A DNA stretch of 62,832 nucleotides, the filler included. It is 5 parts of 5 records of this genome, joined end to end, with 100 filler letters (N's around TTAATTAATTAA, not from the genome) between each part and the next. Parts side by side here need not be neighbours in the genome. Positions count along the whole stretch, not along the records: positions 43,364 to 56,011 come from DRR378314_2053; 4 more parts are not named here. One strand, written 5' to 3'. Made by a program: the position numbers and the translations under genes. This document shows, piece after piece, positions 1-62,832 of the stretch (positions are counted from its first letter, which is position 1; each line of letters starts with the position of its first letter). The notes under the pieces were generated by a model, which did not search any database, was not told the origin of the DNA, and worked only from the letters and a program-made list of their open reading frames with translations.

Positions 1-252
1 CCGTCGGGGGGCGGTTACATCATCAAAGCCTAGCCTACCTCTCGCAGACTTGGAGCTATAGCCCGCTCCGGTGGTTTTTTTCTTCTTTAATTTTCCAGTC
101 TTCGCGGGATCTTACTCCGAATTTCGCGACATCTTTGGTCCGAAATCAGAGAGGTGAAAAGTAAAGCATTGAAATCACCAGAGTTTTTCGGCCATATGGG
201 AGAGAACTTGGCCCGGCTTTCAGGGGCTGTAAGATCTCCGGAGAACTAGAAG

Positions 253-1173
253 ATGACCATAAAGTATCTTGTGACCCACTCCGGCGGGTTTCATGCGGAC
301 GAACTCCTGTCTTCGGTTATTTTGACCCGACTTTTCCCAGATGCGAAGTTGGTTCGATCACGGGATGCAGTGTGGCTTGCGCCCGCCGAGGACCGGATCA
401 TCTTTGACGTCGGGCGTGCATACGACCCTGACAAGCAAATCTTTGATCATCATCAGCGACCCAACCCGCTACGCGAAGATGGTGCGTCACCCTATAGTTC
501 CTTCGGCTTGATCTGGAAGCACTACGGGGGGGATTACCTGCGCGCGATGGAGGTGCCGGAGAGCGACGTGGATGACATTCATCATCGGGTCGATCAGAGC
601 TTTGTTTTCCCGGTGGATCTGCTGGATAATGGTGCATTGGAGCCGTCAGTTGCAGGCCCTCTGTCGGGGATGACGCTGCCAGTTCTGCTGGAAACGCTGA
701 CACCGGTGTTCGATGACAGGAGCCCCGATGCGGATGACCGGGCCTTCCGGGATGCCCTTGGTGTTGCGCGCGCGTTTGTCGAGGCCTCGGTCCGCGGTAA
801 GGCGGCCAAGAACCGGGCCGAAACAATGGTGACAAAGGCGATCAAGGATGCCGGAGTTTCACCAATTCTCGAATTGCCGATGGGCATGCCGTTCCGGTCT
901 GCTGTTGAGAAGACTGGGGCGGATCATCTGTTGTTCGTCATTCACCCACGTGACGGAGATTGGGCGCTGACGACGATCCGCAAGAGCGGCGATACCTTTG
1001 AAAGCCGTGCTGACTTGCCAGAAGCTTGGGCGGGATTGACGGATGCGGCACTGGAAAACGCGTGTGGTGTCGAAGGTGCGAAATTCTGTCATAACGCCCG
1101 CTTTGTCGCGGTGGCTGCAACCCGGGATGCGGTCGTGCGAATGGCAGAGTTGGCGGTTGCAGATCTGTCCTGA
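253..1173 (+). CDS. MYG1/UPF0160 family metal-dependent hydrolase (exonuclease)
   Basis: Motifs THSGGFHADE, FDVG..YDP....FDHHQ, YSSFGLIWKHYG and FCHNARF; GGAG upstream of the ATG. Confidence 0.9.
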   Translation: MTIKYLVTHSGGFHADELLSSVILTRLFPDAKLVRSRDAVWLAPAEDRIIFDVGRAYDPDKQIFDHHQRPNPLREDGASPYSSFGLIWKHYGGDYLRAMEVPESDVDDIHHRVDQSFVFPVDLLDNGALEPSVAGPLSGMTLPVLLETLTPVFDDRSPDADDRAFRDALGVARAFVEASVRGKAAKNRAETMVTKAIKDAGVSPILELPMGMPFRSAVEKTGADHLLFVIHPRDGDWALTTIRKSGDTFESRADLPEAWAGLTDAALENACGVEGAKFCHNARFVAVAATRDAVVRMAELAVADLS

Positions 1174-1272
1174 TTGCGGGCGTGTTGTGCCCTCTGACGT
1201 TGAAGGCTGGGGGAAGAGGCTCAGGGGGGGGCGCTGAGAGGCCATGGCCGGTCATGCAGTGCGGCAGTCGTT

Positions 1273-2136
1273 TTATGGTCGCCGCCCAAACATGACGATA
1301 TTGCCCAGTACGGTCAGTCCAATTCCAAGCCCGGCCGTCAGGGTCCATTGATAGCCTTCGAATAGGGTGGAGGCCAAAAGAGCGACGACCGGGAAGATCA
1401 CCGTCGCGTAGCCGGCCTTTGCCGTGCCGACCCTCTGCACCAGAAGAAGATAGGCAGTAAAACCTGCCACCGAGCCGATCACGGCGAGATAGATCAGGGC
1501 GCTCCAGTAGGTGACACCACTTGGCGGAACGATCGGCTGTGCTGTGATGAGAACCAGCGCCAGCAGGGCGGCGGCACCGATCCCCATGCCCCAAGCATTG
1601 GCCGTGACGGGTGTGATGCCAAGTGCGCTGTTTTGGCGAGAGGCCATATTGCCAAACGAAAACACCAATGTTCCGAACGCGGCCCAGACGATACCGTAGA
1701 GGCTGCGGGTATCAAAGGTTGTGAACAGATCGTGCCAGAACAGAAGTACCAGCCCGGTTGCACCGATACCGCCCGCAGCAATCACCCGAAGTGTTACCCG
1801 CTCGCCAAAAAACAGGCGTGCGTTGATGGCGTTGAAGATCGAGGCCAGTGAAAAGACAACCGAGACCAGCCCCGAGGGGATCAAGGCGGTGGCATGATAG
1901 AGGCCTATGAAGTTCAGACAGAACAGGCATAGGGCCTGGATCACGACAAAACGCCAATGGGCAGGGCGTGCGAGGCGGCCAAGCAGCGCCAGCCCGAAGA
2001 TCATCACCACGCCCGCCAGAGCGAAACGGTAGAAAATCGAAACCATCACGGGCACCTCGCCAAGCTGCAGGGCGATGGCGATCCAGGTTGTTCCCCAGAT
2101 CAGGACGGTCGAGACGAAGAGGGCAGGTGTATTCAT
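1273..2136 (-). CDS. DMT/EamA family transporter
   Basis: Hydrophobic multi-TM protein from MNTPALFVSTVLIWGTTWIAI. Start trimmed to ATG 2136 because the longer ORF overlaps the divergent AraC gene. Confidence 0.88.
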   Translation of the reverse strand: MNTPALFVSTVLIWGTTWIAIALQLGEVPVMVSIFYRFALAGVVMIFGLALLGRLARPAHWRFVVIQALCLFCLNFIGLYHATALIPSGLVSVVFSLASIFNAINARLFFGERVTLRVIAAGGIGATGLVLLFWHDLFTTFDTRSLYGIVWAAFGTLVFSFGNMASRQNSALGITPVTANAWGMGIGAAALLALVLITAQPIVPPSGVTYWSALIYLAVIGSVAGFTAYLLLVQRVGTAKAGYATVIFPVVALLASTLFEGYQWTLTAGLGIGLTVLGNIVMFGRRP

Positions 2137-2238
2137 GCGACCGACATAGGCGATGCCTGACATCGGGTTTTGCACGATCTTGCGCAATAGTGGTCGGCGA
2201 GGCTTTCCATGATTGAAATGCCGACGTAACACGATGTC

Positions 2239-3099
2239 ATGCGTCAGACCGTTCATGATTTCCTTGGCCGCTCGCCGGTTGCCTCCACCATTGCCGGACT
2301 CAAACTGGGCGAAGGCTGTGCTGTTGCTATCTGGGAGAATACCAAGGATCGCCTGCGCTACGATGCTCCCACGAACCATACCTTTAGTTATTATCTTTGC
2401 GGAGGCACGCAGACCCGTCGGATGGATGCAGGCGGGGTATCTGGCTATCCGGGCGCGATTTGCGTCATGCCGGAGGGCTGTGGTTCCGACTGGGATATCT
2501 GCGCGCCGTTTCGGTTTGTGCATCTCTATCTGTCCGATGCTCGATTGCGCAGCAGCTTTGTGCGCACCCACGACTGTGATGCCCGGCGCCTGGATTTGCA
2601 GGAGGCAACCTTCATCGACAATCCGCGACTGTCTGCGCCCCTCGCGGAGCTTGCCATCGCGACGGTGGCAGGTGATCCGATCCATGCTGAAACCGCTCTC
2701 ACCACCCTGATCGCCAATTTAAACACCAAACCCGTCTCGGTGCGGGCAGGGCTGGCGCCACATATCCTGCGTCGCGTGGATGACTGGATCGAAGCCTATC
2801 TGGATCAGACAATTTCGCTGGCAGACCTTGCCGCGCTGGCCAACCTGTCGGAGTATCATTTTCACCGCATGTTCCGTCTGTCGCGTGGGGTTGCTCCTTA
2901 CGCCTGGGTGACGGGGCAACGGATAGACCGGGCACGCAGGCTCCTGCGATCCGGGCAGCCGATTGCCGAGATCGTTGTGGCTTGCGGGTTTTCAAGTCAG
3001 AGCCATCTGACACGGGTGTTTCGCCGACACACGGGAAGAACGCCCGCCGACTATCGCGCGATGGCGCAGGGCCGACGTCTGTCGCCGGGCACATCCTGA
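2239..3099 (+). CDS. AraC family transcriptional regulator
   Basis: C-terminal double HTH (LADLAALANLSEYHFHRMF...IAEIVVACGFSSQSHLTRVFRRHTG.TP); divergent from the DMT gene. Confidence 0.92.
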   Translation: MRQTVHDFLGRSPVASTIAGLKLGEGCAVAIWENTKDRLRYDAPTNHTFSYYLCGGTQTRRMDAGGVSGYPGAICVMPEGCGSDWDICAPFRFVHLYLSDARLRSSFVRTHDCDARRLDLQEATFIDNPRLSAPLAELAIATVAGDPIHAETALTTLIANLNTKPVSVRAGLAPHILRRVDDWIEAYLDQTISLADLAALANLSEYHFHRMFRLSRGVAPYAWVTGQRIDRARRLLRSGQPIAEIVVACGFSSQSHLTRVFRRHTGRTPADYRAMAQGRRLSPGTS

Positions 3100-3108
3100 C
3101 CTGAGGCA

Positions 3109-3137
3109 ACGGCCCGCAAGAAAATCCAGCGGGCCGT
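3109..3137. terminator. Hairpin between convergent araC and phoD
   Basis: ACGGCCCGC...GCGGGCCGT inverted repeat; no clear U-tract. Confidence 0.4.
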
Positions 3138-3191
3138 GGATAGGAGTGCAGTTCCGGCAGAGGCCATGCCGGATTCTGGGTACGCCTGCGC

Positions 3192-4757
3192 TCAGAGGGC
3201 GAGGCCAGTCGGGTCCAGAGTGATCTTCCAGAGTTCTTCATCCGCGCGGTCCATCAGGCGCACGGTCATCTGCTGAGTGTCCCCGTCAATGTCCACGAGG
3301 CCGAAGAATTGCAGGCCGACAGAGGGCGGCAGGTTGGCGCCTTGCTCTGCCGTCGGGGCCTTTACGAATTTCACTTCGGGGCCAAAGGTGCCGTCCAGAT
3401 CGTTTGGGCCAAAGGTGCCGGCGTGCAGCGGGCCGGAGACGAATTCCCAGAACGGATCGAAGTCCTGAAATGCCGCCTTGTCGGGGTTGTAATAATGCGC
3501 GGCGGTGTAGTGCACGTCGGCGGTGAACCAAACGGTGTTCTGGATCTTTGCGACCTTGATGAAATGAAGCAGGTCGGCGATCTCGAACTCGCGGCCCTTG
3601 GGGGTGCCGTTTTCACCATTGGCGACCGCCTCGATCCGATCACCGTCGCGTACCACCAGACCGATGGGCATATCGCAGGCAATCACCTTCCAGGTCGCGG
3701 TAGAGTTGGTGAGTTCGCGTTTGAGCCATGCGATCTGTTCTGCCCCCAGCAGGGTGTTCGCATCATCCGCACGATTGTCCTGCAGACCGTCAGTGTTGCC
3801 AGTGCGATAGCTGCGCAGATCCAGGAAGAAGACATCCAGCATCGGACCATAGGCGATCTTGCGATAGACGCGCCCGGGTTCGGCGGGAGTATAGCTGATC
3901 GGAGTCATCTCGTGGAAGGCACGTGCTGCGCGCGAGGCAAGCACATGCACGGATTTCTCGCTGTAGCGGTCATCAGCGGTCAGATCTTTGGAGTCTGACC
4001 AGTTGTTCACCACCTCATGGTCGTCCCACTGGAAAAAGGTCGGGCAAAGGGCGTTCATTGCCATCACATGCTCGTCCATGAGGTTGTATTTCCACTGACC
4101 ACGGAATTCCTCGAGGGTTTCTGCGACCTTGCGCTTTTCATCGATCAGCGTGGTGTTCTTCCAGATCAGCTCTCCGTCTTTGACCACCTCATCCTGCATC
4201 GGACCATCGGCATAGATGGTATCGCCGGAATGGAGGAAGAAATCAGGCTTATGATGGGCCATGGTGGCATAGGTCCGCATGCCTTCGTCGTCGATGCCCC
4301 AGCCCTGACCGGCAGTGTCACCGGACCAGGCGAAGCGAATGTCGCGACGTGCGGTGGGGGCCGTGCGGAACTGGCCGACGATGGGATCAGAGGTGGCCTG
4401 CAGGTCGTTCAGGTCAGCAGCCACGAAACGGTAGAAAATGTCCTGGTCGGACGGCAGGTCATCGACCATGCGCTTGATCGCGAAATCACCGTTCGGATCT
4501 GCATACATCGGCGCCAGTTGGCGGGCATTTGCAAAGCTCTCGGTGGTGGAGACTTCCATCACCACCTTGGCCGGGCGGTCGGTGCGGGTCCAGATCATGC
4601 CGGATGAGGTGCTGACGTCACCGGATTGAACGCCGTGGGTGAAGCTCGGGCGCGTTGCGGCACGGGAAATAGAGGGTGTTGCCAAGGCAGCAGAAAAAGC
4701 GGTGCCGCCTGCCAGAAATGCGCGGCGACTGGGGCGGATGAAACGATGAGACGACAT
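3192..4757 (-). CDS. phoD: Alkaline phosphatase D (Tat-exported)
   Basis: Twin-arginine signal SRRAFL; HGVQSGD, HSGDTIYAD, WDDHEV.NNW, LDLRSYR and TADVHY motifs. Confidence 0.93.
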   Translation of the reverse strand: MSSHRFIRPSRRAFLAGGTAFSAALATPSISRAATRPSFTHGVQSGDVSTSSGMIWTRTDRPAKVVMEVSTTESFANARQLAPMYADPNGDFAIKRMVDDLPSDQDIFYRFVAADLNDLQATSDPIVGQFRTAPTARRDIRFAWSGDTAGQGWGIDDEGMRTYATMAHHKPDFFLHSGDTIYADGPMQDEVVKDGELIWKNTTLIDEKRKVAETLEEFRGQWKYNLMDEHVMAMNALCPTFFQWDDHEVVNNWSDSKDLTADDRYSEKSVHVLASRAARAFHEMTPISYTPAEPGRVYRKIAYGPMLDVFFLDLRSYRTGNTDGLQDNRADDANTLLGAEQIAWLKRELTNSTATWKVIACDMPIGLVVRDGDRIEAVANGENGTPKGREFEIADLLHFIKVAKIQNTVWFTADVHYTAAHYYNPDKAAFQDFDPFWEFVSGPLHAGTFGPNDLDGTFGPEVKFVKAPTAEQGANLPPSVGLQFFGLVDIDGDTQQMTVRLMDRADEELWKITLDPTGLAL

Positions 4758-4831
4758 GAGACTTCCCTGTCATGAATTGGATGGGTGACGCAGCTCAAAC
4801 AGCACGAATGTAAAAAGTGGCTGCTGCTAAG

Positions 4832-4860
4832 GTAACGATTTTCAGATATTTTTGTGACTG
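4832..4860 (-). promoter_or_regulatory. Possible Pho box upstream of phoD
   Basis: Minus strand reads CAGTCAC-AAAA-ATATCTG-AAAA-TCGTTAC, an 11-bp period loosely like CTGTCAT-A/T4; degenerate. Confidence 0.35.
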
Positions 4861-4993
4861 CACCTCTGATTTTCCGTCCTGTGATCTGAGGCGACTGTTT
4901 TGTTCCAGGGTATTCTGAAGGGGCATGCGGACAGCCTCCGGGGGCTCCCGGCGCATTGTTCGTTTCCTGGATCTGCCTTTGTTTTCCAATGTG

Positions 4994-5010
4994 TGCTTAA
5001 AAACCGGGCA
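4994..5010. promoter_or_regulatory. Possible NtrC site upstream of nasT
   Basis: TGCTTAAAAACCGGGCA fits TGC-N11-GCA with an A-rich core. Confidence 0.45.
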
Positions 5011-5104
5011 ACGAGCGGGACGTCGTGGCCCAATCGCGAGACGACAAGCTGGGCAGCTGGTTTTCTGCATTGTGGTACTGCGACGGGCGCCGCACTTAAG
5101 TTCC

Positions 5105-5689
5105 ATGCAGTCGAAACTGACAGTTGTCCTTGTTGAGGAAGATCGCGACCGCGCTCTCGGGATCGTTGATGCGCTCAGGGAGAATGGCGATTCCGACGTG
5201 TTCGTGATTGCCAGCTACAGCGGTCTTGCCCGCCAGATTGCAACTCACGCGCCAGACATCGTTCTGATCGATGTCGATAACCCCACGCGGGACATGATGG
5301 AGGAGCTGACCTTTGCTTCCGGTCCGCTGGATCGTCCCGTGGCCATGTTTGTGTCCGGTGCGGCGGGGGGGGTGGCCCAGGCCGCGATCGAGGCTGGCGT
5401 GTCGGCCTATGTGGTCGACGGCTTGGCCCCGGAGCGGTTGAAGCCGGTGATGGATACCGCCATCGCCCGCTTCAGCATGATCAGGAAGATACGGCAGGAA
5501 CTGGCAGAGACCCGTCGTGCGCTGGAACAGCGCAAGGTGATAGATCGCGCGAAGGGATTGCTGATGAAGGCCAGGGGCATCGATGAGGACGCGGCCTATG
5601 CGCTGCTACGCAAGACGGCAATGGATCAGGGACGCAAAGTTGCGGATGTGGCGCAGGCACTGATCACTGCTGCGGGGCTGTTGGGATGA
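5105..5689 (+). CDS. nasT: ANTAR-domain antiterminator NasT
   Basis: Pseudo-receiver domain plus ANTAR (RKVIDRAKGLLM...DEDAAYALLRKTAMDQGRK); ATGA overlap with nasS. Confidence 0.92.
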   Translation: MQSKLTVVLVEEDRDRALGIVDALRENGDSDVFVIASYSGLARQIATHAPDIVLIDVDNPTRDMMEELTFASGPLDRPVAMFVSGAAGGVAQAAIEAGVSAYVVDGLAPERLKPVMDTAIARFSMIRKIRQELAETRRALEQRKVIDRAKGLLMKARGIDEDAAYALLRKTAMDQGRKVADVAQALITAAGLLG

Positions 5690-6861
5690 AGCGGGTCACT
5701 CTTCCTGTTGCCTACATGCCTTTGCTGGATGCCGCGCCTTTGATTCTCGCGCAAGAAATCGGGTTTGCCGAGGATGAGGCGATTGCGCTGGATCTCATCG
5801 CAGCACCATCCTGGTCCTCTGTGCGTGACATGTTGGGATTTGGCCGAGTGGACGCTGCGCATATGCTCTCCGCCGTGCCGGTTGCGATGGGACTGGGGCT
5901 GGGCGGTATGAGGACCTCGCTGTCGGCTGTGTCTGTGCTTTCGGTCAACGGCAATGTGATTGGGATTGGTCGCCCGTTGGAAGACCGGCTGCGGACAATG
6001 GGGTTTGGATTTGACTTTGTGGATGCGCGCAAGGCTGCTGCTGCGTTGTGTCAGGCAAAGAAGGACAAGCTGGTCTTCGGCGTACCCTTTCCGTTTTCGA
6101 TGCATGTGGAGCTTTTGCGCTATTGGGCGGAGCGGACCGAGCTTGGGACGGACCGTATTGATATCCGCACCGTGCCACCGCCGCTGATGGCAGAGGCGCT
6201 GGAGGCCGGGGATATCGACGCCTTCTGCGTCGGGGAGCCGTGGGGGTCTGTTGTCGTGGACCGGGGGCTGGGCGCACTCCTGTTGCCGGGGCAGGCGATC
6301 TGGCAAGGCGCACCTGAAAAAGTACTGGCGACCCGCACGGATTGGGCAGAGACAGAACCTGATCTTCTCGGGCGTCTGATCCGGGCGGTTTGGCAGGCCA
6401 GTCGCTGGCTCGCCAAACCGGATAGCCGGATCGCAGCAGCGGAAATCCTGTCCCGGCAGGGATATCTCGATCTACCACCGGAGTTGATCGACCGGGCATT
6501 GTCCGGGCGCATGATCATTTCCGGGCAGGGTGAGCAGCGGGCCGCAGAGGGGTTCGTCCGCTTTCACGGCTCTGCGGCCAGTTTTCCGTGGCGCAGCCAG
6601 GCGAAATGGATCGCGCATCGTCTCGAGAAGGCTCACGGCTTGAACTCCCCGGATCATCTGGATGCTGCCACCCGTGTGTTCCGGTCAGATCTTTATCGCG
6701 AGCACATGGCTCAGACCGATGCCGATTTGCCCGGTGCATCGGAAAAACTGGAGGGGGCGATTCATCGCCCCACCGCCGTTGCCTCGACAAGGGGGCGGTT
6801 GAACCTCCTGCCGGATCGTTTTTTCGATGGCGCGGTTTTCGACCCGGATGCGCCTGAGTGA
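5686..6861 (+). CDS. nasS: Nitrate sensor NasS (NrtA/CmpA-like, no signal peptide)
   Basis: PLLDAAPL, DAAHML, FPFSMH, FCVGEPW and APEKVL motifs; coupled to nasT. Confidence 0.9.
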   Translation: MKRVTLPVAYMPLLDAAPLILAQEIGFAEDEAIALDLIAAPSWSSVRDMLGFGRVDAAHMLSAVPVAMGLGLGGMRTSLSAVSVLSVNGNVIGIGRPLEDRLRTMGFGFDFVDARKAAAALCQAKKDKLVFGVPFPFSMHVELLRYWAERTELGTDRIDIRTVPPPLMAEALEAGDIDAFCVGEPWGSVVVDRGLGALLLPGQAIWQGAPEKVLATRTDWAETEPDLLGRLIRAVWQASRWLAKPDSRIAAAEILSRQGYLDLPPELIDRALSGRMIISGQGEQRAAEGFVRFHGSAASFPWRSQAKWIAHRLEKAHGLNSPDHLDAATRVFRSDLYREHMAQTDADLPGASEKLEGAIHRPTAVASTRGRLNLLPDRFFDGAVFDPDAPE

Positions 6862-6875
6862 TCACATTTTGAGCA
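6859..6875. promoter_or_regulatory. Possible NtrC-like site upstream of the nrt leader
   Basis: TGATCACATTTTGAGCA, a 17-bp imperfect dyad. Confidence 0.3.
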
Positions 6876-6960
6876 TTTGCGCGCCGCACCAGCCAGACAT
6901 GGAGCTGACAGGCAGAAACATCTGGTTCTGCGCGCAATCGGCCAGCATAGTCTGATCATT

Positions 6961-7073
6961 GACCTGCAACGGGGCAGGTCGAACCGAATTCAATCCCAAT
7001 GACAGGGATGTTCTGAGCAAGGTCGCTCGCTTTCCGCCGACAGTTTGTCGGAGGTCAGTGATCGACCTTTTTT
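6961..7073 (+). promoter_or_regulatory. ANTAR-binding leader RNA with overlapping intrinsic terminator
   Basis: Hairpins GACCTGC-AACGGG-GCAGGTC (6961-6980), ATCCC-AATGACA-GGGAT (6993-7009) and GAGC-AAGGTC-GCTC (7015-7028), all with loop A1/G4. AAGGTCG (7019-7025) pairs with CGACCTT (7063-7069), followed by a T-tract. Confidence 0.85.
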
Positions 7074-7122
7074 GCGTTTTGCCCGGCTCCTTCTTCGATC
7101 GGGCGCATCGAAAGAACACAGG

Positions 7123-8490
7123 ATGAAAAAGCTACTTATGGGCCTTGCAGCCACAACAGCGATGGCCGGTCCGGCTTTCGCCGAACTGCTCGACCTGGAA
7201 AAGGATGAACTCACCTTCGGTTTCATCAAGCTAACGGATATGGCACCGCTCGCCGTGGCCTATGAACAGGGGTATTTCCTTGATGAAGGCCTGTTTGTGA
7301 CGCTGGAAGCGCAGGCCAATTGGAAAGTGCTGCTGGATGGGGTGATCGACGGACAGCTGGACGGTGCACATATGCTGGCAGGCCAGCCGCTGGCCGCCAC
7401 GATCGGTTTTGGCACCGAGGCGCATATCATCACCCCATTTTCAATGGATCTGAACGGCAACGGCATCACGGTGTCCAATACCATCTGGGAACAGATGCTG
7501 CCGCATATCCCCAAGATGGATGATGGTCGTCCGCTGCATCCGATCAGCGCCGAGGCGCTGGCCCCGGTGGTCGAGGATTTCAAATCGCAAGGTAAGCCCT
7601 TCAACATGGGGATGGTCTTCCCGGTCTCCACACATAACTACGAGCTGCGCTATTGGCTGGCGGCAGGGGGGCTGCATCCGGGGTATTATTCCGAACAGAA
7701 CATCTCGGGCCAGATTGGCGCAGATGTATTGCTGTCGGTGACGCCGCCTCCGCAGATGCCCGCCACATTGGAAGCGGGTACGATCCACGGTTACTGCGTG
7801 GGCGAGCCATGGAACCAGCAGGCGGTGTTCAAGGGGATAGGAGTGCCGGTGATCACGGATTACCAGCTGTGGAAGAACAACCCCGAGAAGGTATTCGGCA
7901 TCACCGCGGAATTCGCCGAGCAGTATCCCAACACAACACTGGCGGTGACCAAAGCGTTGATCCGTGCGGCCATCTGGCTGGACGAGAATGACAACGCAAA
8001 CCGCTCCGAAGCGGTGAAGATTCTTTCTCGCCCGGAATACGTGGGTGCGGATGCCGAGGTGATCGCCAATTCCATGACCGGGTTCTTTGAATTCGAGAAG
8101 GGCGACAAACGCGATATCCCCGATTTCAATGTCTTTTTCCGCCACAATGCGACCTATCCGTTTTACTCGGATGCGATCTGGTATCTGACCCAGATGCGCC
8201 GCTGGGGTCAGATTGCGGAGCCAAAACCCGACAGCTGGTACGATGAGGTCGCGCGCAGCGTCTACAAGCCGGACATCTATCTCGAGGCGGCCCGGCTCTT
8301 GGTCGACGAGGACTTGGCCAACGAGGCCGACTTTCCCTGGGACAGTGACGGGTACAAGGCGCCGACCCCGGCCGCCGACATCATTGACGGCATCACCTAC
8401 GACGGAACCACACCCAACGCCTATCTCGACAGCCTGCCGATCGGGCTGAAAGGCGAGCAAAAGGTCGTGGGCACCGAGGTGCAGGGCTGA
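7123..8490 (+). CDS. nrtA: Nitrate/nitrite ABC transporter substrate-binding protein
   Basis: Signal peptide [48 protein letters not shown] and [11 protein letters not shown] motifs. Confidence 0.93.
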
Positions 8491-8537
8491 ATCATGGTGC
8501 TTCTCACCGTCTGTTCCGAGCAAACGAGGACATAAAC

Positions 8538-9614
8538 GTGACAACTGCAGATCCGAATTTTACAGAAACCACCAACCGCGAAGCGCGCCGCACCCGCCTG
8601 TTTACCCGCATCAATGTTGCCGACAAGTGGTTTCAGGTGCTGGGGCTGTCCTGGCTCACTCCGATGCTTCGGGCCGCAGCCGGAGACAATCCGCGTGCCC
8701 AGATCAAGGAAATCTGGCGTTTGCTGGCTGTACCGCTTCTGGCGATCTTGGCCTTTATAATGCTGTGGGGCAGCCTCGCCCCCAGAGTTCAGACCTCTCT
8801 GGGGGCCGTGCCCGGTCCCGCTCAGGTTTGGGAGGAAGTGGTGAACCTGCATCACGACGCTCAGGCCAAGGCTGTCAAACGGGCAGAATTCGAAACCAAG
8901 GTTGCCCAACTCAATGAACGTCTGGTTGCGTCAGGGAAGGATCCGAAGCAGCGGGCGTACACCGGTGCCCAGACATATTATCACCAGATCTGGACGTCGA
9001 TTCAGACTGTGTTCTTCGGCTTCGTGCTGGCCACCATCGTTGCCGTGCCGCTGGGTATTCTCGCCGGGCTGTCGCCGACAGCCAATGCCGGGCTCAATCC
9101 GCTGATCCAGATTTTCAAACCGGTGTCGCCGCTGGCCTGGTTGCCGATCGTGACGATGATCGTTTCTGCGCTGGCGTCCGCCGAAGGCGGGTTGCTTCCC
9201 AAGAGCTTTATCATCTCTGCCGTCACGGTGACTCTATGTTCGCTCTGGCCCACGTTGATCAACACGGCGTTGGGGGTCGCCAGTATCGATAAGGATCTCG
9301 TCAACGTCTCCAAGGTTCTGAAGATGAACACCTGGACCAAAATCACAAAGCTGGTGCTGCCCTCGGCCCTGCCGCTGATCTTCACCGGGCTGCGTTTGAG
9401 TCTCGGCGTGGGTTGGATGGTGCTGATTGCAGCCGAAATGCTGGCGCAAAATCCCGGCCTTGGCAAATTCGTGTGGGACGAGTTCCAGAACGGATCCAGT
9501 TCCAGCCTCGCCAAGATCATGGTTGCGGTACTCACCATCGGCATCATCGGATTCTTGCTGGATCGCGTGATGTTTGCCCTGCAGTCGCTCTTTACCTTCT
9601 CGAACAATCGGTGA
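8538..9614 (+). CDS. nrtB: Nitrate ABC transporter permease
   Basis: PLIQIFKPVSPLAWLP and LRLSLGVGWMVLIAAEML motifs; GAGG RBS with GTG start. Confidence 0.92.
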   Translation: MTTADPNFTETTNREARRTRLFTRINVADKWFQVLGLSWLTPMLRAAAGDNPRAQIKEIWRLLAVPLLAILAFIMLWGSLAPRVQTSLGAVPGPAQVWEEVVNLHHDAQAKAVKRAEFETKVAQLNERLVASGKDPKQRAYTGAQTYYHQIWTSIQTVFFGFVLATIVAVPLGILAGLSPTANAGLNPLIQIFKPVSPLAWLPIVTMIVSALASAEGGLLPKSFIISAVTVTLCSLWPTLINTALGVASIDKDLVNVSKVLKMNTWTKITKLVLPSALPLIFTGLRLSLGVGWMVLIAAEMLAQNPGLGKFVWDEFQNGSSSSLAKIMVAVLTIGIIGFLLDRVMFALQSLFTFSNNR

Positions 9615-9619
9615 GCGCG

Positions 9620-11299
9620 ATGAGTATTCTTGAATTCAACAATGTCAGTCAGAGCTTCGGCATAGGTTTGCATGCCACACATGTGCTTCGGGAGATCTCC
9701 CTCGAAGTGCAGGAAGGCGAATTTCTTGTGCTTCTCGGTTTCTCGGGCACGGGTAAGACCACCTTGATCAATCTTATGGCGGGGCTGGAAAAACCAACCC
9801 GTGGGCAGGTGACTTATCGTGGTGCACCCATCACCGGTCCCGGTCCGGAACGGGGTGTGATCTTTCAGAACTACAGCTTGATGCCATGGCTCACTGTCAG
9901 CGGTAACGTCAGCCTGGCGGTCGATACGGTCTTTCCGGGGCTGTCCAGGGCGGAGAAGGCGGCGAAGGTCGCCCACTACGTTGATATGGTTGGCCTGTCT
10001 CATGCCGGTGCGCGCCGCCCCGCGGAGCTCTCGGGTGGCATGCGTCAGCGGGTCAATGTTGCACGGGCCCTCGCCATGAACCCCGAGATGCTGCTGCTGG
10101 ATGAGCCGCTTTCGGCACTGGACGCGCTGACCCGCGCCAACCTCGCCGATGAAATCGAACGGATCTGGGAAGCAGACAAGAAGACCTGTGTGCTGATCAC
10201 CAATGACGTGGACGAGGCAATCATTCTGGCAGATCGGATTATTGCACTGAAACCGGATGGAAGCCTGGGACAAGAATTCACGGTCCAGATCCCACGGCCC
10301 CGTGATCGGATGGCGATGAACACCAATACCGCGTTCAAACACCTGCGCGCTGATGTCACCAAATATCTGATGGATGTGGGGATCGAGGCAAAAGTCGAAA
10401 ACACCCGCGCGTTGCCTGCTGTCACCCCGATTCACGACGTGCCGACCGCCATTCAGGAGGCTCAGAAGGGGCGGCTGGAGCACCGGTTCCTTGATTTTTC
10501 TCAGTTGCACAAGGTCTATCCGACGCCCAAGGGCCCGCTGACCGTCGTGGAGGATTTCGAGCTCAAGATCGACCGCGGTGAATTCATCTCTTTGATTGGA
10601 CATTCGGGCTGCGGGAAATCCACGGTGCTGACCATGGCAGCTGGGCTCAACGAGATTTCAAAGGGCGCGATTAAGCTTGATGGGCGGCATGTCGAAGGCG
10701 CCGATCCGGAGCGTGCAGTGGTGTTTCAATCCCCCAATCTGTTCCCCTGGCTGTCAGCGCGGGAAAATTGCGCCATCGGGGTCGACAAGGTATATCCCCG
10801 GGCCGGTCAGACAGAACGACAGGAGGTGGTCGAGTATTACCTTGAGCGCGTCGGCTTGGCCGCTGCAATGGACAAGCCCGCGTCGGAGATGTCGAACGGC
10901 ATGCAGCAACGTGTGGGGATTGCCCGGGCCTTTGCCCTGTCACCAAAACTCCTGTTGCTGGATGAACCCTTCGGCATGCTCGACAGCCTCACCCGGTGGG
11001 AACTGCAGGAAGTGCTGATGGAGGTTTGGTCGAGAACCAAGGTCACAGCGATTTGCGTCACCCATGATGTGGACGAAGCGATACTGCTGGCGGACCGCGT
11101 CGTGATGATGACGAACGGTCCGCAGGCCACGATCGGCAAGATCACCAACGTCGATCTGCCTCGCCCCCGAACACGCAAGGCGCTGTTGGCCCATCCCGAC
11201 TATTACACCTACCGGCAGGAGGTGCTCGATTTTCTTCAGGAATATGAACACGGCAGCTCTCCCAAGGTGTCTCCTCACAAGCCCCTGGCAGCGGAGTAA
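9620..11299 (+). CDS. Nitrate ABC transporter ATPase with two fused ABC domains (NrtC/NrtD-like)
   Basis: Two Walker A motifs (GFSGTGKT, GHSGCGKS), two signatures (LSGGMRQR, MSNGMQQR) and two LLLDEP motifs. Confidence 0.92.
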   Translation: MSILEFNNVSQSFGIGLHATHVLREISLEVQEGEFLVLLGFSGTGKTTLINLMAGLEKPTRGQVTYRGAPITGPGPERGVIFQNYSLMPWLTVSGNVSLAVDTVFPGLSRAEKAAKVAHYVDMVGLSHAGARRPAELSGGMRQRVNVARALAMNPEMLLLDEPLSALDALTRANLADEIERIWEADKKTCVLITNDVDEAIILADRIIALKPDGSLGQEFTVQIPRPRDRMAMNTNTAFKHLRADVTKYLMDVGIEAKVENTRALPAVTPIHDVPTAIQEAQKGRLEHRFLDFSQLHKVYPTPKGPLTVVEDFELKIDRGEFISLIGHSGCGKSTVLTMAAGLNEISKGAIKLDGRHVEGADPERAVVFQSPNLFPWLSARENCAIGVDKVYPRAGQTERQEVVEYYLERVGLAAAMDKPASEMSNGMQQRVGIARAFALSPKLLLLDEPFGMLDSLTRWELQEVLMEVWSRTKVTAICVTHDVDEAILLADRVVMMTNGPQATIGKITNVDLPRPRTRKALLAHPDYYTYRQEVLDFLQEYEHGSSPKVSPHKPLAAE

Positions 11300-11303
11300 G
11301 ACA

Positions 11304-13739
11304 ATGACAGAGAAACTGATAATTATCGGGGCTGGCATGGCTTCGGGCCGGCTGATCGAACAGTTGGTGGAAGATGCGCCGGACGCTTACGACATTACCC
11401 TGATCAATGCGGAGCCGCGCGGGAACTACAACCGCATTATGCTCAGCCCGGTGCTGGCGGGTGAAAAGACATATGATGAAATCGTCACCCATGACGCGGC
11501 ATTTTATGCGGATCACGATGTGACCTGCCATTTCGGCTGCTGGGTTACCAGTCTGGATAGCGAGGCCAAGACTGTCACCACCGATGGGGGGCTTTCGCTT
11601 TCTTATGACAAGCTGGTTTTCGGGACCGGGTCGCATCCATTCATGATCCCACTTCCCGGTCATGATCTGCAGGGCGTCATTGCCTATCGCGATCTGGAAG
11701 ATACCGAACGCATGATGGCACTGAGTTCTGGGCAGAGTGCGGTGGTGATCGGTGGCGGCCTTCTCGGGCTGGAAGCCGCTGCTGGCATGGCTGCGCGGGG
11801 AGTGAATGTCACGGTGGTGCATATCATGGGGCATCTGATGGAGCGTCAGCTCGACGAGGCAGCAGGCTATCTGCTGAAAAAGGCACTCGAAGCCAAGGGA
11901 ATAACGGTGCTGACGTCGGCGAATTCAAAGGAAATCCGGGGCGAGGACGGCCATGTCAATGCGTTGATACTGGACGATGGCACGGCGCTGCCCTGCGATC
12001 TGCTCTGCATGGCTGTGGGCATTCGCCCCAACGTCGCGCTGGCGCAGCAGGCTGGACTGGCGGTCGGACGTGGCATCCATGTGGATGACCAGTTGGGAAC
12101 GTCGGTTGCGGATATCTACGCTGTCGGCGAATGCGTCGAACATGACGGTGCAGTCTTTGGTCTGGTTGCACCGCTTTATGACCAAGCCAACGTTCTTGCC
12201 AAAACCCTTCTGGGGGAGGCGGCCAGCTTCAAGCCAAAGACCCTGTCCACAAAGCTGAAAGTCACCGGATGCGATTTGTTCAGCGCGGGCGATTTCGCCG
12301 AAGGGGACGGGCGCGAAGACATCGTGTTTCGGGATCCGTCCCGCGGGGTCTACAAGCGTCTGGTCATTGAAAACGATCGCCTGACGGGGGCCGTGATGTA
12401 CGGCGATACCGCCGACAGCAACTGGTTCTTTGGACTGATCCAATCCGGTGAAGATATCTCGGGGATGCGCGAAACACTGATCTTCGGCCCGGCCTATCAG
12501 GGGGAGGGCGCCGCGGACCCTCTCTCAGCCGTTGTAGCATTGCCGCGTGAAGCGGAAATTTGCGGCTGCAACGGCATATCCAAGGGCACCATCACCGACG
12601 CCATCGCGGGGGGAGCCACTGATCTTGGAGCGCTCAAGGCGCAGACCAAGGCCAGCGCTTCTTGCGGGACGTGTACCGGACTTGTCGAACAGCTCTTGCA
12701 GGTCACGCTGGGGGAGGAGTTCCAGCTACCGACGGCGCAGCCGATATGCGGATGTTGTGACCTGACGCATGAAGACGTGCGCCGGCTGATCAAGGCGCAG
12801 GAGCTGAAGAGCCAGGAGGCCGTTTGGCAGGAGCTTGGCTGGAAGACCCGCAACGGCTGTCACATCTGTCGCCCGGCGGTGAATTTCTATCTGCTGGCAG
12901 ATTGGCCGCTGGACTATCAGGATGATCCGCAGAGCCGGTTTGTCAACGAACGCAAACACGCCAACATCCAGAAAGACGGGACATTCAGTGTTGTTCCCCG
13001 CATGTGGGGCGGCATCACTACCCCGCACGAACTACGTGCCATCGCGGACGCCGCTGAAAAGTACAACGTGCCCACCGTCAAGGTCACGGGCGGCCAACGT
13101 CTCGATTTGCTGGGCGTGAAAGGTGAGGATCTGCCATCTATCTGGGCTGATCTGAACAGTGCTGGCCTGGTGTCGGGGCATGCATACTCCAAAGGGCTGC
13201 GCACGGTGAAGACATGCGTCGGCACCGACCACTGCCGCTTTGGCACACAGGACAGCACCGGGCTCGGCATCAAGCTCGAGAAAATGCTCTGGGGCAGCTG
13301 GACTCCCCACAAGGTGAAGCTGGCGGTCTCCGGCTGCCCGCGCAACTGCGCCGAGGCCACCTGCAAGGATGTGGGGATCATCTGCGTTGATAGTGGCTAT
13401 CAGGTGGGTGTGGCGGGGGCGGCAGGTATGGATTTGCGTGAAACCGAACGCCTGGCGGATGTTGCAACGGAACAGGAGGCGATTGATCTCACGGTCGCCT
13501 TTATCCAGCTCTATCGCGAAAACGCCAAGTATCTCGACCGACCCTATCGTTGGGTCGAGAAGGTCGGGCTCGACTGGGTCAGGGAACGAGTTGCTGACGA
13601 CGCCGAGGAACGCACCCGTCTGATCGCCGCCTTTGAACTCAGCCAGTCCATCTATCGTCGCGATCCATGGGCGGATCATGCGAAACAGACGGAGCGGTTC
13701 CAGCCGCTGGCCGATTTGACGTTGGAGGCTGCGGAATGA
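11304..13739 (+). CDS. nirB: NADH-dependent siroheme nitrite reductase, large subunit
   Basis: GAGMA and GGGLLGLEAA FAD/NAD motifs, two BFD-like Cys clusters, KTCVGTDHCRFG and SGCPRNCAE. Confidence 0.95.
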   Translation: MTEKLIIIGAGMASGRLIEQLVEDAPDAYDITLINAEPRGNYNRIMLSPVLAGEKTYDEIVTHDAAFYADHDVTCHFGCWVTSLDSEAKTVTTDGGLSLSYDKLVFGTGSHPFMIPLPGHDLQGVIAYRDLEDTERMMALSSGQSAVVIGGGLLGLEAAAGMAARGVNVTVVHIMGHLMERQLDEAAGYLLKKALEAKGITVLTSANSKEIRGEDGHVNALILDDGTALPCDLLCMAVGIRPNVALAQQAGLAVGRGIHVDDQLGTSVADIYAVGECVEHDGAVFGLVAPLYDQANVLAKTLLGEAASFKPKTLSTKLKVTGCDLFSAGDFAEGDGREDIVFRDPSRGVYKRLVIENDRLTGAVMYGDTADSNWFFGLIQSGEDISGMRETLIFGPAYQGEGAADPLSAVVALPREAEICGCNGISKGTITDAIAGGATDLGALKAQTKASASCGTCTGLVEQLLQVTLGEEFQLPTAQPICGCCDLTHEDVRRLIKAQELKSQEAVWQELGWKTRNGCHICRPAVNFYLLADWPLDYQDDPQSRFVNERKHANIQKDGTFSVVPRMWGGITTPHELRAIADAAEKYNVPTVKVTGGQRLDLLGVKGEDLPSIWADLNSAGLVSGHAYSKGLRTVKTCVGTDHCRFGTQDSTGLGIKLEKMLWGSWTPHKVKLAVSGCPRNCAEATCKDVGIICVDSGYQVGVAGAAGMDLRETERLADVATEQEAIDLTVAFIQLYRENAKYLDRPYRWVEKVGLDWVRERVADDAEERTRLIAAFELSQSIYRRDPWADHAKQTERFQPLADLTLEAAE

Positions 13740-14065
13740 GCTGGATTGATATTTGCTCCATCGAGGACATTCCCCTGCGTGGGGCGCGCAAGATCAGGAC
13801 CGCGCTGGGCTGCGTTGCCGTATTTCGGACGGACGAAGCAGAGGTCTTCGCAGCCTCGGATACATGCCCTCACAAGGGCGGGCCATTGTCTGAGGGAATT
13901 GTACATGGGCAATCCGTCACCTGCCCGTTGCACAATTGGGTGTTCGATCTCAACACCGGCCAGGCACGGGCCGAAGAGGGAAGGATTGCGACCTACGCTC
14001 TGCGTGTCGAAGCAGGTCGTGTGTTGATCGACAGCGTGAACCTGTCAAACCGGAGTGCTGCTTGA
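13736..14065 (+). CDS. nirD: Nitrite reductase small subunit (Rieske)
   Basis: CPHKGGPLSEG and CPLHNW Rieske ligands; ATGA overlap with nirB. Confidence 0.93.
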   Translation: MSWIDICSIEDIPLRGARKIRTALGCVAVFRTDEAEVFAASDTCPHKGGPLSEGIVHGQSVTCPLHNWVFDLNTGQARAEEGRIATYALRVEAGRVLIDSVNLSNRSAA

Positions 14066-16695
14066 TGGACGGTGCAGGGCGGCCCTGGACCCGCTCCACC
14101 TGTCCTTATTGCGGAGTTGGGTGTGGTGTGGAGCTGCGCGCCGATGACGCGGGCAGGCTGGAGGTGCGCGGCGATACCGAGCACCCTGCCAACCGGGGGC
14201 GGCTGTGTTCGAAGGGCACCGCGCTGGCGGCGACGGTCGGGCTGGAACATCGCCTGCTTGCGCCTCGGGTGAACGGGCAGACCGCGGGATGGGACGACGC
14301 CTTGCAGCAGGTTGCAGACCGCTTCGCCGATACCATTGCGCAGCATGGCCCGGATAGCGTCGCCTTCTATGTTTCGGGGCAATTGCTGAGCGAAGACTAC
14401 TACGTTGCCAACAAGCTGATGAAAGGCTTCATCGGTTCGGCAAACATCGATACCAATTCGCGGCTTTGCATGGCGTCGTCCGTTGCCGGTCATAAACGCG
14501 CGTTCGGGGCCGATACTGTGCCTGGCACCTATGAGGACATCGACGAGGCGGATTTGGTGGTTCTCGTCGGATCCAACCTCGCATGGTGCCACCCGATCCT
14601 CCATCAACGTCTTCTGGCTGCGCGGGCGGCGCGTGGTACACGGATCATCGTAATCGATCCCAGACGCACGGCGAGCTGTGACAGCGCTGATCTGCATCTT
14701 GCATTGCAGCCGGGATCTGATGTCGCCTTGTTTAACCGGCTGTTGGTTGAGCTTCACGACGGTGGCGACATCGACGCAGGCTATCTTGCTCATACCCACG
14801 GCTTGGATGCGGCGCTGGCAGCTGCCCGCAGCGATGATTGCAAAGTGACCGGGCTGAGCGAGGCGGACATCACGAACTTCTGCCAAATGTGGGCGCGCAC
14901 CGAGCGCGTTGTGACTGTCTATTCTCAGGGGGTGAACCAATCCTCTGCCGGGACAGACAAGGTTAACGCCATCCTGAACTGTCATCTGGCAACGGGTCGC
15001 ATCGGGCGACCGGGATGTGGCCCCCTGTCGGTCACCGGCCAACCCAACGCGATGGGCGGGCGTGAAGTGGGCGGGCTGGCCAATGCGCTGGCCTGCCATC
15101 TGGATCTGGAGGACAGCAGACATCGCGCTGCGGTGCGTGACTTTTGGAATGCTCCGCATATGCCTGACACATCTGGCTTGAAGGCCGTGGACATGTTCCG
15201 TGCGATCGGCGACGGGCGGGTCAAGGCGCTCTGGATCATTCATACCAACCCGGCAGTATCGATGCCCGAGGCGGATGCGGTACGCGATGCCATTGCCGCC
15301 TGTCCCTTCACCGTGGTCAGCGATATCACGGCAGAAACCGATACGGCTCGACTAGCGGATGTGCTTCTGCCGGCCGCCGCTTGGGGTGAAAAGGACGGCA
15401 GCGTCACCAACAGCGACAGGACCATCAGCCGACAGCGCAGTGTCTTGCGCACGCCCGGTCAGGCGCGACCGGATTGGGCCATTCTGGCAGAGGTTGCGCA
15501 ACGGATGGGATTTGCAGAGGCTTTCGATTACAGCGGCCCGGCGGAGATATTTCGCGAACACGCCACTCTGTCGGGTATCGCCGGGCGGTTTGGACGTGAT
15601 TTCGACATTTCTGCGCTGAGCGGGCTGATCGACGACGCCTATGATACTTTCGTTCCGCAGCGCTGGCCGATCAAGGCTGCAGGCTCTGGCGGACGATTTT
15701 TTGGCGAAGGTGGGTTCTTTCACGCAGATGGCAAAGCGCGGATCGTGCCAGTCTGCTGGCGCGCGCCTGCCGCCAAGACGGAGCCACGCTATCCGTTTCG
15801 GCTGAACACCGGCAGGCTGCGGGATCAATGGCATACCATGACCCGAACTGCGTTGTCGCCCCTCCTGTCGGCGCATCTGCCTGAGCCATTTTTGGAAATC
15901 CATCCACAGGACGCCGCACGCCACGGGATCAGAGTGTCGGATCTGGTGACTGTGGAGAGCCCATGTGGGCGCGCAATCCTGCGGGCGCGCCTTTCCGATG
16001 CGGTGCAACCCGGTCAGGTGTTCGCACCAATGCACTGGACCGCAGAAACGGCCCCCTCGGCGCGGATCGATGCCGTTGTAGCCGCCACGACGGATCCCAT
16101 TTCCGGGCAGCCTGAAAGCAAGGCGAGTGTCGTGGCCGTCAGTCGGTTTGACGCGGCATGGTTCGGGTTTGCCGTATCGGCGGCACCGATGGCATTGCAG
16201 TCGGATTACTGGGCGCAGATCCGCACGCATCAGGGGTATCGCGCTGAGCTGGCCGGGCTGGCGATGAGTGCCGATTGGGAGGCGGAGGCACGCAGGCTGT
16301 TTTCTGCGCCGGAGGCCTCGGCATGCACGATCATGGATGAGACCCTTGGCACGGCGCGCGTCGTTCTGCATGTGGCCGGTATCATAACTGGTGCGCTTTT
16401 CATCGCTTCAGGCCCCGTTGCAGTAATGCGCGATTACCTGGCGACGTTGCCCGGAACGAATGCAGCACATGCGATCACGGGGCGGTCACCTGCGGATGTG
16501 CTCGATCCCGGCCCGATGCTGTGTTCCTGCTTCGGAGTTGGCCTCAACACAATTATCGACGCAGTGGAGACACGCGGTGCTTCGAGCGTTGAGACGATCG
16601 GAGAGGTGCTGGGCGCGGGAACAAATTGCGGATCCTGCCGCCCGGAGATTGCAGAGCTCTTGCACCGACTGCAGATGCGGGAAGCGGCAGAATGA
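14065..16695 (+). CDS. nasA: Assimilatory nitrate reductase catalytic subunit
   Basis: TCPYCGVGCG, NIDTNSRLCMASS, TGQPNAMGGREVGG, LNTGRLRDQWHTMTRT and a C-terminal BFD-like CSC...CGSC. Confidence 0.95.
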   Translation: MDGAGRPWTRSTCPYCGVGCGVELRADDAGRLEVRGDTEHPANRGRLCSKGTALAATVGLEHRLLAPRVNGQTAGWDDALQQVADRFADTIAQHGPDSVAFYVSGQLLSEDYYVANKLMKGFIGSANIDTNSRLCMASSVAGHKRAFGADTVPGTYEDIDEADLVVLVGSNLAWCHPILHQRLLAARAARGTRIIVIDPRRTASCDSADLHLALQPGSDVALFNRLLVELHDGGDIDAGYLAHTHGLDAALAAARSDDCKVTGLSEADITNFCQMWARTERVVTVYSQGVNQSSAGTDKVNAILNCHLATGRIGRPGCGPLSVTGQPNAMGGREVGGLANALACHLDLEDSRHRAAVRDFWNAPHMPDTSGLKAVDMFRAIGDGRVKALWIIHTNPAVSMPEADAVRDAIAACPFTVVSDITAETDTARLADVLLPAAAWGEKDGSVTNSDRTISRQRSVLRTPGQARPDWAILAEVAQRMGFAEAFDYSGPAEIFREHATLSGIAGRFGRDFDISALSGLIDDAYDTFVPQRWPIKAAGSGGRFFGEGGFFHADGKARIVPVCWRAPAAKTEPRYPFRLNTGRLRDQWHTMTRTALSPLLSAHLPEPFLEIHPQDAARHGIRVSDLVTVESPCGRAILRARLSDAVQPGQVFAPMHWTAETAPSARIDAVVAATTDPISGQPESKASVVAVSRFDAAWFGFAVSAAPMALQSDYWAQIRTHQGYRAELAGLAMSADWEAEARRLFSAPEASACTIMDETLGTARVVLHVAGIITGALFIASGPVAVMRDYLATLPGTNAAHAITGRSPADVLDPGPMLCSCFGVGLNTIIDAVETRGASSVETIGEVLGAGTNCGSCRPEIAELLHRLQMREAAE

Positions 16696-17642
16696 GCCTC
16701 GCAGAGCATGTGCGAACATTGGGGAGGGGGCCGGGCCGGTCCCGCGATCTGACGCAGGCAGAAGCACAGGACGCTATGGCGTGCATGCTGTCCGGCAAAG
16801 CTGATTCTGAAGCTGTCGGGGCGCTCCTCATGCTGCTGCGCATGAAAGGTGAAAATGCAGAGGAAATTGCAGGCCTCGTGCAGGCTGCGGCTTGGTCCAT
16901 GCCTAACTTGCCTCGCGTAGAACTGGACTGGCCCAGCTACGCGGCAGGTCGAACCCGTGGCCAGCCGTGGTTCTTGCTCTCTGCCAGACTGGTGGCGCAG
17001 GCGGGCCATCGCGTGTTGCTGCATGGCTGGAACGGGTCGAACCCCATCGTGCGTGCCGGGTTGGAACAGGCAGGGATCAGCATCGCCGCTACGCCTGAGG
17101 AGGTCGCGCGATACCTGGAGCGGGACAATATCGCCTACCTGCCGCTTGAAACCCTGTGTCCGGCGCTGTTCCATCTGCTGACCCTGCGCGACGTGCTTGG
17201 GCTACGTTCCTGCGTCAACACGGTCTGCCGGATGCTGAACCCGGCCAACGCCGCTGCCAGCGTTCAGGGAGTGTTCCACCCGTCCTATCGCCTGTTGCAA
17301 GCTGATGCAGCGGCCATTCTGGGGTGGAAGGCGCAGAGTGTCATCAAAGGGGCGGGCGGCGAATTCGAGCGTAACCCGGCCAAGGATATCACGGGATTTG
17401 GTCTGCGCGATGGTCGCGCGTGGCGACAGACGTTTGCTGCCCGTCGACATGACTCACGCCGGTTGGCAGGCGACGAAAACCTGACGCTGGAGCGCCTGTG
17501 GCAGGGGCAGGATACGCCCAGCTTCGAGACCGATCTCATCATTGACACGGCTGCGCTCGCGCTGGACACGCTGGGCCAGCCCGAGAGTACACGCCATGCC
17601 CGTGCACTTTGGCAAACGCGCCAAGTCGGGGCTGCGGCTTGA
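16692..17642 (+). CDS. YbiB/TrpD-like glycosyl transferase family 3 protein
   Basis: GALLMLLRMKGE, LDWPSYA, LRDVLGLRS and KGAGGEFERNP; ATGA overlap with nasA. Confidence 0.8.
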   Translation: MSLAEHVRTLGRGPGRSRDLTQAEAQDAMACMLSGKADSEAVGALLMLLRMKGENAEEIAGLVQAAAWSMPNLPRVELDWPSYAAGRTRGQPWFLLSARLVAQAGHRVLLHGWNGSNPIVRAGLEQAGISIAATPEEVARYLERDNIAYLPLETLCPALFHLLTLRDVLGLRSCVNTVCRMLNPANAAASVQGVFHPSYRLLQADAAAILGWKAQSVIKGAGGEFERNPAKDITGFGLRDGRAWRQTFAARRHDSRRLAGDENLTLERLWQGQDTPSFETDLIIDTAALALDTLGQPESTRHARALWQTRQVGAAA

Positions 17643-17785
17643 TCGGCAGGGGATATGTGGCGCGGGCGGCCCTTGCGGATTTCATACGCAGTGGAGCGGG
17701 GTCTGGCGCGGTCGCAGGTTGAGCAATGCTGAACGACGGGCGAGAGGTTTGACTTCGCGCGACGGAGTTGCTACCGGACATGTGA

Positions 17786-17872
17786 ACCGTTGGGGTGCCT
17801 CGTCGAGGCTGAGAGATGCGCAAGCGTTAACCCATCGAACCTGATCCGGGCAATTCCGGCGGAGGGAACGGT
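17786..17872 (+). ncRNA. TPP riboswitch
   Basis: GGGGTGC...GCTGAGA...AACCC...GAACCTGATCCGGGCAATTCCGGCGGAGGGA consensus, P1 ACCGTT/AACGGT, directly upstream of thiD. Confidence 0.95.
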
Positions 17873-17930
17873 CTTCTGATATGCAGACAGTTTCTATGCC
17901 CGGTGCCCTTTCGTCGTAAGGAGCATCGCT

Positions 17931-18722
17931 ATGGCGCATATCGCTTTGACCATTGCCGGGTCTGACAGTGGCGGCGGGGCCGGCATTCAGGCGGATCTGA
18001 AAACCATGTCTGCGCTTGGGGTCTATGGCGCCAGTGTAATCACCGCCATCACCGCGCAAAACACGCAGGCCGTGACGGGTGTGCATGGTATTCCGCTGGA
18101 CATGATCACCGCGCAGATCGACGCGGTGCTGAGTGATCTGGATGTGGGCGCGATCAAAATCGGGATGCTGGCAACGCCAGAGATCATCGACTGTGTCGCC
18201 CGGGCCATCGCAGACTTTGATGGCGCGGTTGTGCTTGACCCGGTGATGATTGCCAAATCCGGCGATGCGCTCTTGGCGCCCGAAGCGGTGTCCACGCTGT
18301 GCCGCGTGCTTCTGCCGCGCGCGCGGATCATCACCCCGAACCTGCCCGAAGCGGCCTGCCTGGTGGACTGTCCTACCGCCACATCCGCGCAGGATATGGT
18401 CGAACAGGGCCGCGCCCTCTGTGCGTTGGGGGCGCAGGCGGTTCTGATGAAGGGCGGTCATGCCGAGGGTGAAATCTGCGAGGACATCCTGATTGAGGCT
18501 GGCGCGGAGGTTGCGCGCTTCAGCGCGGCGCGTCAGCACACCAAGAACACTCATGGCACCGGCTGCACCCTGTCGTCTGCCATTGCGGCCGGGCTGGCCA
18601 AGGGGCTGCCACTTGACGCGGCGGTGTCAGAAGCGCACGGCTATCTGCAAGGCGCTATCGCAGCGGCGGATGATCTGCAGATCGGTCAGGGCCACGGGCC
18701 GGTTCACCATTTTCACAGGTTC
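17931..18722 (+). CDS. thiD: Hydroxymethylpyrimidine/phosphomethylpyrimidine kinase (stop lost at contig end)
   Basis: LTIAGSDSGGGAGIQADLKT, DPVMIAKSG, THGTGCTLSSAIAA and GHGPVHHF. Confidence 0.95.
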
Positions 18723-18822
18723 NNNNNNNNNNNNNNNNNNNNNNNNNNNNNNNNNNNNNNNNNNNNTTAATTAATTAANNNNNNNNNNNNNNNNNNNNNN
18801 NNNNNNNNNNNNNNNNNNNNNN
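18723..18822. other. Artificial contig spacer
   Basis: N44-TTAATTAATTAA-N44 (stops in six frames); base composition changes across it. Confidence 0.99.
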
Positions 18823-18948
18823 CTGCATCTTGAGGTGGCTTGGGTATATAAGTAGTGTATTTTTATAGAAGGCTTAAAGGGATCTAAATAGTGTGCCTTG
18901 ACGTAAGATATACCCAATTAATAAACAGTTTTTTAAGCGTGATAGTGT

Positions 18949-20280
18949 ATGAGTCAGTCAAAATCGGTGCCAACATCGCGATTTGCAAGGTTAAGTAAAT
19001 TTGGCTTACTGGCATCAAAAGTCGCCGGTAATGTGTTGCTTGATGGTGCAAAATCAGTGGCGAAGGGTGAAAAGCTTAATCGGCAATCGTTAATAATGTC
19101 TTCTAAAAATATAGAGAATCTTGCCGAACAGCTTGCACAATTACGTGGCGCGGCGATGAAGCTTGGACAGTTATTATCAATGGATTCAGGTGAGCTGTTG
19201 CCTCCCGAGCTGAGCCAATTGCTAGCGAGGTTGCGATCTGATGGCCATGCAATGCCACACAAACAACTTGTAAGTGTGTTTAAGTCACAATGGGGAGAAG
19301 GGTGGCTTGACAAGCTTTCACATATTGAGCTTAAGCCGTTTGCTGCCGCTTCGATAGGGCAAGTACACAAAGCAAATTTAGAAAATGGCGAAGCGTTGGC
19401 GATTAAGGTGCAATACCCAGGCATTGCTAAAAGTATTGAAAGTGATGTTGATAATTTAGCCAGTTTGCTAAAGCTCAGTGGTCTACTGCCTAAGCATATA
19501 GATATAGACCCCCTAATAGCCGAAGCTAAGCAGCAGCTGTTGGATGAAGCAGATTACGAACGTGAGGCTGACTTTTTAAAGGTGTACCAGCGCTATCTTG
19601 CACCGTTTGCGCAATTTAAAGTGCCACAAACCTACCCTGAACTCAGCACAAAACAGGTACTTGCTATGGAGTTTGTAGATGGTATTGACCTTGATGAGTG
19701 CGTTGAGTTGAATCAAACACAAAGAGATAATCTCGCCCGTGATTTAATACAGTTGTTTTTCTACGAATTGCTGCAATTTAATACCGTTCAAACAGATCCT
19801 AATTTTGCTAACTATTTATATCAACCTGCTTCAGAAACGGTTGTGCTACTTGATTTTGGTGCAACACGACCATTATCAAAGGTTATTTGTGACGGTTATT
19901 TCAAACTCTTTGCGGGCGCAATCGCGAATGATGAAAAAGAGATAGCAATCGCCGCAGAGCAAATAGGCTATTTTGATAGTCAAATAGATCAGCACTACAA
20001 ACAAAATGTACTTAACATATTTAAATTGGCGTGTGAGCCGCTTTTAATTGATGAGGCCTATGACTTTGCAGCAAGCCCACTCGCTAAACAAATACGCGAT
20101 AAAGGCCTTGAAATGAGCACACAAAAACAGCAATGGCATTCACCGCCCATTGATGCACTGTTTGTTCACCGCAAACTTGCTGGCCTGTATTTGATTGCCG
20201 CAAAGCTTAATGCAAAGGTAAATGTCTATCAGCTGTATCAAGCATTTTTAGCTGACTATGAGCAAGCTAGCACCACGTAA
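18949..20280 (+). CDS. ABC1/UbiB/AarF family atypical kinase (COQ8-like)
   Basis: RGAAMKLGQLLS (KxGQ), FAAASIGQVH, AIKVQYPG, QTDPNFANY and LLDFGA. Confidence 0.92.
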   Translation: MSQSKSVPTSRFARLSKFGLLASKVAGNVLLDGAKSVAKGEKLNRQSLIMSSKNIENLAEQLAQLRGAAMKLGQLLSMDSGELLPPELSQLLARLRSDGHAMPHKQLVSVFKSQWGEGWLDKLSHIELKPFAAASIGQVHKANLENGEALAIKVQYPGIAKSIESDVDNLASLLKLSGLLPKHIDIDPLIAEAKQQLLDEADYEREADFLKVYQRYLAPFAQFKVPQTYPELSTKQVLAMEFVDGIDLDECVELNQTQRDNLARDLIQLFFYELLQFNTVQTDPNFANYLYQPASETVVLLDFGATRPLSKVICDGYFKLFAGAIANDEKEIAIAAEQIGYFDSQIDQHYKQNVLNIFKLACEPLLIDEAYDFAASPLAKQIRDKGLEMSTQKQQWHSPPIDALFVHRKLAGLYLIAAKLNAKVNVYQLYQAFLADYEQASTT

Positions 20281-20299
20281 CTAGCATTACGTGGTGTTA
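20268..20299. terminator. Bidirectional hairpin between convergent genes
   Basis: CACCACGTAA-CTAGCA-TTACGTGGTG, a perfect 10-bp stem. Confidence 0.65.
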
Positions 20300-20304
20300 A
20301 AGCG

Positions 20305-20955
20305 TTATTGACTGTCTTGCTCTGCTATTTGCTCGAATGCTTGCACAAATGCATCGCTTGGTTGTCCACCAGTTAGTGCATATTCGTCGTTGATAATAAA
20401 CGTAGGTACAGACGTTATGCCCATTTGTTGTAAGGCATTTTGTTCGCTACGTACCGCTTGAAAATATTCACCTGAATCTAATATTTCTTTTGCACGGTCT
20501 CTATCAAGGCCAACACTTTGCACTACATTTAATAAGCTTTCTTGTTCGTTTAAATACACCAAATCGGTAAAATGTGCTTTAAAGAATGCCAGCTTTAATT
20601 CGGTTTGTTTACCTTCAGTTGCAGCCCAAGTCAGTAAACGATGGAGATCAAAACTGTTGATCATGATGCGGTTACCATCAAGGTTAAAGGTAAACCCTGC
20701 TTTTTCACCCATCTCTAAAATATGCTTTCGATTTGCATCGCCTTGCGCTTCAGTTAGGCCATATTTTTGCGCTAAATGTTCATTTAAATCTTGTCCTTCA
20801 ATGGGCATATCAGGATTCAGTTCGAAGGGCTTCCAGCTTATTTCAGCGTCAAACTTGTCACTCAACTGAGCTAATGCAGATTCAAGGTTTTTATAGCCTA
20901 TAATGCACCACGGGCACATTACGTCAGAAACTATATCGATTTTTAGCTTTTTCAT
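20305..20955 (-). CDS. DsbA/FrnE-like thiol oxidoreductase
   Basis: DIVSDVMCPWCIIG, PFELNPDMP and GITSVPTFIIN...GGQP. Confidence 0.9.
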   Translation of the reverse strand: MKKLKIDIVSDVMCPWCIIGYKNLESALAQLSDKFDAEISWKPFELNPDMPIEGQDLNEHLAQKYGLTEAQGDANRKHILEMGEKAGFTFNLDGNRIMINSFDLHRLLTWAATEGKQTELKLAFFKAHFTDLVYLNEQESLLNVVQSVGLDRDRAKEILDSGEYFQAVRSEQNALQQMGITSVPTFIINDEYALTGGQPSDAFVQAFEQIAEQDSQ

Positions 20956-21161
20956 TGGGGTAGCCTGTTTTGAACAATATAGTGAGGATATGCAGGCACA
21001 CATCACAAAGTTCAAGGCAACACAGCAGAGATTGTCAATTAAGGTGAGTTCAATGCATTAATTGCACAGTTTCTTACATCTTTAAAACACTCTTGAACAG
21101 ATTTAATTTTAAAATCCAATAAACTCATTATTAGACAAATGAAAACAATCAAAAGGACAAC

Positions 21162-21623
21162 ATGATGAACAAGGCATTTATCGTTTTACTATTATTAACA
21201 GGTTGTGCTGCAGGCCCGGGTATTGATCGAGCTGAAGAAAATAGAATAGTCACTGAATATTATGCGCAAGTTCAATCGACAAAACCGGTTCAGCTATCGT
21301 CAGATGTGTTCAACGGCATGATGATTGGCGCAACAGTAGGGATAATCGATGAGTTAGATGGTAATCGCGAAGATATGATTGCAGGTGGTATAGCTGGTGC
21401 ACTGGTTGGCGGTTTATTTACTGCTTTATTTGAAGGCAGTGATGAGGCATACGAATACCAATTATTTACTCAAAAGCAAGGCGAATTTTGGGTTGTGCAA
21501 AAAGAGCAATTACCATCAGATACCCAATGCGTTAAAGTACGTGTAGCAGATAAAGCAACATTGGTAAAAGCACCAAACCAATGGTGCGAAAATAATGAGT
21601 TACTAACACGATCAGCCATGTAG
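21162..21623 (+). CDS. Outer-membrane lipoprotein with glycine-zipper-like segment
   Basis: Lipobox LLTGC; GxxxG repeats (AGGIAGALVGG); AAGGA RBS. Confidence 0.7.
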   Translation: MMNKAFIVLLLLTGCAAGPGIDRAEENRIVTEYYAQVQSTKPVQLSSDVFNGMMIGATVGIIDELDGNREDMIAGGIAGALVGGLFTALFEGSDEAYEYQLFTQKQGEFWVVQKEQLPSDTQCVKVRVADKATLVKAPNQWCENNELLTRSAM

Positions 21624-21638
21624 GCCGATCGTGAGGTT

Positions 21639-22856
21639 TTAACCTAAACCAAATGGGTCATCAATACTATGCGCAGGCTCCGTAAACCATTTAGGTCCTT
21701 CGTCGGTCATATAAAAATGGTCCTCCAAACGAATACCAAATTCGTCTGGCACAACCAGCATGGGCTCATTACTAAAGCACATACCAGGTGCAAGTGGAGT
21801 TTTATCTCCGCCTACTAAATAAGGCCATTCGTGAATATCCAACCCTATACCATGGCCTGTACGGTGTGGACAGCCTGGTGTTTGATACTCAGGGCCTAAT
21901 CCTTGTGAAGCTAAGTAATTGCGAGCACCGGCATCGACCGCTTCACATGTTTGCCCGATTTGAGCGACTTTAAATGCAGCGATTTGGGCTGCTTTTTCGT
22001 AATCCCAAAACTGGCGTTGACGCTCTGTTGCTTCACCAAACACATACGTACGCGTGATGTCAGACAGGTAATCATGTACTTTACAGCCAGTATCAATCAA
22101 TACCATGTCGCCTTTTTTAAGGATTTGTGCATCTTTTACCCCATGCGGGAAAGAGGTGGCAACACCAAATAACACAATACAAAAATAATTACCCGGCGCG
22201 CCTACCTTTTGGTGAGCTTGCTTGATGAAGGCTTCCACTTCTGTGGTGCTAATACCTTCGTGTAACATGCTCGCGGTTGCTTGATGTACAGCGAGTGTCA
22301 TGTCCATAGCACGTTGCATTAGTTTCAGCTCATTGGCTGATTTATGCATACGACAATGCGCAGTGACAGGTTGTGCATTAACCAGTTTTAAGCCATTTTG
22401 TGCTTTGTTGATGCCATCAAAAATAAAAAACTGGGCGCTTTCATCAATCCCAATTGTGCCATCTTGTGCAATGCCCATCTCCTTGATGACATCGGCAAAT
22501 AGTTGGTATGGGCTTTCATGCTCTTGCCAGCCACGAATTGGACCATCAATCACTTTAAAGCCATTCAGTGAGCCAATTTCAAAGTAAGGCGCAATGTATT
22601 GTACGTCACCTTTGGCGGGTAAAATTGCCCCAACCATACGCTCACTGGCATACCAGCGCATACCGGTAAAGTAAGTTAGGTTTGTGCCTGCATTTAAATA
22701 AATGGCATCGATGCCATTTGCTTGCATGTAAGTTTGCGCTGTTTTAATGCGCTCTAGGTGTTCTTGCGCTTGAATGGGCTGCAAATCTTTAGTCATATCA
22801 CTGAGACTCGCCAGTGCCTGCTCTTTAGATTGAGTACCAATACCTGTGGTCGTCAT
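21639..22856 (-). CDS. Xaa-Pro dipeptidase (M24 family)
   Basis: LIDTG...YLSDITRT, HRTGHGIGLDIHE, FSNEP and GIRLED metal ligands. Confidence 0.92.
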   Translation of the reverse strand: MTTTGIGTQSKEQALASLSDMTKDLQPIQAQEHLERIKTAQTYMQANGIDAIYLNAGTNLTYFTGMRWYASERMVGAILPAKGDVQYIAPYFEIGSLNGFKVIDGPIRGWQEHESPYQLFADVIKEMGIAQDGTIGIDESAQFFIFDGINKAQNGLKLVNAQPVTAHCRMHKSANELKLMQRAMDMTLAVHQATASMLHEGISTTEVEAFIKQAHQKVGAPGNYFCIVLFGVATSFPHGVKDAQILKKGDMVLIDTGCKVHDYLSDITRTYVFGEATERQRQFWDYEKAAQIAAFKVAQIGQTCEAVDAGARNYLASQGLGPEYQTPGCPHRTGHGIGLDIHEWPYLVGGDKTPLAPGMCFSNEPMLVVPDEFGIRLEDHFYMTDEGPKWFTEPAHSIDDPFGLG

Positions 22857-22878
22857 AATTCTCTCCTCGTTAATGGGG

Positions 22879-24168
22879 CTATTGTGCGTGTGGGATGGGT
22901 GAACTGCAAGCCGCATGCGTTGAAAATCGGCTAATGCAATATGGTTTAATGTCTATTTTTGTAGGGTGTCTTAAACACAGTGAAGTAATTAACTCCCCAG
23001 TGACCGCACCTTGTGTTAACCCCAAATGTTGATGGCCAAATGCAAAGAAAATATTAGGATGAAAAGGGGCTTCACCAATAACCGGCAATGAGTCAGGTAA
23101 AGAAGGGCGACAGCCCATCCATGTACTGTGAGCATGCAATGATGAGGCTGATTTTTTAAGCATCGCTTTAGCGTGCGGCAATAATGCCAGTGCACGTTTG
23201 TTGTTCATTTTGCGCTGTGTGCCTGCAAATTCGACCGTCCCCGCTATTCGCAAACCTTGGCTCATGGGGGTCATTATAAAGTTACGCTCAGCAGAGGCGA
23301 CAGGGCGAGAAAGGCCATAGTTACTTGCTAGCATGCAATGGTACCCGCGTTCAGTATCCAGCGGGACTTTATAACCAAGGGGCTTAATAAGCGATTTACT
23401 CCATGCGCCAGCGGCAATAACCACTTTGTCAGCGGTAAATTGTTGTTGCTCACCTTTGAGTGTATACCCAAGTTCAGCTTGCTCAATCGCGGTCACTTTT
23501 TGTTGACAAAACTGCCCCCCAAGGGCAATAAATTGCTCTGCTAATGTTACGCAAAATAAGTGCGGATCAACGCTGTGTGCCACGTCATTAAATAATAAAG
23601 CGTGCTTAATTGTGGGTGCTAAGTTAGGTTCAAGTTGCTGAACTTGTTTTGAATTGAGCAGTTCAACACTTATATCGTGCGTTTGAAAACTCTCTAATAA
23701 GCTAGTTATCTGTTCAATCGGGGTTTTTTCAAAGGTCAGTAAACTGCCTTTTTTAGTGATTAGATAGTCTAAATTATAGTTACTTAGCAATTGGTCATAG
23801 GCTGTAATCGCATGTTGATTTAGCGCTTTTAATGCCAACGAGTTGGCTGTATAGGTTTTGTTATTCATATTTTTTAAAAATAACCAAAACCATGGTAGTG
23901 CCTTAATGGTATAACGCCAATCAATACGCAGTGGACCCAGTGGGTTTAACAACATAGAAGGGAGCTTTTTCAGTACCGATGCATGCGCTAAAGGAAATAC
24001 TTGTTCTGTCGCAAAATGCCCTGCATTTCCCTTTGAGCACCCTTGAGCTAAACCGTTTTCATCGTACAGTGTGACGGCAAAGCCCGCACGTTGTAAGTTT
24101 AGCGCGCAACAAATACCAATCACACCCGCCCCAATGACCCCAATATGTTGTGTACTATGATCTGCCAA
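22879..24168 (-). CDS. FAD-dependent D-amino acid dehydrogenase (probable D-hydroxyproline dehydrogenase)
   Basis: GAGVIG, GCSKGNAG, WMGCRPSLPDSLPVIG and AFGHQHLGLT; TTG start with GAGGT RBS; substrate inferred from context. Confidence 0.85.
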   Translation of the reverse strand: MADHSTQHIGVIGAGVIGICCALNLQRAGFAVTLYDENGLAQGCSKGNAGHFATEQVFPLAHASVLKKLPSMLLNPLGPLRIDWRYTIKALPWFWLFLKNMNNKTYTANSLALKALNQHAITAYDQLLSNYNLDYLITKKGSLLTFEKTPIEQITSLLESFQTHDISVELLNSKQVQQLEPNLAPTIKHALLFNDVAHSVDPHLFCVTLAEQFIALGGQFCQQKVTAIEQAELGYTLKGEQQQFTADKVVIAAGAWSKSLIKPLGYKVPLDTERGYHCMLASNYGLSRPVASAERNFIMTPMSQGLRIAGTVEFAGTQRKMNNKRALALLPHAKAMLKKSASSLHAHSTWMGCRPSLPDSLPVIGEAPFHPNIFFAFGHQHLGLTQGAVTGELITSLCLRHPTKIDIKPYCISRFSTHAACSSPIPHAQ

Positions 24169-24382
24169 AATAATTACCTCTTTATGCAATTCGCTACTTT
24201 GGCCGATAAATCATTGCCTATCTCAATATTGCATTTAGTTTTTTAAATTACGAAATATGATTTTTTAACGTTGTTAGTTTAATTTTTTGTTATTTATTTT
24301 CAGTTGCTTAACCTTGTTTTTACTGCGCCAAAGACGCTCTTATAGATTAATGAATAAATGAATATCAAAATGGGATATTGAT

Positions 24383-24396
24383 TATTGTATACAATA
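24383..24396. promoter_or_regulatory. GntR-family (HypR-type) operator palindrome
   Basis: Perfect palindrome TATTGTATACAATA in the divergent promoter region of the hydroxyproline cluster. Confidence 0.75.
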
Positions 24397-24437
24397 TACT
24401 TACTATATCAAGCCTAAACATCAATCAGGTAATTAAA

Positions 24438-24662
24438 ATGACAGTAAATTGGCAAGGGGTCTTTTTAGCAGCACCGACTCAGTTCAATGCATCAGACGCC
24501 ATTAAATTTGCAACAACAGCAAAGATGATCGATGAGCTAAATAATAAAGGCGTTCACAGTATCATTGAACTGGATGCAGCAAACGAGAACACGACTGCCG
24601 TCTCGCTTTACACGCAAGAAATGACAAACCGTATTGCTTTAACAAAATTTAAGTTGGACTAA
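24438..24662 (+). pseudogene. Internally deleted DHDPS-family deaminase remnant (74 aa)
   Basis: MTVNWQGVFLAAPTQFN...MIDELNNKGVHSII matches the DapA-fold N-terminus; about a quarter of normal length; at the position expected for the pyrroline-hydroxy-carboxylate deaminase. Confidence 0.75.
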
Positions 24663-24665
24663 GTT

Positions 24666-25667
24666 ATGCTCAAAGGGACCTTTTTTTGTATTGACGGCCA
24701 TACCTGTGGCAACCCTGTACGGCTAATAACCAGTGGTCACCCGCAATTAAGTGGGGAAAGCATGAGTGAAAAGCGCCAAGACTTTTTGCAAAATCATGAC
24801 TGGATACGCCAAGCGCTTATGTTTGAGCCTCGTGGCCACGATATGATGTCGGGCGGATTCTTATATCCACCTACCACAGAGGATGGCGATGCGGCTATTT
24901 TATTTGTTGAAACATCAGGATGCTTACCCATGTGTGGTCACGGCACGATGGGCATTGTCACGTTTGCGTTAGAGCATGGCTTGTTGCATGCAAACGTGCC
25001 AGGAACATTAAAACTCGATACACCGGCAGGGCGCGTTGAAGTCAATTATGAAATGACTGACGGTAAAGTTCAGTGGGTTAAAATTTATAATGTGCCCGCG
25101 TACCTAGCACATCAATCAATTGAAATTGAAGTGCCTGAGTTAGGCGCGCTTAAAGTAGATATTGCCTATGGTGGCAACTTCTACATTATTGTTGAGCCGC
25201 AGGGGAATTATAAAGGCATTGAACACTTAACCGCAGGGCAAATTTTAAAGTACAGCCCACAGGTACGGGATGCCATAAATATAAAAACGAAATGTGTTCA
25301 TCCGCTTGACTCAACTGTTCAAGGTGCAAGCCACGTTTTATGGACAGGCACACCTAAAAATGCCAATTCAGACGCCGCCAATGCTGTTTTTTATGGTGAT
25401 AAAGCCATTGATCGTTCGCCCTGTGGCACAGGCACAAGTGCGCGTATGGCGCAGCTATTTGCCAAGGGGCAATTGGCTCAAGGGCAAAATTTTATCCACG
25501 AAAGTTATATCGGCAGCCAGTTTATTGGTTGCATTGAACAGGTAACAGAAATCGCAGGTATCACAGCCATCCTGCCAAGTATTCAAGGTTGGTCTAGAGT
25601 GACGGGCAAAAGCACGATCACCGTTGATGACGATGACCCATATGCATTTGGGTTTCAAGTAATTTAA
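24666..25667 (+). CDS. 4-hydroxyproline 2-epimerase (proline racemase family)
   Basis: HTCGNPVR, EPRGHDMMSG, catalytic MCGHG and DRSPCGTGTSA. Confidence 0.93.
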   Translation: MLKGTFFCIDGHTCGNPVRLITSGHPQLSGESMSEKRQDFLQNHDWIRQALMFEPRGHDMMSGGFLYPPTTEDGDAAILFVETSGCLPMCGHGTMGIVTFALEHGLLHANVPGTLKLDTPAGRVEVNYEMTDGKVQWVKIYNVPAYLAHQSIEIEVPELGALKVDIAYGGNFYIIVEPQGNYKGIEHLTAGQILKYSPQVRDAINIKTKCVHPLDSTVQGASHVLWTGTPKNANSDAANAVFYGDKAIDRSPCGTGTSARMAQLFAKGQLAQGQNFIHESYIGSQFIGCIEQVTEIAGITAILPSIQGWSRVTGKSTITVDDDDPYAFGFQVI

Positions 25668-25680
25668 TCAGGAGCAAAAC

Positions 25681-27177
25681 ATGACATTAACAGGACAAAG
25701 TTTAGTAGCAGGACAATGGATTGGTGATTCAGCGAATGGTGAATTTAACGCATTTTCCCCAGCGCGCAATGAACCCCTCTCCACACGCTTTTTTAATCTG
25801 AGTGCCGCTGAATTAGACGGGGCGATAGCGGCCGCGCAATCGGCTTTTTATGAGTATCGTAAAACCAGCTTTGCGCAACGAGCAGATTTTTTAACGTGTA
25901 TTGCAGATCACATATTGGCGCTAGGAGATGATCTACTTGAGCAAACTCATCAAGAAACCAATCTACCCATGATGCGTTTGCAAGGCGAGCGCATGCGAAC
26001 CGTTAATCAACTTAAGGCATTTGCCAGTGCTTTGCGCGAAAACCCTGAATCACCATTGGGTTTAAAAGTTGTGGACGAAGCCGATGCCGCAAGAGCACCG
26101 TTACCAAAACCACATACAGAGCTTAATTATTTACCGCTTGGGCCTGTGGCCGTATTTGGCGCATCTAATTTCCCGTATGCCTTTTCAACACTCGGTGGCG
26201 ACACGGCAGCAGCACTGGCAGCAGGTTGCCCAGTGATTGTAAAAAATCATACAGCGCACCCGGGAACCGGTGAGCTAATGGCACGTGCGGCGCTTGCCGC
26301 TATAAAAGAATGTGCGATGCCATTAGGCGTGTTTGCAATGGTGCAAAGTAAGGCGTATGACATGTCGCATCAGCTCGTTGCTGCGCCGGAAATTAAAGCG
26401 GTTGGGTTCACTGGCTCATTTAACGTTGCTAGTAAACTGCAAGCGACCATTGCAAAGCGTGAAGAACCCATCCCATTTTATGGTGAGCTTGGCAGTATTA
26501 ACCCCCAAGTTATTCTACCTAATAAAGCAATTGAACAGAGTAAAGAAATTGCACAGTCACTTTGCCAGTCAATGCTGATGGGCAACGGGCAGTTTTGTAC
26601 CAGCCCAGGGTTGTGGTTAGTGCCAACGGGATGTGATGAGCTTGAAGCACACATTACAGCGTGCATTGATGATGCCCCGTCAGATACGTTACTCACCCCG
26701 GGGATTGTTAACACGTTTAAACACCAAATAGCAGCGCGTAGTCAGCTTGATAAGGTCAGTGTGTTAGGTGCAGGCAAACTTGCACAGGCGTTTCATGCCA
26801 ATGCACATGTATTCGCGTGCAACGGCGATGACTACTTAGCAACTCCAGCTTTACAAGAAGAAGTGTTTGGCCCTGCGGCGTTAGTTGTGCGCTACGACAG
26901 TGAACAGCAGCTCATGACATTAGTAAATCAATTGCAAGGGCAGCTAACCGCCAGTGTGCATGGTACCGACGCTGACTTAAATAAAGCCGATAGCCTTATC
27001 GAAACGCTGCAATATAAAGTGGGTCGTTTGATAAAAAATCAGATGCCAACAGGCGTTGAAGTCTGCGGCTCAATGAACCACGGTGGGCCATTCCCAAGCT
27101 CAACAGATGTACGTAGTACTTCTGTAGGTACAAATGCAATGTTACGTTTTATGCGACCAATTTGTTACCAGGCATAA
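25681..27177 (+). CDS. Alpha-ketoglutaric semialdehyde dehydrogenase (ALDH family)
   Basis: GPVAVFGASNFP, VGFTGS, GELGSINP, GQFCTSPG, EEVFGP and HGGPFPSS; pathway context. Confidence 0.9.
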   Translation: MTLTGQSLVAGQWIGDSANGEFNAFSPARNEPLSTRFFNLSAAELDGAIAAAQSAFYEYRKTSFAQRADFLTCIADHILALGDDLLEQTHQETNLPMMRLQGERMRTVNQLKAFASALRENPESPLGLKVVDEADAARAPLPKPHTELNYLPLGPVAVFGASNFPYAFSTLGGDTAAALAAGCPVIVKNHTAHPGTGELMARAALAAIKECAMPLGVFAMVQSKAYDMSHQLVAAPEIKAVGFTGSFNVASKLQATIAKREEPIPFYGELGSINPQVILPNKAIEQSKEIAQSLCQSMLMGNGQFCTSPGLWLVPTGCDELEAHITACIDDAPSDTLLTPGIVNTFKHQIAARSQLDKVSVLGAGKLAQAFHANAHVFACNGDDYLATPALQEEVFGPAALVVRYDSEQQLMTLVNQLQGQLTASVHGTDADLNKADSLIETLQYKVGRLIKNQMPTGVEVCGSMNHGGPFPSSTDVRSTSVGTNAMLRFMRPICYQA

Positions 27178-27184
27178 AATAATT

Positions 27185-27217
27185 AATGCGGGAGTCACTA
27201 TTGCATATTCCCGCATT
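27185..27217 (+). terminator. Hairpin after the aldehyde dehydrogenase
   Basis: AATGCGGGA...TCCCGCATT followed by CCTTT. Confidence 0.55.
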
Positions 27218-27309
27218 CCTTTATATACGCTCGCTAAGGACGTAATCTAACTTGGCATCTCATGTTACTTGAGTATAATGTATGCTAAATGCAATATTTA
27301 AGGAACACC

Positions 27310-27978
27310 ATGGCTATCGAGCACAAAACCCGCACCCAACTTGTTGCAGAAGCAATCCGTGAAAAAATATTAACAGGCGAGATAAAAGCCGGTGATCCGC
27401 TTCGTCAAGCTGCATTGGCTGCTGAGCTTAATGTAAGCCGTATTCCTGTTCGCGAGGCGCTGCTTCAGCTTGAAGCTGAAGGGCTTGTTAACTTTGAGGC
27501 TCATAAAGGTGCCACAGCAACAGAGCTTTCTGCATCACAAATTGATGAAATTTTTGATTTAAGAGCGTTACTTGAAGCCGAGCTACTAAGCCACTCAATA
27601 GAGGGGTTAACCAATCAAGATTTAATCGATGCAGAGCTTATTTTAACTGAACTTGAAAGCGCTATGGACGCAGGCGATACACACCTTGCAACGGGCGATT
27701 TAAATAGCCGTTTTCATGGCAAATTGTATTCGCGCGCACAACGCCCACAAACTCGTGAGCTGGTTGATATGTATAGTAAAAATTCAGAGCGCTATGTTCG
27801 TATGCATATATTGTTAGCCGGTGGCCTAACAACAGCGCCAGAAGAACACCGTACTTTACTAGAGTTTTGCCGCGCAAAAGACACTAAAAAAGCCTGTGAT
27901 TTTTTGAAAAAGCATATATTGGGTGCCAAAAACGACATTAAAAAGCTATTACTTAAAATAGAAGACGAAAAAAGGTAG
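27310..27978 (+). CDS. GntR/FCD family regulator (probable HypR)
   Basis: IREKILTGEIKAGDPLRQAALAAELNVSRIPVREALLQLEAEGLV winged HTH and FCD domain; AGGA RBS. Confidence 0.9.
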   Translation: MAIEHKTRTQLVAEAIREKILTGEIKAGDPLRQAALAAELNVSRIPVREALLQLEAEGLVNFEAHKGATATELSASQIDEIFDLRALLEAELLSHSIEGLTNQDLIDAELILTELESAMDAGDTHLATGDLNSRFHGKLYSRAQRPQTRELVDMYSKNSERYVRMHILLAGGLTTAPEEHRTLLEFCRAKDTKKACDFLKKHILGAKNDIKKLLLKIEDEKR

Positions 27979-28071
27979 CTTTTCGTAAACTATTGCTAGC
28001 ACATTCATATAATGTGCTTTAACGCGTTAAATTTATTTGACAAAAATATACAGCTGTTCTTTTTACCTGTT

Positions 28072-28411
28072 TTATAACCTAGAGAATGGACTAATCACGC
28101 CATTTGCACCTTGTTGTAAAACATGCGTATAAATCTGAGTTGTTCGCACATCACTATGGCCTAGTTGCGCTTGAACCGTTCTAATATCAGCACCACTTTG
28201 TAGTAAATGTGTTGCAAAAGAATGGCGTAAGGTATGCGGAGTAACGTGTTTATTAATTTGTGCATCACAAGCTGCTTTTTTAACCGCGCGCTGTAATTGT
28301 TTTTCATCTATATGATGTCTTCTCAATTGCTTACTTTGGGGAGCAATGCTGAGTTTATAAGATGGGAATAAATATTGCCACCCCAGCTGCTTGTTATGAT
28401 TTGGGTATTTT
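28072..28411 (-). mobile_element. intI: Integron integrase, 3' part (5' cut by contig end)
   Basis: Frame open to the contig edge: [33 protein letters not shown] (integron-specific insertion), then [12 protein letters not shown]...[23 protein letters not shown]. Confidence 0.92.
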
Positions 28412-28511
28412 NNNNNNNNNNNNNNNNNNNNNNNNNNNNNNNNNNNNNNNNNNNNTTAATTAATTAANNNNNNNNNNNNNNNNNNNNNNNNNNNNNNNNN
28501 NNNNNNNNNNN
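28412..28511. other. Artificial contig spacer
   Basis: N44-TTAATTAATTAA-N44. Confidence 0.99.
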
Positions 28512-28512
28512 T

Positions 28513-28540
28513 TCGCTCGCTCGCTCGTTCGTTCGTTCGT
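28513..28540. repeat. Compound tetranucleotide microsatellite (TCGC)3(TCGT)4
   Basis: Read directly at the contig start. Confidence 0.9.
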
Positions 28541-29426
28541 TGCATCCCTTCGAACAGCATATGCATAGAGTTTTGTCAAGGTATCTGCACTGCCATTGTG
28601 CACCGATGTCCGGGCTGCGTCTCGGATATTCAACGGATAGTAGGATTTGCAGCACCCGTGCCATGTGATGGCGATCTGGTGCATGCGCTCTGGTGTAGAT
28701 TTGGATAGGACCAAGCCAGCGAGATGCCAAATATGACGCCATGCATATTTGGTTTTTGGGTATATCAGAAAACGTCTGTGCTTGGTCCGAGCGCATCCTT
28801 TTGTGTCCTGTGAATGTTACTCGTGTGATGAGGAACATCGCACTGGAGTAATTGCACGTGCGAGACGCGCAAGCAGCTTCCATGCCGCATTCTTGAACAG
28901 ATTCGGCTTCTATAGTGGTGCAAGAATTCGAGCCATTCCATGCACGCATGTATTTTGTAAGATTTTGTACTGTCCCCTTGCACAGATGTTTCTCCTCTTG
29001 AACAGGTAGTCAAGAAGGGTATAACAGCGCCGAGGGTCAGTGCGCGCGACGAGAATGTGCGATTTCATGATAGGGCGGCAGTTTCCTTGGAATGGCGAGC
29101 GCCTTGTTGCGGTTTGATGTGCAGTCGTGTACACATGTGCCCCGTGCAGGATTTGTGCGTGCTTGAAGCGCAACTTGGTTGATTTTTCTCCCAGTATGAT
29201 GTTTTGTACTTCCAGAGTTGCGATCTCCGTGCTCGCGCTTAGCCCTGTTCACGCGGGTGCCTGCGTCGCGTCTGGCATCTGCCGCTTGGGCAGGGCGCGC
29301 ATCAGGGTTTGGTTTGTCTTTGGGATGTGGACGCTTTTCGTACGAGTACAATCCACAATGTGGAACTTATGTCAGTGTGTGGGAAACGTGTTTTGCATTC
29401 GTTCGGGGGTGGGGGCGCCGGAACAG

Positions 29427-32400
29427 GACGTTGCGAGCATCTGTCGACTGCTTGCAGTGCAGATGAGCCACGGATGGTTCATTCCGCTGCTGATGCGCGT
29501 TCTGCAGCGCAAGCTTGGATCGGACTCGGCTATATGTCTCCCTGAATGGGACAACCGCCGACCTACTTCTCTTCCAAAAGGTAAAAATGAAGTGCGAGCC
29601 CATGGGAGTCAAGCGGTTGATCCTGACGACGTTGCTGTGGATATGATGCACCTGCATGCACTCGCGCCAGAGATGCAGCCCGGGCAGGGATCGAATGCGT
29701 TCTGCGTCTCTGGCGAGCACACGGCTTCAGGAAAGCCTATGCTGGCATCGGACCCGCACCTCCGCGGATCGACACCCATGATCTGGTACCAGGTAAGATA
29801 CTCGAGTTCGTTTACGAAGTCTCGCCTTGTACGGCGTGGGTGATGTAGTTCTTTTTAGTTCACATTTCCGTTCTCGCGGAAGGTCAGTTTCGCAGTGCAG
29901 CAGAGTCCGCGTTTTGCAAACGCGATGAATGTGCTGCGCACCGACCGTTACGCTGTAGCGCAAGCTTACGCATCTGTAAGTCAAGTGGGGAGGAAGGGTA
30001 GATGTTTAAGTCGGCCAGGAACTCAACGCTTTTGGCACGCCAAAATCCATGTGCACTTTCGTACGTGCATTTTGTCAGAGAGGTACATTAACGCAGGGAT
30101 ACTGGGTGCGGCTCGCTGCTGTCCAAGTGTCGCATTGATCTCCCGATCGCCGTGCTCAGCAGATCAGCCGGGTACTCTTGTCAATGCCGATAGAAGAACG
30201 AACCTCGTTTGTTGGTCACGCAGAGAACGATATCAGCTCTCCGTAGCGGTCAGTGACGGATCGCTCTGGGACGTCTGCGGGGCTGCCCTCTGTCCGCAAC
30301 CGCACCAGAGCCTAGCCCGTGCTGGAGACTGTCTACAGCCCCGGAGTGTGGCGCGTTGGACTATGCTGACAAAGCTGGGATCGCATACTCGTCGGAACTT
30401 CTACCGTTGCGCGTACGTTTTTTTGTAGGTCCATGTGCGCTGCGAGGAAGGTGGCCTTGACGTCGCCGGCGTCTCTGTCCCCGGTGTTCCCTTGATCACA
30501 ATGGGCCACAGCGACCGAATTGCGTGGGGAATCACCCTGACGTACAACGACGTGGCGGATATTTTTGAAGAGCACTGTCATCCGCATGATGCCGACCTGT
30601 TCGAGGTTTCAGAAGGAGAGTTTGAACGTTGTCGAGTGTGGGAGGACGAAATAGCGATCAAGGGGGCGCGCCGCGAACCTTTGCGGGTGCGATGGACGCG
30701 TCACGGCCCTCTGCTGTCGGACCTGATGGATGTGCATGCGTGGACGGCACACGACGACAGCGGGGTGGGCCCACGCGCTTGCGAGCACTTTGCGCTACGT
30801 GCATGCTTCCTGGACCCATCACCAGTGTGGGCAAGCTTCCGCCGTGTGAACAAGGTGCGTGAAGTGGCAGGGTCTGTGGAGGAGTCTGCTGTGGATGCGC
30901 TCGGTTGTACCCTCGATCTCATCGCCGCTGCGTTTGCCCGCAGTCGATATTTTGGTGAGGCTGCATCCGACAACGAGACATTTGTTTCGTCTTCCCATGA
31001 CGCCACCATACACTCAATCTTGTAGCGATATAGAGTAAGTAGGAAGTATGTGTATGCGTTCTTGGTTTTATCGGAGGGTGGGAGTAGCTCGCTTGTCGTT
31101 GGGGCGCCGTCGAGCGATGTAGTCGGTGGATTGCCTTCATCAGAGCGCTGGGTGATGACGAGGAGGCTTCGCTGCAGTTACAGAAAGCGAGGATGAGGTC
31201 TTTTTACGCATGCGTACTGTAACATCTGCTTGCTTCGCCGGGTGTGATATTTCCCTACTATTCCGTCTCGTTGGAACGAAAGGTGCTGGCCTTCCTTGTC
31301 CTTGTGTCTATGGGTGCGTCAGTGTGTGCGAGTGGAGCCTTGCCTTCGTTGCTAGCCCACACGGGCTCGTCTCCAAATTTTTCTCCTACAATATCTGTAC
31401 CAAAAAGGTGTCGTAGCGTTTCTATATCCGAGATGCCTGGTGCTCTACTACATTGATCCTGCGCATTGTTTGAGGCCGCGGCTAATTGGCTTGGTTGTTT
31501 CCACATCCGGTCCTTTCTCTCCGCCGCGCAATGCAAGCACGCTCCTAGCGCAGCCCCTCACCCGCTCTGCTCCGTCTGCCTGATCCGCGTTCGTTGCTTT
31601 CAGGCGCACACTGCCACCGAATTCGCCACGGCTGCCCGCGGCCTAAAGTCTCCGTCGCTGAATTTTGCTTTTGCCACAGTCGATGGTGATATCGGCTATG
31701 TTGTATCGGGAAATGTACCGCAACGAAGCGACGCGCGCGATGATGGGAGCACGATTCTTCCCGGGTGCGTTGCCCGGCGTTCCATGCTTGCTCGGTTTGC
31801 GCGACTATACATTGTATCTCATTGCATGCGTAAGGTGGTTGTTACGCCAGTATTTCGGGGAGGGGTGCGGCCTGCATGGACGCATGCAACGTATATGCGT
31901 GCTCTCGGAATGGGAGTGGGTTTCGCCTCTCGCTCTGGGTGAGAGATACGCCGATGGAGTGCGTCACACAAAACGGGCTACGCACGGTGTACAATATTGT
32001 GCTGTGCAAGTGTGTGCTTGTTTCTTCTCTATGCATACGTTGGCCTGAACGTGTGCTGCTCGTTTTTGCGAGAGAAAGCGCTTACGGTTAGGCCAACGGC
32101 AGCGCTTCGAGGCAAGCATGCGCTGGCTGCCAAATGCGCTTTCCAACGCGACTCTCGTTTTCAACCTGGGCCATACGGCATCGTTCTTTTTTGTTGCCCC
32201 ATTTTTGTCGTACTACAGCTATGACGGCAAACATGAATGGAAATCAGAGTTTGTTCCTGAAGAGGATCTCCCGTTCGCTCTCAATCCAGAGCAAGGTACG
32301 GGAGGGTCATCCAGGATGGCCTTTCGAGTGAAATTGTACGCAGCGAAAGGAAGAGTTTTATGCATCAACGGGCAGCGCTTTCTTGTTCTACTGTGTTGAT

Positions 32401-35072
32401 GCGAGCACTTTCTTACTAGCATTTGCCTCTGCATGTATGGTTGTACGTTGGTAAATGGACAAACGCAAGGCTTCCTTGTAACTGCAAACCATAGGATTAC
32501 TGGACCCGAGTATCCGCATTTTCTCGGCAACTACTTTTTGAATGGAATCCGCGGTGCAAGGATTACAAAGCTTCTTCACGAGCGCATCGAGCAAACAGGT
32601 CACAAAATCACGACATCCGACATGCTTGCGATCATGTGCGATGTCAAAAATGATTTTGCGCACGAGTTTGTCAGCCGGTGCGTTGTACAGATAAAGGATA
32701 AGCGGCAGAAACAGAACTACCCTGCATCCTCACGCGCGTGTGCGTGCAGCCCGGGGTATTGATATGGCTTACCGTGTGTTCCTCTGTGCGCGTTTGTGCG
32801 TTTTGGGTCTCTGGTTTCTGGATGCTTTGGGAAAGGGTTCTCTCTGTCGTTTCACAGGCAGATGATCCGTGTGTGCAGGAGGCGATCGATATGCTGCGTT
32901 CGTTCGACGGTGACCTGTCGCCCACGTCGACGGCTGCCTCTGTCTACACGGTGCGTTTTGTATCCCCCGCACGGCACACACGCGCAGCGGTGGCAGTGCC
33001 CATTTGTTTGTTCCTGTATGCATCTATGGCTCAGTTTGTACGCACGCTCTGTGTTTTGCTGCCTTGTTTGAGATATGTCGATGCGTGATGTTCCGTCGGT
33101 CCTCGTGCTTATGTGGTACATTTCCGTCTTGCTGTTGCCGCGACCGCAGGTTCTTCGCTACTACTTGTTCTTCGAGACATATGGCGTCGTGCTTGGGCGG
33201 AAGCTTGCGCTCCTTTTGTGGGGTTTCGGCCCACACGAAGTATTTGAAGCTGATACAGAGTTTTTCACGCACGATACGGCGCTTCTTGTTCGAATCATGG
33301 ATGAGAAACCCGCGTGGGTTACGTCTGCGTGCGGGCCGTTTCCGGAAGTTGTGTTGCGCGCTCTTTCCAAGGTGAGGGCGGAACGCGCCACTTTGCTGCC
33401 TTGTTGCGCACCTGTTGCGCACAGTAGGGATGATGAGGAATGTAATATCTGCCTATCGCTACGGTGCACGGTGTTTTGGTGGTTGGTTTGACTTCTGGGG
33501 GGGGGAACTTGTTTGCCGTCGTGCGTGCCAAGGGAAGCGTGCGCTGCGCTTGCTCGACGGCCAACCCCCCGCCTGGTGTATGGTTGGCAGCGCGAGTCCA
33601 AGCGAAAGGAATGCTTGTGTAACATATGCGTGCACGATTTTGCCATATTTCTTGCTCATTAACTCTTTTTCCAGACGGTAGACTACTTGCAGCGTGAGTG
33701 CGGTAGCTTAGGTCAGGCGCAATACGGGAAAATTCATCGCCTGCGGCTGAAGCACGGGCTGGGAGATCTGGTGCCCGTCTTTTCCCGCGGTGGACAACCG
33801 GTCGGTGGCGACAACGACACCCCTCAGGTATGGCAAGAACGGCCGCTATCGTCTGCGGCGTTTTATGCAATATCTACTCCTTCAGGTCTGGAACACCTAT
33901 AAAATTTCATGGTAATGCTGCATGCAATGTGAAAACTTTCCCTGTACCTAGATCGGCGGTTTGATTGGTGTGTGGGAGCGATGCGGAAGTGGAGCCGACG
34001 CACTCACGCTCTTGCGTATGGGTCGCGCTGGCGTTACTGTCGCGACGAGGGTACCGCGTGTCAAAAGGCACACGAAGCGACCACGGGGGCTATCTAGGGG
34101 GGCACAGGCGCTAACATAGGCAGAAAGACGTTATGGCTAGGATTCGTGTAGTGTATTGATAGCTACGTATGGACGTTGTAACGTAGCAGCGGTCATCGCA
34201 CTACATCGTGCGTCCCAGATTCTTGCAATAGAGCACGTGCCTGTACATGCACGGTTTCCCCCTGTTACATTTGGCGGTCCGCTGCCTCGTCTGCCTTTAT
34301 TTTTTGCAGGCCATGTGCTGGGCCCCAGATGGATCTTTTGACGTAAGTTTTGCCATGCCAAGCTTCAGGCATGTGTCAGACCTGGCGAATATATCTGCGG
34401 CGAGATGTATTGTGCCTGGTGGACAGGTATGGATCCACTGCTGCGAGGCAGGTGCACGCTCTGCTCGATCAGCGCTTCGGCGGGTTCCGGCGTACTGAGC
34501 TCCGTTTGTTTCTTTTATTGTTTCTGTGACTCTGATTGGCCCTACGAAATGTATGCATATTATATATATATCGATCTAAATCGTTTGTGATACGCGAGCA
34601 TCTCTATGGATTCATGCTCCAAGTTGCAAGCTTGCGCGTGCCATGGGCACCTGCTGTCGCAAGAGGTAAGCGCTGCGCCGCCGTGGTGTTCGCCTCGCAA
34701 CCCAGGAACCTTTCCCAACGTTACTTGGTACGCTTTTTGCTTCCTTTCTCCGCAGTGCGGGCATCTGGGAAATCGCCACTACGACGATCGAACAGAGCGG
34801 TATGTGCGCGGCGAGCTCGACCCGATGGTATTTGCGGAGGATGATATAGCGGGTACGTGCTCGGACATGTCCGGCTGGGCTGCACGCGGGTCGACGCTCG
34901 TTGCGCTTTGAGGCCAAGCGCTTCCCCTTCGTTCGGACGCCTTGCTGCGCCTTTCGTACGGAGCGCAGACGGGGCGCTCATGGGAGAGAGTCTGTTTTCG
35001 GTATCTCTGTTTTTTTTGCCGGGTTTTGCAGCATCTACGGAAAGCGAGTTTGTCCTTATCAGCGACGCCTGA
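29427..35072 (+). CDS. Spliced eukaryotic penicillin acylase / AHL-acylase family (peptidase S45, Ntn-hydrolase) gene; 5' exons unresolved
   Basis: Phase-consistent GT-AG exons: 29427-29792, 30429-30854, 31604-31764, 32219-32295, 32470-32677, 32836-32950, 33150-33371, 33675-33827, 34310-34426, 34756-34852, 35032-35072. Motifs in order: GSNAFCVSGEHTASGKPMLASDPHL, IWYQ|VH, VAGVSVPGVP..MGH..IAWGIT, TRHGP, NFAFATVDGDIGY, NPEQ|GFLVTANH, YGKIH, PSFRHVSDL, PGGQ|CGHLGNRHYDD. Confidence 0.9.
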
Positions 35073-35532
35073 GGACGAGAGCAGCGCGCGGCGTATTTGG
35101 GGGGGGGGTTCTCGTAGGCGGCACCTTGATCTACGGAGAGCGGCGGGGCCTTGCGCCGCGCTCCGGCACAAACGGGAGATAGCGCATTCCGTGCGCGGGC
35201 GTTACGTCGTGCTCCTACGCAAGGGCAGCGTGCTGTCCGCTCTCTCGTTCCGTACGATGCGCGCACAGGATCGCTTGCGACGCGATGATACTATCGTGTG
35301 ACAGCGAGAGTGATGGGACTCCTTGTCGAGGAGTACCTGGGACGCGGAGTTGGTCGCGGCTTGAAAGGTGCCAAAGAGTTGGTTTGTTTGTGTTGCTTGC
35401 TGCCGCTTCTGTGCAGCAGGTTTCTGCAAAGGCGTCGCTCCAGTTGGCGTCAGGCCCAGCATCTGCGCCGGCGATCGTGAGCTGGACTGGTGGCAGAACC
35501 GCTGGGCGCTTTGTGGGACAAAAGGCACGGTT

Positions 35533-36701
35533 TCATCCGTGCACAATCATGTTCAATACAGACATAGGGCGTATAAACCCCGGGTGTGTGTTCTTTCCTG
35601 CCGCCTCGTTAACGAACGCGATTCCCGATGCCGTGCTTGCCGCCGGTGGTGCGCGAGCGCTCTTGCGCAGGGCCGCGCGCCCAACAGTGCGCAAGAAACC
35701 GCCATCAGCCAGGCGCCTGCTAGTCCCGCCGTTTCCTTTCTGCCCCCGTATCAAAAAAGCAAACGCACACAAACTCGATTCCACTGGTAGAATGTCGTGT
35801 AAGCAAGAGCGATCGAATGCGGTGATTTGTAGCCTTTCGGCTGCGGGAGCGCTTGGAGGTGTGCAAGGGAGGCAGTGTGGCGGCTGTCGCCAAGACGGGG
35901 AACCAAGGGGCAGCGGCGTGCAACGCGCGCACAGGCCGTGCGCACCGTGAGTGAGGCAACCTGCGCGCGCCCGATCTGAATAAATGATCCGAATACTAAA
36001 TGGTGCACACGAACGAAACTGTATCGTTTTGTTTATTCCGCGTGGACTTCAGCGTCGACAGCGGCCCAGCGTTGCGTGCGCGGGGGCGTCGCACCCACGC
36101 ACACGCCAGGCGACCGGGGAAACACCGCCTTGCGAAGCACGACGCCGGGTGTGCGCTACGCGAGCAGCTACTCTGTAAACTACGCAAAGCAGCTGCGATT
36201 ACGCCCGTGTGAATGCTGCCGTTCTGCTCCGTTTCTTTTGTTTATCGAAAAGTACTCCGTTGTCGTATGTATATTCATCGAGAGGCTACGATTTCGCAGA
36301 GCGCCTCTGCGGAGCTGCCCACGCGCGTCCGGCAAGCGCACAGCCGGAAGCTCAGAACTGAGCTGCCAGCGCTCTGAAGGCGCTCGTTGCAATTTTCACG
36401 CTCGCTTACTTGCAGCGGAAGCAGCGCTTCATGCGAATCCAGCAGACGAGGAATTTTCCCTTTCCAAACATTGTTCACAGACGATTGCTTCGTTTCAGCA
36501 ACAACGTGATGGTATGAGTCACGATCTGGATGTCGTTTGGGGGTGACGGAGGCGCAGGGCAAACAGGCTGGACAGACCCGTGCTCGTGCGTCAAAGAGTG
36601 TTCTTTTTTTCCTTGCACTGTCTCGCGTCGCGTGCCTCGCCGCAAGAACACGGATAAGGATCGCTGCAGCGGTACAGACAAGTCCTCTCCTGCAAAACTT
36701 T
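35533..36701 (-). CDS. Probable spliced gene of unknown function (partial model, ends uncertain)
   Basis: Phase-compatible candidate exons 36701-36636, 36525-36410 and from 36285 (ESFAGEDLSVPLQRSLSVFLRR|DRDSYHH...EALLPLQ|PLDEYTYDNGVLFDK); no family recognised. Confidence 0.35.
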
Positions 36702-37411
36702 CTATCACCAACCCTACCCCTAACCCTATTATATGCGATCCGTCACCCAGCTACCGACTGTTGCAGCTTTACAGAAGGAAACATGGTGCCACAGTACTTG
36801 GGACTACTATCGCATCCCAAGGACGCCTGCAACTTAGGCAGTTACGCGGCAAGATGCAGAAAAATGAAATCTTTGACCGCACGCTGAGGCAGATGCTGTG
36901 TCCCGGGTGTTTAGTACCGTCAAGCTACACTTTGTTCAGCGTGGAAAGGACCGGACAGACGCTGGCCCCTCTCGCGAAGACGCACGTGGAAACGGCAAGG
37001 AGCTTTCGAAGCCGGGACGCGAAGCACCCTGTATCCTGCGGTGTATTCCCAAGACAATTTCTGTTCGCAGGGATGTAGCGCCGATTTCTTTCGGACGACG
37101 GAGTGGCTGGCCGGCCCTCTGCACTGGAGAGTTGCAAGAGCGCGAAGACTCCACAGCGAGCTGCCGAGGGCCGCAGGGGACCCTTTCTGTCTCCTTCCGC
37201 TAGCTCCGCACTCGCTCCACGAACAGAGAGACAGGTTCGTCCTGCAATGTCGAGCTAATCCTGAAGCAGAGCGTCTCGTTAAAGAAGGGTTATTTTGGGT
37301 CTTGAGTATCTAGATAACTTGGCCATGGGGCCAAGTCAGTTGCACATCGTGCAGCGCGCACAAACGGCGCACGCCAGCGCTCGTCTTCTGCGGATGTTGC
37401 GATGCGAAACG

Positions 37412-40400
37412 TTAGTCGTTGAACGATGAAAATTTTTCTGCGCTGCCCGCAGAACGTAAATCTTTCCGTTCGGCTAGTTCAAGCGTCATTAGGATCGACT
37501 TTCGAGTTCCCTTGGACGATAATGATTCAAGCAGACTGGAGAAATCGATGATGGTAAGGCTGCGGGCTTTCCTGTGGTGGTACATGGCAGAGTCGGCACA
37601 GCACAGTGGCAAGCGGGCAAGCGCATTGGATCAGAAGGGAAACCCAGCGAACCACGCTTCCACACCGCAGCAGGTTCTTTGCTTGCACGTTTCCTTCTGG
37701 CGATGGCGCGCGCACGAATACCCACTCGTCTTTTCTTCTGCCTTGTATGACAATATTTGTGCTTGATTTCACTCTGCTTACCCGAATGATGTGAGTACGA
37801 AGTGCAGAGGCAGCTTGCAGCCAGTTTTGTGACCAAGTGCGTCGTGTAGCAAACCTGGAGGCTTCCCATCGTCGCTGTCTCAGCGAGACCTGAGCACAGC
37901 CTTCGTTCCTTGCGAGTGCACTTTCAGATTTTATGATACAAAAAACAAAGAAAACGAGTAAAGACTACAGCGCCAAGTTTTTCATTTGTGCTCTCTGGTT
38001 TACCACACTTGGCTCTGTTGCGCGGTCCGGGGTAGGCATATGGGGGTTGGGCCTATGGACGCCTCCCTCGCTAGGAGCAGACGCTGGAGCTGCAGTGACA
38101 AAGCAGGCCGGTTGCAGCAGTGCCACATGAAACGCACCACTCGTGGACAAATCGGCGAACAAGCTCGAGATATACATCATTGGTAGTATCAGAAGTTGAA
38201 TTTTTACGCTGGAGTGTTTCTGTGTGACCTTGGCGGATCCAGCCCAGGGCCACTTTGCTTAGGTTGATGGATACGAGCGCCAGCGGGAAGTCCTGCGCGC
38301 GACGCGGTGACGCACAGCACGACACACGATTTGAGCACGTGGGGCTCCCCTTGGACAGAGCAGCGAGTTCTGTTGACCAAACAGAGGCGCGTGATTCAAG
38401 GAAGAGAGCTCACTGAAATAAAGCAATGGCGGAATGGTTTTTTTCTCTAATGTTTCTTCCATGCAGCGGGCGCTGGCGGTGGGCTCATAAGCATTGGGGC
38501 ACGTTTGGCTTTCCGGTGCTAGCGCTTGGTTCCAAGCACCACGAACGTGTCCGCAAAGCCAATGACTTGGCAGCAGCCGTGCGACGTCCCGATCGTCTGG
38601 CGTTGCCAGAGTGGTCAACTCTGATGTTTGCCATTCCTTATTCCCAACGTTTCGCACGTACATGGTCGGGTATAGTTGATAGTGCAAACATAGCTCGTGC
38701 AAGCGCAGTGTGCTTCGTCACTAGCCACAGGAGCTGAGAAAGTCCCAAGAGCCCGAGGTCGCGAAGATCTGTTGCGGGATCGTTGCCTTGGAACCCGACT
38801 TTTTCCCAGTGAGGGCCTCGCGCAGGCGGCCGGTGCTTTTCTTCTGCGTGCCCATGCAGAAAGGCGAAAGAAGAAGGCTTTACATACGTACTTTTCAGGA
38901 GAAATGATTACATATGTTATCAAATAGATCAATGGAAACTGGCTGCGGCAAAGTGTGCGGGTACGCATGCAATTTGTGCGAAAGACCTCGAGCACGCCAC
39001 CCTCGCTACAGTACCGCCCAACGAGTCTGCCCGGTCGCCGGCGCGACGCGGGCACTGCACCCAAGCGATCGCGCGCCCAGAATGCGATCCATAGTTGCAT
39101 ACTGAGTGTACGTACACGCGCGTTAGTAGACATACCTACGAGTCGCATATAGATTGTTGCAAACGCAGCGTCACAGAGCACTCGACTGTCCTCATACGCA
39201 GTGCGCGCAAGCGCGACGACCTGCGCAGCAGCTCGCAGAGAAGTCTTCGTGCTGCTGCGGTCGAATGCGGAGCACCTGCAGCATAGCAGCTTTCCCCAAG
39301 GCGATGGTGCATGGCTCTGTTGTAATTGCGCTGTTGCTGCATCGATTCTGTCCTGTGTAATTATATCACTGACATGGTGCTCAAAGTCTTCCCATAGTAT
39401 TCCAAACGGCCCGAATGCGAGAGACACAGTGGCGGCTGGCGTGTCGGTAGGCGCCAGCATTTCTGCTTCTCTGTTCGCGCCCCACTTGTCGACTGCTCCG
39501 TTCGCGCGATCCACTGCTGCCCATTCAGCTTCCGCAGCGGCTTTTGCAGCCGCTCTATCCGTACAGTGATCAAGCGTTTCGTTTGTGCGCGGATGATCCT
39601 GAGAAGAAGAAAGTCCTGCGGGAAGAGAGTCGCCACTAGGCGGGCCCTTTGGCGACGGCGCGAGCGTTTGGTGTGCGGCCTTTGCACTGACGCTATCGCC
39701 CGGTGGGCTAGCACACGCACTGTCAGCGCTGGACGAGCGTAGTGGGCTTTCTGCGTGTGGCAACCGAGGTACACCGGTAGCTTCCGACTCGCTACGGGCG
39801 CGCCGGAGAAGTCCGCTACTCTCGATCACGTCATTACTGCAGAAAGTCGAAGGACGGTCGGTCTCTAAAGGCGAGGGATCGAAGGGGAGCAGTGTGCTTG
39901 GAGGCTCGGGCGTGGCTTTCCATTCGCCGGCTGCACTCGCGGTGACGGCCTCTGCTTCTCGTGCAGCGGGAACGCTCTGCTGTGGGTGCATGTCCAACCC
40001 AGGCGCCTGCGGTGTATCCCCGCTATCCATCGGAACTGTATCACCATCTCCCAATGCTTTGACCGTCGAGATACGGGTATGTAAGCTTTCGGGACGCTCA
40101 CTTGTTGTAGTCTTTGCGCAGTGAGCGAGCTGGTCGAAAGCCGGCACATATTCCAAAGGTGGGATTGCGTGCTGATCGGAGCCAGATAGCAACTGGGCCT
40201 GGGGCGTGTCCTGATTTCCGTAGGCGCCTTCTTCGTTCTCTGACCCTTTGCTTTCCTCCTCTGCTCGAGCATGTCTTATGCATGCGACAGAAGAACTGTC
40301 CGGTTGTGGATGTACAACTGTCGCGGAATTCGCAGCCCTTGGAGGTTCGGAAGCCTGGATTTTTCCACTGTCCTTTGAGCGGGACGCGGAGCTGGCCGCC

Positions 40401-42898
40401 GGTTCATCTGCTTCCTGCCAAGGTCCGCCAAGTCGCTCCTTTTCCTGCGTTGTCTCGATGGAACTGTGTAGTCCTGCGCTCGCAGAAAACTGCGGTACGC
40501 CCGATTCATCGATCGTGCCAGATACCATGTCCGTTTGTTCGCCTGGTAAATCTGGCAGCGCGACCATGTCGGCATACCCGGTGGTGGGCGCATATCCGGC
40601 GCTTGGACGCTGCGTTCCTTCGACCTCCGTGCCACCGTCGGAAGCGGCTGCGCCTTGAGCTTTGAGCGGATAAGCAATAAACAGCGCATGCGTTCCATTT
40701 CGTTACACAGAGGTTTGTAACGCATCGTCGGAAAGGCAAGTCAGTAGGGGGGATGAATTTTTCAGCATTTTTTTAACTCTCACTGTCTTCATGCCCGTAC
40801 ACGTGCCATCCTGTGAAAGTTGAAGAGCCAAGGTGCCTCTTGCGAGGGCCTCGCACTTTTGCCGTGCGCAAGCCCAGCGTCGCTCTACTTGCAGGGCCTT
40901 GCGCAACGCCAAGGCAGCTCAGGGCACCTAATCCCTCTCCACATTTGTATATACAGCAATAGATTAATGCAAGGGTGGAATAATATTCTTCAAAACCCAC
41001 TTGGCTTGGGCGTAGGGAAGAGCGCGGTGCTCTAAAGCGCAAGGGGTTAGTTTCCCGCCGCGGAGTACGCGTCCCCCGTTGCAGGAGCTTTTTGTCACCA
41101 TGCGCCAAGCAGTCTTGCTACCAGCCCCATTCTTCCCCACCTTGTTGGCGAATAAGAACAAGAAGAAAAATTTCATTCATCAAACTGAAATTGTAGCACT
41201 ATTGGGAACACTCGATTCGACACACCATTCGGAGAGGTTGCAAGCGAGTTCTAGTCGAGAGGACACGGTTGTGCACGATGACTAGCACGAGGAGGCGAAG
41301 ACGCCCGCCGCAATGCGCGCTTTGTCGGTTGTGAAGGACGTACTTTTGTTTGGCGTTAGACCCAATGAAGTATCAGTTTCATCATTGCGATAGGTGCCGC
41401 TTATTAGCTGTAGGAGCTGTGACTCTGGTATACTCTCATCACATTGTACAGTAACGTGGCCTTCGTCAGGGAGAGACTGGAGCGGGCGCTGCGCTTTCAC
41501 AACCGGGCGCGGATCGACACCGTCGAGGTGCGCGTTGATGGCCTGTTCATCTGCACTCGAAATGTACAGACACACACATGCCAAAGCTCAGTGTCAGGTA
41601 CGCGAGGCAAGTATATGACTTAGATGCAAAACAGAGAAAGGAATGCAATGTCGCGAATAGTTTTAGGGGTATTGCACACTATAGCGTTGGCCTTTTAACG
41701 TTTCCGCTGACAGGAGTCAGCACCTCTGCGCCAATTCGCTTTTCCTCGCAATAATGGGCAAGCTGCTACAGCGACGAGTGATATCTCCGCCAAAACTTGC
41801 GTGTCCTCTCTCTTTCGCTCCCGTCTCGGTTCTACAAAGCACCCTAACTAAATTCGAAAGATGGTGCAAGACCTTTTTCGAGGTCAGCTGGTGCGAAAGA
41901 TTTTTCCCGAGAGTCTACCATGGATAGCGCGCCCCCGGAGGCGAGCTTTTGTCACTGTATGCCTGCTACTCGTCCTCCACGAGTCGCGTACGTTGTAGCG
42001 TGACGAACTACCAGATAGAGTGTATGCTGTCTACATCGTGAGATAGGAAAAATGCACACAAATGTTTTCACAGAATAGAGAAAGTATGAAGCCTGCTTGG
42101 ACAGTATTTGCTGTGACCTGCGCTTGGGAATACAGCACACCCACTCGCCGTAGCGCACCATGGGCACCGCCGTCGTTGTCACTCACGAGGATGGATCGCG
42201 CGATTCCTGCAGATATCGCGCAAAAACAGCGTAGCATAGGCACCAGAAAATTCTTATGTCATACGCCTCTACAAACTTTGTACTGTAGCCCAGTTTTTCT
42301 ATAGTGCAATGAATTTCAACAAGGTGTCTTTGGATTCGTCAAACGTGTCCGTAGGCGTATGTGTACTTGCTTTGAGTGCCCCGCGAAATCGAGCAGCTCC
42401 GGCCACCAACGTAGCGAGAAGGACGTAGGTACAAGCATTCGGACAAGCAACAATTAAACAGCTGGATCTTTACACTTTCTCTTAGAATTGAGGGTTTGCA
42501 CGAGTGCATTCGGTGCAGAAGACCAATTATGACAATCAGATAGTAGAAAGCGCATAATGATTCTTCTTGGCCATGCCGCCCTTGCGATTCTGTCACGCAG
42601 GGGTCAACGACAAGCGTAGAGCTGCCACGTTGGCGCAAGTTGCGAGTGGCGCTCCCTCGTCGAGGTTTTGAACGCCTGCTTCTGCTAATTCTACAGTCTG
42701 TACGTGCATGCAAAGATGCACTATGCATGTGCGCATGATCATTGATCTCGAACGTTGTGTCGTCTGCGCTTTTCTAGGCGCCAGGAGCTAACGCTGCGTT
42801 CTGCTCGGAATATCCGCCAGCATGTGCTTCGTACCATAGCCGGCGTCCTCTGTATCACTTTCCGAGGATGATGAGTATGAAGTTGCCGTAGACCCCAT
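37412..42898 (-). CDS. Spliced ELMO/CED-12 domain protein (ELMOD3-like Arf/Arl GAP) with long low-complexity N-terminus
   Basis: Well-supported exons 40659-39136 (5' edge tentative), 38843-38662, 38292-38138 and 37571-37412 give RGPHWEKVGFQGNDPATDLRDLGLLGL...DH|DFPLALVSINLS...HEW|KARSLTIIDF. Tentative 5' exons 42898-42835 and 41550-41344 are phase-compatible. Confidence 0.85.
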
Positions 42899-43263
42899 CC
42901 GATTCAATCTTTTAGGGATAAAATAATGCACGAGAAAGAAATATAGTGAACGACGTCGATACAAAAGGAAAGGTTTGTTTGTAAGCGCCTGATTCGCGAC
43001 GCAGGCGGTTAGATTTTCGTTCATCTGTGCTCGCGCGTCGAAAGGCGGCCGCCGCTGTGGGTGCTCCTTCACGGTTTACAAAGTGTGGTTTCATGTTTTA
43101 CTTCCGCCAACCGTGCTCGCATTGCGATTTGATTAGGCTGAAATTAAAGTCGCTTTAGTTTTGGTTTTGGTCATGTATTTACTGCTTGACTATCCCCCAC
43201 ACTTTCACGTTTACATGCAATCGTGTGACCATTGAGAAGTCTGCAGCCGGGAGACGTCAGTTT

Positions 43264-43363
43264 NNNNNNNNNNNNNNNNNNNNNNNNNNNNNNNNNNNNN
43301 NNNNNNNTTAATTAATTAANNNNNNNNNNNNNNNNNNNNNNNNNNNNNNNNNNNNNNNNNNNN
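43264..43363. other. Artificial contig spacer
   Basis: N44-TTAATTAATTAA-N44. Confidence 0.99.
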
Positions 43364-46300
43364 GGCATCCGCGAGATTCGGCTGGATGGCAAATGTCACA
43401 TTGCTGTGCAGCGAGAGCGTGTCTGCGAGCTCATGCTCGAGGATCGGCTCGGCAACTTCACCAGCAGTCAACATCTCGGCGCCGTAGACCGACGCCACAA
43501 GCGCCTCTGCCCCACCCTGCGCGTCCGCTTGCGACGATCCGCCCGCAGCACCTCCCGGCGCCATACCAAGGCGGCCGGCGCGCTCCAGAATGCGGTCCAC
43601 GACAGCGCGAATATTCACCGTGTCCATATCCGAGTCGCCGACCGAGACGAACTGCCCCACGATCCCGTTCAGATACACCATTGGGAAGACACCGCGAGTC
43701 GACTTGCCCGGCACATACGCGACATTTTTCGCTCGGCAGCGCTCCCAGAATGTCTCAATCGAGAGCGACGCAGGCGGCTTGTGCTTCCAGCACAGCCAGC
43801 GGCGCCCACGAGCGAAGCTGTGCACAAACAGCTTGGGGAAGTGGGCCCCATTGAACCGCCCAGTGTTGACATCCGTGAGGTATGGGCGCCCCTTCACGCT
43901 GAGGAAATCGAAACCGCCCGGGCCTCGCGGGGCGATCTGGCGGCAAATCGAGACGACCATGCGTTCGCACGCGCGTCCGAGCTTCTCTGGCGCCTGGCTC
44001 GGGCGCCAGCCGTCGTACTTGACACCGTTCATGATCTGGTCGACCGAGTCGCCGAACACGTCTTTTTCCACGTAGTGGAACGCCGGCGACAGCACGATCC
44101 CGTCGTCAGCGCGATCAAGATCGAGCATCTCCTCGAGAATGACTTCGCCCCACGAAAACGTGTATAGCTTGAGCTCCTCGACGGACGAGCAGAATTCGAT
44201 GCCTTCTCCTGCGGCGCCGAAAATCGGCTTCACAACAACGCGCTTTGAGCCCATCACGTGATACGCCTCGAGGAGATCGGCCATATTGGAGCACACAAAG
44301 CCGCGCGGCACACTGATACGCCCTGCGCCGATGCGCTCCAGGAGGGCTGGCTCGTCAGGCCGCCGGACATGACGGTGCAGAATCCCCTTGTGGCCGTACT
44401 TCGTCACCCAGTCCGCGTCGTCGCCGACAATGCGCACGCCGAGGGCGCGCAGGCGCGAGGACCAGTCCATCAGCCTTTCGGTGACCGTGTACGGTACGAG
44501 CACAAACTCCGAGGGCGGCTTACCAGACTCCTGGATAAAGCCAAGAATCCGATTCACAACATCGTCGTCGATCTCCGTGTCCATCGACAGCTCACGCCCG
44601 CCGGGAGTGAAAATGACCTGGCTCTCTTCCAGGCCAAACTCGCGCTGGTAAAACGACACCATCGAGCGGCCTTCTGAGAGCTCGCCGGGCAGAATCACAA
44701 TGTCGCGCCCCGGGCGAACCAGGCACAGCGACCGGTACGCGAGGTTGATACGCTGCGAGTAGCGCCGGTACTCGGGGCGCGTTGCCTGTACAACGATGCG
44801 GTTGAGGCTTTCCTCGAAGAACGACGCGACCCGCGTGGTCGGCGCGGGCGCCGGTTCGCGCACGGCATCTGCGGCGGCCACTCGCAGCCGCTCCGTGTGC
44901 GCGCGGTCGTCACCGACAATTGCGAGCGCCGCCGCGCCCTGGCGGCGGAACGCCAGAGGGAACACACCAGCATGCGACTGTCCTGGAGTAAGCGCGATTT
45001 CCTGGTCCGCCAGGCGCTGCCAGAGCGTCCACACATCCACTGTGCGATGAGGGACGGCATACAACACCATCACATGCGCATCATCCGGCACATACTGCTC
45101 GCAGAACAGCTGCGCCATGATGAGAGGCGTGAGCCTTCCGGCGCGCACCCCGAGAACAACAGGCACGCCATCGTGCACATTGAACACCACCGATCCCATG
45201 CCCGACGGGCGCATGCGCTGCAAGAGCGCTTCGACGAGGCGGCAGATACGCGTATTCACCTCGTCCCCGAGTTCGGCGCGGCGAGCGCCGATGCTTACAC
45301 CACCCAAGCGAATGATTTGCATTGCATCGTCACCCACCACTTCCTTGCGCGAAAACGCCACTTCGCACGTGAGCGGGAGACCATCGTCACTCATGCTGCA
45401 AGGAGGCTCAAGCATGAGCAGCGCATCGCCGAACGGGAAGTCGTACAGACGCAGCTGCTCAATGCTCTCTACATCCACGGTGACGAGGGCGTGCGGTGCA
45501 TGCACGGGCACGATGCGTACGCGCTGCGTCTTCTTCGCGCCAAGTTTTTCGGCCGCTTTGACGAGGTCATCGCGCGTCGAGCACACGAAGGCGTCTGCCA
45601 GCTTGCAGCCGTGCGCTGCGGCGTCGCACGCAACCGCAGCGGCGCGGCCATTGATATGCGGGAACAGCACGCCAAAGTGGCACTGCTCGCGGACCCAGGC
45701 CTCGAGGTCACCGGCAGAGCGCGCGTTTCCGCGCACAACAGGGTCCATCCACGCGAGGAATGGCTCGTCAAGACTCGAGGGCACAAGCAGCAGGTGCTCG
45801 GCACCAAGCTCCTGCAACGCGGTCAGTGTCGCGCATCCCGGGCGCCCTTCGGCAGGGACCACCGCGAGCGCGGGCTGCTCGCTGCCCCCGGGCGAAGGAG
45901 GACGCGAGCGCGCGCTCTCGGCAGCGTACTCGCTCAACACTTCGTCGACGTCTTCGAAGATCGCCTGTTCGGCATCGAGGCCGAGGACAGAGCGACAGAA
46001 CTCCCAGAACTCGAAGGTTTGCGGATCGTGTGCGGGGAGGACAACGATATCTTCGCCCGGTCGAAGCAGCGAGGCTGGCATAACGGGAAGGAGATTGTTT
46101 GCCAAGCGATCACTCGCGTCGCTCGCTGTCGCGCCGGTCGGCGATGTCAGGCACCACACGCGGCGCCGCTGCTGGCGTTTCATGACAGAGCCGCGGCTGA
46201 AGTGGGACAGAGGCTGCGCAATGGTGTTTTTCGTCTGCCGCTGCACGACCCGCTGCGCTGTGCGCTGAAGGTGCAATACATTCTCACGAGACGATCCGAC

Positions 46301-49300
46301 GGCCAGCAACAGCGCCGATGACCCGAAGTCGAAGGCAAGCGGGAACACGCCAATGCCACCTTTCTCGCCCACGCCCTCGAAGGCAACGTCGCGTTGCATG
46401 AGACGCTTCCAAATGCCAAAGATTTCCACGTTGCGCGCCGGCTCGGTGGCCCACAGCATCCACGCTTCCGGTGCAGCGTCTGCCTGGCCGCGGAGGCGAT
46501 CAAAGGCGAGCATAACCAGCGCAAGCAACGGCATGCGGCCGAGCTGCACGTCGGCGAGGAGCGGCCCGCCCGTCGCGCCGAAGCCGTCACCATCGACCGC
46601 TGTTCCGGGCAAAATGAACGTCAGCATGCCCGGCCCGCTCGGCCTGAGACGGCGCAGTGTGTTACGTGCAGCTTCCGTGATGCGTTCGCGCGCAGCGCTG
46701 TCAAGATTTTCAGCGCTTTCGTAGCACAGCGCCGCGGTGGCCGATCCACTGCGGTCAAATGCGTACACAGGGAGCACGTTGCTGCCGTGAAATGCGACGA
46801 GCAGGCGCGCGCCGCTGCACTGCGGGGCGATCACAGACGTGCCGTATGCACGGATGAGCGCCTCGGCATCCGCGGCGGACGTCACTGTCGCTGCGAGTCC
46901 GCCAGAGGCGCGACGGACCTCGAACGTCACTTCCCCGCTGCCATCGCCTGCGGCGAGCGACTTCATCGCCGCCGCCGCGTCGTCGGCGCGCTGCACGGTG
47001 TACCCCGGCAGGCACTGCACGCGCGCCTTGCGAAAGAAGGATCCCTCGGACGTGACTGGCCACGACGGAAAGAGGATCGATCGCTTTCCGTACCGGCCGA
47101 TCCATTCGTCGCTGTCGCCAAACATTCCCACGTTGGGAAACGCAAAGTTGTTCAGCCACGAGCGCTCTGCGGCGGAGGCCTCGATAGGGATGAGCACGAT
47201 CTCGCCTGTCGTGTTCGACAGGCGCTGCGCGAGCCGCTCGCGCAGAAACGCGTCGTCGGTCGCATCCGAGTCGCCGTACCACAGCACGTCGTCCTCTGTG
47301 ACACCTTCAGCCGTCTGCACAAACTCGGCGAACCGCTCTGTGCTTGCCTGCGCCGGAAGGACGCAAATGTCGCGCTGTGGGCGCGCTGCCGCGAGAATCG
47401 CGCAGATTGTCTGCGTGCTTGCTCCGTCTCCCGCGAACCACACGCGCCGGGCGTCCGCATGGTCGAGCGTCACAGCGGGGATCTCGCCGGCGCTGGCGCC
47501 ATCCTGCACGAGCGCCTCTGTTGTGGCACGCAGTGCCTCGAGCTCGGCCTCGGTGGGCGCGGCAAGCAGGCAGTGCATGCCGACGGCGCCGGGCACAAAG
47601 CACGTCGGCAGCACGCCGCGAACTGGCGCGGTCGACTCCGGTGAGAGCGCAGTGAGATCGAGATCGGAATCTGCATCCTGCAGCCGCTGCCACAGTGTCC
47701 ATACGCTCAAATCCTGCGCACACGGAAGACGGCACGCCGACCAGAGAGTCCGGCTTTCGCTGCTGCGCACCATTTGGTCGGCGCGAGAGATCGCCGCAGC
47801 AACGACGTGCGCGCGCGTGACCCCGGAGAAATAGCGATACAGGGTGGGCATCCCGTCCACAAAGACAAACTCAAACGTCGTAAAGCTGCGTGGAGCGAGT
47901 TTGTGTAGCATTGAGGCGACGAGTTCGAGGGTTTTCTCGTGCACGCCCACGTTGGCGACCTCGCGCCAAATCACAGGGCGGCCGCCAAGCGAAACGTGCG
48001 AGAGAATCGGCTCCAGCACGTCTGTGCCAACGCAAGGAACCGAAACGCGAACCGTGAGACCGGCTTCATCCCGGTCCCAGTCGCGCTCTTCGCGCGCAAT
48101 GATCGGGCCCATTGGAAAATCGTAATTTTTGGCCTCTGCAAGACTTGTCAGCGTCACCTTCGCCGCAAAAGGATCGCGAACGGCGGTGATCGACAGCGTG
48201 CTGCTCTTGAGCACGCGCCACGCCACGGCAAGGTCCTTGACCGTCCGGCACTGAATGCCGCGCACGATCGACGACGGAGCGACACCAAGCTCAACCGCAC
48301 GAGTCGGGAGGTCCAGCTTAGCAGCAAGCGGGAACAGCCACGCCTCGGTGCGGTAGTTGCGGGCAAAGTCGTGCTCCTCCGTGAGCGCGTAGCACTCGAG
48401 TTCGTGAGCCAGCTCCGAGTACAGAGTGGTGTCGTCGCTCATGGGAACAATGACCATGGACGAGCAGTCGGCGCACACCGAGCGGATCGCATCGCGCGCG
48501 CGCGAGACAAACGCTGCCGGCGAGTGAAAGACATCGATAGAGCATAGGATGATACATTCACTATCGATGCCAATACCGAGTGTTTCGTGGAAAAATTGGA
48601 ACGAAGCAGCCAGCTCCTCGGGCAGCAAAATGCGGTCGTGCGACGAGAGCATGGGGAACGACCGCGCCACCCTTTCCCACCAGCGCCTCTTCAGCCCCTG
48701 CGCAAGCGAGCACAAGCAAGAACATCGAGCGCGGTAAGCGCCACGAGGAGGACGCACGTGTACATTTGGTCATATATCATTTTTGCATATACAGAATGGA
48801 GCTTCTATGCCGTAGAGTTTGCCCATCCTGCGAATGCGCAGCAGAGGTCAATCGAGCAGGACGCAGGAAGCGGGTCGATTGCTTGCTCACCGCGTTCCCA
48901 GAATGGAAACACGCGCTCACGCGACGAGGCGCTCTGCCCGTGCGCCCGCTCGGCGCCGCCACCCCGCTTTCCGGCGCCGTGGCACACCAAGCACCAGCGC
49001 GCGTTCGCTGTGGCCCCACGCTGCCCGCGTTTGCACAGCCGTGCACACGCAAAATAGGTGCTTATATCCGCCTACAAACAGATTATCCTTGCGTGAAATA
49101 CAGCAGCAAAATAAATAAATACGCAAATATGCTATTCAGCCGGAGTCGGCAGGTTTTCTTGAGGGGAGCGCTTGGCGAGAGGCGCAGAGGCGGGAACGCC
49201 GCGCACAGCGGTGGAAGTACGCCTGCTGCAAGGCAGTGGGCCAGCACGTCGTGCGCGAGCTTGCCTCGGCGAGCGCGCGTTCGCGCACGCCAGTCTTGCA

Positions 49301-49950
49301 CGCGCGAGCTGCAGCAGTGAGGGAGGCCACGCCTGTGCTTGCGTAACCCTTCAGAGCACAGTGACCCGGCAGCCTACACCCACGCCATGCGCGACTGCCG
49401 CTGCGGAACGAAAGTCCCCACAGCCACCCGCGCGTTCAAAGCGCGCCCGCCCATCGTAATGCCCACGCGATTATTACAGAGCAGAGGAACATCGGTATGC
49501 AGGGCACCTCCGCACACGGAAACAACGCCAACGGGGGCAAGGCACGTGCCCGTATGGCGCCCACGGCGCCGCGGGCTCCCGCGTGCGAGCGACGAGACGA
49601 CGGCTGGAGAAAAAAAGCACCAACCTCTCGCTCCCAGCACGTTCGCCTGCCCCTTCGCGCGTGAACACGCCAACGGCGAGCGCCGCGCGCAATTCCGGCA
49701 CCTCTTCTCCGTATCAAAACGCCCCCCTCCGCTGCGACGTCAAGCGCAAGACGGCGGCGCCGTGCAGTGCGTGCTGCTGGAGCTGCCGCCGTGTGCCCCC
49801 GCTTACCTCGCGACGAGACGCGAGCGCGTCCGACGGCGGTGGAATCCATAGCTTCTTCGCTGCGCGAAAGGCTTCGAGCGTCGCAGTGCCGCCGAGCAGC
49901 GGCTCCACCGGAAGGACGGTTTCGTCAGCTTGCTGCGAAGTCCCAGACAT
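43364..49950 (-). CDS. Protein of more than 1800 aa with four tandem ATP-grasp ligase-like modules (3' cut by contig end)
   Basis: Exon 48697-43364 is open throughout. Probable first exon 49950-49807 (GTAAGC donor, phase 0, CAG acceptor at 48698). Module 4 has PRGFVC, VVVKPIFGAAGEGI, ILEE, GPGGFDF and LTDVNTGRF; homologous blocks recur every ~1.3 kb. Confidence 0.85.
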
Positions 49951-51890
49951 TGCAGAAATTTCGATATCCGCGCGCTACTTGACACACTCACGGCCCGCAG
50001 AATAATGTGCAACCACGTTCGTCTGGAGCGACAGGGGGCCCCGGGAAGGTTTCGCAGCGCGGAGCTACGAACGGAAACCGAGTAGCAGCGGAATATCCCG
50101 GTGCTCCAACGCCAGAGCGAAGCGTGCCGACTGCACGGACCGATTCGCTGATCACCGCAGTGTCATGGTCCCGATGCAGACCGGCAGGCTGCACCTTGGC
50201 AGCAATTTCACGGGCGCTAGAGTTCCGCAATGTTCGAAATAGGGTTTTATGCCACATGATAATATGTTGAACAGGGGCTCCCCTGGACACTCGAGGCTGT
50301 TACTTGTGCAACTCCGCCGCTGCTCTGCGCTCAGCACGAACAGGCAGCTGTTCCATGTCTGGTGGGGCTATCAACTCGACTTGCGAGCAGCATTTCTGTC
50401 GCATTCGCTCTCCAAGTTTTGTTGGCCTTCGTGGTCAGAGGGAATCGTAACGGAACTTGGTGAGTGGGAGGCGCGACTTGCAGTGGCAGCGTTGCGAGCG
50501 CGCTTTGCGCAGTGCGTTGCCATGACCCACCACGGACCTGCCGCAGCAGCAAATCCGAAACGCGGTTAGCCATGTGCATGGCAGGGGGAAAGTTGATAGC
50601 CCCAAGCAGCGTGCGTGCCGCCCGTTTTGCCCGTTGAGTACGCACGTGCCAACGCGCTGCTCTTGTGAGGCGCGTTAGAACGTACTCTGCTACGATACGG
50701 AACGGCTTTTTTCGTCAGAGCGAGTGTGCGAATAATACAGAAAAATTAGAAACGCGAATACTGAGGCTTTGCAAGTTGACTCTAAATGCACTATGGTCTC
50801 GGAAAGGCGGGACGAGCGAGCGCACAGGAGCGCACAGAGCTTCCTAGGCAGACTTGGGCGGCGGCCAGCAGACGGAGCAACAACAGCCTCCGCTCGTTGC
50901 AAAACGCGATTCCAGCGCTCCCAGCGTCAGGCATGATGTTTCCCTCAGGTGGTAATGTGAACAATCCATTCATTCAATGATACGCAGGTCTGTATCATAT
51001 CGCTTCTCATAGCTACCGTAATGGTTGGCCTTGCAAGCACAGCGGTCCACACGCGCTGTCGGTGCCTTGGACACCGGCGTCGTGGCGCGGTCCAAACGCC
51101 GGCACTGTAGTCAGCTGAACCTGCGCAGCATGCGGATTGACCGTGTGGCCCGCAAAGACTGGAGAGGACCGTTTCCATTTTGGGATCGCCCTTGTGCAAG
51201 GCTTGAGAGGACTATCCCTCCGATCGTCAAGCAAGCGCGACGCGAAAGGCCCGTGGAGACCTCCTTGGCTTCACAATGTCACGCCTTCACGGAAAGAGAT
51301 GCGCCTGCCTTGCCGACAATACAGAATGACATAATGCTTGTAAACAGTTGCATTGCAGCTTGGCGCAATGAAGCAAACAAACTGAAATAAGGTAAATCCT
51401 CCCCCTTTGACGCTGCCGCGCTTGCACAGGCTGCAGTGGCAAGGCCCGCACTGCGCGTTTGGGGCTGCGCAATCGCGCTTCTTGGCTGTTCTCCCTCTGA
51501 AGTCACGCAGCTCACTGCAACGCACTCCGCGAGTGCTCAATAACATACAATCAAACCAAACGATCATTTATTAGTAATATTTTGTAGTTCGGTTTGGCTT
51601 GGCGTCTACTGAGTATCCAGCGGAAGTTTGAGAAGTACTGTACTCTGCTCTTGCAGTTTTGCGGAAACGCGAACGATGTCGCGCGTGAAATCCATGCCGC
51701 CTGGGCGTGCTTCAGCATTCATCGAACCAACACAGAGAGCTGCTACACAACGCTTCACTCCTCCAGTATTCATCGCGGAGAAAGGGAGGTGCTATCCAGT
51801 ACCATGCATCCTGTATCTGGTCCAGAATTCTCGCAAATCTCATGCTGAACGTCTGACCAGCAGTTGCTCGCGTATAGGCGATCGTGCTGG

Positions 51891-54554
51891 CTAGTCAATC
51901 GCATCGTCCCAAGCCTGGTGCTTTTGCAGAGCTTCAATCAACGCGTCGGCCTTCGCCACCAAGCTGCTCGTTTGTTCGCCGTTGGGGCGCATTGTCGGGA
52001 GTCCCTCAAGGGCACTGAGCACGGCGCGTACGCTCTCGAGATCGGTAGCCAAGCGCCGGACAACGAGCTCGCTGGTCGCCGGGCTTGGATCTTGTGCGCT
52101 CTCGTCCCACGCGTGGAGCATCGCGCGCAGAGGACCCTGGAGTAGGCGGGTGAAGCCGAGACGCCGCGAACCAGTAAGCGGTACAGGATCGCGCCCATTA
52201 GCTTGTAATTCACCGATCAAAACGTCAATACACCACATGGCGATCTGCAAGACGTATGCGATGCGCTAATAAAAAGTATGCACGTACTAGACTGCGGCCC
52301 ACTGGATATTCGCTGTGCTTTACGTTCGCACGGCGCTTGAGCCGCGCAGGAATTTTTCACCCGAACGAGGAGCGTCGAGAGTGGCCATGTTCTCGATTCT
52401 CCTTACCACGAGATCGCGATGGACTGCCGCAGTAAATGCCTTGACATCTGTTGCAAGGATGCCCCGAATATGTACGGTGAAGTCAACGGCATCCCGGATG
52501 GCATCCTGTCGTAGGGCAGCGGAGGTAGGTGATGCCGTACAGGGCACGCTCTCGCTTGCTCCGGTCGCGGAGAGGAGGGAACCCGCCGGACAAAATGCGA
52601 GAATGTCCTGTATCGAACGCGTCGATTCGTCAATAACCGAAATCGCCTCGGCTACCGTTGCTTGCTGTCTAGTTGCCGCGGTTGGAAATGCGGACTGCAT
52701 CACGGCGATTGCTGGAGCAATGTTTTGCATCTGCACTTGGCACACAGGTGCAGGGCACAGTATGATCGATGCATCAAGCAGGGCTTCTACTTCACCTTCA
52801 ACAACACCGATGATCCTGACGCCACCAAACAAGTTTTTGGCTTCCAGCACCCATTTGTGGTCTTGTTCCATATTTAGAATTGCCCGTAGTGTCTCTATTT
52901 ACTCACAACGAGAAGAGACTGCTGCTCTGTGCAAATTCGAGTGCGCCGCATTCCGTGTGCGACAAGGGCACCTTGGATGCAAAGCCTCAATTTTCCTGGC
53001 GTGTACTTCCAGTCGCTTCAAGGTACGCACCACTTTATACGAGTCCCGCAAATTCTTCTCTACAGTATGTAAGTACGAAATCGGCATAGATGGTTCGGCT
53101 GTTACATCTGCATCCTGGGCATTGTGCCGGCGTGCTTCGCGGAGTGACAATAGGGCATCCTCGGCACTTCGCGTCAACGCCTCTGCCGCGGCCGCAGCAT
53201 TTGCCCGCAACCGGCTGCCGTCTTTGCCGCCGCATTCATCTTCCCAACGGAATGTTGCGATCTCACTTGCACAAGAACGAGCATCAAGCACCGTGGAAGT
53301 CACACGCTGGAAATTTTGCAGCACATTGCGAAGCGTCTTTTCCGCCTGAGATGCTCTGCGCTCCAGGTGAGAGTTCTGGTGCAGCAGCAGAACCAGTCTC
53401 CGCTTATCGAGTGCAGCCGTCGATGACTCCGGGTGCCCATTCTCCGTTGCACAAACTGCATCCAGCTGTACATGAAGAGCACAAATCGCCGTTCCTCAGC
53501 AATGACGATATTTTCTCTAGTTCACACATCTTGTGTGATCACTTGAATGAAGAGAAGCTATCGATGTGAGAAGCTACAAATTCACAGCACAGAGGGAACG
53601 GGAGCCGCCGTCCGCAACGACAGCGGGCGGCGCCGAGTGCAAATCTTCCTCTGGCGGTTTGGTTTCCTTCGCCCTTTGCGTAGACTAATACAATGTGCTG
53701 ATGGAAACGTACAACATTACGCATATATTTGACGTCATCTTCGAACTGGGCACGAGCATCTGCGTTGAGGAGGATAGATGCGCGGCTAGGTTGCTCCCAT
53801 TGTCCGACGTTGCAGGCGTCCGTCGAAGCGTCACTTCCAGTAGGGACTTCAGCTTGGGGTGGCTCGATTCGTCTATCTTGTTTTCCCGGTCTCCGAGAGC
53901 GCTTTCTGCTATCAAGATGGCGTTCCAACGCATCTATGGCCTTGAGGAATGCCACCTTTTTGGTTGAGTTTCCGATATCTGCAAAGGAAATCTCGAGCGA
54001 CGGAACCACATTCTGTCCATCGGATAGCGCAGCGTAGAAAGTAGAGCCCGCGCCAATGTGGCCCAGTAAATCTCAGGCACGGCGCCACGCATACAGACAA
54101 TGACAAGCGCTGCCATTCTTCCAGACATATAATCGTGGAAACCCCAATATTATGTCATAAAGGAGTCGATCATCGTTAGCATTCATATTTACTTGAGACG
54201 AGTCTACTCAAAGCCAGCAGAAGAGCAGCTTACGGAGGGTTCGGGGTATCAGAAACGCTCGCGGCTGTGCCCGTCGTACTTGAAGTCGACATGCGGGCAC
54301 AACAACCTGTGGCCCCGCAAAGCGCTGCAACAGAGGCAGAAGAGTACCTTGAGATCTTGCTCTGCAATCTTGCCGAACACGCGCCGAAAAGCCTCCTCCG
54401 AAATTCGGCGTTGCTCGGCAGTCCTGTTCGTACGCTCCTCGAGTGCCAGCTCTTCTTTTCTGTCCCGGCACAGCGCGTCGAGAGCTGGCTTGCCACACAA
54501 CCGCAGTAGTGTGCAGAGCAAGCGCTCCCTTGTCTCCCAATTCAAATTTTTCAC
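51891..54554 (-). CDS. Probable spliced gene(s) of unknown function
   Basis: Run of abutting same-strand ORFs with helical, protein-like composition (51891-52250, 52320-52871, 52899-53324, 53539-54009, 54249-54554); exon model not resolved. Confidence 0.4.
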
Positions 54555-55305
54555 CTCCTATAGTACAGATAATGTTCAGATCACGAACATTAAATGTCAA
54601 GCAATAAATGCACCATTTTTCTTTATCGAGAAGGTGTGGTATAGCATATTGAACTCTCTATAGTCTGCCCAGTACCGCGGTGCGGAAGCCTACGCGCCTA
54701 CTACTGCGGTTGAGCGCGTGCACAGTGCCGTCAAACAAAGGCTCGCCGGGCTTCAACATCACTTGCGTTTTGGTCCTAGTTTCACGTGCGCGATTACAGT
54801 ATTCTGCAAACGCACCTCAAAAGTTAGGTCATGAAATGCTTTGCAGCGAAGGAGCCGTTCATAGAGATTGCGCAACTTGGCGGACATCAAAGGGCTAATC
54901 TTGCAGCACAGCGGCGCGAAACCCCTACGCGCGGAGTATCCGAGGTGCTGTAATACGCATGGAATGCTGCAATGAAAAGAGAATACCGAACGTAGATATT
55001 GCCTATTCGCGGATGTATATATCCCAAACCGTCTGTGTAAGAGAGGAGTTTCGCGCCGTGCGCTTCCTGCGCGAAGATGTGAAACGATTGGGGCGAAGAG
55101 CCGTCGAGAGAAGTGTCTGCGCCTCCGCTTCTGCGTTGGAATCGCTTCGAAGCCCTGTGGCTGATGCAGAAGCACACCTATGCTTCTTGTATGTCCTTGC
55201 GGCCGCGCTGCCCGGGTGTCCTGGCCTGCGAGGCTTCCGCAGACACGCGCGAGAAGCCGTGGCGCCGTACGCAGTCTGTGTACAGTTCGCTCCGGAGCGG
55301 CAACG

Positions 55306-55642
55306 ATGGCCTCTCTCCGACGTTTCCGCTTCAGTGACTTTTGGTCATTCAATGCAGTAAATTTGGATCACCTTACGGAAACGGTGTGTACTTTTAATGA
55401 GAATGAGCGAGCGGGGCCACTGCGCGCTGCAACAGCGTGCATACCTGGCTGAGCATAGGTGCTGCACAGGCACTCGTTGCGCACTTGCGGCTTGCTGTCT
55501 CACGCGGCGCTGTCACGTGGTTTGTCCCTGTCGCTCGGCCTATTTCGCAGTACAATATATCGTTTTATTTTCGATATTTGGCGCAATGGCCGGATTTCTT
55601 CTACGTGGCCGAGAACTCGGGGGGCCGAATGATGGGCTACAG
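55306..55642 (+). CDS. NAA20: N-alpha-acetyltransferase 20 (NatB catalytic subunit), first two exons
   Basis: Exons 55306-55383 and 55551 to ~55642 give MASLRRFRFSDFWSFNAVNLDHLTET|YNISFYFRYLAQWPDFFYVAENSGGRMMGY, the NAA20/Nat3 N-terminus. Confidence 0.88.
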
Positions 55643-56011
55643 GTGCGACATTCATGCACTGCTGCACTCGCCTTCTCCGCCGTGCCCACGCGCTCCGCCG
55701 CGGCGTAGCTAGCGGCTCACACTGCTCGTGCAGTGCCTCCTACACTTCCTCTGACTTTGGGCCTGCTGTTTGTCCCATTCTCCTCTTTTTTGTTTCGCAG
55801 TATGTTGCAGATCTAACAGCTACTTCAAAATGTATATGAAAATGCGGGTGAGAGCCTTGGAGCGGTGTGCTTGCAGCCTGACTTCCCCGTTGACGGTACT
55901 CGCCGTCTGCGCGATGCCCAGAGTCAGTGGCGAGTTCGACTGCGCTGCTTCTCGAGTTGCAACGTTCCTATCCCGAAACACTTGGGACTTTCTCTTGCAG
56001 CCGGATACATA

Positions 56012-56111
56012 NNNNNNNNNNNNNNNNNNNNNNNNNNNNNNNNNNNNNNNNNNNNTTAATTAATTAANNNNNNNNNNNNNNNNNNNNNNNNNNNNNNNNN
56101 NNNNNNNNNNN
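56012..56111. other. Artificial contig spacer
   Basis: N44-TTAATTAATTAA-N44. Confidence 0.99.
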
Positions 56112-56112
56112 C

Positions 56113-56985
56113 GGCATCACCATCAACCGCATCGAAGGCAAGGCTGATGAGCTGATCGCCCGGATGCAGGCCGAGGGTGCAAACTCTCCGGCGGACATCC
56201 TGCTGACAGTGGATACCTCCCGTCTGGCGCGCGCGAAGGACGCAGGTGTTCTGCAATCGATCGACAGCGACGTGCTCGAAGACCGGATCCCGTCCAACCT
56301 GCAGGACGCCGACAACCAGTGGTTCGGCTTTTCACAGCGCGCCCGCATCGTGTTCTACGACAAGGCCGACGTGGACAACCCGCCGGCGACCTACATGGAT
56401 CTGATCAAGCCCGAGTACAAAGGAATGGTCTGCCACCGGTCCTCCAGCAACGTCTATGCCCAGACGCTGCTCTCTGCGATCATCGAAAACCACGGTGAGG
56501 AAAAGGCACGTGAATGGGCCGCTGGCATGGTGGAGAACTTTGCGCGCGCGCCGCAGGGTGGCGACACCGATCAGCTGCGCGGCATCATCTCCGGCGAATG
56601 TGATGTCTCGGTTGCCAACTCCTATTACTTTGCCCGCGCGCTGCGGAAGGATGTCAAAGGCCTCTCAGCCGACATCGACCAGATTGCGTGGGTTTTCCCG
56701 TCTCAGGACGCGGAAGGTGCGCATATGAACCTGTCCGGTGGCGGCGTTGCGGCCCATGCACCGAACCGCGACAACGCGGTCAAGTTTCTTGAGTATCTCG
56801 CATCCGATCAGGCGCAACAGTATTTCTCCGGTGGCAACGACGAGTTCCCTGCCGTTCCTTCGGTCGAAAAGTCTGAAAGCGTGGCAAAGCTGGGTGAATT
56901 TGTCGCCGACGATGTCGAACTGTCCAAAGTTGCTCTGAACCTTCCGACCGCGCAGAAGATCTTCAATGAGGTTGGCTGGGAATAA
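56113..56985 (+). CDS. futA: Fe(III) ABC transporter substrate-binding protein (5' truncated)
   Basis: EGANSPADILLTVD, RSSSNVY, GGDTDQLR and ANSYY (tandem Tyr iron ligands); open to the contig edge. Confidence 0.9.
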   Translation, partial: GITINRIEGKADELIARMQAEGANSPADILLTVDTSRLARAKDAGVLQSIDSDVLEDRIPSNLQDADNQWFGFSQRARIVFYDKADVDNPPATYMDLIKPEYKGMVCHRSSSNVYAQTLLSAIIENHGEEKAREWAAGMVENFARAPQGGDTDQLRGIISGECDVSVANSYYFARALRKDVKGLSADIDQIAWVFPSQDAEGAHMNLSGGGVAAHAPNRDNAVKFLEYLASDQAQQYFSGGNDEFPAVPSVEKSESVAKLGEFVADDVELSKVALNLPTAQKIFNEVGWE

Positions 56986-57009
56986 GCAGCTCTAGCGTAT
57001 TCGAGAGAG

Positions 57010-57039
57010 AGGGCGCAGTTTCGGCTGCGCCCTTTTTTT
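57010..57039 (+). terminator. Rho-independent terminator after futA
   Basis: AGGGCGCAG-TTTCGG-CTGCGCCCT followed by a T-tract. Confidence 0.9.
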
Positions 57040-57340
57040 GCATCCGCTTTGCAAGAATCGGGAGCGGGAATCCCAATCTGCAACGCGTGAACAAATGCAG
57101 AGAAGTGAAGCCGCGCCCCAGAAATTTGAATTTTCATACAATTTTTCTGATGTGAAATCAGGGAGCAAGCTCGAAACAGGTGATTTGCTCCCCGCTTCTG
57201 CCGAATCTTTGTCTGGACCGAGCCGTCTTCAGAACCTATAGAGTCGCGCCAATCAAGACATAGAGATTGCAAATTCATAAAGCGGGGAGCTCGGTTGACA
57301 TGCCGATTGCGATGCACTTGATGCGCAGGGGCATGTCCTG

Positions 57341-58204
57341 ATGCGCACGCCAGTTACGATCATCAGTGGATATCTCGGCGCGGGTAAGACAACGCTGATC
57401 AACGCGCTGCTTGGCGAGGATCACGGCTTGCGTCTGGCCGTTTTGGTCAATGACTTCGGCAGCATCAATATCGACGCCTCGCTTATTGCAGATGCGGATG
57501 TCGACAGGATTGCGTTGACCAACGGCTGCGTGTGTTGCTCGCTTGGTGATGACCTAGCCTTGAGCGTCAATGAGATCCTGACCCGCGGGACACAGCCCGA
57601 TCATATCCTGATCGAAGCCAGTGGTGTCGCCGAGCCAGTTGCGATCGCCAATGCATTGCTCAATGACAGCCGCCTTAGCTATGCAGGTATTGTCACCGTG
57701 GTGGATGGTTCCAGCTTTTCCACCTTGATGGATGATCCACTGCTGAAACCTCAGGTGGCGCAGCAAATCTGCGCGGCAGATCTGGTTCTTCTCAGCAAAC
57801 TCGACAGCGCGCCCGAAACAGAGTTGCTCGATCAGCTCCGTCAGGTGGGGGCTCGAACTCCAACTCGGATCGCCGATATGGAGTTGTCTCGCATGCTATT
57901 CGATATCGTGCCGCTCCCGCGCGGCACGACCCCTGCGCCGCACCCCGGATACGTCAGCTGGCAACATCGCAGCAAAACGGTCATGGACCGTCGGGCACTG
58001 GGTGACAAACTGGCCGACCGGCCAGAGGGGCTCTACCGAATGAAAGGCTTCGTGCTGACCTCAGGTGGTGCCTATGAGTTGCATATTGTCGGTCGCCATG
58101 TTGAGGCACGCCGCTGTGTTGCGGATGAAACGCTTCTGGTTGCCCTTGGCCCGGAGCAACGCGTGAGCCACGCCGAGATCGAGGCCTGGTGGAGCGGCTC
58201 CTGA
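57341..58204 (+). CDS. CobW/COG0523 family P-loop GTPase metallochaperone
   Basis: SGYLGAGKTT, VNDFG.INID, NGCVCC, IEASGVAEP, SKLD and CobW_C-like YRMKGFV. Confidence 0.9.
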   Translation: MRTPVTIISGYLGAGKTTLINALLGEDHGLRLAVLVNDFGSINIDASLIADADVDRIALTNGCVCCSLGDDLALSVNEILTRGTQPDHILIEASGVAEPVAIANALLNDSRLSYAGIVTVVDGSSFSTLMDDPLLKPQVAQQICAADLVLLSKLDSAPETELLDQLRQVGARTPTRIADMELSRMLFDIVPLPRGTTPAPHPGYVSWQHRSKTVMDRRALGDKLADRPEGLYRMKGFVLTSGGAYELHIVGRHVEARRCVADETLLVALGPEQRVSHAEIEAWWSGS

Positions 58205-58214
58205 CCTAAGCGCC

Positions 58215-59894
58215 TTAAGTCCGGCGTCGCACTTGCCGACAGACTAGGATAACCGGAAGCAACCCCACCGCCATAATCACCAGTGATGGTACAGCGGCCC
58301 CTTCGAGCCGTTCATCCGCCGCCAGCCGATGCGCCTGCACCGCCAGCGTGTCGAAATTGAACGGCCGCATGATCAATGTTGCAGGCAGCTCCTTCATGAC
58401 GTCGACAAAGACGATCAGCAGCGCCGTCAGCAGGCTTGGCGTCAGGATCGGCAGATGCACCCGGCGCAGCATGCCAAATGGGCTCTGCCCCAATGAACGC
58501 GCAGCCGCGTCCATATTGGCATGAACCGTTGCCTGCCCCCCTTCATAAGCCCCCAGCGCTGCCGCCATGAAGCGCACAACATACGCCATCACCAGAAGCC
58601 AGATCGAACCGGTGACCAGCAGCCCTGTCCGAATGCCGAAGTTGGCGCGCATCCAGGCGTCAAGCGCGTTGTCGAACGCGGCAAATGGCACCATCAAACC
58701 CACCGCGATCACTCCGCCCGGCACCGCATAGCCAAGGCGCGAAAAATTCGCGGCTGCGCTCGATAGCTTGCCCGGGCGGAGACGTTGGTAAAATCCAAGG
58801 CTGACCGCTGCCAGCAGCGTTATCAGCGCCGCCATGCTTGCCAGCGTCAGCGAGTTCTTGATGAAGGCAATATAGCGGCTGCTCAGCAGGTTCTGTTCAG
58901 ACTCAAGCCCCATCAGCGTCAGGCTCACCAACGGCACCAGGAACCCAAAGATCACCGGCAGTGCGCAAAGCACCCAAGCCGCAATCACATTGCCGCCGTT
59001 CAGTGTCGCCGGGGGCAGTGCGGCTTGTTGTTTTCCGGCGTGGTGGTAACGCGCCTTGCCGCGGCTGACACGCTCAGCCACCGCGAGCATCAATGCAAAC
59101 CCCAACAGACAGAGGGCCAGTTGCGCAGCTCCCCCACGATCTCCCAGCGAAAACCAGCTGGTGTAGATGCCGGTGGCAAAGGTCTGCACCCCGAAATAGG
59201 CCACTGTGCCGTAATCCGCGATGGTCTCCATAACCGCCAGCAACACGCCCGAGGCCACCGCAGGCCGCGCCATCGGCAGGCTGACACGCCAAAACGCGCG
59301 CCAGGAGCTATCCCCCAACGCCCGCGCCGCAAGAAACGCGCTGGAGCTTTGCTGCAGGAAGGCGGCTCGCGCCAGCAGGTAGACATATGGGTAAAGCACC
59401 AGCACCAGCATCAGCGCCGCACCGCCAAGTGACCGGATTTCCGGGAACCAGTAGTCGCGCGGCCCCCAGCCTGTCACATCCCGCAGGGTCGACTGCACAA
59501 TCCCCGGATGGTCGAGCAGAAATGTATAGGCATAGGCCAGAACATAGGCCGGAAACGCCAGCGGCAGCACCAACGCCACCTCGAAGAACCGCACGCCGGG
59601 AAACCGGGTCATGGTGACCAGCCAGGCCGCCCCCACGCCGATGGAGAATGTGCCCAACGACACCAGCAGCACCAGATAGACCGTGGTACGCGCATAGCGG
59701 GGCAGCACAGTATCCGCGAGATGCGAGATCGTCTCCACCCCGCCCGTCAGCGCCGCGATACCAACCGCCACCATCGGCAGCAGGCAGGACAGCGCAACGA
59801 TCCAGGCCATCAGTGCAAAGCCGCGTGTGCCCCTGCTCCGGGCGGCGCTTTGGCGGTGGGCTACTGGCGCCTGTGTCTGGCTTGCTTGCGTCAT
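58215..59894 (-). CDS. futB: Fe(III) ABC transporter permease
   Basis: Two permease repeats; LPLAFPAYVLAYAY, YPYVYLLARAAF, GYAVPG and DVMKELPATLIMRPFNFDTLA. Confidence 0.9.
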   Translation of the reverse strand: MTQASQTQAPVAHRQSAARSRGTRGFALMAWIVALSCLLPMVAVGIAALTGGVETISHLADTVLPRYARTTVYLVLLVSLGTFSIGVGAAWLVTMTRFPGVRFFEVALVLPLAFPAYVLAYAYTFLLDHPGIVQSTLRDVTGWGPRDYWFPEIRSLGGAALMLVLVLYPYVYLLARAAFLQQSSSAFLAARALGDSSWRAFWRVSLPMARPAVASGVLLAVMETIADYGTVAYFGVQTFATGIYTSWFSLGDRGGAAQLALCLLGFALMLAVAERVSRGKARYHHAGKQQAALPPATLNGGNVIAAWVLCALPVIFGFLVPLVSLTLMGLESEQNLLSSRYIAFIKNSLTLASMAALITLLAAVSLGFYQRLRPGKLSSAAANFSRLGYAVPGGVIAVGLMVPFAAFDNALDAWMRANFGIRTGLLVTGSIWLLVMAYVVRFMAAALGAYEGGQATVHANMDAAARSLGQSPFGMLRRVHLPILTPSLLTALLIVFVDVMKELPATLIMRPFNFDTLAVQAHRLAADERLEGAAVPSLVIMAVGLLPVILVCRQVRRRT

Positions 59895-60020
59895 TCATCC
59901 TGCCTTTGAACAGAGTCGCACCTGTTTCAAGCATTTCTGTCGGAAATTCCAGCGCGAAACCGCCGCTGCGACGGCATGTCGGCAGCGGCGGCACTGTCGG
60001 GTCCAGCAAGAGGCTGCAGA

Positions 60021-61238
60021 TCAGTCGTAGCTGCGCAGATCCTCGATCACGAGGCCATCCTTGGGCAGGCTCCCCGGGGCAACCACATCCACGGCGCCCT
60101 TCATCTTCAGCACATCAATAACCGAGCGGGCAAAGCTGATCTCGTCGCCGCCTTCGGCTTCGATCCGGACGGTCATCACATCCATCTCGCCCTCGCGGGA
60201 GGCCACGACGCGCGCCTTGACGATCTCGTCATGTTTTTCAACCAGCGCTGCCACCTGCTCGGGGCGTACGAACATGCCCTTGATCTTGGTGGTCTGATCG
60301 GCGCGCCCCATCCATCCCTTGATACGCAGGTTCGTGCGGCCACAGGGGCTCTCACCGGGCATCACCGCGCTCAGGTCGCCGGTGGCAAAGCGGATCAACG
60401 GGTAATCGCGGTTGAGCGTGGTCACCACCACCTCGCCGACTTCACCCGGTGCAACCGGGGTGCCGGTGCCGGGTGTGACGATCTCGACGATGACTTGTTC
60501 GTCGACAATCATCCCCTCCATCGCGGCGCTCTCATAGGCGATATTGCCCAAATCTGCGGTGGCATAGCACTGCAGACACGCAATGCCGCGATCAGCATAA
60601 TCCTGACGCAAGCTGGGGAACAGCGCGCCGCCACCAACTGCGGCCTTTGTGAACCCCAGTGTCACCCCCATGGCCTCCGCCTTGTCGAGGATCACCTTCA
60701 GGTAATCTGGCGTGCCGGCATAGGTGGTCGCGCCCACATCACGCGCCGCCGTGACCTGCAATTCGGTCTGGCCTGTACCGGCAGGCAGAACCGCAGCCCC
60801 CACCGTGCGCGCACCGTTCTCAAAGATCATCCCTGCAGGTGTCAGGTGATAGCCAAAGCAGTTCTGCACCACATCGCCGGGACCCACGCCCGCGGCATGC
60901 AGAAAACGCCCCATGCGCCACCAGTCGTGGTCCACCCCACCGGGTTCATAGATCGGCCCCGGCGATTGAAAGATATGGGCAAAGCCATGCGCCGGCTTCA
61001 CGGTGAAACCACCGAAGGGTGGATGCGCCGCCTGCGCCGCGCTCAGATCCGCCTTGCGCAGAACGGGCAAGCGCGCAAGATCCGTAACTGTCGTGATCTG
61101 CGCCGGATCCACATCGCTCAACAGGGCGGCAAAGCCGGGCGCAGATTTTGCGCGGGCGATCTGCTCTGGCAAAAGTTTGGCCAGATCTGCAGCCCGCTCA
61201 TCTGCGCTGCGGGTTTCCAATGCATCAAAATAAGTCAT
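60021..61238 (-). CDS. Phenylacetate-CoA ligase (PaaK)-family protein
   Basis: FQSPGPIYEP, NCFGYHLTPAG, YATADLG.IAYE, YPLIRFATGD and GRADQTTKIKGMFVRP. Confidence 0.85.
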   Translation of the reverse strand: MTYFDALETRSADERAADLAKLLPEQIARAKSAPGFAALLSDVDPAQITTVTDLARLPVLRKADLSAAQAAHPPFGGFTVKPAHGFAHIFQSPGPIYEPGGVDHDWWRMGRFLHAAGVGPGDVVQNCFGYHLTPAGMIFENGARTVGAAVLPAGTGQTELQVTAARDVGATTYAGTPDYLKVILDKAEAMGVTLGFTKAAVGGGALFPSLRQDYADRGIACLQCYATADLGNIAYESAAMEGMIVDEQVIVEIVTPGTGTPVAPGEVGEVVVTTLNRDYPLIRFATGDLSAVMPGESPCGRTNLRIKGWMGRADQTTKIKGMFVRPEQVAALVEKHDEIVKARVVASREGEMDVMTVRIEAEGGDEISFARSVIDVLKMKGAVDVVAPGSLPKDGLVIEDLRSYD

Positions 61239-61255
61239 GGTCATCTCTCCCCGCC

Positions 61256-62092
61256 TCAGCTCAGCCACCTCTTGCGACGGCGGTAGGACCGCACGTCACG
61301 GAAACTCTTGCGGCCTTCTTCGGACATCCCGAGGTAGAATTCCTTCACATCCGGGTTCTCGCGCAGCTCTGCCGCAGGGCCGTCCATTACCACCCGGCCG
61401 GATTCCAGAATGTAGCCATAGTGGGCATAACGCAGCGCCACGTTGGTGTTCTGCTCAGCCAGCAGGAAGGTCACGCCTTCGTTCTCGTTGATCGACTTCA
61501 CGATCTGAAAGATCTGCTCCACCAGCTGCGGCGCCAAGCCCATTGATGGCTCATCGAGCAGGATCGTCTCCGGGCGGCTCATCAAGGCGCGCCCCATGGC
61601 GACCATCTGCTGCTCCCCGCCGGAGGTGTAGCCTGCCTGACTTTTGCGGCGCTCCTTCAGCCGAGGGAAATAAGTATAGACCATCTCCAGATCGTCTTGA
61701 ATTTTGGCACTGCCATCGCCGCGCGTATAGGCGCCGGTCAGCAGGTTTTCCTCGACCGTCAGGTGTTCAAAACAATGGCGGCCCTCCATCACCTGGATCA
61801 CCCCCTTGCGCACCAGATCCGCCGGATCCTGCGCATGCACGTCCTTGCCGCGATAGCGCACCGAACCCTTGGTGACCTCGCCGCGTTCGGAATGCAGCAG
61901 GCTGGAAATTGCTTTCAGGGTCGTGGTCTTGCCAGCCCCGTTGCCCCCCAGAAGCGCGGTGATCCCGCCCTTGGGCACGTTCAGACTCACGCCTTTCAGC
62001 ACGAGGATCACGTGGTTGTAGATCACCTCGATATTATTGACTTCGAGCAGCGTCTCCGCCTGCACATCTGTGGTGTTCGCCGCGTCCAGCAT
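61256..62092 (-). CDS. Branched-chain amino acid-type ABC ATPase (LivF-like)
   Basis: GGNGAGKTT, SGGEQQM, LLDEPSMGLAP and AEQN. Confidence 0.92.
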   Translation of the reverse strand: MLDAANTTDVQAETLLEVNNIEVIYNHVILVLKGVSLNVPKGGITALLGGNGAGKTTTLKAISSLLHSERGEVTKGSVRYRGKDVHAQDPADLVRKGVIQVMEGRHCFEHLTVEENLLTGAYTRGDGSAKIQDDLEMVYTYFPRLKERRKSQAGYTSGGEQQMVAMGRALMSRPETILLDEPSMGLAPQLVEQIFQIVKSINENEGVTFLLAEQNTNVALRYAHYGYILESGRVVMDGPAAELRENPDVKEFYLGMSEEGRKSFRDVRSYRRRKRWLS

Positions 62093-62213
62093 CTCGAAAG
62101 CTATCCCTTTCGCCAGTGTCCGTTTGGGACGGAACCGATGCGGCGGCCCTGCGCCACATCATATGAGTTGTTGAAGCCGCGCCGAGAGACCTCTCCCGGC
62201 GCGCCAGGACCGC

Positions 62214-62832
62214 TTAGTTGCAGCGCTCTTCGATGTTGTTTTCGGCTGCATAGGACGCGGAGTCCTCGGCCACCAATGCACCGATTACCTCGGAGTCGGT
62301 TGGGTTGAAGCCCGAGATCAGCGACCAGGTCTGCGTATCCGCATCCCATTGCGTCACCCCGACAAGCCCCGGACCGCCGTGGTTTTCACAGGACACGTTG
62401 AAGGCCGGGCCGAAGTTCTGCATGCCCAGAGCCGTCATCTTTTCAGCGGTGAGTTCCAAACCTTCCATGCCGTCGATCATCATGGCAGCATCAATCTCCG
62501 CAGTGCCGTGGATCTCCTGTGCGGTCTTGGCAGCCTCGACCGCCAGCATCGCCGCATACATGCCGCGGTTATAGGCCACTTTGCCGATCTGATCGCCCGC
62601 ACCTGCGGCGAGACCTTTGTCGACCACATGCGTCTGGATGTCGTCAAAGACCGGGAAGTCATCGCCGACGTTGTGGAAGGTCACGGCCTTGTAGCCATCC
62701 GCCTTGGCACCCGCCGGGATCACATCGTGATCGGAGCCGGACCACCACACGCCGATGAAGTTCTCCATCGGGAAGCGAATGTTGGCAGCTTCCTGAATGG
62801 CAACCTGGTTCATCACGCCCCAGCCCCACATC
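62214..62832 (-). CDS. Liv-type ABC substrate-binding protein (5' truncated)
   Basis: WGWGVMN, GVWWSGS, YNRG and SCENHGG motifs; directly upstream of the LivF-like ATPase. Confidence 0.8.
   Translation of the reverse strand, partial: MWGWGVMNQVAIQEAANIRFPMENFIGVWWSGSDHDVIPAGAKADGYKAVTFHNVGDDFPVFDDIQTHVVDKGLAAGAGDQIGKVAYNRGMYAAMLAVEAAKTAQEIHGTAEIDAAMMIDGMEGLELTAEKMTALGMQNFGPAFNVSCENHGGPGLVGVTQWDADTQTWSLISGFNPTDSEVIGALVAEDSASYAAENNIEERCN

What the first reader, a model, noticed from the sequence alone, without database searches (positions are those of the whole stretch)
29427..35072. Penicillin/AHL-acylase (S45) gene with at least 10 spliceosomal introns
Seen: eleven exons splice in phase into the end of the alpha subunit/spacer and a complete beta subunit. 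The autoproteolytic G|SN nucleophile Ser and the TAN(H) oxyanion Asn are intact. Established: S45 Ntn-hydrolases (PGA, PvdQ, QuiP) are mainly prokaryotic and include quorum-quenching AHL acylases. Inference: an old bacteria-to-protist transfer, now domesticated, which could let the eukaryote degrade acyl-amide signals or toxins from co-occurring bacteria. The gene is invisible in the ORF track.
Basis: partly seen in the sequence, partly recalled or inferred. Interest (0 to 1): 0.72.

Follow-up and report, generated by a model that had tools for sequence, protein, structure and literature searches.

The report
Intron-split penicillin-acylase-family gene in a protist
This is a real, expressed gene of an unidentified microbial eukaryote for a bacterial-type amide-cutting enzyme of the penicillin-acylase family, split by ten introns; similar borrowed genes are already reported in other protists, and what it cuts is unknown.

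Summary
Eleven exons (29427-35072, + strand) join into a stop-free 660-codon frame. All ten introns are GT..AG, and one 3035-letter contig of public run X1 bridges all ten with no mismatch. Exons match Pfam Penicil_amidase colinearly, profile positions 126-673 of 675. The Gly|Ser-Asn processing site, His beta23 and the Asn beta241 and Arg beta263 equivalents are kept; 51 of 59 near-invariant family columns are conserved. About 160 N-terminal residues lie off the contig, but the transcript contig has 609 more letters 5'.

The window is five stitched contigs. This one also carries a eukaryote-type ELMO exon; three others are bacterial.

No relative exceeds 37% identity over the aligned length. 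In the trees the gene sits beside sequences from Acrasis, Chromosphaera and Copromyxa, next to a Chloroflexota-type bacterial group; the AU test is marginal, p 0.037.

Bacterial ancestry and domestication are supported, but not as a lone event. Penicillin-amidase transfers into protists are already in print. Nothing supports AHL specificity: the nearest solved enzyme is D-succinylase, and the PvdQ model scores far below cut-off. Verdict: new member of a known kind, modest interest.

The parts
28512..29426 (+). 3' part of the intron that precedes exon 1 (at least 915 bases). The upstream exons lie off the contig. The contig starts with a short TCG-rich simple repeat.
   Evidence: The X1 transcript contig has 609 letters before 29425 that lie nowhere on 28512-29425. 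Its last 30 loose letters have no match in the window at up to 3 mismatches. tblastn with 7 relatives finds no alpha-chain N-terminal match there.
29427..29792 (+). Exon 1 of the part in the window: end of the alpha chain, linker, the Gly88|Ser89 self-cleavage site (Ser codon 29691-29693) and His beta23 (29757-29759).
   Evidence: PF01804 E 1e-14, profile 126-203. Joint 29792>30429 in X1. Ser, Asn, Asp and His columns are invariant in 356 relatives.
30429..30854 (+). Exon 2: beta-chain core including the W-G-x-T stretch that aligns with the PGA beta67-69 region.
   Evidence: PF01804 E 6.9e-26, profile 205-314. PDB match to D-succinylase E 5.5e-8. X1 joints on both sides.
31604..31764 (+). Exon 3
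   Evidence: PF01804 E 8.7e-10, profile 327-378. X1 joints.
32219..32295 (+). Exon 4
   Evidence: No Pfam hit alone. X1 joints 31764>32219 and 32295>32470. Aligns with relatives.
32470..32677 (+). Exon 5: T-A-N-H motif (Asn 32487-32489, equivalent of PGA Asn beta241) and Arg 32550-32552 (equivalent of Arg beta263).
   Evidence: PF01804 E 4.6e-9, profile 405-467. Asn and Arg columns are 99-100% conserved in 356 relatives. X1 joints.
32836..32950 (+). Exon 6. The acceptor is 22 bases upstream of the AG I first guessed.
   Evidence: X1 joint 32677>32836. The frame is open only with this acceptor.
33150..33371 (+). Exon 7
   Evidence: X1 joints. Covered by the end-to-end BLASTP alignment.
33675..33827 (+). 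Exon 8
   Evidence: PF01804 E 4.9e-4, profile 558-604, below the curated cut-off on its own. X1 joints.
34310..34426 (+). Exon 9
   Evidence: X1 joints. tblastn match to relatives E 9e-4.
34756..34852 (+). Exon 10. It carries G-Q-C-G where 97% of relatives have G-x-S-G.
   Evidence: PF01804 E 1.2e-3, profile 644-673, below the cut-off on its own. X1 joints. Column table.
35032..35072 (+). Exon 11, coding part, ending in TGA.
   Evidence: X1 joint 34852>35032. Stop codon.
35073..35513 (+). 3' untranslated region, at least 441 bases.
   Evidence: The X1 contig runs unbroken from 35031 to 35513.
38641..38907 (-). Context only: an exon of a neighbouring ELMO/CED-12 domain gene on the same contig. 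It marks the contig as eukaryotic.
   Evidence: PF04727 E 1.6e-15, 58 bits against a cut-off of 23.3.

Best explanation
This is an expressed nuclear gene of an unidentified microbial eukaryote. It encodes a proenzyme of the S45 N-terminal-nucleophile hydrolase family (penicillin-acylase family).

Shown:
- The gene has at least 11 exons and 10 GT-AG introns.
- A spliced transcript exists.
- The product is colinear with the end of the alpha chain and the whole beta chain.
- The residues used for self-cleavage and catalysis in solved relatives are kept.

Inferred from family knowledge: the precursor cuts itself between Gly88 and Ser89 of the modelled part. The freed Ser amino terminus then attacks the carbonyl of an acyl-amide substrate. 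The backbone NH in the W-G-I-T-L stretch and the Asn of T-A-N-H stabilise the oxyanion, and the conserved Arg and His hold the site together. The acyl-enzyme is hydrolysed, releasing a carboxylic acid and an amine.

Inferred from trees: the gene descends from a bacterial gene, most likely of a Chloroflexota-type lineage, taken up long ago. It belongs to a thinly spread branch that also holds genes of Heterolobosea, Ichthyosporea and Amoebozoa, rather than being a fresh private import.

The substrate is not known. My best guess is a medium- or long-chain N-acyl amide met during feeding on bacteria, and I hold that part weakly.
For: Gene structure and expression:
- Spliced frame of 660 codons without a stop.
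- 10 of 10 introns are GT..AG, and all are bridged by one X1 contig with 0 mismatches.

Family membership:
- PF01804 hits are colinear on 6 of 10 exons, 4 above the cut-off.
- A profile including the exons matches D-succinylase over its full length, E 2.7e-105.
- 51 of 59 columns that are at least 90% conserved in 356 relatives are kept. These include Ser89, Asn90, Asp109, His111, Asn350 and Arg371.
- Roles of beta-S1, beta-Q23, beta-A69, beta-N241 and beta-R263 come from passages of PMC11241749.

Eukaryotic setting:
- ELMO exon on the same contig.
- CDS GC 0.562, introns 0.537, contig 0.545.

Phylogeny:
- PMSF tree: the gene lies in an 11-row group (SH-aLRT 93) with Chromosphaera and the Acrasis-holding 8-row group (99). 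This group is separate from a 17-row Chloroflexota-type group (97), all within a 29-row clade (100).
- With the five longest rows left out, it remains sister to the Acrasis group (97).
- Forcing it into the bacterial group costs 21.4 log-likelihood units, AU p 0.037.
Against: - The first ~160 residues, with any signal peptide, are unseen, so the whole protein is not verified.
- By plain BLASTP the best-scoring relatives are the Chloroflexota-type proteins (355-394 bits, 32-35%), not the eukaryote ones (265-316 bits).
- The gene's branch is long (1.15-1.54 changes per column) and the tool warns of long-branch effects.
- The AU p is only just under 0.05, and the group was named after seeing the tree.
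- Copromyxa is unresolved at the base of the 29-row clade.
- 8 of 59 conserved columns differ, including Trp>Phe at beta4 and Ser>Cys in the C-terminal G-x-S-G.
- X1 is only guessed to be RNA by the tool. That it is RNA rests on the intron-free contig itself.
- No fold and no activity was tested.
Confidence: 0.8

Rival explanations
1. A separate, private transfer from a Chloroflexota-type bacterium into this organism's lineage. On this reading the grouping with other eukaryote sequences is a long-branch artefact.
For: The best BLASTP scores and identities are to Chloroflexota-type proteins. The nearest rows by path length are the same proteins. The gene's branch is long and the tool flags long-branch joins. 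AU rejection is marginal, p 0.037.
Against: A mixture-model tree places it with the eukaryote-holding group at SH-aLRT 93-97, also after removal of the five longest rows. Holding it with the bacterial group costs 21.4 lnL units.
Confidence: 0.2
2. The enzyme is an AHL acylase used for quorum quenching against co-occurring bacteria.
For: S45 enzymes include AHL acylases (family knowledge). Bacterial contigs lie in the same assembly. The catalytic apparatus is intact.
Against: PvdQ is a far weaker match than D-succinylase, PGA and glutaryl acylases. The PvdQ equivalog model is far below cut-off. No secretion signal can be checked here, and 11 of 12 sequences of this group that were scanned show no N-terminal hydrophobic segment (crude scan). 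The listing (8 of 12 papers shown) contained no characterised protist S45 AHL acylase.
Confidence: 0.15
3. The enzyme is a beta-lactam (penicillin or cephalosporin) acylase used to detoxify or make use of antibiotics.
For: Family name. PGA and glutaryl-7-ACA acylase are the second-best solved matches, E 2e-55 and 4e-54. Papers on amoebae and a ctenophore suggest this role without assays.
Against: Overall identity to any relative is at most 37%. Specificity in S45 is set by variable regions (passage). No assay exists.
Confidence: 0.1
4. It is a decaying or non-functional relic (pseudogene) that happens to be transcribed.
For: 8 of 59 near-invariant columns are changed. The branch is long.
Against: There is no stop or frameshift in 660 codons across 11 exons. 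All catalytic columns are kept. Correct splicing occurs at 10 of 10 introns.
Confidence: 0.05
5. It is bacterial contamination or an assembly artefact, not a eukaryote gene.
For: Three of the five stitched contigs in the window are bacterial.
Against: Ten GT..AG introns are removed in a transcript contig. The continuous 14.7-kb contig also carries an ELMO exon. There is no bacterial-style uninterrupted ORF.
Confidence: 0.01

Closest known systems
D-succinylase of Cupriavidus sp. P4-10-C (PDB 7eby, 7ea4)
   Same: It is the nearest solved structure. Exon 2 alone gives E 5.5e-8. A profile that includes the exons gives E 2.7e-105 over chain residues 23-823. It has the same G-S-N processing site and D-P-H motif.
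   Different: Only a distant relative: the passage gives 27% similarity to other S45 enzymes. It is a bacterial, intron-free gene. Its substrate (N-succinyl-D-amino acids, passages) cannot be carried over.
Chloroflexota-type 'penicillin acylase family' proteins of about 790 residues (e.g. P0350, P0349, P0353)
   Same: Best BLASTP relatives: 33-35% identity end to end, residues 1-656 against 162-785. Sister group in the trees.
   Different: They are bacterial by the names available, have no introns, and have short branches. None is characterised, as far as the names show.
Eukaryote homologues: Acrasis kona AcyII (KAL0476603.1), Copromyxa protea EP01127_P022754, Chromosphaera perkinsii EP01135_P002757, and an unnamed EukProt entry
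   Same: Same branch of the family in the trees.
   Different: Only 28-33% identical to this gene. Chromosphaera carries an added PRK (PF00485) domain. Their intron positions could not be compared.
Penicillin amidase genes reported as transfers in Rhynchopus euleeides, Acanthamoeba, Naegleria, Willaertia magna and Mnemiopsis leidyi ML02771a
   Same: The same kind of event: an S45 gene of bacterial type in a eukaryote genome, some shown to be expressed. Passages seen: bioRxiv 10.64898/2026.01.29.702485; PMC6005172; PMC7285305; PMC6892926.
   Different: Their sequences were not on hand, so kinship with this gene is untested. None is reported with ten introns in the passages I saw.
PvdQ and other AHL acylases
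   Same: Same S45 family, with Ser beta1 and His beta23.
   Different: Weak match: profile E 2.4e-26 over the first 373 beta residues only. The NF051460 score is far below its cut-off.

Membership tests
Pfam PF01804 Penicil_amidase / MEROPS S45 | Sequence match to the family profile above the curated cut-off | tested here: met
   Exons 1, 2, 3 and 5 score 55, 91.9, 38.7 and 36.3 bits against a cut-off of 21.3.
Pfam PF01804 Penicil_amidase / MEROPS S45 | Complete alpha chain, linker and beta chain in one precursor | tested here: inconclusive
   Profile positions 126-673 of 675 are covered. Positions 1-125 are not in the window. A transcript contig has 609 more letters 5' that I could not read.
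Pfam PF01804 Penicil_amidase / MEROPS S45 | Gly-Ser self-cleavage site with Ser as the first residue of the beta chain | tested here: met
   G88-S89-N90. The Ser and Asn columns are 100% conserved in 356 relatives and align with the G-S-N of D-succinylase.
Pfam PF01804 Penicil_amidase / MEROPS S45 | Oxyanion and site-holding residues (beta23 His/Gln, beta241 Asn, beta263 Arg in PGA numbering) | tested here: met
   His111, Asn350 and Arg371 lie in columns 99-100% conserved. The mapping to PGA numbers is my own count on the chain printed. Roles come from passages of PMC11241749.
Pfam PF01804 Penicil_amidase / MEROPS S45 | Ntn-hydrolase fold | not tested
   The spliced product could not be handed to the folding tool, so no model was made.
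Pfam PF01804 Penicil_amidase / MEROPS S45 | Autoproteolysis to a heterodimer and amidase activity | not testable with these tools
   Needs expression and assay.
AHL acylase of the PvdQ type (NCBIfam NF051460, equivalog) | Score at or above the curated cut-off of 950 bits | tested here: not met
   Exon 2 scores 19.6 bits and exon 1 has no hit. Relatives P0350, P0108, P0081 and P0336 score 42-74 bits.
AHL acylase (functional class) | Hydrolysis of N-acyl-homoserine lactones | not testable with these tools
   No assay. No characterised close relative was found.
Penicillin G acylase (EC 3.5.1.11) | Close kinship to characterised PGAs | tested here: not met
   PGA chains match the family profile at E 2e-55 to 2e-29, far weaker than D-succinylase at 2.7e-105. 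Exon 2 against PGA gives E 5e-7 to 3e-5.
Eukaryotic nuclear gene with spliceosomal introns | GT..AG introns removed in a transcript; eukaryote-type neighbours | tested here: met
   10 of 10 joints are GT..AG in the X1 contig. ELMO/CED-12 exon on the same contig.

The most novel reading that the evidence does not exclude
The gene belongs to an old, thinly spread, eukaryote-only branch of S45 acylases that lack a signal peptide. This branch came once from a Chloroflexota-like donor and now spans Discoba, Amoebozoa, Holozoa and this organism's lineage. On this reading it serves an internal eukaryotic role, such as turnover of N-acyl amide lipids or N-acyl amino acids, rather than defence against bacteria.
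Probability: 0.2. Interest if true: 0.55.

Novelty: new member of a known kind. Interest (0 to 1): 0.3.

Why it matters
The gene is a clean, transcript-verified example of a bacterial-type enzyme gene fully naturalised in a eukaryote: ten introns, host-like composition and a eukaryote neighbour gene. It adds a deep-branching member to a little-studied group of eukaryote S45 acylases for which no substrate is known. If that group proves to be a single old clade, it would be a useful case for how transferred genes spread and persist among protists. An enzyme assay could show whether protists use such acylases on bacterial signals, antibiotics or their own lipids. As a single gene it is not surprising, because similar transfers are already in print.

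Tried and rejected
- Acceptor guess: my first acceptor for exon 6 (32858) broke the frame. It was replaced by 32836 from the transcript contig.
- 5' exons: tblastn with 7 relatives over the contig found no alpha-chain N-terminal match. The 30 loose letters of the X1 contig have no match in the window.
- No whole genome is held for the window.
- No RNA holder is listed for the stretch. X1 is only guessed to be RNA.
- Parts of the stretch without cover in X1, and the depth figures, are not used as evidence.
- Exon 5 alone found nothing in the PDB sequences at E <= 1.
- The metagenome scan with the clade alignment kept 80 loci at 23-34% identity to P0153. None was a close relative or the source contig of the unnamed clade members, and they were not used further.
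- Earlier-findings look-ups by place and by sequence were empty.
- Pfam on 123 stop-to-stop frames of the two eukaryote-like contigs gave only the ELMO exon and one sub-threshold chance-level hit. The organism therefore stays unidentified, and I did not try to trace the source record.
- A crude hydrophobicity scan of 12 clade members and 3 bacterial relatives found no membrane module like the one noted earlier for Naegleria. Only Copromyxa has an N-terminal hydrophobic stretch.
- LG and FastTree trees gave the same neighbourhood but carried long-branch warnings, so I rely.
- I did not run an AU test of the monophyly of all eukaryote rows.
- The coordinates held stop codons and were corrected.

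Full report
**What the window is.** The 62,832 bases are five separate pieces joined by linkers of 44 N, TTAATTAATTAA and 44 N, at 18723-18822, 28412-28511, 43264-43363 and 56012-56111.
- Pieces 1, 2 and 5 are gene-dense and carry bacterial families. These include nitrite and nitrate reductase domains, GntR/FCD, aldehyde dehydrogenase, proline racemase, an ABC permease, a truncated phage-type integrase, and a TPP riboswitch in front of a phosphomethylpyrimidine kinase.
- Pieces 3 (28512-43263, GC 0.545) and 4 (43364-56011) have few Pfam-recognisable frames.
- The finding lies on piece 3. No whole genome is held for the window.

**The observation.** Reading the sequence and the stop-to-stop frames gave eleven candidate exons. 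My first model broke the frame between exons 5 and 6.

Laying the contigs of the single public run that holds the stretch settled the structure (X1; share of words 0.36, close to the exon share of the 5646 bases). One 3035-letter contig, identical to the window where it lies on it, skips ten stretches that all begin GT and end AG. The exon 6 acceptor is at 32836.

The final exons are 29427-29792, 30429-30854, 31604-31764, 32219-32295, 32470-32677, 32836-32950, 33150-33371, 33675-33827, 34310-34426, 34756-34852 and 35032-35072. Together they are 1983 bases: 660 codons and a TGA, with no internal stop. Intron lengths are 636, 749, 454, 174, 158, 199, 303, 482, 329 and 179. Four of the ten donors read GTGCGT.

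The same contig runs on to 35513, a 3' untranslated region of at least 441 bases. It also has 609 letters before 29425 that lie nowhere on 28512-29425. Its last 30 loose letters are absent from the whole window. By eye they continue the exon 1 frame without a stop. The upstream exons are therefore off the contig. The tool only guesses that X1 is RNA; the intron-free contig is itself the evidence for a processed transcript.

**Family.** Of ten exon translations, six hit Pfam Penicil_amidase at E <= 0.01, four of them above the curated cut-off. The hits are colinear at profile positions 126-203, 205-314, 327-378, 405-467, 558-604 and 644-673 of 675. Exons 4, 6, 7 and 9 gave nothing alone.

The spliced product aligns end to end (residues 1-656) with residues about 162-785 of relatives about 790 residues long, at 33-35% identity. 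About 160 N-terminal residues are therefore missing. That fits within the 609 unseen transcript letters.

**Catalytic residues.** In an alignment with 356 relatives, 59 columns within the modelled span are at least 90% conserved, and the gene keeps 51 of them.
- Kept: Ser89 and Asn90 (the G|S-N site), Asp109, His111, Thr158, Asn350 (T-A-N-H) and Arg371.
- Changed: Trp>Phe (twice), Asn>Ser, Glu>Asp, Asp>Thr, Pro>Ile, Trp>Ala and Ser>Cys.

By my count on the PGA chain printed, His111, Asn350 and Arg371 correspond to beta23, beta241 and beta263. The roles of beta-S1, Q23, A69, N241 and R263 are stated in passages of PMC11241749. No fold was computed, because the spliced product could not be passed to the folding tool.

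**Eukaryotic setting.** Ten spliceosomal-type introns removed in a transcript exclude a bacterial contaminant. The same contig has an ELMO/CED-12 exon on the minus strand at 38641-38907 (E 1.6e-15). CDS GC (0.562, GC3 0.593), intron GC (0.537) and the neighbouring long exon (0.576) are alike. The organism could not be named from what is in the window.

**Relatives.**
- An exhaustive HMMER search with exon 2 against 1.84 billion representatives gave 3009 hits at E <= 0.001 and 302 at <= 1e-10. None reached 1e-30. The best was 4.9e-17, and identity was at most 49% over about 95 residues.
- Word-based searches gave the same picture.
- A search with an alignment of the nearest rows brought up named eukaryote sequences: Acrasis kona AcyII, an unnamed EukProt entry, and Chromosphaera perkinsii (fused to a PRK domain). 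Copromyxa protea had been found before. Many Chloroflexota MAG proteins and one Heimdallarchaeota MAG fragment also appeared.

**Trees.**
- A mixture-model tree of 43 rows puts the gene with P0108 (SH-aLRT 96).
- That pair lies inside an 11-row group (93) with Chromosphaera and an 8-row group (99) that holds Acrasis and the EukProt entry.
- A 17-row Chloroflexota-type group (97) is the neighbour, and Copromyxa is unresolved at the base of the joint 29-row clade (100).
- Ktedonobacteria, Dehalococcoidia, Caldilineae, Anaerolineae and Bacillaceae lie outside.
- Leaving out the five longest rows keeps the gene as sister of the Acrasis group (97).
- Forcing it into the bacterial group costs 21.4 log-likelihood units, AU p 0.037. 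This is marginal, and the group was named after the tree was seen.

Against this reading, plain BLASTP ranks the Chloroflexota-type proteins first. The gene's branch is long.

**Function.**
- The nearest solved enzyme is D-succinylase: exon 2 gives E 5.5e-8, and the profile gives 2.7e-105 over the full length.
- Next come PGA (2e-55), glutaryl-7-ACA acylase (4e-54) and cephalosporin acylase (2.5e-39).
- PvdQ reaches 2.4e-26 over part of the beta chain only.
- The NCBIfam PvdQ equivalog model scores 19.6 bits on exon 2 and 42-74 bits on four relatives, against a cut-off of 950.

The chemistry (self-cleavage, then Ser-beta1 amide hydrolysis) can be inferred with fair confidence. The substrate cannot. 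A crude hydrophobicity scan shows no N-terminal signal-like segment in 11 of 12 clade members, nor in three bacterial relatives. This mildly argues against a secreted quorum-quenching enzyme, but the N-terminus of this gene itself is unseen.

**What is in print.**
- A passage of the bioRxiv preprint 10.64898/2026.01.29.702485 reports penicillin amidase as a transferred gene in Rhynchopus euleeides. It says the gene is also found in several protists, citing Clarke 2013 and Liechti 2019, which I did not read.
- PMC6005172 lists Mnemiopsis ML02771a, a penicillin acylase of bacterial origin expressed in development.
- PMC7285305 and PMC6892926 report a transcribed penicillin amidase in Willaertia magna.
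- The listing of a search for 'quorum quenching', 'acylase', 'protist' (8 of 12 papers shown) shows no characterised protist S45 AHL acylase. A negative from one listing is weak.
- Two earlier notes of this scan describe a membrane-anchored S45 gene in Naegleria gruberi, and one calls its branch old and eukaryote-only. These are unchecked leads. My trees did not include that gene.

**Verdict.** It is probably wrong in treating the gene as a lone transfer, and it is unsupported on AHL specificity. This is a new, deep-branching member of a known kind.

Noticed in passing
window 18723-18822, 28412-28511, 43264-43363, 56012-56111: The window is five unrelated contigs joined by N44-TTAATTAATTAA-N44 linkers. 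Pieces 1, 2 and 5 are bacterial with different GC (0.60, 0.43, 0.61). Pieces 3 and 4 are eukaryote-like or unassigned. Features must not be read across the linkers.
   Followed up: partly
window 36038-36610 (+): An X1 contig of 573 letters with depth 307, about ten times that of the acylase transcript contig, lies 1 kb downstream. No frame there has a Pfam hit and Rfam finds nothing. It is an unexplained abundant RNA, or part of another gene's untranslated region.
   Followed up: no
window 33858-34146 (-): A low-depth (3) X1 contig lies wholly inside intron 8 on the opposite strand. It could be unspliced precursor, antisense RNA or carried-over DNA.
   Followed up: no
window 38641-40567 (-): Neighbouring gene: a 556-residue Pfam-less, Ser/Pro/Ala-rich first exon followed by an ELMO/CED-12 exon (PF04727, E 1.6e-15). 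The rest of the domain must lie in further exons downstream on that strand.
   Followed up: partly
window 43364-48757 (-): An uninterrupted 1798-residue frame (GC3 0.75) with no Pfam hit. Language-model features point to repeated pre-ATP-grasp / PGM1-like ATP-grasp modules (score 0.93, a lead only). It runs off the contig end.
   Followed up: partly
window 17781-17884 (+) and 17931-18722 (+): A TPP riboswitch (74 bits) directly upstream of a phosphomethylpyrimidine kinase gene, on bacterial piece 1.
   Followed up: partly
window 21639-28410: Bacterial piece 2 carries a likely (hydroxy)proline catabolic set: M24 peptidase, FAD oxidoreductase, proline-racemase family, aldehyde dehydrogenase and a GntR/FCD regulator. 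It ends in a phage-type integrase cut by the contig end (28075-28410, minus strand).
   Followed up: partly
protein P0371 (Chromosphaera perkinsii, EukProt): A 1014-residue fusion of a PRK/uridine-kinase-type domain (PF00485) with the penicillin-amidase domain. This architecture was not seen in the other rows.
   Followed up: no
proteins P0373, P0378 (unnamed, Logan): Members of the Acrasis-holding group with poly-Q and poly-N runs near the N-terminus.
   Followed up: no
window 28512-28541: Piece 3 starts with a short TCG-rich simple repeat. This may be why the assembly broke inside the intron upstream of exon 1.
   Followed up: no

Follow-up and report, generated by a model that had tools for sequence, protein, structure and literature searches.

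ATP-grasp ligases of the PGM1/BesA type are known as single-unit bacterial proteins from secondary-metabolite clusters. PGM1, the pheganomycin peptide ligase, and LdmS activate alpha-carboxylates, and BesA and BtrJ are omega-carboxyl (gamma-glutamyl) ligases. Glutathionylspermidine synthetase/amidase is a fused ligase/hydrolase pair; there, as in trypanothione synthetase-amidase, an ATP-grasp-type amide synthetase is joined to a hydrolase acting on the same kind of bond. LdmS (SAOUHSC_02373) is described as a stand-alone ATP-grasp L-amino acid ligase (PMC9486568), AslA as an ATP-grasp ligase activating the beta-carboxyl of Asp as beta-aspartyl phosphate (PMC4155827), and the known IadA enzymes as stand-alone octamers in bacteria (PMC10206079). 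CphA1 and CphA2 are described as ATP-grasp ligases of beta-Asp products, the breakdown of which ends in isoaspartyl dipeptidases, and CphA2 as retaining a dead ligase domain (PMC10273328). The gene described here is a spliced protist gene on the minus strand, the product of which, of at least 1826 residues, contains four tandem PGM1/BesA-type ATP-grasp units, and very likely only the last of them is catalytically canonical. Compared to PGM1 and BesA it is eukaryotic and carries four units, three of them apparently dead, and it belongs to a family that is fused to a dipeptidase.

The window, i.e., the whole stretch of 62,832 nucleotides that was analysed, is made up of five contigs joined with N44-TTAATTAATTAA-N44 linkers. 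The features of the gene and of its open end are as follows:

49807..49950, minus strand: exon 1, 48 codons with the ATG at 49950, encoding the N-terminal strand of unit 1 (KKLWIP)
48698..49806, minus strand: intron of 1109 nt, GT..AG on the gene's strand, phase 0
43364..48697, minus strand: exon 2, 1778 codons, 3' end open at the contig linker
47462..48661, minus strand: unit 1 (pseudo-unit by prediction), first strand in exon 1, 2/6 core residues
46178..47461, minus strand: unit 2 (pseudo-unit by prediction), 2/6 core residues
44816..46177, minus strand: unit 3 (pseudo-unit by prediction), 1/6 core residues
43553..44815, minus strand: unit 4, canonical PGM1/BesA-type ATP-grasp core, 421 residues, 6/6 core residues
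43364..43552, minus strand: C-terminal tail after unit 4, 63 residues, predicted disordered, cut by the contig end
43264..43363, no strand: artificial contig linker (N44-TTAATTAATTAA-N44), with an unrelated contig beyond

The short first exon, which an earlier reading of this DNA from the sequence only had proposed, is borne out by a spliced contig of the public run X1, in which 49806-50093 is joined to 48696 with 1109 nt being skipped (CT..AC on the plus strand), by the GT..AG intron ends (donor GTAAGC, acceptor ..GCGCAG) and by the in-phase joint ...ASRRE + GLKRRWW.... The depth of the spliced contig is 36.4 vs. 6.9 for an unspliced one, and over 49239-49708 the depth is 0. The KKLWIP frame covers 49714-49974 and is preceded by an in-frame stop at 49975-49977, just 5' of the exon 1 ATG. 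A single X1 contig covers 43364-48699 and with it all four units, showing 22 differing letters and no gaps, and two X1 contigs of 141 nt reach 111 nt past 43364. The four-unit gene appears to be transcribed; X1, the sole public run containing the gene and representing one other isolate or allele, is labelled as RNA by guess only. The reading frame stays open for 1778 codons in DNA with a GC content of 62–65%. As had been claimed, it leaves the contig, the linker adjoining the open exon 2 at 43363/43364.

The sequence-only reading had proposed four tandem units with a common set of motifs, and every one of them is present in the window at the positions given. The repeat unit has a size of ~400–450 residues; RRVWFA of unit 2 lies at 47449, RRVWCL of unit 3 at 46165 and NRIVVQ of unit 4 at 44803, and unit 4 further shows VVKPIFGAAGEGI at 44236, ILEE at 44140, GFDF at 43915 and TDVN at 43876. 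The blocks D(R/I)xxLP, xVP, GDxxxW, PxG(P/M)G (APRSF in unit 1), (L/I/F)WxR and GV(F/L)P, which had been named as shared, are aligned in the four-unit alignment, in which 24 columns are invariant. BLASTP between the units yielded 122 bits for units 3 and 4, 76 for units 2 and 4, 70 for units 1 and 4, 51 for units 1 and 3 and 50 for units 2 and 3; units 1 and 2 are the only pair without a BLASTP match. In hhalign against a family profile of 82 sequences, units 1, 2 and 3 reached E-values of 6e-26, 1.2e-28 and 9.9e-45 over 364–407 columns, with probabilities of 99.7–100%. In the four-unit alignment and in hhalign, units 1–3 align over close to their full length, as had been expected, and the repeats are homologous at a level far above chance.

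The units differ in the residues needed for catalysis. Six core ATP-grasp residues were scored, namely K196, E229, D303, D315, N317 and R320. The complete set, i.e., the lysine with the glycine-rich loop, the hinge glutamate, the Mg-binding Asp/Glu, the (D/E)xN motif and the catalytic arginine, was found in unit 4 only, where it reads K196 (codon 44230-44228), GAAGEGI, E228/E229 (44134-44129), D303 (43909-43907), D315-x-N317 (43873-43871 and 43867-43865) and R320. In unit 1, K196 is replaced by T, D303 by E, D315 by R, N317 by F and R320 by H, and E229 is kept. Unit 2 shows the replacements K196 to F, E229 to P, D303 to T and N317 to Q and keeps D315 and R320; in unit 3, where R320 is kept, K196 is replaced by V, E229 by L, D303 by V, D315 by G and N317 by R. 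With all six core residues in unit 4 compared to two, two and one in units 1–3, the restriction of the ATP-grasp signatures to the last unit that had been noted before is confirmed. Units 1–3 no longer have the lysine that binds ATP, the glycine loop, the glutamates of the hinge or the D..DxN that binds Mg. The family-specific motifs GHKGILH and VDQ, for which a role in substrate binding can be guessed, are gone as well, as are Q260 and, in the N-terminal domain, K143 and H147, which are invariant in the family. Since the ATP- and Mg-binding residues and the family motifs have been lost, units 1–3 are predicted to be pseudo-enzymes that retained the three-domain fold.

The structural evidence supports the ATP-grasp fold that had been assigned to unit 4. 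Its AF2 model has a pLDDT of 88.1 (above 95 over residues 1–421 and below 50 for residues 422–484) and yielded at least 500 PDB matches at E<=1e-3, all matches listed being ATP-grasp enzymes, with BesA (8yi6) at E 2.5e-18 and 8ynd at a TM-score of 0.73 in Foldseek. The VIA Z-scores are 31.2 for 8ynd, 30.7 for 8yi6 and 30.6 for 3wvq, and range from 28.9 to 31.2 when 3wvr and 8ynq are included. LdmS (7r8q), a single-unit bacterial protein, is the next-best structural neighbour with 25.9; its N-terminal domain belongs to another family, LdmS_N, which occurs in Atlas clusters. The other ATP-grasp enzymes among the matches listed (PurK, PurD and biotin carboxylase among them) reach 22.4 at most, the overall range being 20–31, so that PGM1 and BesA are structurally closer to the unit 4 model than these. 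With PGM1 (3WVQ/3WVR), BesA (8YI6) and the Streptomyces 'ATP-grasp peptide ligase' 8YND/8YNQ, unit 4 has the three-domain fold of the whole chain in common (rmsd 2.6–3.2 Å over 351–381 residues), at an identity to the PGM1, BesA and 8YND chains of 13–20% and without a match at the sequence level. The three-domain fold is also found in the model of unit 1, the most diverged unit (pLDDT 85.1, pTM 0.84), for which Foldseek returned the same PDB entries on top (8ynq/8ynd, 8yi6 and 3wvr); this model leans to the active fold because its input alignment consists mostly of active relatives. For units 2 and 3, the unit 4-like fold that had been suggested for all units is supported via hhalign, units 1 and 4 being the ones modelled. 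A predicted complex of unit 3 with unit 4, run without a supplied alignment, scored 0.01 (mark 0.34) and returned no answer.

Unit 4 matches Pfam ATP-grasp_3 (PF02655) with 21.6 bits (E 2.6e-4), below the cut-off of 23.2, which is exceeded by the relatives P0076 (25.3 bits), P0082 (28.5) and P0090 (33.2). Units 1–3 have no Pfam match at E<=5 and no NCBIfam family either. Flanks resembling PGM1 had been proposed for each unit. This holds indirectly, in so far as PGM1, BesA and 8YND are the best structural matches, the structural alignment spans the whole PGM1 chain (5–410 of the unit 4 model vs. 1–433 of the chain), and relatives that are 42–46% identical to unit 4 carry PreAtp-grasp (PF18604), a domain defined on PGM1. 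Its cut-off of 27.5 bits is passed by 3/6 relatives scanned (P0004 with 34.1, P0005 with 32.4 and P0028 with 28.7 bits) and by 2/10 stand-alone relatives. In the HMM scans PF18604 has no match at E<=5 in the four units, and PGM1_C (PF18105), present in 21–48% of the members of nearby Atlas clusters, matched neither the target nor the relatives scanned by HMM. A membership among the cyanophycin synthetases was considered and rejected, the match to CphA1/CphA2 being weak and local to the G domain near the ATP-binding loop (~56 residues, E 0.0057) and the NCBIfam score 9.5 bits vs. a cut-off of 877. Unlike CphA, the target has no N domain and no Mur-ligase-like M domain in Pfam or NCBIfam, and its structural neighbours are PGM1 and BesA.

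The gene is a member of a widespread, apparently uncharacterised protist family. At E<=1e-3, 531 representatives were found, and unit 4, used as query among longer proteins, identified 24 longer relatives; the full-length query gave no match among proteins of 971–3091 residues, which is due to a word-sampling limit and not to absence. Holders are choanoflagellates, cryptophytes, Mantamonas and a pedinophyte. The family plan comprises one canonical and one to three degenerate units, mostly followed by a C-terminal IadA-type beta-aspartyl dipeptidase: exactly one unit with all six core residues is present in 21/26 multi-unit proteins (target included), and amidohydrolase Pfam families were detected in 18 of the 24 longer relatives. 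In the three relatives scanned (P0028, P0054, P0043) the amidohydrolase domain passes the TIGR01975 beta-aspartyl-peptidase equivalog cut-off of 331.25 with 389, 355.5 and 406 bits, and the C-terminal domains of relatives match solved IadA structures (1ONW, 7CF6) at E 1e-72 to 1e-78 with the HxH...GGGGE motif aligned (P0015 vs. 7cf6, E 9e-79). In contrast to the known IadA enzymes, this domain sits behind an ATP-grasp array, as seen in the relatives and not in the target window. The closest relative of unit 4 is unit 4 of the Mantamonas protein P0054 (SH-aLRT 96, quick tree), a protein that combines one canonical unit with three degenerate ones and IadA. Proteins of the cryptophyte and pedinophyte types carry the canonical unit in second place among their four and not next to IadA. 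The hydrolase is missing from Chroomonas P0004 (496 aa, labelled complete), Mallomonas P0008, Salpingoeca rosetta P0059 and P0064, the last having a RING finger in its place. Any orthology of the pseudo-units across lineages would be tentative, the quick-tree supports being 45–81, with long-branch warnings. Stand-alone bacterial relatives of the P0077 type exist, and in the Atlas BtrJ-named clusters rank among the nearest and LdmS_N-type ones among the neighbours; a plasmid search for P0077-type relatives gave no match, and the metagenome locus L001 was spurious, with the match inside a VIT/VWA/TonB_C protein. Family members are annotated so far only as 'hypothetical' or 'dihydropyrimidinase'. 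The sequence-only reading knew of no characterised protein with such an architecture. This holds, as no characterised ortholog was found by sequence comparison with solved structures or in the literature searched; the architecture is, however, not unique and recurs across several eukaryotic groups as hypothetical proteins. The open literature searched, subscription journals and supplements being outside its scope, contained no paper on an ATP-grasp/IadA fusion or on tandem dead ATP-grasp units and no mention of the PDB codes 8YND and 8YI6.

Further domains probably follow past the contig end, as suggested by the relatives, in which a linker to the IadA domain occupies the position of the target's 63-residue tail and an IadA-type beta-aspartyl dipeptidase is the next domain. 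By this analogy an IadA domain is likely to follow unit 4 in the target gene as well. In the window itself, tblastn with three relatives as queries matched only the ATP-grasp units and no IadA domain, and the tail was not recognised by a profile built from the IadA N-termini of 18 relatives (score -0.9, compared to up to 9.0 in 500 shuffles). A MAFFT alignment of the tail looked suggestive and was rejected as evidence.

Taken as a whole, the best explanation, which we consider somewhat favoured, is a four-unit gene with one live ligase, belonging to a family of proposed beta-aspartyl synthetases/hydrolases. Unit 4 would be the sole unit able to bind Mg-ATP and to activate a carboxylate substrate as the acyl-phosphate, from which the attack of an amine would yield the amide. 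Units 1–3 would be non-catalytic modules kept by selection, most likely acting as built-in partner subunits or as a scaffold for unit 4, much as in the hard-wired oligomer that the sequence-only reading had proposed. Among the variant codons between the window and the X1 contig 17/20 are synonymous, in the pseudo-units 2 and 3 together 12/15 (9/11 and 3/4), giving a binomial tail of 9e-5 at an assumed synonymous fraction of 30%. Although this comparison comprises only 20 variant codons and one other isolate or allele, the pseudo-units appear to be under purifying selection. Because the ligase is fused to an IadA-type dipeptidase in the relatives, the ligase may make, or act on, an amide of the beta-aspartyl (isopeptide) type, which would be cleaved by the hydrolase domain, and we infer a beta-aspartyl amide synthetase/hydrolase as the candidate function. 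Such a bifunctional enzyme could control how much of a beta-Asp-X compound is present, similarly to glutathionylspermidine synthetase/amidase. The likeness to this enzyme and to the trypanothione enzyme would be functional only, these having an unrelated hydrolase, a different ATP-grasp clade and no pseudo-units. The beta-aspartyl chemistry itself is tentative and does not follow from the fold, because PGM1 and LdmS also activate alpha-carboxylates. A more far-reaching version, for which we see a small chance, is that diverse protists (choanoflagellates, cryptophytes, CRuMs, green and chrysophyte algae) might share an undescribed bifunctional enzyme making and breaking a beta-aspartyl isopeptide metabolite or a cyanophycin-like beta-Asp polymer. 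In it the conserved dead ATP-grasp copies, arrayed around a core formed by an IadA oligomer, would bind the product or polymer or would be pseudo-subunits that the enzyme requires. We know of no report of such a metabolite or polymer in eukaryotes.

The dead units might not be structural partners but substrate-, polymer- or effector-binding modules, for example holding a beta-Asp-based (cyanophycin-like) polymer or peptide or sensing a metabolite, with unit 4 performing the chemistry. The fold and the non-catalytic blocks DxxxLP, WxR and GVFP are conserved in all four units, the selection on the dead units would fit as well, and of the solved structures cyanophycin synthase is matched best by sequence, if only over the local stretch given above. 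Moreover, the N domain used by CphA is described as non-catalytic and the M domain used by CphA2 as dead (PMC10273328). Some degenerate units may still bind nucleotide, as 4/6 core residues, including K196, E229 and N317, are kept in the fourth unit of P0037-type proteins. However, the ancestral pockets are not preserved in units 1–3, as K143, H147 and Q260 are lost, the M and N domains of CphA are missing, and the pseudo-unit branches, 2–4x as long as that of unit 4 (quick tree, long-branch warnings), are more in keeping with a loosely constrained structure than with an exact binding site. We regard binding modules as a possible but rather unlikely explanation.

Still less probable is that the two activities act consecutively, IadA freeing Asp (or X) from beta-Asp dipeptides of damaged protein or ingested cyanophycin and unit 4 ligating the product via its alpha-carboxylate into an ordinary dipeptide or peptide, as LdmS or PGM1 do. 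The position of LdmS as next structural neighbour and the LdmS_N-type Atlas clusters are consistent with this, and many holders (choanoflagellates, Mantamonas, cryptophytes) are bacterivorous or mixotrophic protists. An L-amino acid ligase activity is described for LdmS (PMC9486568), and isoaspartyl dipeptidases are described as completing cyanophycin breakdown (PMC10273328). Against it stands the occurrence of single-unit members without IadA. The fusion alone does not separate opposing from consecutive activities, because the fusion of enzymes acting on the same bond has a precedent in glutathionylspermidine synthetase/amidase. That units 1–3 are functionless, decaying relics of a recent tandem duplication or an artefact of the gene model, as the loss of nearly all catalytic residues, the very long branches and the lack of Pfam matches might suggest, is highly improbable in view of the frame open for 1778 codons in GC-rich DNA, the 12/15 synonymous codons in units 2 and 3, the combination of degenerate units with a single canonical one in 21/26 multi-unit relatives from choanoflagellates, cryptophytes, Mantamonas and a pedinophyte, the confident unit 1 model and the one gapless X1 contig over all four units.

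If the favoured reading of one live ligase unit with dead partner units is true, the gene represents a clean natural case in which a homo-oligomeric enzyme has become one chain, with one of its copies live and several dead, and this layout would be conserved across eukaryotic groups and kept by selection, making it useful for studying pseudo-enzyme evolution. It would furthermore mean that ligases of the PGM1/BesA type, known from natural-product pathways of bacteria, also occur in eukaryotes, and it would define a widespread protist enzyme family, the fusion partner of which suggests beta-aspartyl (isopeptide) chemistry. Ecologically important protists, including the model choanoflagellate Salpingoeca rosetta and the cryptophyte Guillardia theta, may then contain a novel metabolite or storage compound.

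Three fold-retaining, catalytically stripped copies of an ATP-grasp ligase are kept by selection in the target protein, alongside one unit of PGM1/BesA-like fold whose ATP-grasp active site is complete. The gene is located on the minus strand of the contig 43364-56011. On reading the DNA, its start codon is an ATG at 49950 with an in-frame stop just before it, and exon 2 starts in phase at 48697 after a ..GCGCAG acceptor. A single frame remains open between 48769 and the linker edge at 43363, in line with the sequence-only reading that the ORF runs off the contig, and the motif KKLWIP, assigned there to exon 1, is present in a separate frame (49714-49974). The splice was independently confirmed by a contig of run X1, a public sequencing run matching the target gene, which joins 48696/7 to 49806/7 at a depth of 36.4 and skips 1109 nt with the ends CT..AC on the plus strand, i.e., GT..AG on the gene's strand. 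An unspliced run X1 contig has a depth of 6.9, with depth 0 over part of the intron; another one covers 43364-48699 gap-free, and two 141-nt contigs reach 111 nt past 43364. Run X1 is the only public run found with target DNA and its RNA nature is a guess ("RNA?"); even so, exact splicing at canonical ends is as expected of a transcript. The presence of the intron shows that the contig is eukaryotic. The protein comprises at least 48 + 1778 = 1826 residues, its C-terminus being cut by the contig end.

Features of the target contig
49950-49807, minus strand: exon 1, ending after codon 48 with a GTAAGC donor
47462-48661, minus strand: unit 1
46178-47461, minus strand: unit 2
44816-46177, minus strand: unit 3
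43364-44815, minus strand: unit 4, as cut from the ORF, with C-terminal tail
52291-53349, plus strand: long open frame of 352 residues upstream of the target gene, without Pfam family at E<=1e-3

The four tandem units are homologous. BLASTP between the units yielded 122 bits for units 3 and 4, 76 for 2 and 4, 70 for 1 and 4, 51 for 1 and 3 and 50 for 2 and 3, units 1 and 2 being the sole pair without a match. Moreover, hhalign against a profile of 82 family members aligned 364-407 columns, nearly the entire unit, with probabilities of 99.7% (unit 1, E 6e-26), 99.8% (unit 2, E 1.2e-28) and 100% (unit 3, E 9.9e-45). The MAFFT alignment of the four units contains 24 invariant columns, among them the DxxxLP, WxR and GV(F/L)P blocks that had been noticed as shared from the sequence alone. 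The previously reported motifs were all recovered at their positions, i.e., RRVWFA (47449), RRVWCL (46165) and NRIVVQ (44803), and within unit 4 VVKPIFGAAGEGI (44236), ILEE (44140), GFDF (43915) and TDVN (43876).

The units differ in the catalytic residues. Upon alignment to a profile of active relatives, the core positions K196, E229, D303, D315, N317 and R320 (unit 4 numbering) are all kept in unit 4, and two, two and one of the six in units 1, 2 and 3, respectively, which bears out that unit 4 alone retains the ATP-grasp signatures. In units 1, 2 and 3 the ATP-binding lysine is replaced by T, F and V and the Mg-binding asparagine by F, Q and R. Of the glycine-rich loop and the hinge glutamates, these units preserve only G203 (unit 2) and E229 (unit 1), and the family-invariant K143, H147 and Q260 are likewise gone. 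Pfam ATP-grasp_3 matches unit 4 with E 2.6e-4 and 21.6 bits, slightly below the cut-off of 23.2, and a Pfam scan of units 1-3 returned no family even at E<=5.

The AlphaFold2 model of unit 4, based on an 82-sequence alignment, has a mean pLDDT of 88.1 and a pTM of 0.83, with pLDDT values >95 over residues 1-421 and <50 over the last 63 residues. Foldseek against the PDB placed BesA 8YI6 foremost (E 2.5e-18), other leading matches being the Streptomyces "ATP-grasp peptide ligase" 8YND/8YNQ (TM up to 0.73), SAOUHSC_02373 7R8Q and PGM1 3WVR/3WVQ. All PDB matches listed for this high-confidence model are ATP-grasp enzymes, supporting an ATP-grasp fold. The VIA-align Z-scores were 28.9-31.2 against 8YND, 8YI6, 3WVQ, 3WVR and 8YNQ (rmsd 2.6-3.2 A, 351-381 residues), 25.9 against 7R8Q and at most 22.4 against generic ATP-grasp enzymes (PurK, PurD, biotin carboxylase). 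As the scores are highest for the PGM1/BesA entries, unit 4 belongs structurally to this group, and the PGM1-type likeness suggested earlier holds for this unit. By sequence, no close relative was found among solved structures, the best match being a local one to cyanophycin synthase in the ATP loop region (E 0.0057). Within the PGM1/BesA structural group, unit 4 is a distant and new member. For unit 1, the most diverged one, the model (pLDDT 85.1, pTM 0.84) retrieved leading PDB entries identical to those of unit 4, its alignment consisting mostly of active relatives and thus biasing it toward their fold.

Twenty codons of exon 2 vary between the run X1 contig and the window, with 22 differing letters in total; 17 of these codons are synonymous. 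Units 2 and 3 together contain 12 synonymous and 3 non-synonymous variant codons, unit 4 contains 5 and 0, and unit 1 none. Assuming that 30% of random changes are synonymous, the chance of at least 12 synonymous codons out of 15 in units 2 and 3 is 9e-5, in a small sample drawn from one other isolate or allele. This pattern argues for translation of the degenerate units in this frame and for constraint on them. Within 37 nt of unit 2 (46784-46820) lie ten of the 22 differences, including three adjacent letters altering one codon (S->A); such a patch fits a divergent allele or a small conversion tract better than scattered point changes.

Searches with unit 4 identified 14 relatives of similar length and 24 longer ones, and a profile search of 1.84 billion representatives yielded 531 matches at E<=1e-3 and 147 at E<=1e-30. 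Named holders are Chroomonas, Mallomonas, Choanoeca perplexa, Baffinella, Mantamonas plastica, Hanusia phi, Guillardia theta, Salpingoeca rosetta and a pedinophyte alga, and their annotation never goes beyond "hypothetical", "ATP-grasp domain-containing", "dihydropyrimidinase" or "beta-aspartyl-dipeptidase". Segmentation of 40 proteins, the target among them, with a unit profile resulted in 26 multi-unit proteins, 21 of which have exactly one unit with all six core residues. Four have none: two are fragments, the first cut unit being canonical where present, and two have a unit with five of six. P0038 (1627 aa), which begins inside a unit, has two near-identical canonical units around a degenerate one, the second live unit possibly being an assembly-made repeat.

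The position of the live unit varies. In choanoflagellates a dead unit, a live unit and a hydrolase form a protein of ~1260 residues; P0037 (2137 aa) and the pedinophyte P0043 (2295 aa) have four units, the second live, followed by the hydrolase. Mantamonas P0054 (2009 aa) shows the unit order of the target, with three strongly degenerate units and a live fourth, then the hydrolase. A quick tree pairs its unit 4 with unit 4 of the target as sisters (SH-aLRT 96); in this tree, cross-lineage relations of the pseudo-units have weak supports and long-branch warnings. The fourth unit of P0037, P0039, P0040 and P0041, which adjoins the hydrolase while the live unit is second, keeps four of six core residues (K196, E229, the acidic residue 303, plus N317 in P0037 and P0039 or R320 in P0040 and P0041) and may still bind nucleotide; therefore, degenerate units are not all equally dead.

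Bacterial stand-alone relatives of ~405-435 residues, including the ~405-residue P0077 type, reach 300-390 bits in the profile search. Their nearest Atlas clusters are bacterial, most commonly from Actinomycetota; PreAtp-grasp, PGM1_C or LdmS_N domains occur in them, and BtrJ names have been assigned automatically to some. One Atlas neighbour cluster of unit 4 and P0077 (58 members, ~519 aa) is 81% eukaryotic with Rotifera as top phylum and may represent another eukaryotic branch of these ligases. In P0064 (570 aa), a RING finger (zf-RING_2, E 4.9e-7) takes the place of the dipeptidase behind a single canonical unit, a hint that some members act on, or with, proteins.

The pairing with a beta-aspartyl dipeptidase (IadA) is family-wide. 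Amidohydrolase Pfam families are present in 18 of the 24 longer relatives. The remaining six comprise P0042 and P0051, in which the hydrolase domain begins and includes the metal motif, P0045 and P0047, which stop in its first part, P0039, which stops inside a unit, and the S. rosetta "variant" P0059, whose sequence ends behind the live unit. Members without hydrolase include Chroomonas P0004 and Mallomonas P0008. All three relatives scanned exceed the TIGR01975 beta-aspartyl-peptidase equivalog cut-off (331.25 bits, NCBIfam) with 389, 355.5 and 406 bits, and the hydrolase domains match solved isoaspartyl dipeptidases with E 1e-72 to 1e-78; in the relatives, this domain is an ordinary IadA. 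An IadA domain was not found anywhere in the window, and the 63-residue tail of the target was not recognised as its start. Judging from the relatives alone, the real gene probably continues into an IadA domain beyond the contig end.

ATP-grasp ligases turn a carboxylate into an acyl-phosphate and then hand it over to an amine; BesA and BtrJ activate the gamma-carboxyl of glutamate. In glutathionylspermidine synthetase/amidase, ligase and hydrolase for one bond are fused and regulated against each other. Unit 4 may activate the beta-carboxyl of aspartate, and the product would contain the bond type cleaved by IadA. AslA is an ATP-grasp enzyme able to use beta-aspartyl phosphate (PMC4155827). 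IadA enzymes are octamers (PMC10206079), so that a fused hydrolase might bring numerous ligase arrays together. Candidate roles of the dead units are those of a partner subunit built into the chain, a binding module or an allosteric module. The combination of tandem pseudo-units, exactly one live unit, conservation across several eukaryotic groups and IadA fusion appears undescribed: no published description of tandem pseudo-units with one live unit and IadA was found in full-text searches, subscription journals and supplements being beyond reach, in agreement with the initial impression of an architecture without a characterised protein.

The window is composed of five contigs and is not one genome stretch, the joints being N44-TTAATTAATTAA-N44 linkers (N runs at 18723-18822, 28412-28511, 43264-43363 and 56012-56111). 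The contigs adjoining the target contig are uninformative on the genomic context of the gene. The first one (1-18722) carries a compact, intron-free nitrate-assimilation cluster of bacterial type, with an NMT1_2 (NrtA-like) binding protein, a double ABC ATPase, a NirB-like nitrite reductase and a molybdopterin nitrate reductase with BFD domain.

Features of the other contigs
7003-8490, 9293-11299, 11112-13739 and 13894-16695, all plus strand: examples from the nitrate-assimilation cluster
38615-40702, minus strand: long open frame of 695 residues without Pfam family at E<=1e-3

Given this bacterial-type cluster and the eukaryotic target contig, the assembly represents a protist mixed with bacteria. 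The second contig (18823-28411) has a much lower GC content (41-47%) and long unbroken ORFs for an ABC1 kinase, an M24 peptidase and an aldehyde dehydrogenase, and the fifth (56112-62832) encodes a bacterial ABC permease (BPD_transp_1); both probably derive from further organisms within the same assembly.
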